Shown here: piece after piece, positions 1-64,000 of the stretch
How positions within the stretch are numbered: position 1 is the first letter of the stretch
Layout: every line of letters starts with the position of its first letter
Source: Thermoplasmatota archaeon
GTDB taxonomy: Archaea; Thermoplasmatota; E2; JACPAO01; JAHFTW01
Direction of reading: 5' to 3'
NCBI GenBank assembly: GCA_041601615.1
Contig: JBFIHX010000004.1
Coordinates: forward strand, 32,001-96,000
Length of the DNA stretch: 64,000 nucleotides
Notes under the pieces: model-generated
Databases searched by the model: none
Told to the model about the DNA's origin: nothing
Seen by the model: the letters and a program-made list of their open reading frames with translations, nothing else
Program-made: the position numbers and the translations under genes

Positions 1-91
1 CAAGGCGACCTCGCCGCCCAAGCACTTGCCTGGCTTGGATGAACAAGAACCGCCGCACCGACCTCAAGTGCCCCAGGCCCATGCCGCGTCG

Positions 92-343
92 ATGCGATTC
101 CACGTCATCCTCGCAAGCCTGATTCTGATCGGTGCCACCACCCTCGTCGTCGCCCCCGGCGCCGCCGCCTGCACCCCGTCGCCCATGTGTGTGGTCGAAG
201 GCGGAATCAACACCGTCAACAACTGCCGCGCCCACATCGCGGACTGCGCCTTCTGGGCCGCCAGCCTACCCGGCACCATCGTCAACGCCTACCTCGCCTA
301 CGTCCACGGCGTCTACTGCGACGAAGTAGGCATCGGTTGCTGA
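92..343 (+). CDS. Small secreted Cys-rich protein (6 Cys)
   Basis: ATG at 92; Sec-type signal MRFHVILASLILIGATTLVVAPGAAA then a ~57-aa mature part with 6 Cys ending ...EVGIGC. Confidence 0.7.
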   Translation: MRFHVILASLILIGATTLVVAPGAAACTPSPMCVVEGGINTVNNCRAHIADCAFWAASLPGTIVNAYLAYVHGVYCDEVGIGC

Positions 344-435
344 TTCCGCACCGAACCCTTTCCACCGCCCGCCCGCGCCACCACGCTTATGCCCAGACCC
401 ATCCATGTTCAGGGTGAACATGTTGAGGGTATCCC

Positions 436-1593
436 ATGCGTGATGTGTGCGTCGTCGGCGTCGGCATCACAAAGTACGGACGACACCAGTTGCACGCCCG
501 AGAATTGATGAGCATGGCCGCCGACGCAGCGATCGGCAACGCCGGCATCGACGCCACGGACATCGAAGGCGGCTATTTTGGCAACGCATTCGGAATGGCC
601 GAAAAACAGGGCCACCTCGGACCCCTCATCATGACGGCACTCGGCATCCCCGAAGTGCCCGCCACCGTCATGGAGACCGCCTGCGCCAGCGCCGGAACCG
701 CCTTCCACCACGCCTACCGAGACGTAGCCGGCGGCTTTAGCGACATCGTGCTCACCGGCGGCGTCGAACGCGTCAGCATGCTCGACACCCTCACCGCCAC
801 GACCTACTTCTCCTACGGCAGCGACTACACCTTCGAAGGCGGCAACGGCTGCAGCTTCCCCGGCCTCTACGCCACCATGGCCCGCGGCTACTTTGACAAA
901 TACGGCGCCACCGAGGAAGACCTCGCCGCCGTCGCCATCAAAAACCACCACAACGCCACCATGAACCCCGTTGCACACCTGCAAAAGGAAATCACCATGG
1001 ACGACGTGATGGGCTCGATGAAGGTCGCAGATCCGCTGAAGCTCTACGACGCCTGCCCCTTCAGCGACGGAGCCGCCGCCGTGATCCTCTGCGACGAAGA
1101 AACCGCCAAGAAACTCACAGACACCCCCGTCTACGTCGAAGCCAGCACCCGAAGCGGCAGTGTTGCAAGCCTGCACGACCGCGACGACCTCACAACGATC
1201 CCCGGCTCCGTGCGCGCCGGCGAATTGGCCTACAAGCAAGCCAAAATGACCCCCAAAGACATGGACTTCTGGGAAGTGCACGATTGCTTCACCATCGCCG
1301 AAGTGGTCGCAAGCGAAGACCTCGGCATCTTCGAGCGCGGCACAGGCGCACAAGCCGCCACCGACGGACTCACCGCTCACGACGGCAAGCGACCCATCAA
1401 CCCCAGCGGCGGTCTCAAAGCCAAAGGCCACCCCGTCGGCGCCACCGGAGCGGGCCAAATCGTGGAAGTCTACGAACAGCTACTCGGACAAGCAGGCGGA
1501 CGCCAAGTTAGCGACGCAACACGCGCCATGACCCACAACGTCGGCGCCACCGGCGGAACCGTAGTTACGAATATTTTGAGCCGGAGGTCCTGA
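436..1593 (+). CDS. Acetyl-CoA acetyltransferase (archaeal thiolase)
   Basis: ETACASA catalytic Cys, EVHDCF, NPSGGLKAKGHPVGATG motifs; followed by DUF35 gene. Confidence 0.95.
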   Translation: MRDVCVVGVGITKYGRHQLHARELMSMAADAAIGNAGIDATDIEGGYFGNAFGMAEKQGHLGPLIMTALGIPEVPATVMETACASAGTAFHHAYRDVAGGFSDIVLTGGVERVSMLDTLTATTYFSYGSDYTFEGGNGCSFPGLYATMARGYFDKYGATEEDLAAVAIKNHHNATMNPVAHLQKEITMDDVMGSMKVADPLKLYDACPFSDGAAAVILCDEETAKKLTDTPVYVEASTRSGSVASLHDRDDLTTIPGSVRAGELAYKQAKMTPKDMDFWEVHDCFTIAEVVASEDLGIFERGTGAQAATDGLTAHDGKRPINPSGGLKAKGHPVGATGAGQIVEVYEQLLGQAGGRQVSDATRAMTHNVGATGGTVVTNILSRRS

Positions 1594-1675
1594 GCATGCG
1601 ATGGACCTACGGCTCAGTGCGCGAAGCGAACGGACGCCGAGGCCCGCAGGGCCTTGACGGCGGGAGGCGAAACTG

Positions 1676-2074
1676 ATGGGACAAGAACAAGTCCACGCGG
1701 CGCCGCGCCCCATGCTTTCCATGACGGAGCAACAAGCCAAGCTCAAGGACGGCGAAATCTGGGGCTTCCACTGTGATGCTTGCTCCTACGAACAATTCAG
1801 CCCCATGCTGCGCTGCCCCAAGTGCCGCAAATCCGAACTCTCCACGCGCCAGTTCAGCAACAAAGGCAAAGTCATCAGCTACACCATCCAGAGTGTTGCC
1901 GCCGAGGCGTTCCTGAACGAAACGCCATTCGCCTTCGCCATCATCGACCTCGACGACGGCCCTAAGGTTAGTGGTTGGGTGCCTTGGATTGGCCGCCCGT
2001 CCGAGCTTCCCCTCGGTTCGGCCGTGGAGTACACGCCGAGCTACAAGCCGGGAATGCAATTCGAGAAGTGTTGA
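1676..2074 (+). CDS. DUF35 Zn-ribbon/OB-fold protein (thiolase partner)
   Basis: CDAC...CPKC ribbon, GKVISYT, P(F)AFAIIDLDDG; adjacent to thiolase. Confidence 0.92.
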   Translation: MGQEQVHAAPRPMLSMTEQQAKLKDGEIWGFHCDACSYEQFSPMLRCPKCRKSELSTRQFSNKGKVISYTIQSVAAEAFLNETPFAFAIIDLDDGPKVSGWVPWIGRPSELPLGSAVEYTPSYKPGMQFEKC

Positions 2075-2097
2075 GCGAAGCGAAACATTTCTCGAAG

Positions 2098-2152
2098 AGC
2101 GAGGCCGCAGGCCGAGCGGACCTTGGCGGCATGCTTGCACGCCGTCAAGGGG
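2098..2152 (+). repeat. Palindromic intergenic element (REP-like), copy 1
   Basis: GCGAGGCC-GCA-GGCCGAGCGGACC-stem-TGCTTGCAC-stem; homologous copy on minus strand at 42452-42507. Confidence 0.65.
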
Positions 2153-2168
2153 TTCGAGAAAGGCCGAG

Positions 2169-2296
2169 GCGCCCAGCGCCGAGGTCTTTCTCGCGTGTTC
2201 ACGAACCATGACACTCCACCCCCCGTTAATGCCGCACGCCGACGCGCCCAGCGCCGAGGTCTTTCTCGCGTGTTGACGAACCGTGGCACTCCACCC
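2169..2296 (+). repeat. Two-unit direct repeat (53 bp, period 75)
   Basis: GCGCCCAGCGCCGAGGTCTTTCTCGCGTGTT(C/G)ACGAACC.TG.CACTCCACCC at 2169-2221 and 2244-2296, 3 mismatches. Confidence 0.85.
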
Positions 2297-2465
2297 ACCG
2301 CAATGCCGCAGCCCCACCGGACCCAGGACAGCACAGAAGGCACAAGAGATAGAACCCGAGTGTATTGAGCCAATCAAACCGCTCTTGCAACCCATGAAAG
2401 TTTCCATTCCAGACACCCTGCGGCCATCCGATAAACTATTTTGACCCCCTTCCCCCATCCAGATT

Positions 2466-3281
2466 ATGGCCGACCTTCCCCACCTTGGCGTCGGACTGGG
2501 ATACCGCGAACCGATGCGCAGGGACATCCTCGCCAACCTTGGTGGCCTGGATTTTTTTGAAGTGGTCACGGACGCATACTTTCGCAACCCCAAGGCTTTG
2601 CAGGCGCTCGCGTCGCTGAAAACCTGCATTCCCCACTCCCTGCACTGCTCTGTGGGCTCCAGCACTGAACCCGCGTACCTGGAGAAGGTCGCAGGCATTG
2701 TCGAGAGCCTGGCGCCCCCGTGGCACTCCGACCACCTCGCCTTCACACACGCAGGCAACGTTTCCTCAGGCCACCTTGCGCCCATCCCTTACACGGACGA
2801 AGCCCTCGACCTCGTAGTGCAAAACATCCGCCGCATCCAAGCCCGCATCCCGGTGCCGTTTGCCCTCGAAAACATCACCATGGTGTTCTACTGGCCACAC
2901 TCCACCATGGACGAACACACGTTCCTGTCCGAAGTAGTTCGCCGCACCGGATGCCACCTCTTGCTCGATCTGGAAAACGTCCGCGTCAACACCATCAACC
3001 ACGGCCTATACGGTCGAGGCGGGCGCGACTTTCTTGACGCCCTGCCCCTGGAACGAGTGGCCCAAGTGCACATCGCCGGCGGCCAGCACCACAAAGGGCT
3101 CGAACACGACACCCACGCTGCGCCGGTCTCTGCCGCCACCTGGGACCTGCTTTCGTATCTTTGCGACCATGTCACCCCGCCGGGAATCCTTCTGGAACGA
3201 GACGCGGCGCTACCTCCATTTTCGGAACTTCTTGCAGAGGTCCAACGCGCCCGCTCCATCGTGCAGAGGGTGCTTGCATGA
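2466..3281 (+). CDS. DUF692 family multinuclear non-heme iron oxidative enzyme (MNIO; MbnB/TglH/ChrH/BufB family)
   Basis: LGVGLGYR, FFEV, H(S)L..SVG, WHSDHLAF, LENI, LLLDLEN, HIAGG, HDTH..PV, LLERD family motifs. Confidence 0.93.
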   Translation: MADLPHLGVGLGYREPMRRDILANLGGLDFFEVVTDAYFRNPKALQALASLKTCIPHSLHCSVGSSTEPAYLEKVAGIVESLAPPWHSDHLAFTHAGNVSSGHLAPIPYTDEALDLVVQNIRRIQARIPVPFALENITMVFYWPHSTMDEHTFLSEVVRRTGCHLLLDLENVRVNTINHGLYGRGGRDFLDALPLERVAQVHIAGGQHHKGLEHDTHAAPVSAATWDLLSYLCDHVTPPGILLERDAALPPFSELLAEVQRARSIVQRVLA

Positions 3282-4072
3282 GCATGGAAGCGATGCAGGT
3301 GGTGGCCGCAAAGCTGCTGACCGACCACGAATACCGCGCCTCCTTCTTCGATGCTCCACCCAACGCATTCGCGGATCACGGATTGGAACGCGCGGAGTTT
3401 CTGGTGTTGCGGATGCTCGACGCAAGCAAGCTGGACATTGTCTCCGAAGGCTATGTGGGCAAACGCTGGGACGTGATCGGCTCCGTGTTTCCACGAACAC
3501 TCGACGCCCTTGCCCATTTCTGCCCCGGCGCCCGCCAAACCTACCTAGAATCCACCTCGACCCCTGCAAACGACACCGAAGAACGGGCTGCATTCCGGAC
3601 GTTTCTGGACGAAACTATCGATGTGGCTACGGACGAACGCCGGTATCTTTGCGACCTAGCGCACTTGGACGGGGCACTACACGACCATCCACTTCCAGCC
3701 GGGCTTCCGGAATACCGATTCCGCCCAGAGAGTACCAAGCCACGTCGAGCAGCCGACGCCATCACCCTTGCCGTCGCCGGACCCTTAGAGCACCACATCG
3801 GACTCCGCACCAACACGAGCGCCCCCAGGCTCGAAGCATCCTCTTCGCCGCTGCCCTGGAGCTACTCGGAGAGTCCTCGGAACCTGTTGGTGCTGCGCGA
3901 GGGAGGCTCGTTCACACTCGAACTCCTGGACGACAACCAAGCGGCACTGCTTGCATCCTGCGACGGCACCCAGACCGTTGCCGCATTGGTGCAAGCGCAT
4001 GGAACAGACGCAGATAACCGGCTTCGCACATGGTTTCGGCACCGTATTGTGGAAGACGCAGCAAGCGTCTGA
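3278..4072 (+). CDS. MNIO partner protein, C-terminal PqqD/RRE-like winged helix
   Basis: ATGA overlap with DUF692 stop; helical N-terminus with FPRT; C-terminal LLASCDGTQTVAALV typical of PqqD-like RREs. Confidence 0.75.
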   Translation: MSMEAMQVVAAKLLTDHEYRASFFDAPPNAFADHGLERAEFLVLRMLDASKLDIVSEGYVGKRWDVIGSVFPRTLDALAHFCPGARQTYLESTSTPANDTEERAAFRTFLDETIDVATDERRYLCDLAHLDGALHDHPLPAGLPEYRFRPESTKPRRAADAITLAVAGPLEHHIGLRTNTSAPRLEASSSPLPWSYSESPRNLLVLREGGSFTLELLDDNQAALLASCDGTQTVAALVQAHGTDADNRLRTWFRHRIVEDAASV

Positions 4073-4187
4073 ACACGACTGAAATTAAATCTCAAGGTTT
4101 TCTTTTACTTTCATACCCATTTTAGTACCCACAAACGTCGCTTTGTTCCCCGTTTCCTAGTTATTTCATTCCCCCTCTTGCATTCTC

Positions 4188-4200
4188 AAATATATACTTG
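4188..4200 (+). promoter_or_regulatory. Putative TATA box in AT-rich intergenic region
   Basis: AAATATATACTT in a markedly AT-rich 4073-4260 stretch upstream of the precursor-like ORF. Confidence 0.4.
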
Positions 4201-4286
4201 ATTGATTCTGATTAAGTGTGGAACATTATTCCTGCCAGTTGCAAACGGCCTTCTCGGCCAATTGCACAACAAGGAGAGACACAAAC

Positions 4287-4604
4287 ATGAGCTACATCAA
4301 GCCCCTCGTCACCCTACTCGACAACACGACCGAACTCGCCGGCTGCCGCCCCTGCATCCAAGTCGGAGCCCTCGCCATCGGCCGCCAACCCAGCATCACC
4401 CTCGGCGACTCCATCGACGGCGTTCCGAGCAACGCCACGACCGTCGGCGCCCCGTGCCCCACGGCCCCCACCCCCGGCACCCCCGAAGTCGGCGGAATCA
4501 GCAAACCCGGACCGATCGACACCAACGACATCATCGCCAGCCACGGCATCTCCGACTCCTTCTCGGCAGACGTGGGCGGCGTAGACGTCACCGTCACCCT
4601 CTAG
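4287..4604 (+). CDS. Putative RiPP precursor (YxxP leader + CxxC)
   Basis: AGGAGA SD upstream; MSYIKPLVTLLDNTTELAG|CRPC...APCP...; typical C-ending codon usage. Confidence 0.65.
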   Translation: MSYIKPLVTLLDNTTELAGCRPCIQVGALAIGRQPSITLGDSIDGVPSNATTVGAPCPTAPTPGTPEVGGISKPGPIDTNDIIASHGISDSFSADVGGVDVTVTL

Positions 4605-4627
4605 GATCAGAGCAAGGACTGATATCC

Positions 4628-5263
4628 ATGCTCCCAAGAAAGATCCTGCTGCTCGCAGTGGCAATCCTGGTGACCCCCATGGTTGCCCCAGCTGGAGGCG
4701 CACACCCATACCCTGTGCCGGCCCCCGACCTAGGCCCCTGCAACGCCAGCGAACCGTCGCACCACTACGTCACCGGCACCAGCCTCGACGTTGGCAACTC
4801 CGCCCTGCCCACCGTCACGTGGCGCACCACCGTACTCCTGTTCGACTCGTGCGCCTTCATCGATGGTGAGGGCGACTTTGGCGTCGGCGGCGGCTTCCTG
4901 CCCACCAACCACCACGGCATTAACGGCGCTGGCGTGTGGAGCGGCGAAGTGTGCGTCGAAGACGACGTCTACGGTTTCGACGTGGAATTCGTTGTGGGCG
5001 TCAGCCCCGGCGGCGGCGTCATCAACGAAGTCGCACACGGAACCGGCTGCATCTACGTCAGCCTGCCCTCCTTCTACCCCCAGCCCGCACCGAACCCGCC
5101 CTCCCCGGGCGCGGACGGTGGCATCTGGGTGTTCCTGGAGAACACCGTTGGCGACCCCAACGCGGCAACGCAGATCAACCTCGACCCGAGCAACGTCTCG
5201 GCGACCGCCAAGGTTGCCCCCGGCGTAGTCGTGCCCACCACGGGACACATCTACACCCAGTAG
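4628..5263 (+). CDS. Secreted beta-rich protein, unknown function
   Basis: Signal MLPRKILLLAVAILVTPMVAPAGGA; 4 Cys and several His; 23 bp downstream of precursor-like ORF. Confidence 0.75.
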   Translation: MLPRKILLLAVAILVTPMVAPAGGAHPYPVPAPDLGPCNASEPSHHYVTGTSLDVGNSALPTVTWRTTVLLFDSCAFIDGEGDFGVGGGFLPTNHHGINGAGVWSGEVCVEDDVYGFDVEFVVGVSPGGGVINEVAHGTGCIYVSLPSFYPQPAPNPPSPGADGGIWVFLENTVGDPNAATQINLDPSNVSATAKVAPGVVVPTTGHIYTQ

Positions 5264-5532
5264 ACCAAACCCGGACCCTTTTCCCCCTCCCCCTCCCCAT
5301 CCCCCGTCCTTCTTTGCTTCCAGTTGCCACGTCCAACTCCCAAACCCGTGCCGTGGATTCGAGCCCCCAAACAAGGGCACGCACACTGCCGCCAGCCTAT
5401 GATACAACCTCCGATCGCGAGTCGAGCTACCTGGAAACTCATCCACCAACCCACACCACCAAAGCCCATCCTAGCGAACCGTCACCGGGCTACACCCCAT
5501 CGCAAATGCACCAAACCTGGCCCAGAAACAAC

Positions 5533-6453
5533 TCAAGGGAACGTGGTCGCCACAGCCGACAACTCCGCCAACAACGCATCCCCTTCGGCATTCCCATACG
5601 TCACCAAAATCCGATCGTGGTCCCGCATCACATAACCATCAATGTGCGGCAACCGCGCCCAATTGTGGCTGCCGTTGGGCGCAACAAACACCCGCAGCGT
5701 CATGTTTTCCGAGTCCTCGTAGACCACGCCATCATGCACGGGCACATTCAGCCGCAGCCGACCCTGATGAAGCTCTGAGCCTAAAGACAACCAGAAGAAT
5801 TCCGACAACGTAAGCCCCGGCGCGCCTTCAATGTGCATCGAGTCCTGATCCGGATTGTGCATATGCGCACGAAGGAACCCCGAATTTTGCAAGTCAAACG
5901 CCGGATCCGTGAAATTGACGCGTTCGCCCTCGACAAAGACCGCAAACGCCGCGTGCAAGTGCACATCCTCGACCGGCTCCGGGGCCGTCAAAAACGCGAA
6001 CCCCACCACGCCCGAAAATGCCAGCACAATGGACAGCAACACCACCGGCAGCCACGGCACAGCACGACGCTCGGGTGCTGGAGCCGCCGCCACAGCCCCC
6101 TCCTCCTTTGCCGCCTCGATGCGCTTGCGCAACAAAGCATCCGCCTCGTCCAGAATCAAACGGGCGCGCTCCACGAGCCCCTCAGCCCAACCCACCGCAT
6201 TGGCTGTGACCGCCATGTGGTGCTCCAATTCGTCCCCGCGCAGATACCGCGACAAGCTCCGAATCCCAAGCGCCAACAACACCAACGGAAGAGTCGTGCA
6301 GGCCCAAAGCAACCACAAAACCATCCCCGAGAACGGCAACCCACCCCCTTGCAATTGACCAAAAACATGCACGGACGCCAACACCAAGGAAGGAACCACG
6401 GGAGCCACCCAAACCACAGACGGCACACGATCCGTCACCCTCGGGCCACTCAT
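5533..6453 (-). CDS. Membrane protein with extracytoplasmic His-rich putative metal-binding domain
   Basis: 3 TM segments plus coiled segment; HLHA...HMH...HIE motif. Confidence 0.75.
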   Translation of the reverse strand: MSGPRVTDRVPSVVWVAPVVPSLVLASVHVFGQLQGGGLPFSGMVLWLLWACTTLPLVLLALGIRSLSRYLRGDELEHHMAVTANAVGWAEGLVERARLILDEADALLRKRIEAAKEEGAVAAAPAPERRAVPWLPVVLLSIVLAFSGVVGFAFLTAPEPVEDVHLHAAFAVFVEGERVNFTDPAFDLQNSGFLRAHMHNPDQDSMHIEGAPGLTLSEFFWLSLGSELHQGRLRLNVPVHDGVVYEDSENMTLRVFVAPNGSHNWARLPHIDGYVMRDHDRILVTYGNAEGDALLAELSAVATTFP

Positions 6454-7865
6454 GCAGCACCCCCCGCGGCCGCCGCATCTGCCCCACCCAAACCGCCCGC
6501 TCCCGCCGTAGAGGTCGTGCGCATGCTCTGCATCAACAACGGAGGCACAGCAGCCAACAACAACGTACCAGAAACAAGCGCCAATGCGAATGCAATGCCA
6601 TGCGACATAATCAGGAACGCCAACGCATACGGCGCGATGATGCCGGACGCCGTGATGCTCGCCTCACTCCACCCAAACGCCCCGCCCCGTTGCAAAGGCG
6701 GCACACTGTCAATGATGAGCGCCGCCGTCACCGGCCGCCCAAGGCCATCCGCAAGGCCCAGCAAAATCCAACTCACAATGATCCACGGCAAGGACGTTGT
6801 CGCCATCAAGAGATTGAAAAACGCAGCCGCGACCAAGCTCGACACCAACACCAACTTGTGTCTACCCGTGCGGTCTGCATAGCGTGCCCCAAACGGCTGA
6901 GCAAGCCCGAACGCCACCCAAGAGGAAGCAGCCACGATGCCCACCCATTGCACCGACAACCCTTGCAACACGAGGTAGCGCGGAAAATAGACCGGATAGA
7001 CCGCCACGGACAAGCCGAACAAGAACAGATACAAGGACGCCCAGCGAACATTGCGCCCCGCCTGCACCGGAATCGGCTGCGTGGACAACAGCCTGCTACG
7101 AATACGCTTGAGCCGTGTTCCCACCGGCCGCATGGACGCCCGCATGGAACGAATCTCCGTAGCCAACCGGCGCTCCTCAAGCCCCGAGCCAGCCAGAGGA
7201 CCCGCACGAACCCCTCCGCCCACGCTTGCACCGGCGCCTACGCCCGCGCCACCATGCCGGCCCGCAACCATGAGCGCCAGCAACGATAAAAAAGACGCAA
7301 ACGACAACAAGCCACCCAACAGGAAGACAAAACGATACCCAGACGCCAACATCAGACCCCCCACGACCAGACCCAACGCATGGCTCCATCCCTTGGTGAG
7401 TCCGAAGTACGCATACACCGTCGCTCGAACATTGCGCGGCGCCACCTCCGCCATCAACACCTGCAAACCAGGCCCCGATGCGGCGCCCGAAAGCGAACCG
7501 GCAGCAGCCAGCGCCAGAAACTGCAACGGCGTGTGCACCAACAAATACGCCGGGAACGTCAACACCGACACGAAGACAAAACCAAGCACCACCGCCGGAC
7601 GACCAAAGAACCGATGGTGCCGCCCCGCCAACAACTGCACAACAATCGCCACCACCGCCATCAGGCTGTAGATGCCACCCACCTGCAAGAACGTCATACC
7701 CCGATCCAAAAAGAACAACGGCAACACCGTCACCAAGAGACCGCCAAGGATTCCCGAAATGAGATAGACCGCCAAAAACAACTTCAAACGCGGAGCACGC
7801 CGCAACACATCCCGCATTTCCACCCAAAAAGTGCGCACACGCCCTCTTTGGCTCTCACTTGGCAT
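6450..7865 (-). CDS. MFS transporter
   Basis: About 12 TMs; GARYADRTGRH motif A; RGGAFG; start 7865 or 7817. Confidence 0.85.
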   Translation of the reverse strand: MPSESQRGRVRTFWVEMRDVLRRAPRLKLFLAVYLISGILGGLLVTVLPLFFLDRGMTFLQVGGIYSLMAVVAIVVQLLAGRHHRFFGRPAVVLGFVFVSVLTFPAYLLVHTPLQFLALAAAGSLSGAASGPGLQVLMAEVAPRNVRATVYAYFGLTKGWSHALGLVVGGLMLASGYRFVFLLGGLLSFASFLSLLALMVAGRHGGAGVGAGASVGGGVRAGPLAGSGLEERRLATEIRSMRASMRPVGTRLKRIRSRLLSTQPIPVQAGRNVRWASLYLFLFGLSVAVYPVYFPRYLVLQGLSVQWVGIVAASSWVAFGLAQPFGARYADRTGRHKLVLVSSLVAAAFFNLLMATTSLPWIIVSWILLGLADGLGRPVTAALIIDSVPPLQRGGAFGWSEASITASGIIAPYALAFLIMSHGIAFALALVSGTLLLAAVPPLLMQSMRTTSTAGAGGLGGADAAAAGGAA

Positions 7866-7956
7866 GCAAGGAGCACAGTCAAAGACGCAAATTAAAACAG
7901 GGGCGGGGAACAACATGACGCCCGGCGGTTTTGATACCGCCACGCATCCGCACACC

Positions 7957-8844
7957 ATGGAGGGGCTCATTCTGACGCTCGTTGGGACCGGCACCCACCA
8001 AGCCGTGCTGCCCCGCCGCATCCACCTAGACCTACGCCCCGGCACCGGCCAATTGCACATCCCCGACGCGCCCGGCGCCGACGTATCATGGCGCTCCTCC
8101 GTAGACGCCGCCTGGTGCTCTGCCCTCGCCCTGACCCATCGCAACGATGTGGACGGCGAACTTCGCGTCACAAGCCCCAACCCCATGAGCGGCATCAGCG
8201 CAGGACTCAGCGTAGGCCTCCTCTCGCTTGCCTGCTTGCTCGATCGACCCCAGCCACCCGCCCATTTTGCCACGGGAGGCGTCCTCAAACCCACAAGCCA
8301 AGACACCCAAGTCGGCTGGCTGCAAGGCGGCAACGCCACAGCAATCAAATCCAACGCCGCCGCCCGACTAGCACCCCAACTCGGCTTGCACCAGCCCATA
8401 TTCCTAGCCCCACCCGGACCCACCACCCCCGTGCCCGGAGTCCAATTGCGCACCGCCACCGACCTCGCAACCGCCTACCGCCACATTGATCACATCGGCT
8501 ACCAAGAATTGGCAGCACGCCACCACGAGCTGCTGCACTCCTCGGCCTCCACACCCGACCCCGGCCCGACCGCATGGATCCACCCCTCCCGCAACGCGCC
8601 TCCACGCACATTGCCACCCCACATCGAAGGCATCCGCATCCACGCAGGCGACCCACGCAACGAATTGAACCCAGGCCAAGTATTGGTGCGCCTGGAAGAC
8701 GCCGGACGCATGCTCTGGGCCGTGCAGTGTGCCAACACCCCGGACCTCGCCGAAGCCCTTCCCCAATGGATGGACTACGCCCGCGCAGCCGCCGCGGCCC
8801 CAGACCCATCCTCGACCGGGCGCGATGGCGCAGACTTGGCGTAG
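7957..8844 (+). CDS. Stand-alone Lon-protease C-terminal (S16)-like protein
   Basis: GISAGLS (GPSAG-like Ser), ATGGV, VG, IK..AA (Ser-Lys dyad pattern); no ATPase domain. Confidence 0.55.
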   Translation: MEGLILTLVGTGTHQAVLPRRIHLDLRPGTGQLHIPDAPGADVSWRSSVDAAWCSALALTHRNDVDGELRVTSPNPMSGISAGLSVGLLSLACLLDRPQPPAHFATGGVLKPTSQDTQVGWLQGGNATAIKSNAAARLAPQLGLHQPIFLAPPGPTTPVPGVQLRTATDLATAYRHIDHIGYQELAARHHELLHSSASTPDPGPTAWIHPSRNAPPRTLPPHIEGIRIHAGDPRNELNPGQVLVRLEDAGRMLWAVQCANTPDLAEALPQWMDYARAAAAAPDPSSTGRDGADLA

Positions 8845-8878
8845 CAAGGCACCCTGCACCGCGCCAGCCCCCTACCGA

Positions 8879-9667
8879 CTACGCGGCTGGCTTGCGACCC
8901 ATCACATGCAGAGCCGCACCCATCGCCGCCACCGACGAATACAACGCCATTTGTTCCTCGAGCGCCCAAAAACGACGACGCAAATCCTCGTTCTCTTGCA
9001 AGGCCACAAACACCTCCTCGGTCACGAAATTGTTCAACGAGCCCTTCCCCGCCACCAACACGTCCTCGGCGCCCGCCTCCACAAACAACGACTCCAATTC
9101 AGCCGGAGCAAACGCATGGACCGTGTTGCCATACGGGTCCTTATTCAGGCCCTGCTCCGCACAAACCAAGGCATCCTCAACGCTACCCTGCGTCAGCATT
9201 CCAATCGCATGCAACCAGCGGTTGTCGCACGACACATAGAAACCCCCGCCCGGCCGCAAGACCCGCAAAAACTCCCGCGCCACCTCCTTGCGCGAATCAA
9301 AGCAATACGACAACGGATCACCTTCACAGAACACGAAATCGAAGGCACCATCCTCGAAGGGCAAATCATCGATGCTGCCCTCGACGTAACGCACCGGAGC
9401 GTCCGACGGAAACTCCTCGCCTATGCGTGTGCGCGCCACGTCCAGCATACCCTTCGACAAATCCAACAACGTCACATCGAAGCCCTGGCGAAGATAATGC
9501 ACCGAGAACCGCCCCGTCCCCGCGCCCGCATCCAGAACCCGACCCGACGACGGCAGCACGGTCGCGGCACTCTTCAAAGTCAAATGGTCCAGCAACTTCC
9601 AACGCGGACCGCTCACATGGCCGTCGTATTCGCTGGCCACCTCATCGTAACAGGCAATCGCATCCAT
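8879..9667 (-). CDS. Class I SAM-dependent methyltransferase
   Basis: VLDAGAGTG, DLS.GML, LPFEDGAFD, RVLRPGG. Confidence 0.92.
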   Translation of the reverse strand: MDAIACYDEVASEYDGHVSGPRWKLLDHLTLKSAATVLPSSGRVLDAGAGTGRFSVHYLRQGFDVTLLDLSKGMLDVARTRIGEEFPSDAPVRYVEGSIDDLPFEDGAFDFVFCEGDPLSYCFDSRKEVAREFLRVLRPGGGFYVSCDNRWLHAIGMLTQGSVEDALVCAEQGLNKDPYGNTVHAFAPAELESLFVEAGAEDVLVAGKGSLNNFVTEEVFVALQENEDLRRRFWALEEQMALYSSVAAMGAALHVMGRKPAA

Positions 9668-9762
9668 GCCGAGTCACACTCCCCTATCCGAGGTAAACAC
9701 ATGGCGTCGCTTCGTTCCCCCCATCATCACAGCCGCGCCGCCAAATTGCGACTGGCGAGAAC

Positions 9763-11274
9763 CTAGTTTCGCCAACTGCCCGGATTGAACAACAGCAACG
9801 CCGTGAAGATCTCCAAGCGACCAAACCACATCAACAGCGACAACAACAGTTTGCTGCTAGGCAGGAGCGCCGCGTAGTTCTGCGTCGGCCCCACCACGCC
9901 AAAGCCAGGACCCATGTTGCTCAGCGCCGACACACTCGCGCCCGCCGCATCCACAGCCCCAAGCGCCGGGTCCGAGGCCGTCAAGACAAACGTCCCAAGC
10001 ATCATGAGTGCCACGTAGCTGAAGAAAAACGCCACCACCGCCATCAGAGTCGCCTCCTGCAACGCCTTGCCACCCAACCGCACCGGCACCACCGCCTTCG
10101 GGTGCACGATCTTCATGAGCTCGCGCCGCACAATCTTGAACAAAATCAGAATCCGCACATGCTTCATGCCCCCCGCAGTACTTCCCGCCGCTCCCCCCGT
10201 CACCATCACCAAAAAGAGCAGGAATTTCGCCGCCGCCGGCCACGCATCAAAATCGGCCGTGCCAAACCCAGTGCTCGTGGAAAGCGACGCCACATTGAAC
10301 GCCCCGCCTCGAAGCGCCGACGTAAGGCTTGCTCCGGCGTGCCAAACGAGGCCCGTAATCGTCAACGTGCCCAGCACAAACGTGGCCATGAAGAACCGCC
10401 ACTCCGCATCCTTCCACATCTGCCGCCAGTCGCCATGCAGCGCATGGTAGTGCAGCGTGAAATTGGTGCCAGCAATCAGCATGAACACGATGATCACCGC
10501 CTCGAAAATCCACGAATCAAAGTACGAAATGCTGGCGCCATGGTTGCTAAAACCTCCCGTGGACAGCGTCGTGAACGTATGCAGCAGCGCATCGAAGAAC
10601 GCCGCCTTTCCCGCCGTGCCCGACTGCAAAATCAAGCCCAACAAAATTACGAACAAGACCAAGCTGATCAGCAGGTAAATCGCCCAGAGACTCTTGGCCG
10701 TCTGCGCCAACCTCGGCCGCAACCGCGTTACACTTGGACCCGGCGCCTCCGCCTGCAGCAACTGCATACCGCCTTGGGTCAATCGGGCCAGCACCGCGAC
10801 ACTCAACACAATGATGCCCATGCCTCCAATGAACTGAATGAATGCGCGCCACATGTGTACACTCGGCGTCACCGCTTCCAAGTTCGTGATGACCGTGGAG
10901 CCCGTGGTCGAAATTCCACTCATGGACTCAAAAAACGCATCCACGGGCGAACGCAGCGTCCCCGTTAGCAAGAACGGAAGCGCCGAAAGCGCCACCAGAA
11001 CAATCCAGCCAATGCCCACCGTCAGGTACGCCTCGCGGTCCGCCAAGTCCTCCTCTGAGACTCGGCTGGCGGCCCAACGCAGACTCTCACCAAGCGCAAA
11101 CGACAAGCCCGCACAAAGCAGGAACAACAAGAAATTGCGAGCCACGCCGAAGCCAAGCACCTTGAGGTCCGCGACGTCGTAGAACAACGCCATCACTGCC
11201 GGCAGCAAGAAAGCCAGCGCGTACAAGCGCGTGATGCTCCCGACGGCCCCGACGACCCGAAGTGGACGCAGCAT
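9763..11274 (-). CDS. trkH: Trk potassium uptake membrane protein
   Basis: FESMSGISTTG, STGGF, STGFG, GSTAGGMK, SNMGPG, GRLEIF. Confidence 0.95.
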   Translation of the reverse strand: MLRPLRVVGAVGSITRLYALAFLLPAVMALFYDVADLKVLGFGVARNFLLFLLCAGLSFALGESLRWAASRVSEEDLADREAYLTVGIGWIVLVALSALPFLLTGTLRSPVDAFFESMSGISTTGSTVITNLEAVTPSVHMWRAFIQFIGGMGIIVLSVAVLARLTQGGMQLLQAEAPGPSVTRLRPRLAQTAKSLWAIYLLISLVLFVILLGLILQSGTAGKAAFFDALLHTFTTLSTGGFSNHGASISYFDSWIFEAVIIVFMLIAGTNFTLHYHALHGDWRQMWKDAEWRFFMATFVLGTLTITGLVWHAGASLTSALRGGAFNVASLSTSTGFGTADFDAWPAAAKFLLFLVMVTGGAAGSTAGGMKHVRILILFKIVRRELMKIVHPKAVVPVRLGGKALQEATLMAVVAFFFSYVALMMLGTFVLTASDPALGAVDAAGASVSALSNMGPGFGVVGPTQNYAALLPSSKLLLSLLMWFGRLEIFTALLLFNPGSWRN

Positions 11275-11342
11275 CCAAACCGTCCGACGCCTAGGTTAGC
11301 CAAGAGGCTTCGCTCCGGCCCGAGCAGGCTCAAGGAACCGAT

Positions 11343-12188
11343 TCAGCAGCGGCGCAACAGAAGAGCAACGGACGCAATGGCGACGAAAAACAGCGGTACG
11401 CCAAGTCCCGGCGCATCCGTTCCAGCAGGCGACCCCTCGATCACCGGCCGCACCTGCAACTGCCACGCTTCCGCGCTGTCGTGATCAAGCCACAGCAGCA
11501 CATCCTGTCGGCCGGCTTCGGTGGCCTCAAAGGTGTAGGTAAAGCACGCCATCCAGCGGGTGCCCTCTTGACACGAGGCATCGACAAGCGGTTGGAATAG
11601 CCACGACTGCTGGGTCTCGTTGCGCCCATCCACCATGGCCTGAACCGTCAAGGTCTCAGGCAGCAGCGCGTCGGCCGGAAACAAGACGGGAACCAACACC
11701 ACCTCGAAGGAAACCGAATCGCCAGGAGCAGCAAGCGCATTGAGCCACACGGGTCCAGGCACCAGCTCCGTCGCCTTTGCCGGACACAAACATGTCTGGT
11801 CAAAGTACAGCCGCGCCGTGGCGTTCTCGGTGCCCGGATTGTGCAGCCTCAACGTCGCAAAATCGGTGTGCTGAAGGGTCCAAGCCTCAAAGCCCCCAGT
11901 GCCGTTCCAAAAAGAGGTGCCCACCCGAGCATCATTTTGATCCAGCAAAACATCCACAATGCCGTTCGTGTCGCCGCGCAATAGCACCTGCCAGCCTGCT
12001 TCAAGCGGACAGCGATTGAAGCCAAGTGTGCGCTCCACGGTCTCGCCGGGGCCCAACTCCAGGGTCCACAATTGGATGTGGTTCCAGGCGTCCACGCCCA
12101 TATCGCATTCCGCCTCGTGCTCGCCGTGACCCGCAATCGACGGCACCAGCAAAAGCGACAGGAACCAGACCGCCCCCCATCCGCGCAT
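11343..12188 (-). CDS. Secreted protein with PGF-CTERM-like anchor
   Basis: Signal peptide, HGEHE after cleavage site, C-terminal APGLG-hydrophobic helix-RR. Confidence 0.72.
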   Translation of the reverse strand: MRGWGAVWFLSLLLVPSIAGHGEHEAECDMGVDAWNHIQLWTLELGPGETVERTLGFNRCPLEAGWQVLLRGDTNGIVDVLLDQNDARVGTSFWNGTGGFEAWTLQHTDFATLRLHNPGTENATARLYFDQTCLCPAKATELVPGPVWLNALAAPGDSVSFEVVLVPVLFPADALLPETLTVQAMVDGRNETQQSWLFQPLVDASCQEGTRWMACFTYTFEATEAGRQDVLLWLDHDSAEAWQLQVRPVIEGSPAGTDAPGLGVPLFFVAIASVALLLRRC

Positions 12189-12271
12189 GACCCTGCTGAG
12201 TCGGCACCGACCATGAACGTTGTGCGGCCCCGACCGCACCCTCTTCAAGCGCCACCCCAACTCCCCCAGTC

Positions 12272-13342
12272 GTGTCCGCGTCCCCACCCCCTCCCACAGC
12301 CTCGTCCGCTCCCGAATTCGACGTGGCCGTGGTCGGCGGCGGCCCAGGTGGCCTCCACGCGGCATTCAAAACCGCCCTCCTGTACCGCACCGCCGTCCTC
12401 TTTGATGCCGGCCGCCGCAACAGCCGCATCTACTGGTCGCCCCGCGTGGACAACCTTCCCGGCCGCATGGGCGAAAAAGGCCGCGACCTCATCGCACGAG
12501 GCTACCAAGACATTGAGCAATACGAAGCCGAAATCGGACGATCCTTCGTCACCATCCACGAAGAAACACGCGCCACCCAGCTAGAGCAACTCCCAGACCA
12601 AACCGGCTGGCGCATCACCGCCGAAAGCAAAAACGGCCCCGTGACCGCCACCGCCCGAACCGTGGTGCTCGCCACCGGTTGCATCGATGCCCAACCACGC
12701 CTGCAAGAATTTCGCCGACGCGACATCGAAGCAGTGCTTCCGTACGCCAACAAGGGACTCGCCGACTACTGCCTGCTTTGCGACGGCCACACCGTGGAAG
12801 GCAAGCGCGTCGCGGTGCTTGGCTGCGACCCCGGCAGTCGAGGCATCGCCCGCAGCCTCAAACGCAACTTTGGCGCCAACACCGTCGTCGTGCCCTACTG
12901 CAACCTCAACGAGCATGTCGAAGGCCCCAGCAATCCCCACGCACCATGGGAAGCTGTGCAAGCAGAGCTGGAAGCCGAAGAAATTCCCATTCTCTTTGGA
13001 CACATCAAAGAATTTACCGGCATCAAAGACGGCCAATTTGGCATCGTATTCGAAGACGGCACGACAGAGCTGTTCGACAAGGCCTGGATCAGCATGGGCT
13101 GGTACAAGGTCCAAAACGAACTCGCAGTACAAGCGGGAGCCGCCGTCGACCGCGACGGATTCGTACGCACCGACAACGACTGCCGCGTCCAAGACGAAGC
13201 TGGCACAACGATTCGAGGCCTCTACGCCATTGGCGACCTACGAGCCGACACCTGGAAACAAATCCCCATCGCATGGGGCGAAGCAGAGGTCGCAGTGGTG
13301 GATGCGTTCGTCAAAACGAGTCGAGTGGCGCCGCTGGCGTGA
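12272..13342 (+). CDS. Thioredoxin reductase-like FAD/NAD(P) oxidoreductase
   Basis: GGGPGG, VLATG, CLLCDG, GLYAIGD. Confidence 0.9.
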   Translation: MSASPPPPTASSAPEFDVAVVGGGPGGLHAAFKTALLYRTAVLFDAGRRNSRIYWSPRVDNLPGRMGEKGRDLIARGYQDIEQYEAEIGRSFVTIHEETRATQLEQLPDQTGWRITAESKNGPVTATARTVVLATGCIDAQPRLQEFRRRDIEAVLPYANKGLADYCLLCDGHTVEGKRVAVLGCDPGSRGIARSLKRNFGANTVVVPYCNLNEHVEGPSNPHAPWEAVQAELEAEEIPILFGHIKEFTGIKDGQFGIVFEDGTTELFDKAWISMGWYKVQNELAVQAGAAVDRDGFVRTDNDCRVQDEAGTTIRGLYAIGDLRADTWKQIPIAWGEAEVAVVDAFVKTSRVAPLA

Positions 13343-13413
13343 CCCAGCTTGTCGAAACCGATTCGAAGCCCCGCCTCGCCAATGGGAGCGCTTGACGTCT
13401 TCCATCCAGGCGC

Positions 13414-14721
13414 TTAGAGGATGCCCGCAGAAGCATCAAACCACAACAGGTACAGCCCAGCCCCCACCAGCAGCAACGCACTCGCCTTGGTAATCCAACC
13501 CGTGTTGGAAAGAAGCGTTCGCAATCGAGTCTGTTGGCCACTCGCAACCAGTCCAGCCGCCACCAAAATAAACGACGCAATGGACAGAGCATAGAGGGCA
13601 AACACCGCGAATCCAACGCCCGGCCCCTCCAGAAAGCCCGCCAGCAGCAGCGGCAAGAAAATTGGGCCCGTGCACCCGAAGGCAGCCAAGCCGTAGCCAA
13701 CGCCGAACGCATAGAAGCCCCGCCTACCGTCCACGTGGCCAAGCCCGATGCGACGCGCAAGCCAGTCCCAACTGACCTTGAAGAACATCAAGACCCCGAG
13801 GACAATCAGGAGCCCGCCCACCACGGGAGCGAACCGAGGCAAGGCGTTGCGTAGCGCCGCGCCGTACCCGACCATATCCAAGATCCAGAAAAGCAGCGCA
13901 AGCCCACCGTACACCGTGACGACGCCAAGCGCCGTGGTCAGGCCAGCGCGCAGGGTATGGGCGCCGCTTCGTCGTTCGCTTCCTTGCAAAAGAAAGCCAA
14001 GGTACGCAGGCAGCAAACCGACACTGCACGGCGAAAAGAAGGAAGCAACACCCGCAACCACGGCAAGGCCAAGGAGTCCGACGCGCAGCACCGAAATGCC
14101 TTGGCTCGTGCCGGCAAGGCTCTCGTCAATGGCGTCCGTTACGTCCGCTAGGGGCGGAATGCCGGTTTTTTCCAGCACGATGGCGCCTTCCGGGTTGACC
14201 AGGACAATCTTGGGAAGCGCAATGGCGGTGTACTTGAGGTAGACTTTGTCCGTGTCCAGGGCGTGGCGCCAAGGCACATCCTCGGACTTCTGAAGAGCAA
14301 CAAGTTCGGACCACGTCTCGCCGCCAAACGTGGCGCTGCCCGTCTCCGGATCGGCCCAAGTGTCAACACTCAAAATCACGAAATCATCGCGCCCTCCGTA
14401 CTCATCGTACACCGGCTTCAGGACCTCATCTGTGAGAATCCGGCAACTGGTACAAGTGACCGCCATGAAATCCAGGAGCACCGTTTTTCCCTGGTAGTCG
14501 CTGAGGTGGAACGTGACGTTCTCACCCTGGACGCCGTCCTCGTATCCGGTGCTGGTCAGCGTAAAATCGGGCGCCGGTCCTGCAACATCGTACAGGAAAT
14601 CGACAACGGAAACGCCCAAGGGAACCGCCACCACAAGGGCAAGGCTCAGCCACAAGAGCGCCGTATTATTACGGTGGCCCATGCCGTTAGGATCGTTGCC
14701 TTCACGCCGGTCCGTCATCAA
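13414..14721 (-). CDS. Redoxin (TlpA-like) fused to CcdA/DsbD-type membrane domain
   Basis: APDFTL, DFMAVTCTSC; SFFSPC and GCTGP CcdA motifs. Confidence 0.88.
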   Translation of the reverse strand: MMTDRREGNDPNGMGHRNNTALLWLSLALVVAVPLGVSVVDFLYDVAGPAPDFTLTSTGYEDGVQGENVTFHLSDYQGKTVLLDFMAVTCTSCRILTDEVLKPVYDEYGGRDDFVILSVDTWADPETGSATFGGETWSELVALQKSEDVPWRHALDTDKVYLKYTAIALPKIVLVNPEGAIVLEKTGIPPLADVTDAIDESLAGTSQGISVLRVGLLGLAVVAGVASFFSPCSVGLLPAYLGFLLQGSERRSGAHTLRAGLTTALGVVTVYGGLALLFWILDMVGYGAALRNALPRFAPVVGGLLIVLGVLMFFKVSWDWLARRIGLGHVDGRRGFYAFGVGYGLAAFGCTGPIFLPLLLAGFLEGPGVGFAVFALYALSIASFILVAAGLVASGQQTRLRTLLSNTGWITKASALLLVGAGLYLLWFDASAGIL

Positions 14722-14733
14722 ACCCCTCGTGTG

Positions 14734-15351
14734 TCAGTCCGGCCCTCGGCGCTTGCGAACCGCGGCACCCACGACGGCCACGGCGACGAGGATCCCCACG
14801 AGCCCCAGCCCAGGCGCGCCTTCACTGGCGCCGACGCGACCGGCCGGCATTTCCCAGGCGATGTAGTGGGTCTCGGCGCACGCTCGGTAGCGATCCTTGC
14901 AGACGTCCGAAGCAAAATCTTCGCCATGCGGCACAACCGTCATGTTGCCGTCGCTCTGGGTCAGAAAATATTGGGTGCCCACACGCCACGGGGCCCCGCC
15001 GCTGTACGATGCATCGCCCCACAGAATGGGCCGGTCGAAAGTTGGATCGCGGTAGTTGTCCGTGTCGAAGGTCCAAGTTGTTTCATTGAGCCTCGTCGCA
15101 GGTGTTGGGGGAGCAAAACAGGCGTTTCCAACATCGCAAATTTGGTAGCGAACGGCCGTGACGTTGTGCCCCGGCGTGAACTGGATGAAGCCCTGCCATT
15201 GCGTGCCGGGCTCCGGGACGGCAGGTGTGTGCCAAACCGCCACGATGCGCGCATCAAGCGACGACGCCTCCGATTCTTCGAACGCTTGGACCGGAGCAGC
15301 ACCAAGCAACAAGAGGAGCGCCACAGAGGCCACAGCAAGCGGCGTCTTCAT
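14734..15351 (-). CDS. Secreted protein with PGF-CTERM-like anchor
   Basis: Signal peptide; 4 Cys; C-terminal APGLG-TM-RKRR; overlaps ccmF stop. Confidence 0.75.
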   Translation of the reverse strand: MKTPLAVASVALLLLLGAAPVQAFEESEASSLDARIVAVWHTPAVPEPGTQWQGFIQFTPGHNVTAVRYQICDVGNACFAPPTPATRLNETTWTFDTDNYRDPTFDRPILWGDASYSGGAPWRVGTQYFLTQSDGNMTVVPHGEDFASDVCKDRYRACAETHYIAWEMPAGRVGASEGAPGLGLVGILVAVAVVGAAVRKRRGPD

Positions 15352-17918
15352 GGATTCACACTGGATGAGGACGGCGATAAGCGTTGGGCAGGGGGCTCCG
15401 GTGTGGCCATCAGCAGCCCCATCCAGTAGACAAACAGCAACAGGGACGCCCAGACCAAGGACAATCCAGGGAGCGTAAACACTTGCAGTTGCACTTGGGT
15501 CGCTTCGGTTTCACCCGCAAATACGCGCCCGCTTGGCTCGTACGCACGAACGAAATCCGAAGCAGCCGTGCAGTTTGCAGACAGGCAAATGCCGTCCACG
15601 GCAAAATACACGTCGCGGTTCCAAGCGCGAACCGTGGCAGGTAGCGGGAAGTGACTGGCGGATTGGCCCTCCCAGTATAGGGTGCCCTCCCCCGTGCCCA
15701 ACCCCCGAACCTGCACCTGAGGATGCAAGGAGGCAACAAACGGCCCCTCCTGCTCTGTGCGAATGCCGGTAAACGTAAGGGTCTCCGTGCCCACTTCGGC
15801 GCTTTCTCCAAGCTCCAAGACCACTTGTTGCTCGCTGCCAAAGTAGGTGGTCGTGGCGTACCCAACGAGCACCAGAAGCACGACCGTGTGCGCGCCCAGC
15901 AATGCAACCTGGCGCAGTTGTCGTTCCGGGTTCTTTGGATTCGGCTTGCGGCTTCGGTTTTTGCGCTCTAGGCCCCAAGCAATGGCCGCGAGCACGGCGC
16001 CGACGCCAAAGCCTGCAAGCGCCCCAACAAGAAGGTGCGTCCGGCCCGGGCTCGGGTCAGAGGCAGTCATGTGCTTCTGGGCGCGGTGAAGGCCATAGAA
16101 CGCGGCGGCGCCAAAGAACAGTTGAGCAGGCCAAACCGGATGCCAGGACAGCGGCCCAAGGCCCACGCGACTTGGAGGATTGATCCAGAACACCACAGCC
16201 AGGAGTGCTGCAATCCACAACATGCTGCGAGCCCAAACCAGAGGCCGAGGGGTTTTGGGTGCCAAGGCGAGCCGGCGCACACGATCGGCGGCAAACAGGA
16301 GGGCGGGAACCGTGAGGCCGAGCACATACGCACCTTCGCGGTGGGCCGGAAACACCGTCGCAGCAAGAGACGCAAGCATGAGAACGACAATCGCAATCTG
16401 CACCGCCCGCCGCCGACCGTGCACCGGGTACGTGACAAAGAGCAAGAGGCCAATGGTGACCGGAGTTGCAAGCCAGGGGAAGCGTGCCGTGTAGAACGCC
16501 TCGCTCCATCCATTGGCAGCGGCGATATGAAAGAGGAAGATTACGAGGAGACCAAGTCCAAGAATCAGAATCGAAGCGTAGGCAAGACCCTGAAGGTCAA
16601 GTCGTTTGAGGCCCCTGCGGCGCGGGTTGGGATCCTCGTCGTCGCTCGCTAGGGCAGGGGCAGCCGCGCCCAGAATCGCGATTGCCGTAATGCCCAGAAG
16701 TCCCAAGCCTGCACGTCCTTGCCCCATCGTGTTCGCCAACTCAAACAGGATGGAAAGGCTGGTGCCCGGAGACAAGAGCGAAAGCACTCCGAACGCCCCA
16801 AGCACCCCTGCCGTGACGCGGGCCACGCGAGGCAGCTTGCCCGTATCCAAAGCCAGTCGACGAGACCAAAGCGCCAAACCAATCAACAGAAGGGCAAGCC
16901 AGAGCGCCACATAGAACCGAAGCCCCTCCTCGACCGCCAGGATGTCCAAGAAACGCCCCGGCGCATCCGGGTTGAAAGTTTGTGTAGGGTCGGTGAACGC
17001 ATGCACGCTGACCCAAAGGCCGCTTCGCGTGCTGATGGTCGAAAACAGCGTCAACAACAGGGGAAGCAGGCCCAAAAAAGGGCCCACAGACCGATACCGT
17101 CCGTGTTTGAGGTGGTGCAATTGTGCGTGCAGGAACACGGTTAGGGCAAGCCACGGCAGAAGGTTTGCCACCTCGACTGGATCCCACGCCCAGTAACCAC
17201 CAAAGCCAAGGGTGTAGTACGCCCAAATGCCACCAAGCCCCATGGCCAAGGTGTACAGGAGCCAGTTCAGGCGGCTTGGAGAGAGGGAAATCGTGCTCCA
17301 TCGATCCGTACCGGAGCTGAGGTGAGCAAGTACCACAGCGGCAGGAACCGTGGTGAGTGCGTAGGCCAGAAACATAATGGGCGGATGGATGAGCATGAAC
17401 GGCGACACGAGCGTCGGGTTCAGGCCGTTGCCCTGCGGACGGCTTTGCAGGAAGAACTCAGGGGTTGCCACGAACAAGTCCTGCACCCAAACAGCGGCCA
17501 GGAATGCGGTTAGGATGCCGGCAAACCACAGCCGAGTCCAGGCACGGGCGCGTTGCTCCATGGTGTCGCTCTCGCAGCGGCCGTCGCGTCGTACGAGCCA
17601 TGCCAGAATGAGGGTCAGATACAAGGTCCAAAGCACGAGGCTTCCCTCGCGTCCGGCCCAGGTCCCTGCGACCTTGAAGCCGAGCCCAAGGTCCGTGCGT
17701 GTGTACAGAAAGACGTACTGGTATTGCACTTGCCCGGCCAAAAACAACACGAGGAGGGTAGCAAATGTACTCACGGTACCCGCCACCGCGACACCTACGC
17801 CCACACGGTGCGCAAGGTCCCAACGGCCCTGGCCGGTGCGCATAGCCATCGCCTGCCCTCCCGTCGCCAACAGCCCGCCAAGAAGCCCAAAAAGAGGAAG
17901 CAGGGCGAGTACGTTCAT
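15348..17918 (-). CDS. ccmF: Cytochrome c biogenesis CcmF/NrfE-like heme lyase
   Basis: WAGREGS, G.GLNP.L, IHPP, GGIWAY..LGFGGYWAWDPVE, TRSG..SVHAF. Confidence 0.9.
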   Translation of the reverse strand: MNVLALLPLFGLLGGLLATGGQAMAMRTGQGRWDLAHRVGVGVAVAGTVSTFATLLVLFLAGQVQYQYVFLYTRTDLGLGFKVAGTWAGREGSLVLWTLYLTLILAWLVRRDGRCESDTMEQRARAWTRLWFAGILTAFLAAVWVQDLFVATPEFFLQSRPQGNGLNPTLVSPFMLIHPPIMFLAYALTTVPAAVVLAHLSSGTDRWSTISLSPSRLNWLLYTLAMGLGGIWAYYTLGFGGYWAWDPVEVANLLPWLALTVFLHAQLHHLKHGRYRSVGPFLGLLPLLLTLFSTISTRSGLWVSVHAFTDPTQTFNPDAPGRFLDILAVEEGLRFYVALWLALLLIGLALWSRRLALDTGKLPRVARVTAGVLGAFGVLSLLSPGTSLSILFELANTMGQGRAGLGLLGITAIAILGAAAPALASDDEDPNPRRRGLKRLDLQGLAYASILILGLGLLVIFLFHIAAANGWSEAFYTARFPWLATPVTIGLLLFVTYPVHGRRRAVQIAIVVLMLASLAATVFPAHREGAYVLGLTVPALLFAADRVRRLALAPKTPRPLVWARSMLWIAALLAVVFWINPPSRVGLGPLSWHPVWPAQLFFGAAAFYGLHRAQKHMTASDPSPGRTHLLVGALAGFGVGAVLAAIAWGLERKNRSRKPNPKNPERQLRQVALLGAHTVVLLVLVGYATTTYFGSEQQVVLELGESAEVGTETLTFTGIRTEQEGPFVASLHPQVQVRGLGTGEGTLYWEGQSASHFPLPATVRAWNRDVYFAVDGICLSANCTAASDFVRAYEPSGRVFAGETEATQVQLQVFTLPGLSLVWASLLLFVYWMGLLMATPEPPAQRLSPSSSSVNP

Positions 17919-18880
17919 TCACGTCCTCCAGGTAACTTCACGAAGGCCAAGCCAATCCCAGCAAAGATGGCAATCAGAAAGACAGCCGCCGTCCCAGGAG
18001 GCTGGTAGTAAAGCGCCCCGGCCGAAACGGGCCCACGGTGCGGCTCCAATCCATGCCGTGCCGCGACCTTCTCGATTGCAAGGTCCCCCACGAGGCATGG
18101 CTCGCACCACGTCGCGGAGTAGACCTCCACGAGCACGCCCCGGTCCAACTGCACGGTCGCGATGTCGCTCACCAAAGGATGGTTGGTTGCTTGCACCACC
18201 TCGCCAGCCTCAAACCGAGGCGATTCGGCGCTGCCCTGTTCCACCCAGGCCACGACCAGAACGCGCTCCGGGTCCCATTCGGGCAGGATACGAATTGGAA
18301 CAGTGCGTACGTCGGGAGTACCCGGCAGCGGTTGCACGGCTCCAAGTTCCTGGATCGCCCGCACCGTGAAAGGGTGGTCAAACACACCGTTGGTCAAGCC
18401 CGAAGGTGGCCGGTAGTGCACCGGATCCTCTACGAGTGCCGTCCAAAGTCGAAGGTCCGATTCCGGCAATGGGGTGTCGGTGCCTACGGCCACGCTGGCG
18501 TTCCAAAACATGCCTGCGCCAGTCGTGGCAATCCGAAAGGAGATCGGCGTCGCTTTCTCAAGACGAAACTGCACGGCCCCCTCGTATAGCGCTACGGTCG
18601 CGGCAAGGGGCTCATCGCTCTGGGGCAGGCCCTCGAAAGGAATCATTCCATCCGCGATGAAACCTGGAAATGCCACGGTGTCCGCAAACAGCTGTTCGTT
18701 GCCGTGTCGCACAAAGAATGCGTCCTTGTTGGCTCGATAGGCAAAGCCGAGGGCATCGACGCCATCGTTGGGGTGATGCACCAAGACGGAGACCTCAGGG
18801 CCCTGACGAACAGTGCCTTCTGGTTGGGCCAGAATCGACGGCACCAACAGCAGAGCCGCCACAAGCAGCCACCCGCGCAT
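17915..18880 (-). CDS. Membrane-anchored extracytoplasmic thioredoxin-like protein
   Basis: Signal peptide; VEVYSATWCEPC; C-terminal TM; overlaps ccmF start. Confidence 0.75.
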   Translation of the reverse strand: MRGWLLVAALLLVPSILAQPEGTVRQGPEVSVLVHHPNDGVDALGFAYRANKDAFFVRHGNEQLFADTVAFPGFIADGMIPFEGLPQSDEPLAATVALYEGAVQFRLEKATPISFRIATTGAGMFWNASVAVGTDTPLPESDLRLWTALVEDPVHYRPPSGLTNGVFDHPFTVRAIQELGAVQPLPGTPDVRTVPIRILPEWDPERVLVVAWVEQGSAESPRFEAGEVVQATNHPLVSDIATVQLDRGVLVEVYSATWCEPCLVGDLAIEKVAARHGLEPHRGPVSAGALYYQPPGTAAVFLIAIFAGIGLAFVKLPGGRE

Positions 18881-18900
18881 GGTCGTCCGACGCCGGGACC

Positions 18901-19923
18901 CTACATGGGCTTGGTGGCAAGGGCTTTCCTGGCGGCAGTGGACAGTCCAAGTCGCTGCAATTCCGGTTCGGGAACCCATCGAGCGTCGCCTCGAAGCGTC
19001 CCGCCCTGCCAAACGGCTTCGTGGATGGCCATGCGCCAGAGCCGATGCGTGAACCGATGCTCCACTTCTGCTGGAGCCCCCTTGGTTCGCACTTGGATGC
19101 CGGTTTGCGCGTGGACGTGGTCTTCGAGAGGAGCAGCCGGGTCTCCACCGGGGAGCATCCATGTTCGCGCCAACAAGCCGGTCTCAGGCCGACGCACCAG
19201 CAAAACACAGCCCTGGTCTCGAATGACCGCAAGATTCAGGTGCTCCACGGGCACGTCCTTTCGACTTTTGGGTGGCGGAATCGTCGCCTGGAGACCCCCG
19301 GCACGGGCTTGGCAGTGCAGCGCAATGGGACAAACCTCGCAAAGGGGGACTTGACCGCACACGGTGGCACCCAAATCCATGAGTGCTTGGTTCCAATCCC
19401 CGGGGCGCTCAGGGTCTACGAATTGGGCGGCCGCCTCCTCCATGCGACAGCGTGGAATGATGTCTCTTGGGTCGCCTTGCTCTGCCAAAAGCCGAGCCGT
19501 GACACGCACCACGTTGCCGTCCACTGCAGGCACGGGCAGCCCGAACGCGATGCTGGCGATCGCACCACTAGTGTAGGCGCCGATGCCCGGAAGTGCTTGC
19601 AAATCCTCTACGGTCTCGGGAAATGATCCGGCATCCACGATGGCTTTGGCCGCACTGTGTAGAAACCGTGCCCGCCTGTAGTATCCGAGACCCGACCATT
19701 GTCCAAGCACCTGATCTTCGCTGGCGGCTGCCAATGCCTCGACCGTGGGAAACGCTTCAATCCAGCGGGCAAAATACGCCTTGACCGTCTCCACGCGGGT
19801 CTGTTGGAGCATCACTTCACTAATCCAGACACAGTAGGGGTCCTGGTTTTGGCGCCACGGTAAGTCGCGGGCGTGCTGATCGTACCAACCGAGCAACTCC
19901 GATCGCAGCCTCGGCACGTCCAC
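18901..19923 (-). CDS. mutY: A/G-specific adenine glycosylase
   Basis: WISEVMLQQT, WSGLGYY, LPGIGAYT, VDGNV, FeS Cys cluster, NUDIX-like C-terminus; start approximate. Confidence 0.95.
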   Translation of the reverse strand: MDVPRLRSELLGWYDQHARDLPWRQNQDPYCVWISEVMLQQTRVETVKAYFARWIEAFPTVEALAAASEDQVLGQWSGLGYYRRARFLHSAAKAIVDAGSFPETVEDLQALPGIGAYTSGAIASIAFGLPVPAVDGNVVRVTARLLAEQGDPRDIIPRCRMEEAAAQFVDPERPGDWNQALMDLGATVCGQVPLCEVCPIALHCQARAGGLQATIPPPKSRKDVPVEHLNLAVIRDQGCVLLVRRPETGLLARTWMLPGGDPAAPLEDHVHAQTGIQVRTKGAPAEVEHRFTHRLWRMAIHEAVWQGGTLRGDARWVPEPELQRLGLSTAARKALATKPM

Positions 19924-20119
19924 GAGGGCGCCACTCGCCTTGGACGCATGAACCCCGCGCCCGCGCCGAAATCGACCCAAATAATTTCACCAAGATTGAG
20001 AATTTTTTTGTGCTCTTATAGTTCCATGGCGGGGAACATCATGGCTAGAAGGCTTGAGTACACCAAAGCGATTCCACATGGACGTGCCAAATCGATGGCA
20101 CATGGAACCAGTGGATACC

Positions 20120-21868
20120 ATGTTCAGACAACAACTCAACGCAGCCATCGCATTTGGCTTGCTGGCCGCAACTCTCGTCTCCGGACTCAGCCCCGAACCG
20201 CCCGCCGTCGCACGCGCCACTATTGACCTCGGAGGCGTGGATCTGTCCCCGGTCTTTGATGAACCATGGTGGCCAGAATGGCTCGCGTACAACGACCTTG
20301 ACGGAGACCGCATCGAGGACGCCGCCCAAAGAGAAACCCACCGCATTCTCTCCAGCGGCACCGGCCAATCCCTAGCACTGCTCATCAACTACGACCGCGC
20401 CGCAACACCCGCCGACGCAGACGCCCTTCGATTGCTTGGCGGCGTCGTGCTGCACGAATTCACCTGGATTCCCACCATTCTCGCAGCCATTCCCGCAGCT
20501 GCCGTACCCGCCATCTCGCAATTGCCCGGCGTCGTCGCCGTGGAATGGGACCGCCCCCTCGTGCCCTTGCTCGACAAATCCGGCCCCGCCACAGGCGCCG
20601 TGGAAGATCCCGGCTCCGGCCCCTACAACGGCTACACCGCAGAAGCCCTCGGATACACCGGCTCCGGCATGGTCGTCGCAGTCATCGACACCGGCGTCTC
20701 CCAAGGCCACCCGGCGTTTGCGGGCAAATGGGTCACGGGTGCGCTCACCAGCCTCCTGGGATCCTACTACGGTGGCTTCGTCAGCAGCCCCGTCAGCGCC
20801 ATCCAATGCGCCGACCCCCTCGACGACGGCGGACACGGCACACACGTTGCAGGCACCGCCGTAGGCAACCACGCAGGCAACAACCACAAGGGCACCGCCA
20901 AGGACGCCAAACTCGTAGAGATCAAAATCGACGTGGGCGGCGCCTCGGGCGTCTACGGCACCATCCTGTACCCCTTCAGCATCGGCGGCGGAGACGAAGT
21001 CGCCTTCGAATGGGTGCTCTCCTACAACAGCGCCATCGACGCAGGCTCCCCCCTATGCGGGGTATCCAGCAGCGACCGCATCGACGTGGCCACCATGAGC
21101 TTCGGCTCCACCGGCGCCGGCGGCATCAACGCAGGCACCATGGAAGCCGTCCAACAACAAATGGTCGCAAACGGCGTCGTCACCACCATCGCCGCCGGCA
21201 ACGTCGGAGGCAGCGAATTCACCATCTCCAGCCCCGGCAACGCCGCCGCCACCATCAGTGTCGCCAACAGCAACGACAAGAACACCGTAACGCGCACCGA
21301 CGACAGCCTCGCCGGCTCCAGCAGCCGCGGACCCAACCAAGGCAGCGCCAGCAACCTTGCAGGCCTCACCGATCGCTACCGCAAACCCGACCTCGCAGCA
21401 CCCGGCACCAACATCATGGCACCCAACACCTACGAAGGCATCTACCGCCAATACGGCCTCCCGATCGGCGCCTCCGAATACGTCAGCAAAACCGGCACCA
21501 GCATGGCGACCCCCCACGTCGCCGGCATCGCCGCACTCCTCATCGAAGCAGGAGAAAGCGTCAAAGGAGCCACAGGCGGCGTCAACCTCATGCGCCCCAC
21601 CGGCGACGGCTACGACGCCAGCGGCAACTATGCAATCGGCGAACACCCCGTCCGCGACGCACTGATCCACAGCACCGACTACAAAACTAGCGGCGTCACC
21701 TCCGCCATGCTCACCAAATGGCAAGGCAACAACAACAATGGCGTCAACTGGAACAACGGCTACGGCTACGGCCACGTCGACGCCTTCGCCGCCTTGTGCT
21801 GGGCCTGGAACAACGTGTTGATTCCCGGCGGCGCCACCGCGACCGCCGCCGTCACCACCAAGTGCTAA
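20120..21868 (+). CDS. Secreted S8 subtilisin-like serine protease
   Basis: VIDTG, HGTHVAG, AAGN, GTSMATPHVAG; signal peptide and propeptide. Confidence 0.95.
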   Translation: MFRQQLNAAIAFGLLAATLVSGLSPEPPAVARATIDLGGVDLSPVFDEPWWPEWLAYNDLDGDRIEDAAQRETHRILSSGTGQSLALLINYDRAATPADADALRLLGGVVLHEFTWIPTILAAIPAAAVPAISQLPGVVAVEWDRPLVPLLDKSGPATGAVEDPGSGPYNGYTAEALGYTGSGMVVAVIDTGVSQGHPAFAGKWVTGALTSLLGSYYGGFVSSPVSAIQCADPLDDGGHGTHVAGTAVGNHAGNNHKGTAKDAKLVEIKIDVGGASGVYGTILYPFSIGGGDEVAFEWVLSYNSAIDAGSPLCGVSSSDRIDVATMSFGSTGAGGINAGTMEAVQQQMVANGVVTTIAAGNVGGSEFTISSPGNAAATISVANSNDKNTVTRTDDSLAGSSSRGPNQGSASNLAGLTDRYRKPDLAAPGTNIMAPNTYEGIYRQYGLPIGASEYVSKTGTSMATPHVAGIAALLIEAGESVKGATGGVNLMRPTGDGYDASGNYAIGEHPVRDALIHSTDYKTSGVTSAMLTKWQGNNNNGVNWNNGYGYGHVDAFAALCWAWNNVLIPGGATATAAVTTKC

Positions 21869-22029
21869 ACGAACCGCAATCAACCCCGCCTGCCCCGACG
21901 AATCCCAAGGACCAGGGCCCCCTTGCACCGTCGGGGCAGGCCACACCCCCTGCTGCCAAAGCCAGGCTACAAAAAAATCAGCGCTGGGTCGCCGCAAGGC
22001 TGAAGTGGCGAAGGCGCCGCTTCGAACCG

Positions 22030-23418
22030 ATGCGACTGCTTGCCGTGGTGTTCCTAGTGCTCCTGCCCCTTGCCGGCTGCCTGGATGACCCATCTGATTC
22101 CGACGGACTCAACACCCCAGGACCCGCCGCCGCACTGCCCCCCGGCGTGCACATCTTTGGCGGCAACACCACAGACATCGCAGACCGCCTGCTTGGACAC
22201 GCCGAATACGTCCTCACCGGCTACCAAGGAGCCGAACCCAACATCGGCGCCACCAGCACCGGCAGCCTGTTCGTTTCCGCCGGCAGCATCGTGCTTCGCA
22301 GCCAAGACGAAGGCCGCACCTGGCACCCCGTGCAAGAACACCTGCTTCTCAACAGCGACCCCATGCTCTGGGTCGACCCCTGGACCGACTGCATCTACAA
22401 CGTCCCGATGTTCCCCATCCTGCTTGGTGCAACCCTCTACCGCTCCTGCGACGACGGCGACACTTGGACTCCGATTCACTCCCAAAACATGGGCCACGGC
22501 GTCTACGACCACCAAAAACTCGCAAGCGCCCTACCCGGCCCGGACGCACCCCCCATAGCGGGTGCTGCCTACCCCACCGTCCTCATCATCTGCTACAACG
22601 CACTCGTAGCCACCCATTGCGCCATGAGCTTTGATGGAGGCATCACCTGGCCCATCGACCAACCCATCTGGGACACCGTGCGAGGCCCCGACTGCGCCGG
22701 CCAACAAAGCCACCCCACCGGAGCCCCCGACGGCACCATCGTCGTCGCCAAAGCATGGGGCTGCGCAGAGCCGCTCATCTACATCAGCACCGACTCAGGA
22801 ATCACATGGCAAGTGCGCCCCGGACCCACAGGCATCGGCGCAGACACCCTCGACCCTGAAATTGCATTCACAAGCGACGGCGCCATGTACATGCTCTGGC
22901 AAAGTGCACCCGACGAAAGCCGCGCCCACCTCGCCCGCAGTGACGACATGGGCCAGACCTGGCAAGGACCCTGGGACGTCACCCCGCCCGGCATGGACAG
23001 CACCATCTTTGCAGCACTCGCCGCCGGCACCCCAGGCCGCGTCGCCCTCGCCTTCCACGCCACCAACGCCTCCGGCGCCCCCGGCGAAGTCGAAGACACG
23101 GCCCAATGGCACACCTACATCGTCACCTCCGAGAACGCCGACACCGACAACCCCACGTTCGTCAGCCACCAAGCCCAAACCGACCCAGTCCAAGTAGGAA
23201 GCATCTGCAAAGGCAACCGAGGATGCACGGGAGGAAACCGCAACCTCCTCGACTTCATCGATGGCGCCATCACCCCCGACGGCACCTTCTACGTCGCCTA
23301 CGCCGAAGGATGCACCGAAACCTGCGCCGACAACCCCAACGCCAAGCCCCAAGACAGCCGCGACCGCGCCACAAGTGTTGCCATGCTGCGCGACTGGTCC
23401 CTGTACGCCGACGCCTAA
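22030..23418 (+). CDS. Lipoprotein with BNR/Asp-box (sialidase-like) beta-propeller
   Basis: LAGC lipobox; repeats SQDEGRTW, SCDDGDTW, SFDGGITW, STDSGITW, SDDMGQTW. Confidence 0.88.
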   Translation: MRLLAVVFLVLLPLAGCLDDPSDSDGLNTPGPAAALPPGVHIFGGNTTDIADRLLGHAEYVLTGYQGAEPNIGATSTGSLFVSAGSIVLRSQDEGRTWHPVQEHLLLNSDPMLWVDPWTDCIYNVPMFPILLGATLYRSCDDGDTWTPIHSQNMGHGVYDHQKLASALPGPDAPPIAGAAYPTVLIICYNALVATHCAMSFDGGITWPIDQPIWDTVRGPDCAGQQSHPTGAPDGTIVVAKAWGCAEPLIYISTDSGITWQVRPGPTGIGADTLDPEIAFTSDGAMYMLWQSAPDESRAHLARSDDMGQTWQGPWDVTPPGMDSTIFAALAAGTPGRVALAFHATNASGAPGEVEDTAQWHTYIVTSENADTDNPTFVSHQAQTDPVQVGSICKGNRGCTGGNRNLLDFIDGAITPDGTFYVAYAEGCTETCADNPNAKPQDSRDRATSVAMLRDWSLYADA

Positions 23419-23488
23419 CTCGCCACCGCGTCGCGCGATTGCCTCAAAAAGCCGCAAGGTCCAAGGCAACGAGCACCCAACCTACACC

Positions 23489-23662
23489 ATGGACCCAACC
23501 GGAGGCATTCCAAGCGCTTGCCCCTACTGTCAAAGTCCACGCATAGGCCCAATCCAGGACCCCGACATCACCGCGTTGCCCGGCACTCCAACAGCGCCCA
23601 CGCCCTACCCCGGCGTGCTAACCTGCCGCGACTGCGGCGCGATCATTCAGTGGGAACCTTGA
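23489..23662 (+). CDS. Small zinc-finger protein
   Basis: CPYC...CRDCG, 57 aa. Confidence 0.6.
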   Translation: MDPTGGIPSACPYCQSPRIGPIQDPDITALPGTPTAPTPYPGVLTCRDCGAIIQWEP

Positions 23663-23674
23663 AGATCGGCCGGT

Positions 23675-24529
23675 TTAGCCCGTCGGATCCCGCCACGGCC
23701 CATCCGCAATGAAAGACCAGTCCTCAGTTGGAACTTGATCATAGAACTGCGTCAGAAAAATCTCGAATCGCTGCTCGACTACAACCGTCGGCTGCGACTT
23801 ACCAGGAAACACACGCACCAAGTACGAGCGATAATCCTCGCCATGCGCCGGCGGCATCTCTTCGCCATCCACCTTCAAAATCTGCGGACTCTGGCCATCC
23901 ACTTGCACATGGTCCTCCGGTACCACCGTCGTTTCATTCATGATGCCAATGCTCAACGTGTCCCCGATGCCACTGGACGGCTCCCAAATCATCTCCGCCT
24001 GGATGTACGTCACCGGCCGCTGCACAAACGTGTCAAACGTATTGATGGACGCAGCAAAGGCACAGGGATTGACGCCTCGCCCATAGACTCCAGTGACACC
24101 TAGGCCCACGCCGCATTGCAGGAAGCCATTGTAATTGAGCAACTCTGAAAACGGCAAACTGGACACATCCACCACCAACTGAATCTTCACCACAGGAGGC
24201 CGATCCACTCCCGCCACCACATCCGTACTAACCTGCAACGTCGAGTAACCCGCCTTCGTGGCCGTCAAGAAATACGTCCCCGGTTCAAGGTCGGCAAAGA
24301 CAAACAAGCCGTCCTTGTCCGAAAGCGTCTCCCGGCCGTCCTGCATCGCCACCGTCGCCGCCGAAAGGGGCGTGAACGTTGCATCCACCACAACGCCACG
24401 AATCACTCCCGTGGAATCAGTCGCCTTTGTCTCCAAATTTTCGAACTCTTCCGGCTCATTATTGGGTGCCGCACTCTCGGCACAACCAGACAGCAACAAC
24501 ACTCCAAGTAGGAGCCACAGCACACGCAT
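23675..24529 (-). CDS. Lipoprotein with carboxypeptidase-regulatory-like domain (paralog A)
   Basis: LSGC lipobox; G.IRG.V.D, DG.F.F.DLEPG.Y; clear paralog of 31753 and 32799 genes. Confidence 0.85.
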   Translation of the reverse strand: MRVLWLLLGVLLLSGCAESAAPNNEPEEFENLETKATDSTGVIRGVVVDATFTPLSAATVAMQDGRETLSDKDGLFVFADLEPGTYFLTATKAGYSTLQVSTDVVAGVDRPPVVKIQLVVDVSSLPFSELLNYNGFLQCGVGLGVTGVYGRGVNPCAFAASINTFDTFVQRPVTYIQAEMIWEPSSGIGDTLSIGIMNETTVVPEDHVQVDGQSPQILKVDGEEMPPAHGEDYRSYLVRVFPGKSQPTVVVEQRFEIFLTQFYDQVPTEDWSFIADGPWRDPTG

Positions 24530-24631
24530 GGGTCGGCACTGGCAGCATGGACCCAAAACCATTGCCGTCGCATCGCCACGCGATGAGCCCGCGCAGCAAA
24601 CATCATCAACCAACCCCGGCTCGCGCGACCC

Positions 24632-25054
24632 ATGGCGAGGGAAATCCCCGTCGAGGAACACCTCGAAAAGCAGTTGGCGGCCGGCCGCAAGGTCATCGCG
24701 AACGATGCACAGAGCCGCGCCTTGTTTGCGCAGCTCAAATCCGAGTGCCCCGACGTGGACGAAGACGCAATCGTGCGCGCCTTTGCGACACCCGGCTTCG
24801 GCACCAAAAACGTCGAGGCGGCCGTGGTCGCCACCGTGCGCCAAAAGCAATTCAACGCGCAAAACCCGCGCCCCGCGTACAAGGACATCTACGCCCACCT
24901 TCTACCCGAAGAAATGGCCGACGACATCCGCGACGACCCCGAATACCGCGGCCAATTTGCCGACCTTCTTGGAGAAATCGAAGAAGAATTCGACCCCGAC
25001 GGCGGCATCAACGACACCGAGATGCGCCGCGAGATCAAGGAAGCCCTAGCGTAA
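24632..25054 (+). CDS. Hypothetical acidic protein coupled to nucS
   Basis: Typical codon usage; TAATG overlap with nucS start. Confidence 0.75.
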   Translation: MAREIPVEEHLEKQLAAGRKVIANDAQSRALFAQLKSECPDVDEDAIVRAFATPGFGTKNVEAAVVATVRQKQFNAQNPRPAYKDIYAHLLPEEMADDIRDDPEYRGQFADLLGEIEEEFDPDGGINDTEMRREIKEALA

Positions 25055-25839
25055 TGCAGCTCGTCCGTGACCCGGACGCAGCGACCGCACTCACCTTCCT
25101 GCGCGCAGAACTCACATCCCTGCGAGAAGAAAAGGGCCGCATGATCCAGGTGGTCGCCGACTGCGCCATCCAATACCAAGGCCGCGCTCGCAGCATGCTC
25201 CACCGAGGCGAACGCCTCCTGCTGCTGAAGCCCGACGGCACATTCCTCGTCCACACGGCCACGAAGGCAAAGCCGGTCAACTGGCAACCCCCCGGCGCCA
25301 CGTTCCACGCCGAGATCGAAGAAAACCAACTCGTCTTGACCGCATACCGGCCCAAGCCCGAGGAAATCGTCAAGGTCACGTTCCACGACATCCGCATCTG
25401 CCTTGCCGTGCCGCTGCGCGACGCCGAAGAATTGGCCCTCGTGGGCAGCGAAGACGACCTGCAAGAGCTCCTGTTCAAGCACCCAGAACTGGTCGAGCCT
25501 GGCTTTGTGCCCCGCCGCCGCGAACGAGACACCAAACAGGGCTACTACGACCTCGACGGCGACGACGCCACCGGCCGCCGCCTCGTCGTAGAGGTCAAGC
25601 GCGGCACCGCCGGCCTCAAGGACGCCCAGCAACTCTGGCGCTACGTCGAACCCTTGCGGGCCCAGAACCCAGACGGAAAAGTTCGAGGCGTACTCATCGC
25701 CCCCCGCGTCGCCGACAAGGCCCGCGCCCTCCTCTCTGACCACGACCTAGAATGGAAGGAATTAGACTGGGACGACGTACTGCCCAAAGTCGAGCGTATG
25801 CGCCGCGTCGGGCAAGTGGGCCTCGGATCGTTTTCGTAA
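25054..25839 (+). CDS. nucS: Mismatch endonuclease NucS/EndoMS
   Basis: Y.GRA.S, K.DGTFLVH, PVNWQPPG, SEDDLQ, VVEVKR, QLWRYV, VRGVLIAP. Confidence 0.95.
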   Translation: MQLVRDPDAATALTFLRAELTSLREEKGRMIQVVADCAIQYQGRARSMLHRGERLLLLKPDGTFLVHTATKAKPVNWQPPGATFHAEIEENQLVLTAYRPKPEEIVKVTFHDIRICLAVPLRDAEELALVGSEDDLQELLFKHPELVEPGFVPRRRERDTKQGYYDLDGDDATGRRLVVEVKRGTAGLKDAQQLWRYVEPLRAQNPDGKVRGVLIAPRVADKARALLSDHDLEWKELDWDDVLPKVERMRRVGQVGLGSFS

Positions 25840-25877
25840 CGGGGTGGCCGAGCGTAGCGAGTGCCGCCCGGAATGAT

Positions 25878-25895
25878 CGACCTTTTCGAAGGTCG
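25878..25895. repeat. Palindrome CGACCTT-N4-AAGGTCG, left copy
   Basis: Perfect 7-bp arms; same arms at 31657-31674. Confidence 0.8.
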
Positions 25896-26180
25896 TGGCA
25901 GTGTAACATACAATCTAGGTAGATTAGCGTCTAATTACCTGGAGTATTATATACATGGCTGTGACAAACGAGGAAGTTCGCCGGAGTGAGTTTCGAAAGA
26001 AACGCCAGGGCGAAGCCTCGGCTCCTTAAGATGAGCGAAAATTTCGCTCATATTTCCGGGACCGAGCAAGGCTGCGGTGTATCTTCTATTGCACTGAGGC
26101 GGACGAAAAAGCAAGCATTGAAGCCCAGGCTCCCGGAGGCGTCCTTTGGAGTCAGCAAAACCGGTGTCTTCGTGCTTGCA

Positions 26181-26738
26181 ATGGGGCATGTTGGGCTCAT
26201 ATCGTGGTTGCTTCGGCCCGCACTATTGTACAAGAGAACCCTCGGCCGAGCCACATACGCTGGCGACGCCTTGGCCCACAATTTCGGGCAGCAACGACGC
26301 GCCGGAGTCACCTTGCTTGCACAACGCCACCTCGACCACGGGCGCCCGCGCCGCGCCCTTAGACTTGCCCAACGAAGCACCGCATTGAATCCCCTTCACT
26401 CAGACGCTTTGCGCATCCAAGCTGACGCGCTCCTTCAGGGCATTGAGCAAGAATCAGTAGACGACCCGGCCCGGCGTGACGTGCTTGATGAAGTCAGTCA
26501 AGCACTCGAACGCGCTGCCCGAGCCGCCATCACCGACCCCTGTTCTCTGCGCATCATGCTGGTCGTCGTCGTCGAATTCCACGCCGCCATGGGCAATTAT
26601 GGCACGGCCCAAGAAGTCCTCGAATCCGCTGCATCCATCGACCCGCACCTGACTAGAGCGTTTCTGGCCACCAAGCCCTGGGCACAGCGGCTTCACGCTG
26701 CCCCTGCCACATGGCAAGGTGGCGCCGAAATCAGTTAA
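26181..26738 (+). CDS. TPR-like helical protein
   Basis: A..L.P..A..LQ and G.Y..A...LE.A..IDP patterns; start uncertain. Confidence 0.5.
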   Translation: MGHVGLISWLLRPALLYKRTLGRATYAGDALAHNFGQQRRAGVTLLAQRHLDHGRPRRALRLAQRSTALNPLHSDALRIQADALLQGIEQESVDDPARRDVLDEVSQALERAARAAITDPCSLRIMLVVVVEFHAAMGNYGTAQEVLESAASIDPHLTRAFLATKPWAQRLHAAPATWQGGAEIS

Positions 26739-26986
26739 TCACGATCGACTCGGAGACTTCGCCGGGCAGCTTCCAGTGCATCCTTGGCTGAAGCTGGCGC
26801 ATCCATGCCTCGAAGTGAAGTAGAATCGAGAACAAGCCGCAGGTCCCGCCGGACAGCCTCCTCCACGGCCGCACGGACGTAGCTGCTCGGGTTCGGAGCC
26901 AACCCCGGACGCAGGTGCAAAAGCTCCTCCACATCGCCTCGAAGTGGAACTGGTAACGACACCTTCCAAGACCGAGCATCCTCCAT
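26735..26986 (-). CDS. Small ribbon-helix-helix-like protein
   Basis: KVSLP...SSYVRAAVEEAV pattern. Confidence 0.45.
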   Translation of the reverse strand: MEDARSWKVSLPVPLRGDVEELLHLRPGLAPNPSSYVRAAVEEAVRRDLRLVLDSTSLRGMDAPASAKDALEAARRSLRVDRD

Positions 26987-27167
26987 CCAGTATGCCCACC
27001 CCTTGGCCCAACTTAACCAAACCCAAATCCCCAATCGGCCCATAATCGCCTAACTCGATTTTATAGTTACTCCATATATGCTCCTTTGCAGGTGCATTGT
27101 TGCCCTGTGCGGCTTGTCGTGCCCGACTCACCACCCCGCAAGGGGCACCACCCAAAGGCAAGGCACG

Positions 27168-27317
27168 ATGAGCAAGAAGTCCGCCACCGCAAACCATTGT
27201 CGGGTTTGCAAACTGCAACCAGAGGAGGTCCTGGATTGCACGCATCGGCGCACGGCGGCACAACTCGTGGGTTGGCGTCGATGCACCTCCTCCCTTTGGC
27301 ATTGGAGCAAACAATGA
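27168..27317 (+). CDS. Small Cys-containing ORF
   Basis: HCRVC; ATGA overlap with next ORF. Confidence 0.35.
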   Translation: MSKKSATANHCRVCKLQPEEVLDCTHRRTAAQLVGWRRCTSSLWHWSKQ

Positions 27318-27616
27318 CTGCAAATAATCCCCCGCGCCCGCATTGCACAGGAACAGGCCGAAGACGACCGCACGACCGAAAAATTCCCGATGACCTACTC
27401 GCGCCCATAGATGGTGCGAGATGGGAAAGCTTCGCGACTCCAGAAACAACACCGGGCGAAAGGACCCTCTTAGCGGGACTGGATAACGGCACATGGGGCC
27501 TCTGGCGTCGACCGAATCAAAGCGTCTACGTGAGCGGCCCCGGCGGCGAGCCTATTCCAGTTGATTCGAAAAAGTGGCCCTTGGATCGATTGCAAAGGGC
27601 GTTTGATGACGGGTAA
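27314..27616 (+). CDS. Hypothetical protein
   Basis: Overlapping starts/stops with neighbours on both sides. Confidence 0.45.
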   Translation: MTANNPPRPHCTGTGRRRPHDRKIPDDLLAPIDGARWESFATPETTPGERTLLAGLDNGTWGLWRRPNQSVYVSGPGGEPIPVDSKKWPLDRLQRAFDDG

Positions 27617-28160
27617 TGCCGACGTTTGCTCCAAAAATGACTTGGCCTGTGAATCGTCGCTACCGGCCGATATGAATTGTGTGGAGCCAGTAGCGGCGGT
27701 CAAGTCAAGGTCAGTAGAACCGGGATCGATACGAATTCTGGCGGCATTAGCCCAAGGCGAAGTGTGTTCAGTCGCAGAAATTGCAAAGCGCCTGGATTTG
27801 CACGCAAAGACCATTGCGTACCATTCCTTAATCCTCGAGCAGGCTGGTGCACTTCGACGAACACCGTGGGGGCGCGAGACACTTCTGCACCGACATGTCC
27901 GCTCCCCTTCCGAGGCTATCGTTCTCCGGTTGTTGCAAGACCCGATACGACACCGAATGTTGGATTTTCTCGGCCAGCGGCCAGTGCAGCAGACAGAATT
28001 GGCACATGCGGCTGGTTCGAAGCCTTTCGCTGCCTATCGGTTATTGCGAGAACTTGTGTCGCGGGATCTTGTAGACGTCACGGCAGGGCCGCGCCGAATC
28101 TACAAGGCAAAACGGTCGTTGATTGATATTCTCCATGCGGCTGCCTCAAAAACGCAATAA
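27606..28160 (+). CDS. Tandem winged-HTH (ArsR-like) regulator
   Basis: SVAEIAKRLDL...TIAYH..ILEQAG and a second wHTH (LQDPIR..ML...ELA...L.ELV..DLV). Confidence 0.75.
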   Translation: MTGNADVCSKNDLACESSLPADMNCVEPVAAVKSRSVEPGSIRILAALAQGEVCSVAEIAKRLDLHAKTIAYHSLILEQAGALRRTPWGRETLLHRHVRSPSEAIVLRLLQDPIRHRMLDFLGQRPVQQTELAHAAGSKPFAAYRLLRELVSRDLVDVTAGPRRIYKAKRSLIDILHAAASKTQ

Positions 28161-28277
28161 TGCAATAGATTGAGGCCAATATATTGGCCGTAAACCGTCA
28201 GGTTTTGCAGATTGGGAGTATGCAAGCTATGTACCTGGCGCCAATCCTTGATTGCCCGACAACGGGCAGTGATTCAA

Positions 28278-29924
28278 GTGAAAGCCATACCGTATGCAGC
28301 CATCCTCGCCCTTGTGCTGGCGAACGTAGGCCCAACAACCGCAAGCATCCCCACGGACTTCCTGGTCCCTGCCGGGGAAACTGTCTTCCTTTCTGGTGTT
28401 GTCAACGCAGACACAATTCGAATTGATGGAACCGTTCATGCCGTAGGCGACCTTACGCTGGTCGCTCAATCTATCGTGATCGGATCATCGGCCCAAATCT
28501 TGGGCAATGATGGCTTGGGCTACGTTGGATATGCTGATGGAGCCAACCTCGCATTCAAGGCGACCCAAGCCCTGGAAATTCTGGGAGTCATCAAGGCTGG
28601 ACACGGCGCCGACATGCCACACTCCCCGGAGTTTGTGGGTGCCGATGGCGGTGAAGGCGGTAGCGTCTATGTCCATGCCCCCTACATTTCAGTCTTCGAC
28701 GGGGCATACCTGGCTCCGGGCCACGGCGGCCAGGGGGCAGCAGTCACGGCCGTTGCGCCCCCCGCCGGTACCGTCGTTTCCGGTGGCAACGGTGGCAACG
28801 CTGGCATTGTGCTCCTCGACGGAACGCTGAGCCTCCCCGAAGGCGGCTCGACCTTTGGCGCAGCCAATGGCGGCGAAGGCGGCCTTGCATCCAGTTCGGA
28901 CTCTGGACTAAGCACCATCGTCCTTGGCGGCAGCGGCGGCGACGGCGGCCTAGTCGCCACCACCGATCTAGCGTTCAGTTCCCACGCGCCCGAAACCGGC
29001 TACACGCTGTTTCTTGACCTATTGAACGTGGATTCGCTAGGTTGGGTCACGGCGACGGGACAATATGTGCCCGACGCACAAGGAAATGATAAAGCCTTGA
29101 CTCCCACCGAAGAACTTCTCAATATTAATTTCAACCCCCCACGAAAACCGAAGGACCCTATTGGTCCGCCTCCAGACCCCATGGCAGTGGCTGAATTCGT
29201 TTGGTCCCTGATTCCAGACCCTTCCGGCTACCTTGACAATCTTCCGGACCCCTTCGAATTGCTGCCTGAAGATCTTCCAAACCCGATGGATTATCTTCCT
29301 GAGGATTTGCCTCTGCCTGAAAACCTCCCTTTGCCTGGCGGGATTGGCCCCCTTTGCGATCAAGGAATTACGACAAGGTGCCTTGTTACACTCATCGGCA
29401 TTGAGGACGAAAGCGGCGGATGCGGCCGAGGTGCAGATGGAAAGGACGCATCAAACACCGGGGCCCCGGGAGGCAATGGCGGCAAGGGAGCCCCGGGACC
29501 GTCGGGAACCACCATGGGAGGAACCGGGGGCCCTGGCGGCGGAGGCAATCCCGGCGGTGGAGCTGAAGCCAAAGGGGGCGACGGTGGAAAAGGAAGGTGC
29601 TTCTTTGCCCGGGGCGGCGATGGCGGCGATGGCACAGCCATAGGCGAAGATGGGGGAGATGGAGGCATCGGCGGAGATGGAGGCTCTTCCAGCCTCATAG
29701 GCGGCCCTGGTGGGCGAGGAGGCAGTTGCGGTGCAGGGGGCCTTGCGACGGGCACGGGTGGAAAAGGCGGATCTGGTGGAACCTTTGGGGCCCCAGGATC
29801 GCCGGGGAAGGGCTCCAGCACCCCCGGAATACCTGGACAAGGAGGAAACGGTGGCGAAGGGGGCCCAGGATTGATTCCGGGACCTAGCGGAGCCGGCGGA
29901 GGTTGTAGCGCAGACTCCGTGTAA
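28278..29924 (+). CDS. Secreted glycine-rich protein (PGRS-like GGxGGxGG repeats)
   Basis: N-terminal hydrophobic signal; two GG(N/D/E/K)GG blocks separated by LPED/LPDP Pro-acidic repeats. Confidence 0.8.
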   Translation: MKAIPYAAILALVLANVGPTTASIPTDFLVPAGETVFLSGVVNADTIRIDGTVHAVGDLTLVAQSIVIGSSAQILGNDGLGYVGYADGANLAFKATQALEILGVIKAGHGADMPHSPEFVGADGGEGGSVYVHAPYISVFDGAYLAPGHGGQGAAVTAVAPPAGTVVSGGNGGNAGIVLLDGTLSLPEGGSTFGAANGGEGGLASSSDSGLSTIVLGGSGGDGGLVATTDLAFSSHAPETGYTLFLDLLNVDSLGWVTATGQYVPDAQGNDKALTPTEELLNINFNPPRKPKDPIGPPPDPMAVAEFVWSLIPDPSGYLDNLPDPFELLPEDLPNPMDYLPEDLPLPENLPLPGGIGPLCDQGITTRCLVTLIGIEDESGGCGRGADGKDASNTGAPGGNGGKGAPGPSGTTMGGTGGPGGGGNPGGGAEAKGGDGGKGRCFFARGGDGGDGTAIGEDGGDGGIGGDGGSSSLIGGPGGRGGSCGAGGLATGTGGKGGSGGTFGAPGSPGKGSSTPGIPGQGGNGGEGGPGLIPGPSGAGGGCSADSV

Positions 29925-29983
29925 TCCCGTGCGCATTATCCTTATCCCTCTTTGCCCATCCCGACTCTACCAAAGGTGACTAC

Positions 29984-31120
29984 ATGTCTTGGCCCCCATA
30001 CCTCATTCTTGCCCTCATGCTCTCGATTTCAGGTTGCAGTTCTAAATCTCAAGTTGAAGATAATCAATCCCCATTGCCATTCACAAATGATCGCGAGCTT
30101 CCAGATTCAATCCATTGGTTCGATACATCGTCCAATGGCGCAGCAGGCAACCGGATGACCTTGGCAACGAGCGAAGGTATCCTCGCAATGGACCAACCTC
30201 TAGAGCCGTGGACAATCCACACAATCTACGGAGCGGAATTTGAAAATCGGACCACTTTTTTGCCGGATGCTGAACCTTGGAATCTTGTAGCTGCGATGGG
30301 TCCACGAGGCCCAGTCATTGCCTACCGGAGCCCCCAATATGCGATGTATGTAGCCGAATGGGATGGCTCAGATTGGGCGCGAGGAACATTGATCCCCCCT
30401 CCCGGCGAAATCTACGGGTTTCCGACTTTGGCAGGTTCCGAGGAAGAACTCATGCTGAGTTTTCCAGTGCTTTCCTCATTCCTGAACGAGCCCCGATACA
30501 GTGTACTCCGCCTTACAAATGGAATATTAGCTGATTTATCTATCAGCGAACGATTGGATTTCCCAACTATTCCAATATTAAGCCAAGGAGCTATGTATTT
30601 AGAACATGAAACATTGACTTTCGCGTTTGCCCGTAATTTATCAACAGTGGAGGTGCGGACTTCACTCTGGCAAGACCTCGCCAAAACCCCTGCGATAGAA
30701 CTTCAAGGCCCCAATCCTGACGGACTACCACAATCATACTATACAGAAATAGCGAAAAAAGAAGATGGTGGATTTGTCATTGCAATCACTGCATGGGAAG
30801 CTTTTTTCTTGACGGAAACAGGCCTTCGCGACGCCATCATTTATGATCTTGGAGAAGAAACGGCAACATCAATCCAGACCAGAGACATAGTTGCCGTGCG
30901 GACCACCCCCCTAGGCGTGGCGGTTGTCCGAACCGATGCACAGGCCACCCACCACATCCAGATCTTGGGTTCGGGCAAGGATGTGGATATTGCGCAGTCC
31001 GACTGTACCCGATTCTCAATTTTGCCGGATGCGAAAACAATCACGCTAACCACTCGTGAAGGCCAATGGGAATCCCAGTTTGGACTTCTCCCAGACAATA
31101 TCCAAACCTGTAGTCCTTGA
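29984..31120 (+). CDS. Lipoprotein of unknown function (low GC)
   Basis: ISGC lipobox; AT-richer codon usage than flanks. Confidence 0.75.
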   Translation: MSWPPYLILALMLSISGCSSKSQVEDNQSPLPFTNDRELPDSIHWFDTSSNGAAGNRMTLATSEGILAMDQPLEPWTIHTIYGAEFENRTTFLPDAEPWNLVAAMGPRGPVIAYRSPQYAMYVAEWDGSDWARGTLIPPPGEIYGFPTLAGSEEELMLSFPVLSSFLNEPRYSVLRLTNGILADLSISERLDFPTIPILSQGAMYLEHETLTFAFARNLSTVEVRTSLWQDLAKTPAIELQGPNPDGLPQSYYTEIAKKEDGGFVIAITAWEAFFLTETGLRDAIIYDLGEETATSIQTRDIVAVRTTPLGVAVVRTDAQATHHIQILGSGKDVDIAQSDCTRFSILPDAKTITLTTREGQWESQFGLLPDNIQTCSP

Positions 31121-31656
31121 GCGAAAACGGCCATCCGACCCCACCAACGCTCTCACAGCCAAGCCGGGCCTCGATTCCCTTATGGGGCCCGTGACGACTT
31201 ACTGCCAGAGATCCCGGAGGGCGACGGCGTGAATCCTCGCCACGCGGCCATCCCGGCCGAATACAGCTCCTTGCACTGCGCCGCCGGCTGCCCACGCTGC
31301 AAAACTCCAGAAGGAACCATGCAATGCAGCCAAGACGCCGCTTGGCGAGCATTGGCAATGCTTCAAGCCCAGGCACGGCAAGCCACTGAATCCACGCGCC
31401 CTGAATCCCCTATGGGAGCCAAGAAGCCGGAGCTATGGTCTTGCAAAGGACATCCTCAAACTCCCTTGAATTCACCTGAGCCACACAGGCCGCAGGCAGA
31501 GCGCATATCTTGACGGTGCAGGAACTAGTACCGGAACGGCCATGAGTCTCAACGCATTGCCACGACCTAGGCCTCCCCGTCAAACGACCACTCCATTCAA
31601 CACCTCCCTTTGAAGTGTAGCATCCCGGAAAGTCGTACTTGGACGCTATCTGGCAT

Positions 31657-31674
31657 CGACCTTTTTCAAGGTCG
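31657..31674. repeat. Palindrome CGACCTT-N4-AAGGTCG, right copy
   Basis: Ends 6 bp before the right direct repeat. Confidence 0.8.
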
Positions 31675-31680
31675 TTGGAA

Positions 31681-31752
31681 TGGGACGACGTGCTACCCAA
31701 AGTCGAGCGCATGCGTCGGGTCGGGCAAGTGGGCCTCGGTTCGTTTTCGTAG
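31681..31752 (+). repeat. Duplicated nucS 3' end (attR-like)
   Basis: Encodes WDDVLPKVERMRRVGQVGLGSFS*, 65/72 nt identical to 25768-25839. Confidence 0.92.
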
Positions 31753-32622
31753 CTACGACGGAATCGGATGCGCTCCGTCGTTCAGGTATGTCCAGCCTTC
31801 ATCCGGGACAAACCGGTAGAAGTTGGTGTTGATGATCTCGAATTCCTGTTCTAGGACCACCGAAACACTTGTGGATCCAGGGAAGACGCGCAACAGGAAG
31901 GACTCGTATCCGATGCCGTTGTATTCCTCGATGGTCGTGCCGTTGACCAACAGTGTTTGCGGGCTGCCACCGTCCACTGTCGCGTAGTTGCTCGCGACGG
32001 AGTTCGGGTCAAAGTGCCCAAAATTGAGGCCATCGCCGAGCACGTTCGTACCGTCCCAGATCAATTCAGACTGCGCAGCCGTGACAGGTCCCGCCACGAA
32101 CACATCGAAGGTATTGATCGAATCCAGAGCGGCGCACGGGTTGACAGAGCCACCCTGCCAGGCGGAACCGTCGACACCTGGGAGGCCGAAGCCACACTGG
32201 ATGTATCCGGTGTATTGAGTCACCTGCGTAAACGGCAGGTTGGCGGTGTCGCGCTCCAATTGCACCTTGACGATTGGCGGCGCCGCGATTCCCGCCTCCA
32301 CCACGGTGCTTGTCTGGGTTGAGCTGAAGCCGAGTTTGCTGATGGCGAGGAAGTAGGATCCGGGCTCTAGGTCTTTGAACAGGAAGGCGCCGTCCGCATT
32401 GCTGGTGGCTTCGATGCCTAGGCTCTGGATGGCGACGCGGGCGCCCTCGATGGGTGTGATGGAGGCGTCTAGGACCAAGCCCCGTATGACGCCGCGATCC
32501 TTGTCGACCACTATGTCGCCAAACTTGTCGTCGTCATCGCCGGGACCTGTTTTTGTTGCACCCTCCGTGCAGCCGGCGAGGACCACGGACAGGGAGATTG
32601 CGAGGATGATGAAGAACCTCAT
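31753..32622 (-). CDS. Lipoprotein with carboxypeptidase-regulatory-like domain (paralog B)
   Basis: LAGC lipobox; GYIQCG, NPC, LLRVFPG shared with paralogs. Confidence 0.85.
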   Translation of the reverse strand: MRFFIILAISLSVVLAGCTEGATKTGPGDDDDKFGDIVVDKDRGVIRGLVLDASITPIEGARVAIQSLGIEATSNADGAFLFKDLEPGSYFLAISKLGFSSTQTSTVVEAGIAAPPIVKVQLERDTANLPFTQVTQYTGYIQCGFGLPGVDGSAWQGGSVNPCAALDSINTFDVFVAGPVTAAQSELIWDGTNVLGDGLNFGHFDPNSVASNYATVDGGSPQTLLVNGTTIEEYNGIGYESFLLRVFPGSTSVSVVLEQEFEIINTNFYRFVPDEGWTYLNDGAHPIPS

Positions 32623-32798
32623 GCGCAAAAACCGGTTCCTGGAGAGTAAAACAGTTGTTGTCACATTGCAGGACAATCAGGTACACGAGGGAGAAAAGCG
32701 AAAAGGGTGTGCTGGCGGGTAGCCGGGGCCAAAACGGCCCCTGCGTTCGCTGCTACCACAGGCGCGAGGAGTGCTACGGGATCGAAGGCCGAGGAATC

Positions 32799-33647
32799 CT
32801 AGCTCGGAGTGGGGTGCTTGCCGTTCTCGAGGAACGTCCAGCCTTCGTCGGGCGAGAAGCCGTAGAAGTTGGTGTTGATGATCTCGAACTCCTGCTCGGC
32901 CACCAGCGACGGGGAGGTGGTGCCGGGGAACACGCGCAGCAGGAACGACTCGTAGCCGGGGCCGTTTTTGCTCTCGATGAGGGTACCGTTGACCAGCAGA
33001 ATGCGCGGGCTCGGACCGTCGGTGGCGATGTAGTTGCTGGCGGTGGTGCTTGGGTCGTAGTGGCCAAAGCTCAGGCCGTCACCAAGAATGTTGGTGCCTT
33101 CCCAGAACAGTTCGGATTGCGAGGCTGTAACTGGGCGCTGCACGAACACGTCGAAGGTGTTGACGGAGCCGGAGAGGAAGCACGGGTTGACGCTGCCGAC
33201 GCCGGGAATACCGAAGCCACATTGGAGGTAGCCGGAGTATTGCGAGAGTTCGGTGAAGGGGATGCTTTCGAGGTCGGGTTGAAGCTGGACCTTGACGATG
33301 GGCGGGGTGTCGACGCCGGCGACCACGTTGACGCTGGTCTGGGCCGGGCTGAAGCCGATTTTCTTGACGCCCAGGAAGTAGGTTCCGGGTTCGAGGTCGG
33401 CGAAGATGAATGCGCCGTCGGCATTGGAGACCGTTTCGATGCCGAGGCTCTTGATGCTGACCGTTGCACCTTCGATGGGGACGATGGACGGATTGAGGAC
33501 GATGCCTCGAATGGCGCCTTTGTCATCGTCCACGTCGATCTCGTCGAACTTGGTCTCTAGCTCGTCGCCGGAGTCCGCTGGAGCGCTTTCTGCACATCCG
33601 GCCAAGGTCACGGCAACAAGGATGAGCGCGAGGGACAGTGTCCGCAT
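32799..33647 (-). CDS. Lipoprotein with carboxypeptidase-regulatory-like domain (paralog C)
   Basis: LAGC lipobox; tandem duplicate of 31753-32622. Confidence 0.85.
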   Translation of the reverse strand: MRTLSLALILVAVTLAGCAESAPADSGDELETKFDEIDVDDDKGAIRGIVLNPSIVPIEGATVSIKSLGIETVSNADGAFIFADLEPGTYFLGVKKIGFSPAQTSVNVVAGVDTPPIVKVQLQPDLESIPFTELSQYSGYLQCGFGIPGVGSVNPCFLSGSVNTFDVFVQRPVTASQSELFWEGTNILGDGLSFGHYDPSTTASNYIATDGPSPRILLVNGTLIESKNGPGYESFLLRVFPGTTSPSLVAEQEFEIINTNFYGFSPDEGWTFLENGKHPTPS

Positions 33648-33950
33648 AGTATGGGACGATACTTTCGGGCACATAGCCGTTGTGTCGCAATCAATGCGCA
33701 CCGGCCATCCAGGCCCGCCAGGGACCTCATACGTCCATCATAAGTCCATCACGAGCCAACGGTGTTCGGGCCAGCCCCTGCGCTCTATTGGGAGGGGTGC
33801 AGAGAGGATGAGCGCGAGTGGGAGGGAATGAGTTGGGCGGCGAGAGGCAGGGTTGGAAGGGGAGGGGATGAAAGGGGCAGGGAGGGGCGGAGTGGGGAAC
33901 GGGGAATGGTCCCGGAGCCGGGCGCATTTGCACTGTTTTGGAATCGCGGT

Positions 33951-34178
33951 TTAGTGCGCGTCGCGGCGGCTCTTGGCGTAGTACGCCACCAACAACATTG
34001 TAATGGCAGCCAGGGGAACGAGCAGGAGCACCAGGCCCCACGCCCGCACAGGAGCACTTTGGCTAAGCATCATGCCGGCGCCCACAAACAGGCTGCCCAG
34101 AAACAGCAGCCAGACCCAGCCGTAGGAGATGCGACGTTCGCCCTCGTCTTCGTGCACTTCCGTCTTCAGGCGGGCCAC
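33951..34178 (-). CDS. Small two-TM membrane protein
   Basis: Two hydrophobic helices; GTG start. Confidence 0.6.
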   Translation of the reverse strand: MARLKTEVHEDEGERRISYGWVWLLFLGSLFVGAGMMLSQSAPVRAWGLVLLLVPLAAITMLLVAYYAKSRRDAH

Positions 34179-34200
34179 AAGCGACCGAGGCGGCAGCGAC

Positions 34201-34599
34201 TCATAGACCCCGCGACAAGGTTTCGTGGCGGGCCCGGTACGCGTCGCGGCAAGTGGTGCAGCAGAATGGATGTTGTTTGGACGCGATGTGGGCCCAGACG
34301 GGTGCGCCAGTGCGTTGTTTGCACCAGTGGCAGGTGACGGCGGCGGCTCCCATCAGGTTGGGCCCGGCAAAAGCCTCCTCGTCGAGTCGCACGGTGTAAC
34401 CTAGGATGATGCCGGAGTCTTCCATGCGGCGGATGCGGGCGCTCACGGTGGGTTGGGTGCTGCCGGCGGCGCGGGCAAGGTCACGGTGGCTGCGGCGGGC
34501 GTCTGCTTGCAGGAGGCGCAGGATGGTGCGGTCCAAGTTGTCGAGGGCGTCGGTTTTCGCGTCGGAGTCGGCCCCGTGACCCAGTTCGTGCACACCCAT
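34201..34599 (-). CDS. Lrp/AsnC HTH + TRASH domain regulator (archaeal CopR/CopT-like)
   Basis: LDRTILRLLQADAR...TVSARIRRMEDSGII; CHWC...FCCTTC. Confidence 0.88.
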   Translation of the reverse strand: MGVHELGHGADSDAKTDALDNLDRTILRLLQADARRSHRDLARAAGSTQPTVSARIRRMEDSGIILGYTVRLDEEAFAGPNLMGAAAVTCHWCKQRTGAPVWAHIASKQHPFCCTTCRDAYRARHETLSRGL

Positions 34600-34604
34600 G
34601 ATGC

Positions 34605-34618
34605 TTTGCAATTGCAAA
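34605..34618. promoter_or_regulatory. Perfect palindrome TTTGCAATTGCAAA, candidate operator
   Basis: In the 57-bp divergent gap between the regulator and the HMA chaperone. Confidence 0.5.
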
Positions 34619-34656
34619 CCAGAGGTAAAAAAGCACGCGCCACCCCATCTGGATCC

Positions 34657-34878
34657 ATGGGCCTATTTGGCAACTCAGAAACTGTGGAACTGACCGTCAG
34701 CGGCATGACTTGCGGGTCCTGTGTCGCGCGAGTAACCGATGCACTGCGCGATGTGCCGGGCGTCAAGCGAACCGAAGTACACCTTGATTCGGGCCAGGCT
34801 CGCGTCAAAGTCGCAATCGGCACCGACCGCCAGATGCTGGTGGATGCGGTCCGCACGGTTGGATACGCCACCGAGTAG
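34657..34878 (+). CDS. copZ: Heavy-metal-associated (CopZ-like) chaperone
   Basis: VSGMTCGSCV, ...VGY. Confidence 0.85.
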   Translation: MGLFGNSETVELTVSGMTCGSCVARVTDALRDVPGVKRTEVHLDSGQARVKVAIGTDRQMLVDAVRTVGYATE

Positions 34879-34890
34879 CCGATTGATCGC

Positions 34891-35403
34891 CTAGAACGCC
34901 CAGCGGCCTGTTTCCACCAGCAGCGCCATCAGGAACGTAGCTGCCACCACGCCGGCGTAGAACCAGGGCCAGGCATCGCGTCGGCGCAAGCCAAACAAGT
35001 GCACAAGGAGGCCGCCGGTCCAGGCGCCAGCACCGGGCAAGGGCACGGCAGCGATGCTCAGAAACACCGCCGATTCCTCGATGCGCTCGCCGCGTGGACT
35101 GACCTGGCGGCGAGTGCGGGCAAACACCCAATCAAGCACACGTTCGGAGCGGCGCCAGCTGCGAAGGAGGGATTCCAGGCGCGGATAGAGCCAGTGCGTG
35201 GTGGGCGCCACCAGTACGCTGCCAAGCAGGCTCCACACGACAGCTTCTGCCCAACCCATGTCGTAGAGGAGAATCGCCACCGGCACGCTGACGCGCACTT
35301 CGCCCAGGGGATTCCAGGCGAGAAACGCCACGGCTAGGGGGGCCGGGATGATGGCGAGCGCCTCGACCACCGGGCCAAGCAACGCGCTCCACCACTCGAC
35401 CAC
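34891..35403 (-). CDS. Small multidrug export-like membrane protein (COG2426-like)
   Basis: P.GEVR..VP and PLPGAGAWTG motifs. Confidence 0.8.
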   Translation of the reverse strand: MVEWWSALLGPVVEALAIIPAPLAVAFLAWNPLGEVRVSVPVAILLYDMGWAEAVVWSLLGSVLVAPTTHWLYPRLESLLRSWRRSERVLDWVFARTRRQVSPRGERIEESAVFLSIAAVPLPGAGAWTGGLLVHLFGLRRRDAWPWFYAGVVAATFLMALLVETGRWAF

Positions 35404-35405
35404 GC

Positions 35406-36710
35406 TTACGGCGCCTCGGGAAGGGCGACCATGCTGCGGCCGGAGCCCGCCTCTGCAACCAGCTTGCCGTCGGCGACCACGGGCGCACCAAGCAGGTAGG
35501 TGTGGCTGGGCATGCACGCTGGCATTCCGCCGTAGGGGCTCCAATTGCACTTGCTGTGCAGTGCTTGTTCATCGAGCGGAGCGGGGGCGTCGAGATCAAA
35601 GACGGCAAAGTCGGCGCGCAGGCCGACCGTGAGGCTCCCTCGGTCCTTGAGATTCAGAAGTGCTGCCGGCGCCTTCGTGACAGAGTCCACCACAATCGAG
35701 AGCGGAACGTCTCCTGCGGCGGCTCGGCCCAGAAGCAACGGCACCATGGTTTCCACGCCGGGAATGCCCGCCGGGGCCGAGGGAAACACGTCCTCCTTCT
35801 CCTTGGGTGCATGCGGTGCGTGGTCGGATTCCAAAATCGGGATGCGGCCGCTTGCGAAGGCCTCCATCATGGCGTCACGGCTCCGGATGTCACGAAGCGG
35901 CGGATTCACCTTGGCGTATCCTTCCGCAAGCCCCCAGCCTTCCCAGGTCAAAAGTAGGTGATGCGGGCAGACGCCCATGCTGAACTTGGCAGCGGTGGCG
36001 GCTTGCACCGCGTCTGTGGAAGCGACGTGGGCAATGTGGATGCGCGGCGCGGGCTTGATGCCTGGCATCGCCTTCATCACGTCGTAAATGGATTCGACTT
36101 CCGCAAGTGCCGGTCGTGCTCGATCGTGGTCGCCGGGCTCCACTTCGTTGCGGCGGTAGTGGTCGAGAATCCGCTGCGCCTCGCAGTGAAGAATGACAGG
36201 TTTTCCCGCCTTGCCACACAGCGCCAGGGCTTCCTTGAAGGCCGCCGCGTCGTCGAGCAACAAGTCCCCGGTGGTCGCGCCGAGGTAGACCTTCATGCCG
36301 ACGCTCCAGCGCAGCATTTCGGCGACCTCTCCCGTGTACCAGGTGCCGCCGGCCCAGAGCCCATAATCCACGACGACCTTTGATTGGGCGATGCGGTGCT
36401 TTTCGCGGATGGCTCGGATGGATGTAGTGGGCGGGAGCGTGTTGGGCATGTCCACAACACCCGTCACGCCACCAAAAGCGGCAGAGACTGTGCCGGTGTG
36501 CAGGTCTTCCTTGTGCGTCGCGCCCGGGTCCCGCATGTGCACATGAATGTCGATGGCGCCCGGCAAAATGGCGCGGTCGCCAAAATCCGTGTGCTCTTCT
36601 GCGACCTCATCAGGGCCAGTAATCTTCGCAATGATCCCGTTGTCGTCCACCCAAAGGACGCCCGGTTTGAGCGCTCCATCTTGGTAGATGCGGCCGCTGT
36701 AGGATTTCAT
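35406..36710 (-). CDS. pyrC: Dihydroorotase
   Basis: DIHVHMRDPG, AAFGGVT..DMPNT, CPHHL, KVNPPLR, SDHAPH. Confidence 0.88.
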   Translation of the reverse strand: MKSYSGRIYQDGALKPGVLWVDDNGIIAKITGPDEVAEEHTDFGDRAILPGAIDIHVHMRDPGATHKEDLHTGTVSAAFGGVTGVVDMPNTLPPTTSIRAIREKHRIAQSKVVVDYGLWAGGTWYTGEVAEMLRWSVGMKVYLGATTGDLLLDDAAAFKEALALCGKAGKPVILHCEAQRILDHYRRNEVEPGDHDRARPALAEVESIYDVMKAMPGIKPAPRIHIAHVASTDAVQAATAAKFSMGVCPHHLLLTWEGWGLAEGYAKVNPPLRDIRSRDAMMEAFASGRIPILESDHAPHAPKEKEDVFPSAPAGIPGVETMVPLLLGRAAAGDVPLSIVVDSVTKAPAALLNLKDRGSLTVGLRADFAVFDLDAPAPLDEQALHSKCNWSPYGGMPACMPSHTYLLGAPVVADGKLVAEAGSGRSMVALPEAP

Positions 36711-37273
36711 CAGACAGACCCCCAGACACCGAGTTCACCGTCTCGAACCATTTCGTCGAGGGACTTGTGGAAGGTGCGCGTCCAGGAGCGAACATGCAAA
36801 TGGTGGCCAAGCAGCCCGCCCACGAGCAAGCCGTTGACCGCGATGATGGGAATCGAAAACACGGGGTCGCGCTCGCCGCCAAACGCAACGACCACGAGGA
36901 TCACTTCCAGGCCCCAAAGGAGCGTCAGAAGCGCCGCGAGCGCCATGCTGCGGTTGTGCGTGCTGCGGCCGCGTACCTTGCGATGCAGTTCTGGCACGGT
37001 TTCACAGGCCGGAGCGAGCTTCATCCAGTGGTTCCACATGCCGCGCAGGCTCGACTCGTAGCCATCCACGGCACGAAGTCCGGTCCACCAGCCGAGGCCG
37101 AGCCCGAGTAGGATGGCGCCCGCGTGAACGCCCATGCCCCAGGGCATCCACAACAGGAGTGCTGGAGCCAGAAGCAGCGCCGCAAACACAGTCAACAGGG
37201 CGGCGCGGCTGCGCGCGTGCCGGGAGTCACCCTGCAGGAGGCCCAAAAACTCGCGAGCGACACCACGCGCCAT
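36710..37273 (-). CDS. Membrane protein of unknown function
   Basis: 4 TMs; overlaps pyrC start; start uncertain. Confidence 0.65.
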   Translation of the reverse strand: MARGVAREFLGLLQGDSRHARSRAALLTVFAALLLAPALLLWMPWGMGVHAGAILLGLGLGWWTGLRAVDGYESSLRGMWNHWMKLAPACETVPELHRKVRGRSTHNRSMALAALLTLLWGLEVILVVVAFGGERDPVFSIPIIAVNGLLVGGLLGHHLHVRSWTRTFHKSLDEMVRDGELGVWGSV

Positions 37274-37408
37274 CGGCGCTACCAGGAGGCACTTCCTCTT
37301 AGGGCCCTCGGTTCGATGCGGAATTGTATGCAGGCGCAACAATATCGCACGCCGAGCCCGTGCGCGGGCCTTGGACCAGGCCTGCAGCCGGCGCCAGTGC
37401 AGCCGAAA

Positions 37409-38209
37409 TTAGGCGCTGGTCAACCGTCCAAACACCAGGAATGCCGTGTGCCCCAAGCCCTCAGAACTGGGCCGAATGCGGCGGTCCTTGACATCCCAAA
37501 GACGCTCGATCAGCTCCATGGCGCGAACGTCGGCAAAGCCAAGCGATTCGAGTGTCCGCACCGCCTGTTCCATCTGGGTCACCTGGGGGCAAAAGCAGCA
37601 GACGCGAGCGCCAGGACCCAAGAGCGGCCGCAGATTCGGCAGCGCCAGCCACGGCTCCGGTTGGTCCAACAACACCGCATCGAAGGGGCCGGCGACGCCT
37701 TCCGCGACACCCTGCGTCAGGTCGCCAAGAAACACATCCACGCGTTGTTTGAGTCCCGCGTGGACTAGGTTTTCGGACGCCCATTCGGCAAAATCTTCGC
37801 GCAATTCCTGCACCACAACCTTGCCGGTGTCGCCCACGGCGCTTGCCAGGACCATGGTGGTGGCACCCGAGCCGATGCCGGACTCCAAAACGCGGTCGCC
37901 AGCACCCACGCCCAGCTCAAACACGATGCGGCTGGCGTCCTTGGCACCGATGGTCTGTGCTTTGCGGCGCACGGTGCTGTGCAAGTCGGCGACGGTCGGA
38001 CGAAGCAAGGCGAGGGTTTTGCCCACAGCGACGATGGAGGCGCCCCATGCAAGGCCCGCGAAGCGATTCGGGTCAATGACGCCGAGCCCGCCGACCTTGC
38101 GTGCGTGTCCGCCGTCCACTTGCAAGAGCCAGCGGCGGCCCGTCTCCGGCTCCAATGCCAACACGCGGTCGCCCGCGACGATGAGGTCCGTGGAAGGGTT
38201 TTGGTCCAT
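37409..38209 (-). CDS. trmI: tRNA (adenine-N1)-methyltransferase
   Basis: RKAQTIGAKD, VLESGIGSG, LDQPEPW, RP....GHTAFL. Confidence 0.92.
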   Translation of the reverse strand: MDQNPSTDLIVAGDRVLALEPETGRRWLLQVDGGHARKVGGLGVIDPNRFAGLAWGASIVAVGKTLALLRPTVADLHSTVRRKAQTIGAKDASRIVFELGVGAGDRVLESGIGSGATTMVLASAVGDTGKVVVQELREDFAEWASENLVHAGLKQRVDVFLGDLTQGVAEGVAGPFDAVLLDQPEPWLALPNLRPLLGPGARVCCFCPQVTQMEQAVRTLESLGFADVRAMELIERLWDVKDRRIRPSSEGLGHTAFLVFGRLTSA

Positions 38210-38217
38210 GGAAACGG

Positions 38218-38568
38218 TCACTGTTGCTTGGCAAAGGCAGCTTGCAGCTTGGTCTGGAGTTCTTCCAGTGCCTCGCGCAATTGCTCTTCCTGGCCCTTGG
38301 TGCGCTTGATGCGGATTTCCATCGTCTCCGCGTCGTCCTTGAGGCGGGCTACGGCGGCGTCTCGGCCGGCGTCCTGGACCAGGTAGCTGCCCACGTTGCG
38401 GTAGATCGTGGCGTCTTCTGCCAGCTCCTCCAGTTCGCCCGCGGCGCGGGTGTTTTCGTTCAGCATCGCTTCCATCTGCATGCGCTGCTGGGACACCTGC
38501 TGAAGTTGCTGGGACATTTGCTGAAGGCGCTGGACCTGGGCCTGAAGGTCCGCTGCGTTCTCGGCCAT
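38218..38568 (-). CDS. pfdB: Prefoldin beta subunit
   Basis: Coiled coils flanking IYRNVG hairpin. Confidence 0.9.
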   Translation of the reverse strand: MAENAADLQAQVQRLQQMSQQLQQVSQQRMQMEAMLNENTRAAGELEELAEDATIYRNVGSYLVQDAGRDAAVARLKDDAETMEIRIKRTKGQEEQLREALEELQTKLQAAFAKQQ

Positions 38569-38673
38569 GGCGGCGGCGAGACTGGGCGCCGTCTTCAACG
38601 TTCACCCACGCCAGGCTCAGCCGTACCTGCACATCTACTTATCAACCTGAACATGTTCGAACCACACGCGAAC

Positions 38674-39363
38674 ATGGGACTGACGGAACTGCTCTTCCAA
38701 CTCGAAATGCCCGAGTGGCCCGTCGCCGGTTTTACTCGCGAAGTGCCCGACGCCCGCGTCATCATGAACCACATCCGGTTCGATGAGGACCACTTTCCGA
38801 TTCGCAACATCTTCACGGTGCTTGCCAGCAAGGAGGACGCGGCCCGGTTTCTGAAGCTCCTGGATGAATTGTACACCAACATCGATGTGCTGCGCCAGGA
38901 CGACAGCGCCCTCTCCGTGCTTGTTGATCCGGCGCCCGAGAAAATGAAATTCCTCAAGGGCCCCTTCACCAGCGCCCTTCGATCGCTAGGCGAAGATCGC
39001 ATCCTTCGCCCCATCGTCATCAAAGATGGCTGGATGACCGTCGGCGTCATCACCGCGGCCAGCGTCGAAATCGGCGACATCATCCGCACCGCAACGGACT
39101 CCTTCAAGAAAGCCGGCCTCCAAATGAAGCTCGTGCGCTGGGGCGAATACCGGCCCGAAGACCACCCCATCGGTGATTACGAAGAAAAGTTGACGCCCAA
39201 GCAAACGGAGATTGTCAAAATGGGGCTCGCACTCGGCTTCTACGACAACCCGCGACGCTGCAACCTGGAAACACTCGCCAAAGTGTTCGGCATCAGCAAA
39301 GCCGCCGCCCACAACCGCCTCAAATCCGCCGAGCGCAAAATCCTCACCTCGTATTTCTCCTGA
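38674..39363 (+). CDS. Bacterio-opsin-activator-type (HTH_10) regulator
   Basis: LTPKQ...ALGFYDNPR...LA..FGISK.....RLKSAERKI. Confidence 0.88.
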   Translation: MGLTELLFQLEMPEWPVAGFTREVPDARVIMNHIRFDEDHFPIRNIFTVLASKEDAARFLKLLDELYTNIDVLRQDDSALSVLVDPAPEKMKFLKGPFTSALRSLGEDRILRPIVIKDGWMTVGVITAASVEIGDIIRTATDSFKKAGLQMKLVRWGEYRPEDHPIGDYEEKLTPKQTEIVKMGLALGFYDNPRRCNLETLAKVFGISKAAAHNRLKSAERKILTSYFS

Positions 39364-39424
39364 ACGTCGGGCGCTTCCCCGACGATTCGCGGGCCATTTT
39401 ATGCACCAGAGGCCATGAAGGAGT

Positions 39425-39886
39425 ATGCGCCTCCTCGCCGCTTCTCTCTTCGCCGCCCTCATCCTCTCCGGCTGCACGGCCACGCAATCCTTCGAGGACG
39501 GCGAATTCACGGTGATGCTCACGGGCTCCCCCATCGACTCCGATGGACGCGCCACCTTCGACGTCACATTCACGCTCGAAGAACCCCTCACCTACACCCA
39601 CCCCGGCTGCAGCCCCGCCCTGTTTTCCGCCACAGTCCAACACGGCGACGGCATCGGGCTTGCGGAATACGGCAAAGAACCGTTGTTTGGCCCCTGCGTC
39701 ATCCGAGAAACCACGCTTCCCGCCGGCGCGCACACGGCCACATTCCACTGGAACGGCAACGACGGAGTGATGGACGGCGGCCAACCCCACGACGGCAAAC
39801 GCCTGCCCGCGGGCACCTACGACGTGCTCATCGAATTGCGCGGCAACGCAGAAAAGTCCACCACCGTCCAAGTCATCGTCTCCTAG
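39425..39886 (+). CDS. Lipoprotein with Ig-like domain
   Basis: LSGC lipobox; FHWNG...LPAGTY. Confidence 0.75.
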   Translation: MRLLAASLFAALILSGCTATQSFEDGEFTVMLTGSPIDSDGRATFDVTFTLEEPLTYTHPGCSPALFSATVQHGDGIGLAEYGKEPLFGPCVIRETTLPAGAHTATFHWNGNDGVMDGGQPHDGKRLPAGTYDVLIELRGNAEKSTTVQVIVS

Positions 39887-41433
39887 GCAGGCTGGGCCGA
39901 AATCTGTTCCACGGCCTGCAATCCGACTGCTGCGTCCGCGAGGCTGTTGGCATAATACACCACGAGGTCCCAGCGATCAGCCCGCACCCGCCGCGCTTTG
40001 TCCCGCACCAATGCGTCCCGACGCTCCAGGACATCCAAGGCACGGTCAAGGACCTTGGTGCGCTCGTCGGCGGCGTCCACTTCATCCGCGATGGCGTCCG
40101 CATCCATGCCACCGTTGGGCAAATACGGATCCCCCGTGGCCACAGGGCGACCGTCACGCCGAATCTCCTCCAATACGTCGCGCAGCGCCAACAACAAGGT
40201 TCCTTCGTCCACGCCCTCTTCCATTCGAGCTTGCCCCACCCGCACGGCGGCGGCGCACACGGCAGTCACAGGAGTTGCTGGAACAGTGCGAGCAATCGCC
40301 TCCATCACGATTTGGCCAAACGGCAACAACGCTTCCTGGCGCACCTTGCGATCGGCGTCGTGCAAAAACGGCGCCTGCTTTGCATACCACTCGTCAAAGG
40401 AAATCGGCTCCCCAAAATGAATGGCCGCAACACCGTGCTTCTTGAGACGCCCCGAGAGGAGCCGACCAAGGTTCAAAGCCCCAATCATGGGGCCACGCAC
40501 CAGCAAACTTCCAAGACGCAGAAGCTTCACTCCGAAGCTGCGCCTCGCCCGGCGCGGGCGCCCGTGTGTTGCCTCGAAGACCATATTCTCGTCCTCAATG
40601 ACGCGATCAAAATTGATGCCGACCGGCACGAACACCAAGGGCTTGTCAAAGGCAGGGTCCAGTTTTGCCAGCGCCATGCTATCGAGCAGGCCAAGCTTCA
40701 CCGGCCGAAGTCGCCCATCCCGGCTGAGACCTCCCTCCGGAAACATCGCCTGCGTCACACTTTGCTTCGTAATCAATTCCACATACGTCTGGAGCGTCTT
40801 GTGGTACAGCGGATCCGTCTCGCCCCGACGCACGAAGTAAGAGCCAAACGATCGAAACAGGCCCTCCAAGGGCCAGACCCGTGCCCACTCCCCGACCGCG
40901 TAACTCACCTGCACGGACCGACTCAGCATGAAACCCGTGACCACAAAATCCGCGTTGCTGCGGTGGTTGCTGACGTACACGACGCTTGCACCTTCCGGAA
41001 TCGACGCCTGCGCACGGCTAAGGCTCTCCTGGTCGAGTCGCACATTGTACAGTGCATACGCGATGCGCCGACCAAGGCGATACCCGACCCGATAGTAGGC
41101 AAGCGGACTAAACTGCGGAACAATCTCCTCTAACCAAACCCGAACCCTCGCCTCCACGTCGTCATAAGACTCCCCGGCCCCCGTGGCCTGCTCCACCATC
41201 GCCTGCACCAACCCCGGCTCCGACAACACGAGCTGACGAACCGCACGGCGATGTGTATACCGAAACGGATCCTCCGGGATGCGCCGATCGCGCAAAAACC
41301 GATCCACGCGAGCCTCCTGACGCCGCTTGAAACCCGACACAACTAGGTGCCGCGCCCCCTCATAGAGCAACCAGCCCGAACCCGCCATGGGGAGCCACTG
41401 CCACCCCGAAGGCATCCAGACCACGCACCGCAA
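39883..41433 (-). CDS. Glycerolipid acyltransferase (PlsB/PlsC family)
   Basis: NHRSNAD (HX4D), FVRRG, FPEGG.SRDG blocks; start uncertain. Confidence 0.85.
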   Translation of the reverse strand: MRCVVWMPSGWQWLPMAGSGWLLYEGARHLVVSGFKRRQEARVDRFLRDRRIPEDPFRYTHRRAVRQLVLSEPGLVQAMVEQATGAGESYDDVEARVRVWLEEIVPQFSPLAYYRVGYRLGRRIAYALYNVRLDQESLSRAQASIPEGASVVYVSNHRSNADFVVTGFMLSRSVQVSYAVGEWARVWPLEGLFRSFGSYFVRRGETDPLYHKTLQTYVELITKQSVTQAMFPEGGLSRDGRLRPVKLGLLDSMALAKLDPAFDKPLVFVPVGINFDRVIEDENMVFEATHGRPRRARRSFGVKLLRLGSLLVRGPMIGALNLGRLLSGRLKKHGVAAIHFGEPISFDEWYAKQAPFLHDADRKVRQEALLPFGQIVMEAIARTVPATPVTAVCAAAVRVGQARMEEGVDEGTLLLALRDVLEEIRRDGRPVATGDPYLPNGGMDADAIADEVDAADERTKVLDRALDVLERRDALVRDKARRVRADRWDLVVYYANSLADAAVGLQAVEQISAQPA

Positions 41434-41548
41434 TCACCGCCCTCGACTTGAAACCGACGAAGCAGCGAAACGGCCCCCAAAACCCGATTCCTTTGCCCGC
41501 ACACCGCTAAACGCCCACCGCCGCCTGCGCTCCCGAAGGAACGAATCC

Positions 41549-41824
41549 ATGACCCGAGTAATCACCAGCGCCTGCGTCGGCACAAAAGACACCAGCTGCG
41601 TCGACGTCTGCCCCGTCGACTGCATCCACCCGCACAAAGGCGACGATGCGGACGCATTCAAACAAAGCTTCGACCAAGTCGAACACCTCTCCATCGACCC
41701 CGACGAATGCATCGACTGCGGCGCCTGCGAACCCGCCTGCCCCGTCGAAGCCATCTACCCCGACGACGAGGTGCCCGAAAGCGACAAAGAATGGGCAAAA
41801 ATCAACGCCGACTTCTTCGCATGA
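41549..41824 (+). CDS. 7Fe-type ferredoxin, copy 1
   Basis: C-X7-CVDVCPVDC and CIDCGACEPACP. Confidence 0.92.
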   Translation: MTRVITSACVGTKDTSCVDVCPVDCIHPHKGDDADAFKQSFDQVEHLSIDPDECIDCGACEPACPVEAIYPDDEVPESDKEWAKINADFFA

Positions 41825-41944
41825 CCCGCCAAAAAAACGCCAATCCACCCCTCCCATAGCCGTCAAAAAAGCCAATATTTCGGCGCGTCGAATCGCCAAC
41901 CCCTAAGTAAGGACGCGCACCATGCACACACAGGAGAGAACCGC

Positions 41945-42220
<276 letters not shown>

Positions 42221-42451
42221 GCAAGACCCCGAGTTCCTCTCTCCCCTCCTTCCAATTTGAGCCCCCGGTGGGTAAGTAGACGGAACCAGATCAGCGTACG
42301 CTCGGCGTTCGCGCTACGTGCGAAACCCATGGCTTCCTACCTGGAGCAACGCACGAGGCCGTCCAGGACAACAAAGTAGGGGAAAGGAAGGGGAAAGGGA
42401 AGAGATTCTCAAAGCTAGAGGCGACACGAGGCGTCGAAGAACCCACGCAGA

Positions 42452-42507
42452 CCCCCCAAGGCCGTGCAAGCACGGCCTCGGGGTCCGCTCGGCCCAAGGG
42501 CCTCGCT
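42452..42507 (-). repeat. Palindromic intergenic element (REP-like), copy 2
   Basis: Minus strand GCGAGGCCC-TT-GGGCCGAGCGGACC-CCGAGGCC-GTGCTTGCAC-GGCCTTGG, just after secY stop. Confidence 0.65.
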
Positions 42508-42529
42508 GTCTTGCGCTGAACCTTTGGCG

Positions 42530-44092
42530 CTATTCAGCGCCAAAGAACCCGCGCAAGACGGGATGCATTTCCATCGCCTGTTCCTTCGCAATCTGCTCGT
42601 ACATGCGGATATAGATACCCACAGCCAAGAGCAAACCTGTCCCTGAAGCATTACCGATGGTTCCCAGCATGTCCGCCGTAGCCGCAAGGCCACCGACGAT
42701 TGCACCACCAAGAACCGTGATGGTCGGAATGTAGCGTCCCAGAATCTTCTGCAAGACACGCGGGTCGCGGCGGAAGCCGGGAATCTGCATGCCACTGCGT
42801 TCGATCTGCTTGGCGACCGCTTCAGGACCCATATTGGTGGTCTCGACCCAGAACTTGGCGAACATGATCGAACCACCAATGAAGAGCGACATGTAGATGA
42901 CGATCTTCAAGATGATCTGCCATGGCGCGTGGCCGCTGGCGAAGGCACCATAGGCGTCCGAGTTGAAAATCGGCAGGAACCAGTCACTGAGCCCATTGAA
43001 GGTACTCAGATACCAAGCGCCGCCGGCCACCGGTTGCAGACTCTGGCTGCCGGTCTGGTAGGTTCCGATCCACCAAGCATGCCCGATGACCGGGATCTTG
43101 CTGAAGAACGGGTGCTGCCAGAGAAGCAAGCTGAAGATGTTCACGTTGGCAATCAGCGCCGCCATCAAGATGACAGGGATGTTGCTGGCGTAGATCAACC
43201 GCAGCGGGTAGCGACCACGGGCGCCGCGCACCTTACCATGGGCAAGAGGCAGTTCCACGCGGGTACTCTCAGCGAACACCACGAACATGAAAATCGCCAT
43301 CGTGGCCAGGAAGGTCAGGATGGGATTGGGGAACGCTTGGTTGCCGATGAACATCTGCTCAAAGCCACCCTCGTTGACCAGACTGCGCAAGCTGCGCTGG
43401 CTGAACACGTAGATGACCATGGGCAGGGAGCCGCTGGGGGGATTGAACGTCGGGTCCAATGCCTGACCAGCCTGCGTCGGTTGCCAGTTGAGCGTTCCCT
43501 GGAACAGGGCTTGGCTCACACCGGCCGCGATGAACAAACTGATGCCGGAGCCGATGCCCCACTTGCTGATCAGTTCGTCCATCAGGAACACGACAATGGC
43601 ACCGAAGGCCAGTTGCAGCACAATCACGCTGCGGGCCATGCCGCCGCCGACCGCGTTGACAAACAAGTCGTCCGGTTCCAAGAAACCGTACACTTGCGGC
43701 ACGGATTCAATGAAGATGAACAAGAGAACCAGCACTTTCTGGGCACCTTGGTAGATCGCCTTGTCCTCGGTCTTCGAAAGATCGAGGTTGATGATCTTGG
43801 CGCCCGTGAAGAGCTGCATCACGATGCTGCCGGTGACGATGGGACCAATCCCAAGGTGCATGATCGTGCCGCTGGCACCGGCCAGGATGGCACGGAAGCC
43901 CTCGAAAATGTCGAGCTGTTGGGAGCTAACTCCGAACAGAGTGATGTTGGCCAGAGCAAAGTACAGCAGCAGCGAGCCGGTCGTCCAGAGGAGCTTCGTC
44001 TTGAAAGAGACGTGGCCCTCGGGCTTCCTGACCGCAGGCCAGCGTTCAATGATCGGTTTCAGTGCATAAAGGCGGCTTCGAGTCTCAGCCAT
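42530..44092 (-). CDS. secY: Preprotein translocase SecY
   Basis: LGIGPIVT, KWGIGSGISLFI, YASNIP, QIPGFR, GTGLLLAV. Confidence 0.97.
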   Translation of the reverse strand: MAETRSRLYALKPIIERWPAVRKPEGHVSFKTKLLWTTGSLLLYFALANITLFGVSSQQLDIFEGFRAILAGASGTIMHLGIGPIVTGSIVMQLFTGAKIINLDLSKTEDKAIYQGAQKVLVLLFIFIESVPQVYGFLEPDDLFVNAVGGGMARSVIVLQLAFGAIVVFLMDELISKWGIGSGISLFIAAGVSQALFQGTLNWQPTQAGQALDPTFNPPSGSLPMVIYVFSQRSLRSLVNEGGFEQMFIGNQAFPNPILTFLATMAIFMFVVFAESTRVELPLAHGKVRGARGRYPLRLIYASNIPVILMAALIANVNIFSLLLWQHPFFSKIPVIGHAWWIGTYQTGSQSLQPVAGGAWYLSTFNGLSDWFLPIFNSDAYGAFASGHAPWQIILKIVIYMSLFIGGSIMFAKFWVETTNMGPEAVAKQIERSGMQIPGFRRDPRVLQKILGRYIPTITVLGGAIVGGLAATADMLGTIGNASGTGLLLAVGIYIRMYEQIAKEQAMEMHPVLRGFFGAE

Positions 44093-44385
44093 ACGGTCAC
44101 CGGAGTGGAGCGAGCCGTCCAAAGGGGGCTCTGTCTTAAGTGCTCCCAAGGGGAGAACGGAGAACCTTGTCACACATCCCTAGTGAAGGGCAAAAAAGCG
44201 GGCAAAAACGGGGTGAAGCGCCACTCTACTAGATTTCGAGGCGAACAAACGAACATTCGGCGAAAGTGGAGATTTGCTTGAAGGGAAGCAAATGGTGCCC
44301 ACATGGCGGGCCAAGAGAAGAAAAGGAGGGGGAAATGGAGGGGAAATGGAGGGGGAAGGAAGAGGGCTGTGGCTTGTGGGCCGTC

Positions 44386-44802
44386 CTAGTCGGTCTTGAT
44401 GCTGCCGCCGGCTGCCTCGATCTTCGAGACTGCGCCGTCGGTGGCGTTGGCGACCGTCAGGGTCAGCTTGCCCGTGACCTTGCCGCTGCCAAGGAGCTTG
44501 GTGTAACCGGCCTCGGTGAGGTCGATCTCCGTGGCTCCCGGGAAGAGCTGTTCGAGGGCGCCCACGTTGATGGTGACATCTTCGGGGGTGCGGCTCTTGC
44601 TCTTGAAGCCGATGCGGCCCCAGCGCTTGGCTGCAAGACCGGCGTGCTTGCCGCCGAGGATCTGCAGTTGCAGGAATCGGTGCTTGTTGGCACCGGCGCG
44701 ACCGCGTCCACCCTTGAGACCTGCACCGCGTCCACCCTTGTGGCCGCGACCGTGCGTTCGGCTCTGGCGGCGGAACTTCTTGGCCTTTTCTCCCTTAGCC
44801 AT
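44386..44802 (-). CDS. rpl15: 50S ribosomal protein uL15
   Basis: RTHG.G..GRGAG.KGGRG.AG, KLLGSG, KIEAAGG. Confidence 0.95.
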   Translation of the reverse strand: MAKGEKAKKFRRQSRTHGRGHKGGRGAGLKGGRGRAGANKHRFLQLQILGGKHAGLAAKRWGRIGFKSKSRTPEDVTINVGALEQLFPGATEIDLTEAGYTKLLGSGKVTGKLTLTVANATDGAVSKIEAAGGSIKTD

Positions 44803-45267
44803 TTAGTTCATCCTCCCGATGAGGTCGTTGATTTTGGCACCACGGTAGCCGAGGGCACCGCCGGCTTGGTAGGAGCGCTTGATGCCTTCGAGACCCTTCT
44901 TGGCAGGGTGCAGGCGCAGCAGGGGCTTGACGTCGGCGAGGTCCTTGTATTGGGCCTTGCCGTCGACGATGGCCTGTGCGAACTCCGCGATGGAGCTGTA
45001 GGCGCTGCCCGCTTTGACCACGGCGTCGGTGATTGGCTTGTCACCCACGAGACGGCCGCGAACGGTGATCATCTCGGTGAGGGTGGCGGCGTCGATCTCG
45101 CCCCAGGTGACGTAGTCCTTGGCGACTTGGAGCATACCCTTGGTGGTCTCGTTGTCAGGTAGGACAACACAGTGGTTGACCTGGTTGAGGCGGAGGTACT
45201 TCAGGGTGTCCTTGATCTTGGGGTTGATGTTGATTTGACCGCGCAGGCGGATGATTGCGTGCGCCAT
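44803..45267 (-). CDS. rpl30: 50S ribosomal protein uL30
   Basis: IRLRG, LRLNQVNHC, RLHP, LGYRG. Confidence 0.95.
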   Translation of the reverse strand: MAHAIIRLRGQININPKIKDTLKYLRLNQVNHCVVLPDNETTKGMLQVAKDYVTWGEIDAATLTEMITVRGRLVGDKPITDAVVKAGSAYSSIAEFAQAIVDGKAQYKDLADVKPLLRLHPAKKGLEGIKRSYQAGGALGYRGAKINDLIGRMN

Positions 45268-46172
45268 CAGGCATCGACCTCTTCTTGGACATCGGGTTGG
45301 CGGTCGGCCTTGATGGTCAAGGCGCCGTCTACCATCTGGGTGCGGGCGCGCTGGGCGGCCGTCATCTTGACGGTGTTCAGGCTTTCGAGGGCCTGGAACG
45401 CCGCCTTGGCGTAGTTGGTGGTGGTGCGGGTCTGTCCACGAGTGTGCACGTAGGCGTCCTTGACGCCGGCGAGACCGAGCACACTGCGAGCGACCTTTCC
45501 GCCCACAAGGCCGGTGCCCTGAGGGGCGGGGCGAATGGTGACTTCCGTGGAAGCGCATTTGCCCATGGTCTGGTAGGGGATGCTGGTGGCGGGGGCGCCG
45601 TCACCGGATTGCCAGGAGCCTGCACCTCGGCGCACTTCGATCATGTTGATCTTGGCGCGGTCGATGGCGCGGCGGATGGTGGGTCCGACTTCCTTGCCCT
45701 TGGCTTGGCCAAGGCCGACGAAGCCGTCCTTGTTTCCAGCGACACAGGTGATGGCGAAGCGCACACGGCGACCGGAGTCGGTCATGCGCTGGACCATGTT
45801 GATGTTCAGCACTTCGTCCTCGAGTTCGGGCAGAAGGGCGTCGACGATTTCGGGCTCGCGCAGGGGCAAGCCGCTCTGAATCGCTTCGCTCATGGTCTTG
45901 ATTTCGCCACTCTTGACGAGGCGACCTAGGCGGGTCTTGGGATCCCAGGGCGGCGGGGCGGGCTTGTCGAAGCGACGGCGTTGGCCGGGGCCACCGCGTG
46001 CTCCACCTGCTCCTCCACGGGGACCACCGGGGCCTCCGCGGGGGCCACCAGGGCCACCACGGGGTCCGCCGGGACCGCCGGGTCGACCGCCGGGGCCACC
46101 AGGACCGCCGGGGCCTCGGGTTCCGCGGCCAGGCGCTGGGGCGGGGCCGCGGTTCGGGGTTGCATCTGCCAT
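45267..46172 (-). CDS. rps5: 30S ribosomal protein uS5 with long Gly/Pro/Arg N-terminal extension
   Basis: W.PKTRLG, VQRMTDSGR, PAP.GTGL. Confidence 0.95.
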   Translation of the reverse strand: MADATPNRGPAPAPGRGTRGPGGPGGPGGRPGGPGGPRGGPGGPRGGPGGPRGGAGGARGGPGQRRRFDKPAPPPWDPKTRLGRLVKSGEIKTMSEAIQSGLPLREPEIVDALLPELEDEVLNINMVQRMTDSGRRVRFAITCVAGNKDGFVGLGQAKGKEVGPTIRRAIDRAKINMIEVRRGAGSWQSGDGAPATSIPYQTMGKCASTEVTIRPAPQGTGLVGGKVARSVLGLAGVKDAYVHTRGQTRTTTNYAKAAFQALESLNTVKMTAAQRARTQMVDGALTIKADRQPDVQEEVDA

Positions 46173-46173
46173 G

Positions 46174-46698
46174 TTAGTTCTCCTCGTCGTCTGACTTAGC
46201 CGCCTGCGTGACACCGATGGCGTCGCGGACGGCTTCGAAGCTCTTCTGTTGGTCGAGGAAGGCGCCGTTGAGGCGGTCTTCCGCGGGGAACATCTCGTCG
46301 CCGTGGGGGACGTAGACGCCGGAGTCCACGATGCCCTTGAGCGCCGCGAACACCTTGCTGCCCTTGACTGCCGCGTGGCGGCCGATGTCCAGGACGGCAC
46401 TGTCGATGCCGCTGTCCATGGCGCGCTTGCCAGCCAGGAGGCCGGTTAGGTAGGCGGCCGGGGTGCTCTTGGCACTGCCCGTCCAGCCCATCTTGGCCAG
46501 CTCTTGGCCGACGGCGGTGGTCTTGACGTTGTCGCCGGTCTCGGCCCAGTCGATGAACTGGACGATGACGTTGCCGTTGGTGCGGCGCACCACGACTCGC
46601 GTCTCGCCGCTCTTCAGGAGACCGAGGCGGGCTTTGTAATCAGTGCGGCCTTCGCGCCGACGGCGGAAGGGGACGCGCGTGCGGGGACTGGTCGCCAT
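46174..46698 (-). CDS. rpl18: 50S ribosomal protein uL18
   Basis: RRRREGRTDY, PAAYLTG. Confidence 0.95.
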   Translation of the reverse strand: MATSPRTRVPFRRRREGRTDYKARLGLLKSGETRVVVRRTNGNVIVQFIDWAETGDNVKTTAVGQELAKMGWTGSAKSTPAAYLTGLLAGKRAMDSGIDSAVLDIGRHAAVKGSKVFAALKGIVDSGVYVPHGDEMFPAEDRLNGAFLDQQKSFEAVRDAIGVTQAAKSDDEEN

Positions 46699-47159
46699 TA
46701 GGCCACCTCCTCGACAAGCTTGCCTTCGGTCTTCATGTGGGTCACCATGTGGGCGCGGGAGCGGAATTGACCGCCCTTGGCGCGCATGTAGTACTCGCGG
46801 TAGGTGTGGCGGTCGATGGCGCCACTTTCTCGGTAGCCGCGGATTTCGCTGCGCAGAGCACGGATGAGAGCCATCCAGCGCTGCTTGCGTGGCAGACGAG
46901 CGTACTTGGCACCCTTGCGGCTGCCGGGTCCGACTCGTCGTCCCTTGGCTTTCTGGGCGTCTAGTTTGCGGCCGCGGCCACGGGAGACACCCTGTTTCTG
47001 AACGGATACGATGACCTTGCCGTTGATGAGCTTGCGAACATCAGCGCGGGTCACGGCGCCGGCCACTTCTTCTTGGCGGTCGGGGTCGATGCGAACACGC
47101 GACTGGCCGACCTTCATGATGTCGGCGGCGAGGCGCTTCTGGTTGCGAAGATCCGCCAT
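46698..47159 (-). CDS. rpl19e: 50S ribosomal protein eL19
   Basis: QKRLAA, GPGSRKG, YMRAKGG. Confidence 0.95.
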   Translation of the reverse strand: MADLRNQKRLAADIMKVGQSRVRIDPDRQEEVAGAVTRADVRKLINGKVIVSVQKQGVSRGRGRKLDAQKAKGRRVGPGSRKGAKYARLPRKQRWMALIRALRSEIRGYRESGAIDRHTYREYYMRAKGGQFRSRAHMVTHMKTEGKLVEEVA

Positions 47160-47660
47160 CTAGTTTCCTCCACGGTTGAAGACGCGGATCTTGAGTTCGT
47201 CTGCGCGCTTGCAGATGAGCTCGGCCTTGCGTCCACCGACGGTGCCGCCGATGCGGGCGCCTTGGGTGGTGGGCTCGACCTTTTCGAGGTCAGCGGGGTT
47301 GTACACGAGGACTTCTTCGAAGCCGCTCGGGTGCAGGCCGCGCGCGGCGACGGGGCCACGGTAGCCGATGCTGACCAGCGGTGGGCGGTACTTGTAGTGA
47401 CGGCGCTGCTTGGAGTGGATACCGGTCGGTCGGCGCCAGGGGGCGTGCTTGCCTCCGAGCTTCTTGTACCGGAACCATTCTTGGCGGCGGAAGGCAGGAC
47501 GTTGTTTGTCCTTGACCGCGCGGACCTCGAGGGCCGTCTTGGTCGCGTCGTCCAGAACCGGCTTGATTTTCGGCTGGACGTCCTTCTTGTCACCCTTGGA
47601 ACCGGCTTCGCCGGCGGCCTTTACGGCCTTGGTCTCCTGGGGCTTGGTTTCGTCGCTCAT
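47160..47660 (-). CDS. rpl32e: 50S ribosomal protein eL32
   Basis: F.RQEW, WRRPTG, GLHPSG. Confidence 0.95.
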   Translation of the reverse strand: MSDETKPQETKAVKAAGEAGSKGDKKDVQPKIKPVLDDATKTALEVRAVKDKQRPAFRRQEWFRYKKLGGKHAPWRRPTGIHSKQRRHYKYRPPLVSIGYRGPVAARGLHPSGFEEVLVYNPADLEKVEPTTQGARIGGTVGGRKAELICKRADELKIRVFNRGGN

Positions 47661-48214
47661 TCTTCACCTCCCTTGTTGGTGATGTAGATGCCATCCTGGA
47701 AGACGCGGATGTCGCGGCCCTTCACGCGGGTGGCAAGTTCGATGTTGGCCGCGGTCTGACCGACGGCGTGGATGTCGATGCCTTCTACGGTGACATCGGC
47801 GCCCTTGACAGTCACCTTGGCACCGGGAACAATCGTGGCTCGGCGAGCGTGGCGCTCCCCGAGGAAGTTCTCGATGACCACTTCGGTGCTCTGCACGTTG
47901 ACCTTGATGGGAAAGTGGTTGTAGACGATCTTGAGCTGGTAGTTCCAGCCGTCGGTCACACCGCGGATCATGTTGCGGATGTGTGCGGCGTAGGTGCCGC
48001 AGATCGCCTTGTGTTCGCGTCGGGGCAGGTCCTTGTGGACCCGCACCACGTCGCCGTCGACATTGACGGTGACGCCGCGGTAGCGGAAGCGACGCTCCAG
48101 TTCGCCCTTGGGGCCCTTGACGAAGGTGTGGTTTTCGCCGTCGGCATGGTCGACCGTGATGGTGACGCCGGACGGGATGTCCACTTCATGGATGATTTCA
48201 GAGAGAATCGGCAT
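47657..48214 (-). CDS. rpl6: 50S ribosomal protein uL6
   Basis: KGPKG, HFPI, NFLGE, FQDGIYI. Confidence 0.95.
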   Translation of the reverse strand: MPILSEIIHEVDIPSGVTITVDHADGENHTFVKGPKGELERRFRYRGVTVNVDGDVVRVHKDLPRREHKAICGTYAAHIRNMIRGVTDGWNYQLKIVYNHFPIKVNVQSTEVVIENFLGERHARRATIVPGAKVTVKGADVTVEGIDIHAVGQTAANIELATRVKGRDIRVFQDGIYITNKGGEE

Positions 48215-48222
48215 AATATCAC

Positions 48223-48612
48223 CTAGTAGACGTAGGCGAGCAAACGCCCGCCTGTTCCGACCTCCTTGGCCTTGTATTGGTCGATGACGCCGTAGGTGGT
48301 CGTCAGAATCAGGGAGCCGAAGTCACGGGCCGGAAGGTACCGGGACTCCCACTCGTCGAATTCTGCCTTCTTGATGGCGTAGCGGGGCTTGATGACACCA
48401 CAGTTGTTGATCTGGCCGTTGAGGCTGATCTTGTACAGGCCGCCGCGTCCATCGTCTTCGTATTCGAAGGGGCCGATGTAGCCTTGGTCCTGCATTACCT
48501 TCAGAACGCGTCCAACGAGCTTCGAAGCGGGGGTGATGGTGGCCTCCGTTTTCTTGGCGCGCTCGGCGTTGCGGAGGACTGTCAATGCGTCTGCGAGAGG
48601 ATCGGTTTGCAT
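48223..48612 (-). CDS. rps8: 30S ribosomal protein uS8
   Basis: [26 protein letters not shown]. Confidence 0.96.
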
Positions 48613-48621
48613 TTTGTCACC

Positions 48622-48783
48622 TCAAAAGTACTTCTTGAACCCGAGCGTGCGGGCGTTGTCGCGGAAGCATTGTCGACATAGGCGCAGGGCATAGCGGCGC
48701 ACCATTCCACGGCGACGTCCGCAGGCCTGGCATCCTTCGATGCGACCCTTCCAGATCTGGCGTTCTTTCATGACGAGGGGCAT
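48622..48783 (-). CDS. rps14: 30S ribosomal protein uS14 (not in ORF track)
   Basis: Manual translation [53 protein letters not shown]. Confidence 0.93.
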
Positions 48784-49308
48784 CTAGATGACCTCCAGGT
48801 TGAATTTCTCGGTAAGGAACGCCATGCATTCCTCACGGGTGACACGGTGGCTCCGGGGAACCTTGCGTGCCATGAGCCGGCGGCGCTTGATGCGGTGGCC
48901 GGGCTTTTCTAGGGTGATGGCGACATCCATGCCAAAGACACCGATGTCGGGGTCGTAGCGTTCGCCCTCGAAGGTGGTGTGGTCGGTGACACCGAATTGC
49001 AGGTTGCCTTGGTTGTCGAAGCTCCAGGCGTAGATCTTGTTCAAGCGCGTGTAGAGTGCGCGTCGAATGAAGTCTTCAGCCGCTTCGCCGCGGACGGTGA
49101 CCTTGCAGCCGATGGGCATGCCGGGGCGGACACCGAGTTCGCGGTTGTTGACCTTACCAAAGGTGCGCATCGGCTTTTGGCCGGTGAGCTTCTCGGCAAC
49201 GCGTTCTGCCTTCTCGAGGCGGTCGCCGCCCTCTCCGACACCGAAGTTGACGGTGACCTTGTGGACGCGGGGCAGGGTCATGGGGTTGACCGTGGCTGCA
49301 TCAGACAA
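48784..49308 (-). CDS. rpl5: 50S ribosomal protein uL5
   Basis: NPM, GVGEGG, IGCKVTVRG, YDPDIG.FGMD. Confidence 0.96.
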   Translation of the reverse strand: MSDAATVNPMTLPRVHKVTVNFGVGEGGDRLEKAERVAEKLTGQKPMRTFGKVNNRELGVRPGMPIGCKVTVRGEAAEDFIRRALYTRLNKIYAWSFDNQGNLQFGVTDHTTFEGERYDPDIGVFGMDVAITLEKPGHRIKRRRLMARKVPRSHRVTREECMAFLTEKFNLEVI

Positions 49309-50020
49309 TGGACGTCACCTCGTGCTTGGGGAGGTTCTTGCGGTCACCGATGGGGAAGGCGTAGGGCTTGATGGTGGTGAAGCTCTTCTCGCCGGATTGC
49401 AGGTGGACCAGGTTGGCCTTGTGGCTGCGGGTCACTTCGATGCTGGCGATCGGGGCGATCTCACCGGCGTGCTGGCCACCCGTGATGAACACTTCAGCGC
49501 CTTCTCCAACGGGGAAGTGGCCGATGATCTTCTGGGAGGGCAGCTCGATGCGGAGCACGTCGCCGGTCTTGTAGTCGTCCTTCTTGACAAGCAAGTTGCG
49601 GCCGTCGTGCAGGTTGAGCTGGGTAGCGCCGCCCTTGACGGTGGTCTTGTTGTCGATTTGGCACATCTTCCAGGTCGCGTCCTTGGAGCCGACTTCGACG
49701 AAGCGCAGGCGGGCCTTGTGGTCCAAGACGACGCGCCAGGTGCGCTTGAGGATGGGTACGCTGACGACATCCATGAAGCCGACGGGGAACTTGGCGTCCT
49801 TGACGACGCGGCCGTCGACGTGGATCTTGCCGGCGCCGATGGCGGTGCGCGCTTCACGGCCGGAGGCCGCGAGGTCGAGGTAGTCACGCAGCACGGTCGC
49901 GAGGGGGACGGCGCGCTCGATGGCGTGCGGTCCGGCGCGCGGCTTGGTGGTGTAGACGTTGGTCTTGCGGGGGATGGTCCAGGACCGGGGGGTCGCTAGA
50001 CGCTTCAGGTGCTTGCTCAT
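49301..50020 (-). CDS. rps4e: 30S ribosomal protein eS4
   Basis: HLKRL, GPH, FPVGFMDV, LHDGRN. Confidence 0.96.
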   Translation of the reverse strand: MSKHLKRLATPRSWTIPRKTNVYTTKPRAGPHAIERAVPLATVLRDYLDLAASGREARTAIGAGKIHVDGRVVKDAKFPVGFMDVVSVPILKRTWRVVLDHKARLRFVEVGSKDATWKMCQIDNKTTVKGGATQLNLHDGRNLLVKKDDYKTGDVLRIELPSQKIIGHFPVGEGAEVFITGGQHAGEIAPIASIEVTRSHKANLVHLQSGEKSFTTIKPYAFPIGDRKNLPKHEVTSIV

Positions 50021-50397
50021 TCGGAGGCCTCCTTGGACTTTTCATCGCCGCCCAGTTTGGTGCGGCGGCGCTTGTCCTCAAGGTTGAGGCGGGTGATCAG
50101 CAGGTTGCTGGCGTTGACCGGAAGGGCGACGTCGGTGCCGTCGGCCTTCTTGTGGGTCACACCTTCAACGATGACCTTGCGGTCCTTGGTGCGGATCTCA
50201 ACGACCTTGCCGGAGTGGCCGCGGTGGCCTCCGCGCATGACCTTGACCTCGTCGCCGGTGACGACGGGGATGGATCGGACGTTGTACTTCAGCAGCAGTT
50301 CCTCAGAAAGGTGACTGGCGATCTGCTTGCGGCGGATGTGCAGCGGGGCGTCGTAGAGCGCCTTTCGCTGCTTTCGGGGTTGGGAACTCGTCGTCAT
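50017..50397 (-). CDS. rpl24: 50S ribosomal protein uL24
   Basis: SSQPRKQRK, GDEVKVMRG. Confidence 0.96.
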   Translation of the reverse strand: MTTSSQPRKQRKALYDAPLHIRRKQIASHLSEELLLKYNVRSIPVVTGDEVKVMRGGHRGHSGKVVEIRTKDRKVIVEGVTHKKADGTDVALPVNASNLLITRLNLEDKRRRTKLGGDEKSKEASE

Positions 50398-50406
50398 CAG
50401 AATACC

Positions 50407-50805
50407 TCAAACGATCGTGTTGGCCGTGGCACTGATGCGGGGCCAGCGTTGGGCGCTCTCTCGGGACACGGGGCCCTTGATCTGGCTTCCCTTGACTTCG
50501 CCGTCTTCGGTGATGATGACGCATGCGTTGTCTTCGAATTGCACGGTGACACCGTCCGGGCGCTTGTACGGGCGCTTTTGGCGCACGACGACGGCCTGGA
50601 GGATTTGGCGGCGCATTTCGGGGCTGCCCTTCTTGACGGAGACGATGATTTTGTCACCGACGCCGGCTGCGGGGTAGCGGCGGGCGGTGGTGTGGGTGCC
50701 GGGCACCATGATGATCTCGACGATCTTGGCTCCGGTGTTGTCGACGCAGTCGAGGCGGGCGCCGGTGGGTAGGCCGCGGGTGACGCTGCCGGGAATTCCA
50801 CGCAT
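50407..50805 (-). CDS. rpl14: 50S ribosomal protein uL14
   Basis: DNTGAK, AVVVRQ, FEDNA, GPV.RE. Confidence 0.96.
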   Translation of the reverse strand: MRGIPGSVTRGLPTGARLDCVDNTGAKIVEIIMVPGTHTTARRYPAAGVGDKIIVSVKKGSPEMRRQILQAVVVRQKRPYKRPDGVTVQFEDNACVIITEDGEVKGSQIKGPVSRESAQRWPRISATANTIV

Positions 50806-51153
50806 TTAGGTCGCCTCTTGGCTGCGGTTCTCGACCACGACGAATTTGATCGTCTTGCTGATCGGGCGGCACTCGGCGATGAGGACCTCGTCGCCGACGC
50901 TGACGTCGATGTTGCTGGGCAGGTGCGCAGGGTAGCGGCTGGTTCGCTTTTCGAACCGCTGGTACTTGGGCACCAGTCGCTGGTGTTCCTTCTCCACGAC
51001 GACGGCGCCACTCATCTTCGCGCTGACGACACGACCAACGATGGTCGCGCCGCGCACGGGAAGGGTGCCGTTGAAGGGGTTCAGGGTGTCACCAAGCGCC
51101 GGCGCACGCTTGGGCGCACGCACGTCTATGCCGATGTCACGGACTTCGCTCAT
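50806..51153 (-). CDS. rps17: 30S ribosomal protein uS17
   Basis: PF.G.L.VRG, KYQRFEKR, ECRPISKT. Confidence 0.95.
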   Translation of the reverse strand: MSEVRDIGIDVRAPKRAPALGDTLNPFNGTLPVRGATIVGRVVSAKMSGAVVVEKEHQRLVPKYQRFEKRTSRYPAHLPSNIDVSVGDEVLIAECRPISKTIKFVVVENRSQEAT

Positions 51154-51325
51154 GAATGGTTCTCCTTGTATGCGGCGAGGACAGGTAACCCGGGTGGGTT
51201 TCTGGCCCCTTAACACCCAGCTCGTTTCCTTGCGGGATGCGGCCCGACCGCGGCGGGCAATGATGCGGTTTGATGGAGTCGAGGCATAGCCCTGACTCCT
51301 CTCTGGGGCGCGGTGAGGTGGCGCG

Positions 51326-51336
51326 AGATATAAGGT
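51326..51336 (-). promoter_or_regulatory. Putative TATA box for the uS17-secY block
   Basis: CCTTATATCT on minus strand about 175 nt upstream of the uS17 start. Confidence 0.45.
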
Positions 51337-51582
51337 TGGGGGTGGCTTCGTGTGGAGACGAACGGGTGTTCTATCTTCGGTGATTTGTAATGATTTTAGG
51401 GGAATGGCCGCCCCAATTGCCCCAAATAAATCCCCCCTTTGCAGTCATGAATAGATAGTAATGAAGAGGCATCGAGGCTAATTTGGCCTAATATTAGGCT
51501 CGGTGCGACCTGAGGGGTGTCGAATTTATCCTATAGAATTTTAATTCATAAATATTATATAGATATTTAATTGGGCCCCTTC

Positions 51583-52128
51583 ATGGAGACATTCTCCGAG
51601 CAACTACCACCCACCGTGATCACCAACCTGGACCAAATCCAAGACGGCCAAATCATTTCCATCAAGAGTGCGACGTTCGACAACGTCTTCCTGCGCATGG
51701 ACGGATCCGGAGTCACAAAGGCGACCGCCCAAGGGCAAGGCTCGGTCAATTGCCAATTCGGCGCCTATGAATGGGAGCAATTCCGCATCTGCAGGCACCC
51801 TTTCAACGCCTTCACATTCGAGTCCGTGGCCCACCCCGGTGTTTACCTTCGCATGGACGGCAAGAACGTTGTTCAGGACGAAAAGAACGGCGCGGGCACA
51901 GTCAACTGCCAGTTCGGGTACGGACCGTACGAGTTCTTCACGCTGACACAACTAGCTGACTCCATATTTGGCATTGAATCGGCCCTCTTTGACAGAGTCT
52001 ACCTCCGAATGGACGGGAGCAAGGCCGACGCATTTTCCGGCACCGGAGCCGGAACCGTCAATTGCCAATTTGGCGCAGTGGGCGCTGAACGGTTCTATCT
52101 CGTAGTTCACTCATCCCCGCCGGCTTGA
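51583..52128 (+). CDS. Three-repeat beta-trefoil (fascin-like) protein
   Basis: 3x [IES..F..VYLRMDG......G.GTVNCQFG...E.F]; AT-rich upstream region. Confidence 0.75.
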   Translation: METFSEQLPPTVITNLDQIQDGQIISIKSATFDNVFLRMDGSGVTKATAQGQGSVNCQFGAYEWEQFRICRHPFNAFTFESVAHPGVYLRMDGKNVVQDEKNGAGTVNCQFGYGPYEFFTLTQLADSIFGIESALFDRVYLRMDGSKADAFSGTGAGTVNCQFGAVGAERFYLVVHSSPPA

Positions 52129-52330
52129 TTTGGTGCTCGGATTCACGGCTCTTTCTTCCCGCTTCTTCAACCCCACCGGCCACAGGTTGCTCTTCCCGCC
52201 CCCTCCGGCCCCCCGCGCCCTCCTTCGACTACCGTGCCGGCGCTACCGTACTTTTTTGGTGCGCCCATCGTCGCCCCCTCTGGGGCCACCGAAGGTCCAC
52301 TCGCCTGCGGCTCGCCGCAAAATGAAAGCC

Positions 52331-52666
52331 CTACCGGACCTTCTTTGTGCGATCTTGAGACCGGAACTCAATGGCCCGACCTTCCACAATCACGGGCTCC
52401 CCCGTGCGGCCGGGTGACTGAAATGCAAACGTGCATGCCGCTTTCGCCAACTGCACGCGCCGACCACCGGAGCCACCCACGCGCAGGGTCAATGTGTGCA
52501 GCGTCTCGCCCACCACGTCGCCCGTGAGGCCTTGGATGCCGGCATCGGCACTGTCGTGGACGGTGCAGAGCAAGCCCACGAGTTCGCCACGGGCCACGCT
52601 TTTGGCCGGGCCTTGGAGTCGAGGGACGAAACGCTTCACGGGGCGGCCGACGCAGAGGGGCTTCAA
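52331..52666 (-). CDS. rnp1: Ribonuclease P protein subunit p29 (Pop4)
   Basis: ELVGL...V, G..G.VVGET..TL, K....F; canonical position between SUI1 and uS17. Confidence 0.88.
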   Translation of the reverse strand: MKPLCVGRPVKRFVPRLQGPAKSVARGELVGLLCTVHDSADAGIQGLTGDVVGETLHTLTLRVGGSGGRRVQLAKAACTFAFQSPGRTGEPVIVEGRAIEFRSQDRTKKVR

Positions 52667-53070
52667 AGCAGTTCGGCGGTGGTGATGATGGGGACGCCTG
52701 CCTCAAGTCGGAGGGTTGCATCGTGCGTCCAAAGGATGCCGTGGACGGCGAGGGTGCATGCGACATAGGGTGCGTCTTTGGAACCGGATCGTTTGCATCG
52801 TTTTCGAGCTTCGGTTGCATGGATGGCCATCATGGCCTCCGACACACTTTCGATGCGGTCTTGGAAGGCTGCCCACACCGCTTCGAATACTGCGGGGGCG
52901 AGGAGGCTTTTTTTCAACAGAAATTCACGCCGAGAGGCCGCTTCCTCCCAAAGCCAGGCTGGGGCATAGAGGGGGCGGTCCAATTCCAAAATCAGGCGTC
53001 GGGTAGCTACATCTCGAAGAAGCGCACTGAACAGGAGGTTGGCATCCACCACAAGAGGTGGTTCAATCAA
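52663..53070 (-). CDS. PIN-domain toxin (VapC-like)
   Basis: VVDANLLFSALL, KDAPYVAC.L, LWTHD; TTG start overlapping antitoxin stop. Confidence 0.88.
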   Translation of the reverse strand: MIEPPLVVDANLLFSALLRDVATRRLILELDRPLYAPAWLWEEAASRREFLLKKSLLAPAVFEAVWAAFQDRIESVSEAMMAIHATEARKRCKRSGSKDAPYVACTLAVHGILWTHDATLRLEAGVPIITTAELL

Positions 53071-53290
53071 GGGCTTCGAACCGCCGCGCCATTGATTCGT
53101 CCACGTCGCGGGCCACATCAGAGATGTCAGCCTCGGTCAGTTCGGACTCGGCGAGCAATCGGTCCCAGACATGCACATGATCCAGCTTGCGCCGGAATGC
53201 TTGGCGTGCCACTTCGGACCACTTGATTTCCTTGTGGCGCTTAATCTCCGCAAACAACTCGTCGTCCACGGACAGGGTCATGTTGGGCAC
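53063..53290 (-). CDS. Ribbon-helix-helix antitoxin (VapB-like)
   Basis: PNMTLSVDDEL...EIKWSEVARQAF; immediately upstream of PIN gene. Confidence 0.85.
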   Translation of the reverse strand: MPNMTLSVDDELFAEIKRHKEIKWSEVARQAFRRKLDHVHVWDRLLAESELTEADISDVARDVDESMARRFEALD

Positions 53291-53293
53291 AAC

Positions 53294-53321
53294 CAGAAAT
53301 ATGTGTGCCCACATATTTCTG
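53294..53321. promoter_or_regulatory. Perfect inverted repeat, probable TA operator
   Basis: CAGAAATATGTG-TGCC-CACATATTTCTG, 3 bp upstream of the antitoxin GTG. Confidence 0.7.
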
Positions 53322-53327
53322 TGTTGC

Positions 53328-53636
53328 TCAGTCGGCTTTGGCTCGGAACCCCATTTCGTCGAGGACCCCGACGACTTTTCGGACGTGGTCACCCTGCAAT
53401 TCAATGTGCCCTTCCTTGAGGGCCCCTCCACAAGCGCACTTGCTCTTGAGCCGAGTCAGGAGTTTTTTGGCATCGATGCTGGAATCGTTGAACCCGGTGA
53501 TGATGGTCATCAACTTCCCGTAGCGACGGGAATCTGTGGTAATCCTGAGTTCCAACTGCTCTTTGGCAATGGAATCCAGTTCGTCGAATTCTGAGAGTTC
53601 GGGTGGCAAGCCTGCTGCGCTGAAGATATCACTCAT
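53328..53636 (-). CDS. Translation initiation factor aIF1/SUI1, paralog lacking N-terminal Cys motif
   Basis: RRYGK.MTII.G, LKSKCACGG, IELQGDH. Confidence 0.9.
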   Translation of the reverse strand: MSDIFSAAGLPPELSEFDELDSIAKEQLELRITTDSRRYGKLMTIITGFNDSSIDAKKLLTRLKSKCACGGALKEGHIELQGDHVRKVVGVLDEMGFRAKAD

Positions 53637-53789
53637 CGAGCCGTTCGCAGATTGGATGGAGGCTCGTCTGGAAAAGCGTGACGGACACATCCCCGAAAGT
53701 ACAAAGGCCCAATAGTCGGCCCAAAACGCGGCCGAGGGAGTGTTGGATAAGGAGAGAAAGTGGAAAAAGGAGGGACAAGGACGTGTCGA

Positions 53790-54089
53790 TCAGTCAACGC
53801 GACTGTCGAAGCCAAGCTCTTGCAGGACTTTCTGCACTTTGCGCGCGTGGTCTCCCTGGAGTTCGATGTGATTCTCCTTCCGGGTGCCTCCACAGGCGCA
53901 CTTGTTCTTGAGCTTCGAGAGCAGACCATCCATGTCGATGCTGGTGGCGTCGATGCCGTCCACGATGGTCATCTTCTTGCCGTAGCGGCGGGTATCCACA
54001 AAGATGCGGATTTCCTGCTGTTCGCGGGCGATGTCCTCGCAGACGCAGATCTCCTCCGGCAGGCCACAGCCTGTGCAGATGCCGCTCAT
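53790..54089 (-). CDS. sui1: Translation initiation factor aIF1/SUI1 (Cys-rich N-terminus)
   Basis: CTGCGLPEEICVC, RRYGK, CACGGT, IELQGDH; overlaps uL29 stop. Confidence 0.95.
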   Translation of the reverse strand: MSGICTGCGLPEEICVCEDIAREQQEIRIFVDTRRYGKKMTIVDGIDATSIDMDGLLSKLKNKCACGGTRKENHIELQGDHARKVQKVLQELGFDSRVD

Positions 54090-54289
54090 TGGGCCATGAG
54101 CTCTTCCTCACGCAGGATGGTGAGGATGCGGGCGATCTCTCGGCGCAGGGTGCGGATCTTGCCAGGGTTGGGCGTAGAGCCACCCATGGCTTGGACACCG
54201 CGCTCCTGCATGAGGTCGTGACGCAGTTCGTTGAGGCGCTCTAGGCGCTCGTCGTGCTTGAGCTCGCGGATTTCCTTGGCCTTCAGCAT
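54086..54289 (-). CDS. rpl29: 50S ribosomal protein uL29
   Basis: NPGKIR.LRREIARILT. Confidence 0.95.
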   Translation of the reverse strand: MLKAKEIRELKHDERLERLNELRHDLMQERGVQAMGGSTPNPGKIRTLRREIARILTILREEELMAQ

Positions 54290-55086
54290 TATGCGTCACC
54301 TCCGACGGTGAAGCTCTTGCGCTCGCGGCGACCATCAGCGGCACCCTCCTTCTTGGCGGGCGCTGCGGCGGGCTTGTCACCGGCGGCGGCGGGAGCGTCT
54401 GCTGCGGGGGCGGCGGGGACAGTCTCGACACCAGCGGCGCTGGCTGCGACCTTGGCTTGCTTGGCCTGGGCTTCGCGGTCCTTCTCGCCGGGGGCGTAGA
54501 TCTTGACCACGTCGGGCAGGACGGCGTCCTTGCGCATGATGCGAACCGTGCAGCCGATGGTGCCCAGTTTCTTCTTGCACATGGCGTAGCCGGTGTCCAT
54601 CAGTTCTAGGGCGGTGTCGCCGCAGTACTTGACGTGACCCGCGATGAACTTCTCGCGGCGCTTGCGCTGACCGGTTAGCTTGCCGGCGATCTCGACGATG
54701 ACGCCCTGTGCGCCACTGCCCATGATGCGCTGGACGGTGCTGTGACCGACCCGGCGGAAGTGCCATCCGCGCTCCAGGCTCTCGGCCACCTTGATGGCCA
54801 TGATCTGGGCGTTGAGGGCGGGGTTCTCGCTGGGCTCTTCGACGCTGATTTGCGGGTTCTCCAGGTTGAACTTGGTGTTCAGGTCCGTGGTGAGCTGGTT
54901 GATGGTCACACCACGGCGGCCGATGACCATGCCGGGGCGTTCCGCGATGATGTTCACGCGGGTGCCGAGGGGAGTCCGCTGGATGTCCAGACCGCCGAAG
55001 CCGGCGCGCTGGGTTTCCTTGTGGATGAACTCCTTGACGAGCAGCCGGTGGACGCTTTCCTTGATGAACTTGCGTTCGACTGCCAT
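54289..55086 (-). CDS. rps3: 30S ribosomal protein uS3
   Basis: RPGMVIGRRG KH motif, LERGWHFRR, GKLTG. Confidence 0.96.
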   Translation of the reverse strand: MAVERKFIKESVHRLLVKEFIHKETQRAGFGGLDIQRTPLGTRVNIIAERPGMVIGRRGVTINQLTTDLNTKFNLENPQISVEEPSENPALNAQIMAIKVAESLERGWHFRRVGHSTVQRIMGSGAQGVIVEIAGKLTGQRKRREKFIAGHVKYCGDTALELMDTGYAMCKKKLGTIGCTVRIMRKDAVLPDVVKIYAPGEKDREAQAKQAKVAASAAGVETVPAAPAADAPAAAGDKPAAAPAKKEGAADGRRERKSFTVGGDA

Positions 55087-55554
55087 TTAGTTGTCCTCCT
55101 CTTCCATCTGGGTGACGATCACTTCAAAGTTGCAGAGCCGGTTGAAGCTCGGGGTGGCGCGGCCGTATGCGCGGGGCATGTAGGCCTTCTGGACGGTGCC
55201 CTGGTATGCACTTGCGTGCGTGATGACCAAGGTGTCCGTGTCCAGGCCCTTGTACTCGGCGTTGGCCTCGGCAGACTCGATGACACTGAGGAACATCTTG
55301 GCCACCTTGACGGGGTACTTGCCGGGGCCGAAGCCTTCACCGCGGCGGTGGGCAATCTTGCGCTTGCGGACCGTGAAGGGGACAGCCGTCTTGAGCGCCG
55401 CGACTTCCGTGAGGAAGACCTTGGCGCGGCTGACGGGCATGCCCTTGATGGCTTTGCAGACGTTGCGGCCGCTCTTGGGGGAGCAGTTGAGGTCCTTGCC
55501 GTAGGCGCGGGCCGTTTTTTCGGGGTCAGAGACCGTGCTGTATTTGGTAGTCAT
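55087..55554 (-). CDS. rpl22: 50S ribosomal protein uL22
   Basis: GKYPVK, NAEYKGLD, PRAYGRATP. Confidence 0.96.
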   Translation of the reverse strand: MTTKYSTVSDPEKTARAYGKDLNCSPKSGRNVCKAIKGMPVSRAKVFLTEVAALKTAVPFTVRKRKIAHRRGEGFGPGKYPVKVAKMFLSVIESAEANAEYKGLDTDTLVITHASAYQGTVQKAYMPRAYGRATPSFNRLCNFEVIVTQMEEEDN

Positions 55555-55565
55555 TGTCTCTCACC

Positions 55566-56033
55566 TCACTTCAACGGAACGTGCTTGCTGCCTCGGGTCG
55601 CACCGACACCGACACCCGAGTGGGCGCAGTATTTGGTGGAGTTTGCGAACTCGCCGAGGCGGTGACCGATCATCTCGGGCATCACGACGATGTCCTGGAA
55701 CTCTTTGCCGGTGTAGACGGAGACCGTCTTGCCGACAAAGCGAGGTAGGACTGCGAGGTGGCGGTAGTGGGTTCGCACGGCGTTGCCGGGCTCTGCCACT
55801 TCCATCTTCTCCAGGAACTTCTTCTCGGGGACGGTGACACCGCGCACGTAGCTGCGGCGCACTCGGCTCGGGAGCAGTTCGAGAAGGTCGTCCAGGGGCA
55901 GAGACTGGAGTTCTTCCAGGCTCTTTCCTCGGTACGAGAATTCCTTCTTCTGGCGGGTCTCGATGCTTGCTTGGAGCTTCCTTTGGCGGCGTCGTGCGGC
56001 ACCTGCGGAAGTGAATCCCTTCTTTTTGGCCAT
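55566..56033 (-). CDS. rps19: 30S ribosomal protein uS19
   Basis: FSYRG, RTH.R, PEMIGH.LGEF, GATRGSK. Confidence 0.96.
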   Translation of the reverse strand: MAKKKGFTSAGAARRRQRKLQASIETRQKKEFSYRGKSLEELQSLPLDDLLELLPSRVRRSYVRGVTVPEKKFLEKMEVAEPGNAVRTHYRHLAVLPRFVGKTVSVYTGKEFQDIVVMPEMIGHRLGEFANSTKYCAHSGVGVGATRGSKHVPLK

Positions 56034-56038
56034 TTAAT

Positions 56039-56743
56039 TCACCTCTTCCCCGTCCGCTTGGGCGCGATCTTACCGACCTTACGGCCAGGGGGGGTACCAC
56101 GGGCGACACTGGTGCGTCCGGGCGTGTAGTTGTGGGCGCCACCGCCGTGCGGGTGGTCCACAGGGTTCATGGCAACACCGCGAACGCGGGGCCACTTGAC
56201 CGCCTTGGTCTTCATCAGGTGGAATTTCTTTCCAGCCTTCAGGAACGGCTTGTCGCCGCGTCCGCCACCAGCGACTAGGCCAACGGTGGCCCGGCAGTTG
56301 GGGTGGAACTTGCGGAATTTGCCGCTGGGCATGCGAACCACAGTGCTCTTGGAGTCGTGGCTGACGATTTCAGCAGCGTTGCCGGCAGCGCGGCAGAACT
56401 TGCCGCCGTCGTTGGGGCGGCCTTCCACGTTGAAAATGGGGGTGCCCTCGGGGATCTTGCTGACGATGGTGACATTGCCGGGCTTGATCTGGGTCGTGTC
56501 GGTGTACACGATGGCTTGACCGACACGGGCACCCTCGGCCGCGATCTGGAGGCTCTTGGAGCCGTCCGCGAACGCGATCTCACACAGGACCGCAGTGCGG
56601 CCGGGTGCGTGGATGAGTTTGGCGATTGATCCCTCGCCCATGAATTTCACGGGGTAGGAGACCTGTCCCTTGTGCTTGTGGCTGGGGCTCGTCAGGCGCG
56701 GCTTTGCAGATCCACGTCGACGGCTCAGAATTCGCTTACCCAT
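56039..56743 (-). CDS. rpl2: 50S ribosomal protein uL2
   Basis: MGKR, H.PGR, RGVAMNPVDHPHGGG. Confidence 0.97.
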   Translation of the reverse strand: MGKRILSRRRGSAKPRLTSPSHKHKGQVSYPVKFMGEGSIAKLIHAPGRTAVLCEIAFADGSKSLQIAAEGARVGQAIVYTDTTQIKPGNVTIVSKIPEGTPIFNVEGRPNDGGKFCRAAGNAAEIVSHDSKSTVVRMPSGKFRKFHPNCRATVGLVAGGGRGDKPFLKAGKKFHLMKTKAVKWPRVRGVAMNPVDHPHGGGAHNYTPGRTSVARGTPPGRKVGKIAPKRTGKR

Positions 56744-56744
56744 G

Positions 56745-57008
56745 CTAGAACACTCCAATGCGCATGCCGATGTCCTCGGCGGTCGTGTCGCCACCGAACT
56801 TGACGATGGCGCGTTTTCCTTGCTTGGTGATGCGGGTGTTGACCGTGTCGACTTCGCACTCGAACAGGACTTGGACCGCTTCCTTGATCTGGGGCTTGGT
56901 GGCCGTGCGGCGCACCAGGAATTCCAGGGAGTTGTTCTTGTCCATCAGCATCATGGTCTTCTCCGTCACGAGGGGGTGGAAGACAATGGCGTAGGGGTCG
57001 ATGCTCAT
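56745..57008 (-). CDS. rpl23: 50S ribosomal protein uL23
   Basis: P.VTEK, ATK..IK.AV, VNT. Confidence 0.95.
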   Translation of the reverse strand: MSIDPYAIVFHPLVTEKTMMLMDKNNSLEFLVRRTATKPQIKEAVQVLFECEVDTVNTRITKQGKRAIVKFGGDTTAEDIGMRIGVF

Positions 57009-57763
57009 TCGAAGACCTCCTTGATGTGTTCAAGAGCGCCCTTGGTGAAGACCGTCAGGCGGCCCACGTCGCCACCGGGGGCGAGGTGTTCGGCGCTGAT
57101 GTCTTTGGCGGCGACAACATCGCAGCCGACCAGGTTCTGGACACCGGGTGCCTTGCCGTCAATGGTCACGAAGAGCACCGACTTGGGGGTCTTGAGGCGG
57201 CGGCCACGCAGTTTGCCCATGCCGGGGCGAACGTGTTGTCCGTCCTTGGCGCGAGCGAGGTCACCGGAGAGGCCGAGGGCCTCAAGGGAACCGAGCGTGT
57301 CCTTGGTCTTGGCGGCGAAGAAATCATCTTCGACGACCACGGGGAACGACTGGACACCGTCGGTGCGGTGGCCACGACCGCTGACCAGTTCGCCATTGGC
57401 CGTTGCGGCCAGGGCGCTCTGGATTGCCAGTCGGCGTTCCTTGGTGTTGATTTTCAGGGTCCACAAGTGGCGGCTTTGCGGCGCGTGGGCGCGGCGTCCA
57501 CCGACGTTGTTGGGGGCCAGGGCCGCGACGCGACCTTGGGTCAGGCGGGGCACACGGCTGGAACCTTTGCCCTTTCCGACACTGGCGGTGGCGTGGCGCT
57601 CACCGGCGACGGGGCTGGAGCCGTAGGGCTGGCGGCGGTTGGCGCGGCTGACCTTGACGGCCTTGCGCACCAGGTCGGTGCGGACGGGGCCGGCAAAGGA
57701 AGCGGGAAGTTCGACATCGCCGCCCTTCTTGCCACCCTTTGCGTACACGGGGACTGTGCTCAT
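57005..57763 (-). CDS. rpl4: 50S ribosomal protein uL4
   Basis: RRQPYG, SRVPR, GGRRAH.P, LAPGG..GRLT. Confidence 0.96.
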   Translation of the reverse strand: MSTVPVYAKGGKKGGDVELPASFAGPVRTDLVRKAVKVSRANRRQPYGSSPVAGERHATASVGKGKGSSRVPRLTQGRVAALAPNNVGGRRAHAPQSRHLWTLKINTKERRLAIQSALAATANGELVSGRGHRTDGVQSFPVVVEDDFFAAKTKDTLGSLEALGLSGDLARAKDGQHVRPGMGKLRGRRLKTPKSVLFVTIDGKAPGVQNLVGCDVVAAKDISAEHLAPGGDVGRLTVFTKGALEHIKEVFE

Positions 57764-58767
57764 ACGGATCGGGCTCCCTGCTTGCTGGCAGTGCTGATGT
57801 AGTCGATGCTGGGCTCAGCGTCGACGCCACGGGTGTAGCGGACGGCGTCGCGCAACTTGACGAGGCGCTTGGCGGGTCCGGGGATGCTGCCGTGGAGGAG
57901 GATGTAGGGGTTGCGTACCTCACCGTAGTGAAGGAAGCCACCCTTGGGGGTGATTTCGCTGCCTTCGGCGCCCATCTTGATGATGCGCTTGTTGTACTCG
58001 GTGCGGTGGTGCATGCCGCGCTGACCGTCGTTGGGGACGGTGGATTGCACAAACGCAGGATGCCAGGAACCCTGGGTACCAATCATGCGGCGGTGCTTGC
58101 TGTTCTTGTGCGTCAGCAGCTTGGTGCCGAAGCGCACTACACGGCTTTCGAAACCGTAGCCCTTGGTGACTGCCTGCACGTCGATCATTTGACCGGAGTG
58201 GTGGGCGTCGTTGATGGTGACTTCTTTGCCGAGGATTCCCTGGGCGAAGGCGAGGCGGGCGTCCATGTCGCCGCCGCCGACCCGGAACTCAAGGAGTTCG
58301 GGGGTCTTGCTGTCCACGCCGGAGACGAGGACGGGGGCGGTGCAGGCAAGAACGCGGACGTCGCAGACGTCGGCTTCCTCGGCGAGCTTCAGCTTGGCGG
58401 CCATGTCCTGCTTCTTGGGCAGGGGGAGGCGGCCGGCGAGGCGCTCGGGGAGGGTTTCGGCCCAGACTTCGGTCAAGGCGCGCTTGCCGTAGGGCGTCTG
58501 TTCGTACAGGCGCACCGCGGTGACGGTCATCGGGGGTGTCTCGACGACGGTCACGGGCATGACGACTTCTTGTCCGGAGGTGGTACTGTGCGGTCGGTAG
58601 TCGGTTACGATCGCGTGGGTCATGCCCACTTTGTAACCTGCGAAGCCCTGGAGCTTCGGTTCGCTACCGTCGGCCGCCCAGCTCTTCGTGTGTGGCACGA
58701 CGGAGCGCGCGCGCTTGCGGGGGTAGAACCCCATAGAGCCGCGTCGGGGGTGGTGTTTGGATCCCAT
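57760..58767 (-). CDS. rpl3: 50S ribosomal protein uL3
   Basis: PRRGS.GF.PRKR, GYKVGMTH, H.RTEYNKR, GGFLHYG. Confidence 0.97.
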   Translation of the reverse strand: MGSKHHPRRGSMGFYPRKRARSVVPHTKSWAADGSEPKLQGFAGYKVGMTHAIVTDYRPHSTTSGQEVVMPVTVVETPPMTVTAVRLYEQTPYGKRALTEVWAETLPERLAGRLPLPKKQDMAAKLKLAEEADVCDVRVLACTAPVLVSGVDSKTPELLEFRVGGGDMDARLAFAQGILGKEVTINDAHHSGQMIDVQAVTKGYGFESRVVRFGTKLLTHKNSKHRRMIGTQGSWHPAFVQSTVPNDGQRGMHHRTEYNKRIIKMGAEGSEITPKGGFLHYGEVRNPYILLHGSIPGPAKRLVKLRDAVRYTRGVDAEPSIDYISTASKQGARSV

Positions 58768-58944
58768 TGTGTTCTCTCCATGTCCCTCTGGCCTGGGGCC
58801 TTCGGGTGGTTCGGGCGATGCACAGAGGCAGTGCGCCCGAGGAGATCCGGTCGTGCCGACCCCGCCCACTTCGGTCGTGGACAGGCTATGGCGCCCTCTT
58901 GCAAGAGCACCGGCTCTACCGGATGCAGGGCGGGCGACATGGGT

Positions 58945-58956
58945 GCTATATATGAA
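58945..58956 (-). promoter_or_regulatory. Putative TATA box of ribosomal operon
   Basis: TTCATATATAGC on minus strand about 180 nt upstream of uL3. Confidence 0.5.
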
Positions 58957-59416
58957 CGTTCGCCAGATTTCAAGGAGGCCCCGTATGCAGGTGCGTGGGT
59001 GGCTTTGGCCTGGGTGCCTGAATCGAGCGACGGTGGCGATGCGGTGGTATGGAATTGGAGGGTGTTCTCTGGAGTATTCCGCTGGAGGCCGGATTCTTGG
59101 GGCTCCGGGCGCGGGGGCGCTGGCGGCCCTATTTTTCAAGCTCTGGCCGTGGGGAATGCCAGATTCGGCGGATGGGAGCTACCTACGCGTAGCATGGGCC
59201 AAAGGGGTGGGCCGACAGACAAAGGCGTGCAATCAAATGGATGCGCTCCGCTGAATGCGTGTAGGAGGAGCCGGCCTGACTCGAACTCCGATTCATTTTG
59301 CGAAGGCGCTTGAAGCGGGATATTCCCGTTCTTGATGGGAAAGGAGAAAGTTGGGAGTGGGTGCTGTGGCGTCAGGTGGCTTGATGGAGTCGCCATCGGC
59401 CACGGCCTACTTGGCC

Positions 59417-59650
59417 CTAGTGCGCCAGCCGGACGTACTTGTGTTCGCCAACGTGTCCTTCGACGGCGGCGGCGTAGTAGATCATGTAGCCAGCGCCAAG
59501 GCCGACGAGCGCGTAGATGGTGCGCTCCAGCCATTCGATGGCGCCGAAGACGGCGTTCACGAGGTTGAAGTCGAAGAGGCCTATGAGGCCCCAGTTCAGG
59601 CCGCCCACGATGACCAGTACGAGGGCAATCCAGTTCAGGGTTCGGAGCAT
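59417..59650 (-). CDS. DUF378 family membrane protein
   Basis: LVIVGGLNWGLIGLFDFNLV..FG, IY.LVGL. Confidence 0.9.
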   Translation of the reverse strand: MLRTLNWIALVLVIVGGLNWGLIGLFDFNLVNAVFGAIEWLERTIYALVGLGAGYMIYYAAAVEGHVGEHKYVRLAH

Positions 59651-59739
59651 GTTTTTGCCTCGATTCCCTGTGGTTTCGGGAAGTGCTTGGTCCTTGCGAG
59701 AAGTGCGCACGCCGCAAGGGGTTGGCTGGGGCCTGAGGT

Positions 59740-59997
59740 TTAGGATCGACGGATGGGCTGGGTGCGTCGGGGTCGTTTCTTGAGTTCGCCGGAGCAATTG
59801 GGGCAGACGAATCCGTATCCTTCGGCGCAGTCGGGGCACCATGTGCATTCGTGGGAGCAAATGAAGCAGGCGTCGATCCAGGAGAGGTGCGTGGTGCAGC
59901 CGTCGCAGGCGTCCTTGTATTGGAGGGAGTCGGGGTCGAGGCCGGGCGCTTGTTTTGGTGCCAGTTCGTCCGGTTCGAGGTAGTCCTCGGCGTCCAC
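59740..59997 (-). CDS. DUF1272 family Cys-rich protein
   Basis: CDGC...ICSHECTWCPDC...CPNCSGEL..RPR; start uncertain. Confidence 0.8.
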   Translation of the reverse strand: MDAEDYLEPDELAPKQAPGLDPDSLQYKDACDGCTTHLSWIDACFICSHECTWCPDCAEGYGFVCPNCSGELKKRPRRTQPIRRS

Positions 59998-60281
59998 GAG
60001 GTGGCGACGGGGCGATGGAACTTGAAGGCGGAGGTCGTGAGGCCCAGGCCGACCCCCACCGTTGGGTGGTACCGATTCCGATGGAAGGGCCTTCTGAACC
60101 CACAGTCCCTGGCGAAGCATATGGGGGATGCGGCAAAGTTGCCCTATGTATCTAGAACGAATGAGGGGCTTTGGACTCGAAACCGGCAAATACGACGCGC
60201 ATCTGGCCCGGCCTGTCCAGGGGGCAGTTCTCGTGGATGGAGCAGGCGAGGCGTCGTTTGTTTCGCATGTGCCAACCCCGT

Positions 60282-60364
60282 GCCAGTTTCGCATAGCTAG
60301 GTAGTGCGGCGGATTCGAAATCCGCTGGTCTCTGACCACGCAGGTTCAAATCCTGCAGCTGGCG
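60282..60364 (+). tRNA. tRNA-Ser (anticodon CGA)
   Basis: Acceptor GCCAGTT/AGCTGGC, anticodon arm GCGGA-TTCGAAA-TCCGC, long variable arm TGGTC/GACCA, T arm GCAGG-TTCAAAT-CCTGC, G discriminator, CCA not encoded. Confidence 0.95.
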
Positions 60365-60437
60365 CTGATTTTGTCCGCAGGGCCCAAGCGGCCGGACTGC
60401 CTCTTTCCTTCTCCGTCTCCTCGATTCGGTGCTTCTC

Positions 60438-60647
60438 ATGCTCGTCCATGTCCGTTTCCGACCCCGACGCCAAGATGACCGTTCGGTCGATTTGCCCGAC
60501 GGCGCGACGGTGAAGGATCTCGTGGAGGCGGTGGGGGAGCCGATTGATGTGATGGTGTGCGTTCGTGGTGGAGCGCCGATTCCCGACGACAGTGTCTTGT
60601 TTGAGGCGGATGAGTTGTTGCTGTTGTCGGCTGCCAGCGGTGGTTGA
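60438..60647 (+). CDS. Ubiquitin-like SAMP/MoaD/ThiS protein
   Basis: Beta-grasp pattern ATVKDL, C-terminal SGG. Confidence 0.88.
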   Translation: MLVHVRFRPRRQDDRSVDLPDGATVKDLVEAVGEPIDVMVCVRGGAPIPDDSVLFEADELLLLSAASGG

Positions 60648-61733
60648 ATGATTCTTGGTCGCGCATCGCCGGAGGGCACGGCCCGGTTTGCTGCTCGGCA
60701 CGCGGGTATGGCGTTTCGTGCCGTGGGCGGATTGCAGGTGAGTTCTCTGGGCATGGGCAGTTATTTGGGAACCACGGACCCGGAGGCACGCGCAGACTAC
60801 TCGGCGGCGGCTCTCGCTTGCTTGCAGGGTGGCGTGAATGTCTTGGATACGGCGAGCAACTACCGTGATCGCTGTTCGGAGCGCGACTTGGGCCGGGCTT
60901 TGGCGGCGTTCGTGGCGGCGGGGGGCGCTCGCGACGAGGTCCTTGTGTCATCGAAGGCCGGTTTTTTGCATCGGGACGCGGACGACGCGGAATGGATGCA
61001 GGAATTGAATCCGGATTCGCATGTGGCGGGCCATAGCTTGGACCCTGAATTTTTGCGCGCCCAGATTGCTCGCAGCCGGGAGGCGTTGGGCGTGGATTGC
61101 ATCGATGTCTATCATGTGCACAACCCGGAGCACCAGTTGCAGGGTGTTTCTGAGGACGAATTGATGCGGCGGCTCCGGGCGGCATTCGTGGTGCTGGAGG
61201 AGGCCGTGGACGCGGGGCACATTCGCATCTATGGCATTGCGACGTGGGATGGTTTGCGCGTCGGCCCTGGGCACCCCAGCCACTTGCCACTCGTCAAGGT
61301 CGTGCACGAAGCGGGCCAGGCGGCGATGTCGCTGGGTCGTCGTGCGTCGGAGCATCGTTTTCGTGCCGTCCAATTGCCGGTAAACCTAGGCATGACCCAG
61401 GCGGCGTTGGTGCCGAGTCAGCCCTGGAAGTTTGGCGACCACACGGCGCTCCAGGCGTGCAAAGACCTTGGCGTGTACGTCCAGGGGTCGTGTGCGCTGG
61501 CGCAGACGTCTCTCGTGGGCCGCATCGCGCCAGAGTGGGCTGAAGCACTCGGCACCGAATCAGATTTGGAAACAGCGATGGCGTTTGCTCGTTCGGTACC
61601 GGGCGTCCACACGGCGCTGGTCGGGATGGGAAAGCTCGAACATGCTCGGCAGAATCTGGAGTGGGCGCTTCGTCGTCCGCCCGACACGGGCACGGTGGGT
61701 CTCTTGTTGGGGCCCGGCGGACCGCACGGTTGA
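60648..61733 (+). CDS. Aldo/keto reductase
   Basis: LGMGSYLG, DTASNYR..SE, SKAG, DVYHVHNPE. Confidence 0.9.
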   Translation: MILGRASPEGTARFAARHAGMAFRAVGGLQVSSLGMGSYLGTTDPEARADYSAAALACLQGGVNVLDTASNYRDRCSERDLGRALAAFVAAGGARDEVLVSSKAGFLHRDADDAEWMQELNPDSHVAGHSLDPEFLRAQIARSREALGVDCIDVYHVHNPEHQLQGVSEDELMRRLRAAFVVLEEAVDAGHIRIYGIATWDGLRVGPGHPSHLPLVKVVHEAGQAAMSLGRRASEHRFRAVQLPVNLGMTQAALVPSQPWKFGDHTALQACKDLGVYVQGSCALAQTSLVGRIAPEWAEALGTESDLETAMAFARSVPGVHTALVGMGKLEHARQNLEWALRRPPDTGTVGLLLGPGGPHG

Positions 61734-61740
61734 GGTTCGT

Positions 61741-62370
61741 TCAGTAGGATTCCCAGTAGGGCACGTCGAGCGGCGGCAGGTGCTCGTAGTCTGTGATGAT
61801 GATGTTGTCGCGGCTCCATGCTCCGAGGTATTGAACGTGGAGAACGCCCTGGTAGCGGTAAGTGCCGTGCACGTCGTTTTGGGTACAGGTGCAGGAGGTG
61901 TCGATGGTCCAATCGTAGACTTCGCCGGGCTTCAGGGTCTTGCCGCCGACCATCACGCCGCCGGTTGTGGCGACCACGGTGATGCGTTCGGGTACGTCCG
62001 GGTGCCACCAGACCAGTTGGTCTAGGGCCTCCAGCGATTGCAATTGGGGGGACCAGCAGCCATCTTCCCAGAGTTTGTCCGTCTCGTCCACGCGGATGGC
62101 TGCGACGTGGGCGTCTCTTGGGTCCGCTTGGTGCCATTCTGTGGCAACGTACCAGATGCGTTGCTGGTCATCATCGGCAGAAAACGGTGGCTGGGCTATG
62201 TCGCAGACTCCTTGCGGCTGTGGTTCGGGGCCCGTTTCCTCGACGCTGCCGCCGATTACAAGCACATGCAAAACGTCGGTCGGGGCAGGGGGAGTTCGAT
62301 CGGGTCCGGAGTCAAGGCAACCTGTGAGCACCGTGGCCAGCAAGAGGACCAAGAACCGGCCACGGTGCAT
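61741..62370 (-). CDS. Lipoprotein of unknown function
   Basis: LTGC lipobox. Confidence 0.75.
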   Translation of the reverse strand: MHRGRFLVLLLATVLTGCLDSGPDRTPPAPTDVLHVLVIGGSVEETGPEPQPQGVCDIAQPPFSADDDQQRIWYVATEWHQADPRDAHVAAIRVDETDKLWEDGCWSPQLQSLEALDQLVWWHPDVPERITVVATTGGVMVGGKTLKPGEVYDWTIDTSCTCTQNDVHGTYRYQGVLHVQYLGAWSRDNIIITDYEHLPPLDVPYWESY

Positions 62371-62503
62371 GAGCCATCATGTACGCCCTAGCGGTTGTAG
62401 CTTTGCGTTTTGTTGGCAAAAAAACAACCAATCGCGGTACCGCCCGTGGCTGGCCGCTGGAACCGGGTGTATCTGCTTTTGACGGAGTTTCTTTCGCGCC
62501 ACC

Positions 62504-62956
62504 ATGGCGATGATCAAGGAATTCAAGGAGTTCATCATGAAGGGCAACGTGCTGGACTTGGCGGTCGCATTGGTGCTTGGCATTGCCTTTGGCGCCGTGG
62601 TCAAGTCGCTCGTGGATGATGTGATCATGCCCGCCGTGGGCCTAGCGCTAGGCGGCACGGACTTCACGAACTTGTACTGGGTCATGAAATCGGGCGCGAC
62701 TCCAGTGCCGGATGGCGCAACACTGGAGGCAGCACGCGCCACGGGTGCTGCGGTCATGGCGTATGGGTTGTTTTTGAACAACATCGTGACCTTTGTCATC
62801 ATTGGCTTTGCGATCTTCATGATCGTCAAGGCAGTCAATAAGGCCCAACGTGCCCCGGCGGCGACGCCAAGCAACATGAAGCCGTGCGCTCAGTGCACCA
62901 TGGACATTCCCTTGGCTGCTTCGCGCTGCCCCCACTGCACGGCGCCGCTGGCGTAG
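62504..62956 (+). CDS. mscL: Large-conductance mechanosensitive channel
   Basis: EFKEFIMKGNVLDLAV, YGLFL, C-terminal CAQC...CPHC. Confidence 0.95.
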   Translation: MAMIKEFKEFIMKGNVLDLAVALVLGIAFGAVVKSLVDDVIMPAVGLALGGTDFTNLYWVMKSGATPVPDGATLEAARATGAAVMAYGLFLNNIVTFVIIGFAIFMIVKAVNKAQRAPAATPSNMKPCAQCTMDIPLAASRCPHCTAPLA

Positions 62957-62964
62957 TGGGCTAA

Positions 62965-64000
62965 TTAGGGTCGGCCGGCGGGGCTGCGGCTGCCTGCGCG
63001 CACTTCGTGGACAAGATCCGCGAGGGACACGGAGCGAGATTCGCCGCTGACGAGGTCCTTGATGCGCACTTGGCCGGATTCGAGGTCGCGGTCGCCGAGA
63101 ATGACGAGAAGCCGGGCACCGACGGCGGTCGCCGCTTTGGTGATTTTGTCCGGTTTGCGTCCCAATAGGTCCATGTCCACGGGCACGCCGTCCTTGCGAA
63201 GCTGCGTCACCGTTTCCACGACGACTGCTTGCGCCGCCTCGCCGAGCGCTCCGAAGTACGCGACGGGACCGGCAGCGATGGGAAGCGCCACGCCTTGTTT
63301 TTCGAGCGCCACGAGGGTGCGGTCGAAGCCGAGGCCGAAGCCCATGGTATCTGTTTTAGCACCACCAAATAAATGGGATAAATCGTACCCGCCGCCGCCA
63401 AGAAGTTGGCTTTGGGCCTCCAGTTCCTTGCAGTGGAACTCGAAGACGACGCCGGTGTAGTAGTCGAGGCCGCGGGCGATGCCGAGGTTGAGGGTGGGGG
63501 TGATGCCGAGGTTTTCCAGATGGTTGAAAACTGCCTTGAGTTCATTCAAACGAGTGACCTGAGCACCCTTTTCCCAATCCATTGGTTCCATGGCTCCACC
63601 ACCTGACAAATGCAAACTTTGATCCCAATTTCTCCAGTGTTGTATCGCTTCGGCTATCGTACTGGAAGAAATTATTTTTCTAAATCCAGCAAGAACCTCG
63701 GGGGGTGCAGCGCCCCCAAGGTGTGCTTCCAGAGCGGCCCAGTCCTCTTTGTCGATAGTGCGCATAATCAGCTTGCGATCCAGGTTCGGGTAGCCCTGCA
63801 TGATGCGGGTTACCATTCGCCCAAGCAAATCAACGTGTCCAACTCGAATCTCCACATCCTTGAGCCCAAGCGCCTCGAAGCAACTGGCGCCGAGTGCAAT
63901 CAATTCCGCGTATGCCAGTGGCGTTCCGGCGCCGATTTGTTCGCAGCCGAATTGCCAGAATTCGCGGTAGCGGCCTTCTTGGGGTCGGTCGTAGCGGAAG
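62965..64000 (-). CDS. hisS: Histidine--tRNA ligase (5' end outside window)
   Basis: GRYREFWQFG, RGLDYYTGVVFE, GGGGYD, GFGLGFDR. Confidence 0.96.
   Translation of the reverse strand, partial: FRYDRPQEGRYREFWQFGCEQIGAGTPLAYAELIALGASCFEALGLKDVEIRVGHVDLLGRMVTRIMQGYPNLDRKLIMRTIDKEDWAALEAHLGGAAPPEVLAGFRKIISSSTIAEAIQHWRNWDQSLHLSGGGAMEPMDWEKGAQVTRLNELKAVFNHLENLGITPTLNLGIARGLDYYTGVVFEFHCKELEAQSQLLGGGGYDLSHLFGGAKTDTMGFGLGFDRTLVALEKQGVALPIAAGPVAYFGALGEAAQAVVVETVTQLRKDGVPVDMDLLGRKPDKITKAATAVGARLLVILGDRDLESGQVRIKDLVSGESRSVSLADLVHEVRAGSRSPAGRP

Follow-up and report, generated by a model that had tools for sequence, protein, structure and literature searches.

In the 64,000-nt window that we analyzed, part of a metagenome assembly of a marine Thermoplasmatota archaeon (30 contigs, 2.79 Mb, 93% complete), an intact gene for the 256-aa repair protein NucS (EndoMS), ending in RRVGQVGLGSFS and a stop codon, is followed by a succession of features: a two-hairpin repeat (hp1-hp2), 5.76 kb of cargo, a solo copy of the second hairpin (hp2') and finally an untranslated second copy of the end of nucS itself, which we call the echo (Table 1). 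How is it possible for a gene to be followed, almost 6 kb later, by its own last codons, and what put the intervening DNA there?

Table 1. Features of the nucS locus (positions are those of the window).
Feature	Position	Strand	Basis and remarks
nucS (EndoMS)	25069..25839	+	Pfam NucS_N E 8.8e-28, NucS_C E 4.4e-26
Live (translated) nucS tail, 26 codons including TAA	25762..25839	+	Repeat search and sequence reading
Two-hairpin repeat hp1-hp2 (hp2 at 25876-25895)	25840..25896	+	nhmmer, blastn, fold; begins one base past the nucS stop
Cargo, 5.76 kb, low GC3, every recognized gene on the + strand	25897..31654	+	GC profile, GC3, absence 3' of nucS in relatives
TPR-repeat protein, start codon uncertain	25986..26738	+	Pfam TPR_14 E 9e-8
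Small 100-aa protein, core gene of the element family	27314..27616	+	Four paralogues in the genome, 33-41% identity
Predicted tandem winged-helix (ArsR/MarR-like) DNA-binding protein	27561..28160	+	Pfam HTH_20 9.7e-9, MarR 2e-8, two stretches
570-aa glycine-rich protein, GGxGG repeats, candidate N-terminal signal sequence (hydrophobic, by eye)	28212..29924	+	
378-aa probable lipoprotein, candidate lipobox in LSISGCSS (by eye)	29984..31120	+	
32-nt stretch, 29/32 common to the C8 tRNA-Gln element	31617..31648	+	Only two copies in the genome
Solo second hairpin hp2'	31655..31674	+	18/20 against left hp2; 20/20 against hp2 at C3:92424
Untranslated nucS tail echo, 26 codons including TAG	31675..31752	+	Begins one base past hp2'
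Convergent CarboxypepD_reg lipoprotein gene, the original neighbor of nucS	31753..32676	-	Pfam; orthologue near nucS in G002 and G001

A direct-repeat search returned a single repeat, 77 nt long (25762-25838 against 31675-31751), offset by 5,913 nt, with 69 of 77 bases identical (90%) and unbroken runs of 14 and 20 nt within it. A first-pass annotation of this DNA had described 24 repeated codons about 5.9 kb apart with seven mismatches, all synonymous and at third positions, and our frame-by-frame reading reproduced them: from 25768 on, GTA/GTG, CTG/CTA, CGT/CGC, CGC/CGT, CGC/CGG, GGA/GGT and TAA/TAG. The repeat reaches two codons farther upstream, to TTA/TTG (synonymous) and GAC/GAA (Asp/Glu, also at the third position). 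With the stops counted, all nine differences between tail and echo thus fall at third codon positions, a pattern whose chance is 5e-5 under random placement and 9e-4 under free drift of the right copy. No long frame in the ORF listing enters the echo, whose TAG (31750-31752) adjoins the CTA (31753-31755) that is the stop of the convergent gene; this abutment, too, had been pointed out before, and it can be read directly at 31750-31755. We also agree with the earlier claim of coding selection on both tails: on their sequences, tail and echo have the look of a pair of alleles that stayed coding as they diverged. Outgroup nucS tails, on our reading of the relatives' loci, are too diverged for the native tail to be assigned.

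The 5.9 kb between the tails is a true, lineage-specific insertion, and the empty site that the first-pass annotation proposed to look for in related genomes is there, precisely. In both G002 and G001, which belong to the same genus, nucS is directly convergent with the lipoprotein gene, whose orthologue ends 34 nt (G002) or 64 nt (G001) from the nucS stop. More broadly, nucS orthologues are present in 32 of 41 related genomes, the lipoprotein neighbor lies within about 130 nt of nucS at 15 of 23 family-level loci, and no cargo protein occurs at any of the relatives' 29 nucS loci. The composition of the cargo is foreign (GC3 of 0.46-0.63 against 0.74-0.79 in native flanking genes). One might worry that the nucS ends of two strains were misjoined around unrelated DNA, the genome being a metagenome assembly and the hairpin repeat being capable of breaking contigs, as it did in run X2, where record 7 stops and record 8 begins within it. 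Per-run contigs from other samples of the same study speak against this worry: record 16 of X3 bridges the left junction (25232-26131) with no mismatch, record 29 of X4 bridges the right one (31588-31971) with one differing letter, and X1 holds the entire 8.2 kb within one 25.7-kb contig. The four runs all belong to a single study, and this DNA may itself derive from X1; even so, we regard an artefact as extremely improbable. In these contigs, which drop rare variants, we saw neither a cargo-free nucS-hairpin-echo form nor a circular or excised form of the island.

What, then, does the island carry? Five recognized genes lie between the two hp2 copies, and two of them, those for the 100-aa protein and the winged-helix regulator, form a core that occurs four times in this genome, three of them away from nucS. 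A profile of the 100-aa protein found nothing in the 31 other genomes of the family, and Foldseek matched its AlphaFold2 model (pLDDT 72) to nothing in the PDB at E ≤ 0.001. The start of the winged-helix gene probably overlaps the end of the 100-aa gene; its product matches the NCBIfam ArsR/SmtB model at 9.4e-11, which is under that family's cut-off, and has paralogues on contigs C1 (56%) and C23 (37%). The TPR-repeat protein has no counterpart in the three sister copies; the glycine-rich protein belongs to no Pfam or PHROG family (its best Protein Atlas score, 0.81, is not informative), its N terminus is 54% alike to that of a C1 paralogue, and it has a 42% homologue in genome G047. The probable lipoprotein has only two relatives among 5.8 billion protein clusters, one of them in G047, where it adjoins a homologue of the glycine-rich protein. 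We found no viral-contig relatives.

The first-pass annotation had seen no recombinase inside the island, and deeper searches bear it out. None of 80 six-frame ORFs of at least 45 aa matched a recombinase family (Pfam, E ≤ 0.05), no transposase family was found there, PHROGs gave no match on nine island ORFs, and scans of the genome for PF00589 (stop-tolerant) and PF00239 gave none on the island's contig (C4); elsewhere the genome has three PF00589 matches and one resolvase. A transposon or casposon with a target-site duplication can be set aside: there are no terminal inverted repeats (the longest such candidate found end to end, 14 nt, is not terminal) and no transposase, and the flanking direct repeats comprise one of 77 nt, 10% diverged, with the 20-nt hp2 repeat (18/20) nested within.

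The sister copies of the core are instructive. The one on C1 sits in a 4.8-kb insertion that also lacks a recombinase, has direct repeats of 31-33 nt and corresponds to a single site in G002. The one on C8 falls within 8.37 kb of DNA that a 17-nt repeat of the tRNA-Gln 3' end flanks, and it shares with the nucS island the core gene and the 32-nt match only. Its integrase-like ORFs are weak (PF00589 at 25.1 bits against a cut-off of 27.1; for the other ORF, DUF3435 alone, E 0.002), and they make for a soft link between the cargo family and elements of the integrase type. The earlier suggestion of a satellite or decayed element gains support from this recurrence of the core at three other sites, one of them beside the integrase-like ORFs at tRNA-Gln. 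None of the sister islands has the hairpin element at its ends, from which we argue that the hairpins are a property of the nucS site rather than of the element.

The hairpins lead out of the locus and into the rest of the genome. The hp1-hp2 repeat is a genus-specific, 56-nt sequence: its pattern matches 11 times in this genome, four times in G002 and never in 39 others. The copy at nucS scores E 5.3e-16 with nhmmer, a circular value since that copy is among the eight genomic seeds of the model (copies outside the seeds score 8.7e-8 or weaker), and blastn, which is independent of the model, finds it 85-88% alike to other loci. Its predicted fold is two hairpins at -26.5 kcal/mol. Of the hp2 motif alone there are 13 copies in 2.79 Mb, where shuffles give 0.33; hp2' at nucS is, as judged by eye, the sole copy with no recognizable hp1-type hairpin upstream.

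At 10 of the 16 other hp1-hp2 copies tested, the repeat separates the end of a gene from an untranslated echo of that end, and cargo is absent; the last 28-95 nt of the upstream gene are echoed, starting 1-8 nt past hp2 (at nucS, 1 nt past hp2'). We saw no microhomology at 10 junctions. The hairpins always follow the orientation of the upstream gene, and the echo always adjoins hp2. The nucS locus is like these units in having the 56-nt element just past the stop, in the orientation of the gene, an echo after the last hairpin and differences at third positions. It is unlike them in size and content: the usual units span 62-306 nt with hairpins alone between tail and echo, whereas the nucS unit spans 5,913 nt, with genes between its second-hairpin copies, and is the only clean kilobase-range echo among 10,752 ORF tails. 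The earlier idea that the nucS tail served as an attachment site must be tempered accordingly: the tail is probably not a dedicated site, given the same tail, hairpin and echo behind many unrelated genes that have no cargo.

Could the tail simply have been duplicated in place, the copies then drifting independently and unrelated DNA being inserted later, with no foreign tail at all? Young loci with identical tail and echo (65/65 at C1:24201, 33/33 at C11:46743) suit such an origin, as does the concerted evolution of tail and echo within each genome. Free drift, though, would be expected to touch all codon positions, and what we find is nine of nine at nucS (p 9e-4, as above) and 43 of 51 at third positions genome-wide, over the 12 loci that have differences and ORFs of at least 300 aa (p 1.7e-8 against 0.46). 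That count leaves out a C5 ORF of at least 300 aa (reverse strand, ending at 55519; 4/13 at third positions), which we suspect was read in the wrong frame; with it, the count is 47/64. At a GAPDH-like gene, moreover, the tails differ in both length and residues, as two alleles would: the last echo is contiguous with a flank that is also conserved in G002, where there is no hairpin, and the C terminus that it encodes is another one (MSMKMVGL before the stop, against MAMKMAG). We consider in-place duplication very unlikely.

The more familiar possibility, toward which the first-pass annotation leaned, is site-specific integration, in which the 77-nt tail would be the attachment site, the element would have brought a nucS-like attP, its integrase would have been lost or would act from another part of the genome and the hairpins would be incidental. 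There is precedent for it: Krupovic et al. 2019 (PMC6563490) describe cryptic integrated elements that occupy the 3'-distal regions of archaeal protein-coding genes and supply their own stop codon (14 of 68 in Thaumarchaeota). The nucS island resembles these elements in its place at a gene 3' end, its direct repeats, its new stop codon, the empty site in a relative and its obscure cargo; a crossover could fall in the identical 14- or 20-nt runs, integrase-family matches and a resolvase exist elsewhere in the genome, and the core is common to the tRNA-Gln element. It departs from them in having no internal integrase, in its long and 10% diverged repeat, and in junctions made of a dispersed host hairpin repeat whose loci elsewhere duplicate gene tails with no element present. 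Integration at the tail leaves unexplained why that host repeat stands by the live tail, why the same tail and echo lie behind at least 10 other genes with no cargo and why a second hp2 falls exactly between cargo and echo when there are just 13 copies in the genome. The sister islands use other, shorter repeats at unrelated sites, and no recombinase remnant is left in any frame. We therefore think this origin unlikely.

Alternatively, the hairpins might be the island's own termini, with cargo units inserting behind genes and duplicating their tails; the small units would then be scars, collapsed by deletion between hp2 and hp2', and nucS the single unit still loaded. One such deletion would indeed reduce the nucS layout to exactly the small units, the fixed orientation of the hairpins and the constant junction of echo and hp2 are as expected, and some hairpin units, such as the one at the GAPDH-like gene, were acquired after G002 had split off. 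Against it, cargo occurs at just one of the 13 hp2 copies in this genome and at none of nine in G002, three sister copies of the core do without bounding hairpins, and every locus would have to be furnished with the tail of its own gene, something that no recombinase is known to do; the 93%-complete genome has no reverse transcriptase and no Y1 transposase. This we judge quite unlikely.

We favor a nested locus, in which a foreign, recombinase-less element lies between the two hp2 copies of a tail/hairpin/echo unit behind nucS, and we put our confidence in this explanation as a whole, including membership of the island in a small family of integrated elements seen in this genome alone, at an even balance. 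The components from which it starts are demonstrated: the insertion with its empty sites and two junctions, a hairpin family that goes with tails and echoes, a family of related elements and the absence of a recombinase. The unit would be like the many others of the genome (gene tail, 56-nt hp1-hp2, untranslated echo), and the replacement tail most likely belongs to that habit of the genome. The element, its core followed by surface-protein cargo, would have entered at hp2, in this lineage or in a donor, and so produced a direct repeat of 20 nt, on a par with those of its sisters (31-33 nt and 17 nt); the whole block might then have reached, or been kept at, nucS by recombination, with the gene tail as homology and an end at the hairpin. 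Two features sit less easily with this nested origin. With two mismatches in the 20 bases of hp2 and hp2', and only five matches in the next eight, a 20-nt attachment site is weakly defined. And since G001 and G002 have neither the hairpin unit nor the island, the site must have seen two separate events, unless the block arrived whole.

A bolder idea is that the hairpins and gene-tail echoes serve as the functional ends in a hitherto undescribed route of DNA addition behind essential genes, one that would need no element-borne recombinase: a hairpin-ended block would be copied or recombined in from another lineage, with the last codons as homology so that the gene end stays complete, and nucS would be the sole locus still loaded, the dozens of short echoes being empty or collapsed. 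We find this doubtful.

Known processes come close to parts of what we see. In homology-facilitated illegitimate recombination, or in hairpin-stalled template switching, homology within a gene anchors one side, and the other is joined without any; a donor allele's gene end plus extra DNA can then precede the recipient's own end, as may have happened here. We know of no description of either with a fixed hairpin-repeat end or with recurrence at many genes of one genome. The REP/BIME, MIRU and "tRNA-linked repeat" sequences of bacteria are short, structured gene-end repeats, oriented with the gene and sometimes in tandem, and some carry copies of the preceding gene's end. One difference is that the present genome yielded no RAYT/Y1 transposase, and to our knowledge, no such family brackets kilobases of foreign genes.

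For nucS itself, the matter is ordinary. A PCNA-binding PIP motif sits at the C terminus of archaeal NucS (PMC8228993), and we infer that the tail RRVGQVGLGSFS is such a PIP box. We see nothing that connects the event with nucS function: the gene stays intact, and since the replacement 3' end keeps the repair protein and its putative clamp-binding tail whole, the insertion costs the host nothing.

Insertions that restore the 3' end of the gene they enter are already known for archaeal elements that bear an integrase. What the nucS locus adds is a connection between such an island and host-wide hairpin repeats that duplicate the ends of genes on their own, and with it the first link of this lineage's unexplained gene-end echoes to gene gain. 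It points as well to a route by which cassettes of surface proteins may enter archaeal chromosomes without a recombinase of their own.

The simplest account of the ~5.9-kb island behind nucS in this Thermoplasmatota genome (2.79 Mb in 30 contigs, 93% complete) is that a hairpin/echo unit, the echo being an untranslated copy of the gene's tail, stands behind the gene, and that one of a family of elements specific to this genome, itself without a recombinase, lies between two copies of the unit's second hairpin. A repeat search found one long direct repeat here, at 90% identity: the live tail, which is the translated end of nucS, and its echo on the far side of the island. Read in the nucS frame, each copy codes for L(D/E)WDDVLPKVERMRRVGQVGLGSFS and then a stop, and all nine differences between them, TAA versus TAG included, fall at third codon positions, an outcome with a chance of 5e-5 given random positions and of 9e-4 if one copy drifts freely while the other takes silent changes only. 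Eight of the nine are synonymous, the exception being GAC/GAA, which replaces Asp with Glu. The first-pass annotation had counted seven mismatches in the last 24 codons, a count that proved exact when both copies were read, and had set the right copy's TAG directly against the stop of the convergent gene at 31753, where it does lie. Shared third-position states (3 vs 2 and 3 vs 4 for the same-genus relatives G001 and G002, by hand count) favour neither copy as the native tail, the tails of both relatives being saturated at these positions. The C-terminus of NucS, where a review of the archaeal protein places the PCNA-binding motif (PMC8228993), is retained, and the outcome for the host is neutral.

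Features of the nucS locus, of its hairpin repeats and of the related elements (positions in the window unless a contig of the genome under study, or a stretch drawn from a genome, L, is named)
Feature	Position	Size	Remarks
nucS	25069-25839	256 aa	Pfam NucS_N 8.8e-28, NucS_C 4.4e-26
Direct repeat, live tail	25762-25838	77 nt	
Direct repeat, echo	31675-31751	77 nt	
hp1-hp2, two-hairpin repeat	25840-25895	56 nt	directly after the nucS stop
Cargo	25897-31654		
hp2', solo second hairpin	31655-31674	20 nt	right island border
Cargo gene 1			TPR protein
Cargo gene 2	27314-27616	100 aa	
Cargo gene 3			tandem winged-helix regulator
Cargo gene 4		570 aa	glycine-rich, probably secreted (by eye)
Cargo gene 5		378 aa	probable lipoprotein (by eye)
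Cargo stretches	26739-27313, 31121-31654		composition without frame specificity
TATA-like AT-rich stretch	~25955-25966		upstream of the palindrome
Perfect palindrome	26031-26051	21 nt	ATGAGCGAAA A TTTCGCTCAT, close to where the TPR reading frame starts
CarboxypepD_reg lipoprotein genes	23675-24400, 31753-32676, 32799-33701		three paralogues around nucS, all minus strand
GAPDH-like gene hairpin array	C1:235666-235839 (L053)		two units
Tandem hairpin array	C2:114791-115049		three units, period 109 nt
Hairpin unit in G002	G002:C40:8479-8498 (L077)		adjoins apparent tRNA gene end
C1 island	C1:179347-184174 (L042 about 7354-12086)	4.8 kb	small protein, tandem winged-helix regulator, glycine-rich protein
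C1 island direct repeats	L042 7321-7353, 12087-12117	31-33 nt	both sides
C8 element	C8:83356-91800 (L078 7357-15800)	8.37 kb	adjoins tRNA-Gln (L078 15727-15800, minus strand)
C23 copy	whole contig (L043)	11,959 nt	third small-protein/winged-helix/glycine-rich module

The island is a true insertion. Two signs of mobility named by the first-pass annotation, an empty nucS site and excised or circular junctions, were both sought, and the first is seen in G002 and G001, where nucS adjoins the convergent CarboxypepD_reg lipoprotein gene, which ends 34 nt (G002) or 64 nt (G001) past the nucS stop. NucS is present in 32 of 41 related genomes, with a second tail match in the genome under study only; a homologue of the convergent gene ends within ~130 nt of nucS in 15 of 23 family-level loci, and four of the cargo proteins were sought without a match at the nucS loci of 29 relatives (loci extending 1.5 kb past the gene). 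GC3 is 0.46-0.63 in the cargo versus 0.74-0.79 in nucS and its neighbours, and the GC profile has a minimum of 0.47 in the island. Four runs of one marine-metagenome study also contain the stretch: a single contig of one run, from which this DNA may itself derive, covers all of it, while a contig of the third (record 16, 25232-26131) spans the left junction and one of the fourth (record 29, 31588-31971) the right. Among the contigs of these runs over 24600-32800, which cannot reveal rare forms, there was neither an excised or circular junction nor a contig that skips the island. Six further NucS loci in metagenome contigs are too distant or too short to cover the tail region, and a degenerate nucS-tail pattern found nothing in viral contigs. 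The CarboxypepD_reg lipoprotein family flanks nucS throughout the genome family, and here the two genes downstream of nucS are tandem copies whose DNA is 70-75% alike.

What, then, are the junctions made of? The sequence directly after the nucS stop recurs across the genome and folds as two hairpins, hp1 and hp2, with compensatory stem variants among its copies. We examined 16 copies. Twelve stand 1-59 nt past the stop of a long ORF and in its orientation, and in 10 of the 16 the 28-95 nt ahead of the element are echoed, starting 1-8 nt past hp2; where a gene precedes the copy, the echoed segment takes in the gene's final codons. Directly after the nucS copy there is no echo. A second hp2 stands at the far border, and the nucS echo starts one base on, the layout being tail, hp1-hp2, cargo, hp2' and echo. 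The genome has 13 copies of the hp2 motif (vs 0.33 in shuffled sequence), and by eye an hp1-type hairpin precedes 12 of them, the solo copy being the one at the right of nucS; the two nucS copies differ in their loops (TTCG vs TTTC), either variant being found elsewhere too. A survey of 10,752 ORF tails gave ~37 short-range echoes (62-306 nt) and, on inspection of 19 longer-range candidates, nucS as the only kilobase-range echo with similarity ending at the stop codon. No second cargo-bearing unit was found among the 13 hp2 copies here and the nine in G002, and no consistent microhomology at the hp2/echo junctions of 10 loci. A scan of 596 Gb of genome contigs for the hairpin pattern, in which by our own estimate ~500 chance matches are expected, gave among the matches listed single chance matches in unrelated bacteria. 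At most of the clear loci the start of the echo coincides with a codon boundary in the gene tail, the count being small and biased by third-position mismatches, and in two young loci the start is ambiguous by one base. The array on contig C2, in which a 53-nt upstream segment stands four times, has no long ORF ahead of it, so its duplicated "tail" may be that of an RNA gene or a short gene. One unit of G002, with its echo, adjoins an apparent tRNA gene end, and the hairpin family therefore probably extends beyond the ends of protein-coding genes.

The linker pattern of these units was found 11 times in the genome under study and four times in G002, and 39 other relatives gave none (reversed control, 0). 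All nine hp2 copies of G002 have hp1, and an echo, in one case weak, follows eight of them; no hp2 copy occurs in G001. Five loci are orthologous between our genome and G002, and at these the tail and echo are nearly identical inside each genome and different between genomes (at C1:24201, no differences inside either genome and 5/30 between them), which indicates that tail and echo undergo concerted evolution. Other loci are specific to our genome, such as the GAPDH-like gene, where a 264-nt two-unit array faces 30 nt in G002. There the last echo is continuous with the conserved downstream flank and codes for ...MSMKMVGL*, the live tail codes for ...MAMKMAG*, and the unit in the middle is a hybrid between them. 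From this we conclude that the echo is the old gene end, that the live tail is another allele and that arrays grow by unequal exchange. Across 12 loci, 43 of 51 tail/echo differences lie at third positions (p 1.7e-8, where a freely drifting echo would give 0.46), in a tally that covers loci with differences and ORFs of at least 300 aa, shorter ORFs including many spurious frames, and that leaves out one 420-aa locus with 4/13 at third positions, probably in a wrong frame; with that locus the count is 47/64. The most diverged pair is that of nucS, at 10%, which fits the 5.8 kb between its copies.

The first-pass annotation saw no recombinase inside the island, and this is upheld. Pfam searches of all 80 stop-to-stop frames of at least 45 aa over 25800-31760 matched the TPR and winged-helix genes and gave two chance-level rows besides; PHROGs gave nothing useful on the island ORFs. 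Stop-tolerant scans of the whole genome gave PF00589 matches on three contigs (C16, C13 and C8), a resolvase match on C1 and neither on C4, the contig that carries nucS; whole-genome scans gave no reverse transcriptase and no Y1 transposase. The island has no convincing terminal inverted repeats, and Rfam gave no real match over 25000-32500, the single miRNA match (E 0.07) lying over the 21-nt palindrome. That palindrome may be an operator for the island's own winged-helix protein.

The cargo, with its five recognised genes, is one of four sister elements. Its small 100-aa protein, its regulator and the start of its glycine-rich gene recur on C1 (862 nt at 69% DNA identity) and on C23, and C8 shares the small protein alone; a profile built from the four small proteins gave no match in 31 further family genomes, G001 and G002 included. 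A model of this protein (pLDDT 72) had no fold match in the PDB. The 378-aa lipoprotein has two relatives in 5.8 billion clusters, one in a further related genome (G047), where it adjoins a homologue of the glycine-rich protein, and none in viral contigs; the Protein Atlas was uninformative on the glycine-rich protein. The C1 island, which by eye from first codons lies between a thioredoxin-like and an SCP2 gene, is absent from G002, where its repeats are one single, empty site, and it too gave no recombinase. The C8 element is bordered by a 17-nt repeat of the tRNA-Gln 3' end and has ORFs of weak tyrosine-recombinase likeness, possibly frameshifted (PF00589, 25.1 bits vs a cut-off of 27.1), another recombinase-like ORF having a DUF3435 match only (E 0.002). 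At a distance of 8,393 nt there is a second integrase-like fragment, with further genome-specific DNA to its left; the C8 stretch may be two tandem elements. Just before hp2', 29 of 32 bases (31617-31648) match the C8 element and no other place in the genome. Nearly all of C23 is absent from G002, its GC falls to 0.445 and there is no overlap between its two ends; C23 is either an unplaced contig that carries an island or a replicon in its own right. The sister copies have no hairpin element at their ends.

Thaumarchaeal integrated elements, as described in PMC6563490, offer the nearest comparison: 14 of 68 lie in the 3'-distal part of protein-coding genes, with the stop codon supplied by the element. 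The nucS locus is the same in outcome. It differs in that no recombinase, the defining feature of those elements, lies within the island, and it goes beyond them in that its junctions are hairpin repeats common to cargo-free duplications. Among the papers listed by literature searches on nucS integration and on Poseidoniales mobile elements, none concerned nucS as an integration target or hairpin units of this type. The island's short direct repeat, at 20 nt, is comparable in length with the repeats of its sister elements (17 nt and 31-33 nt). The live tail looks like a different allele of the end of nucS, the situation seen at the GAPDH-like gene, and if so the whole block, or at minimum the tail and hairpin, would have come from another lineage or have passed through one. 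These exact junctions would result from recombination with its anchor in the gene and its end at a hairpin, and equally from the return of a circle that had been excised between the tail and the echo. An earlier reading, in which an incoming element had brought its own nucS tail, thus stands in part: there is an insertion and it has no internal recombinase, but its junctions are a host hairpin repeat, found also at duplications that carry no cargo. The locus ties the gain of kilobases of genes to the so far unexplained gene-end echoes of this lineage.
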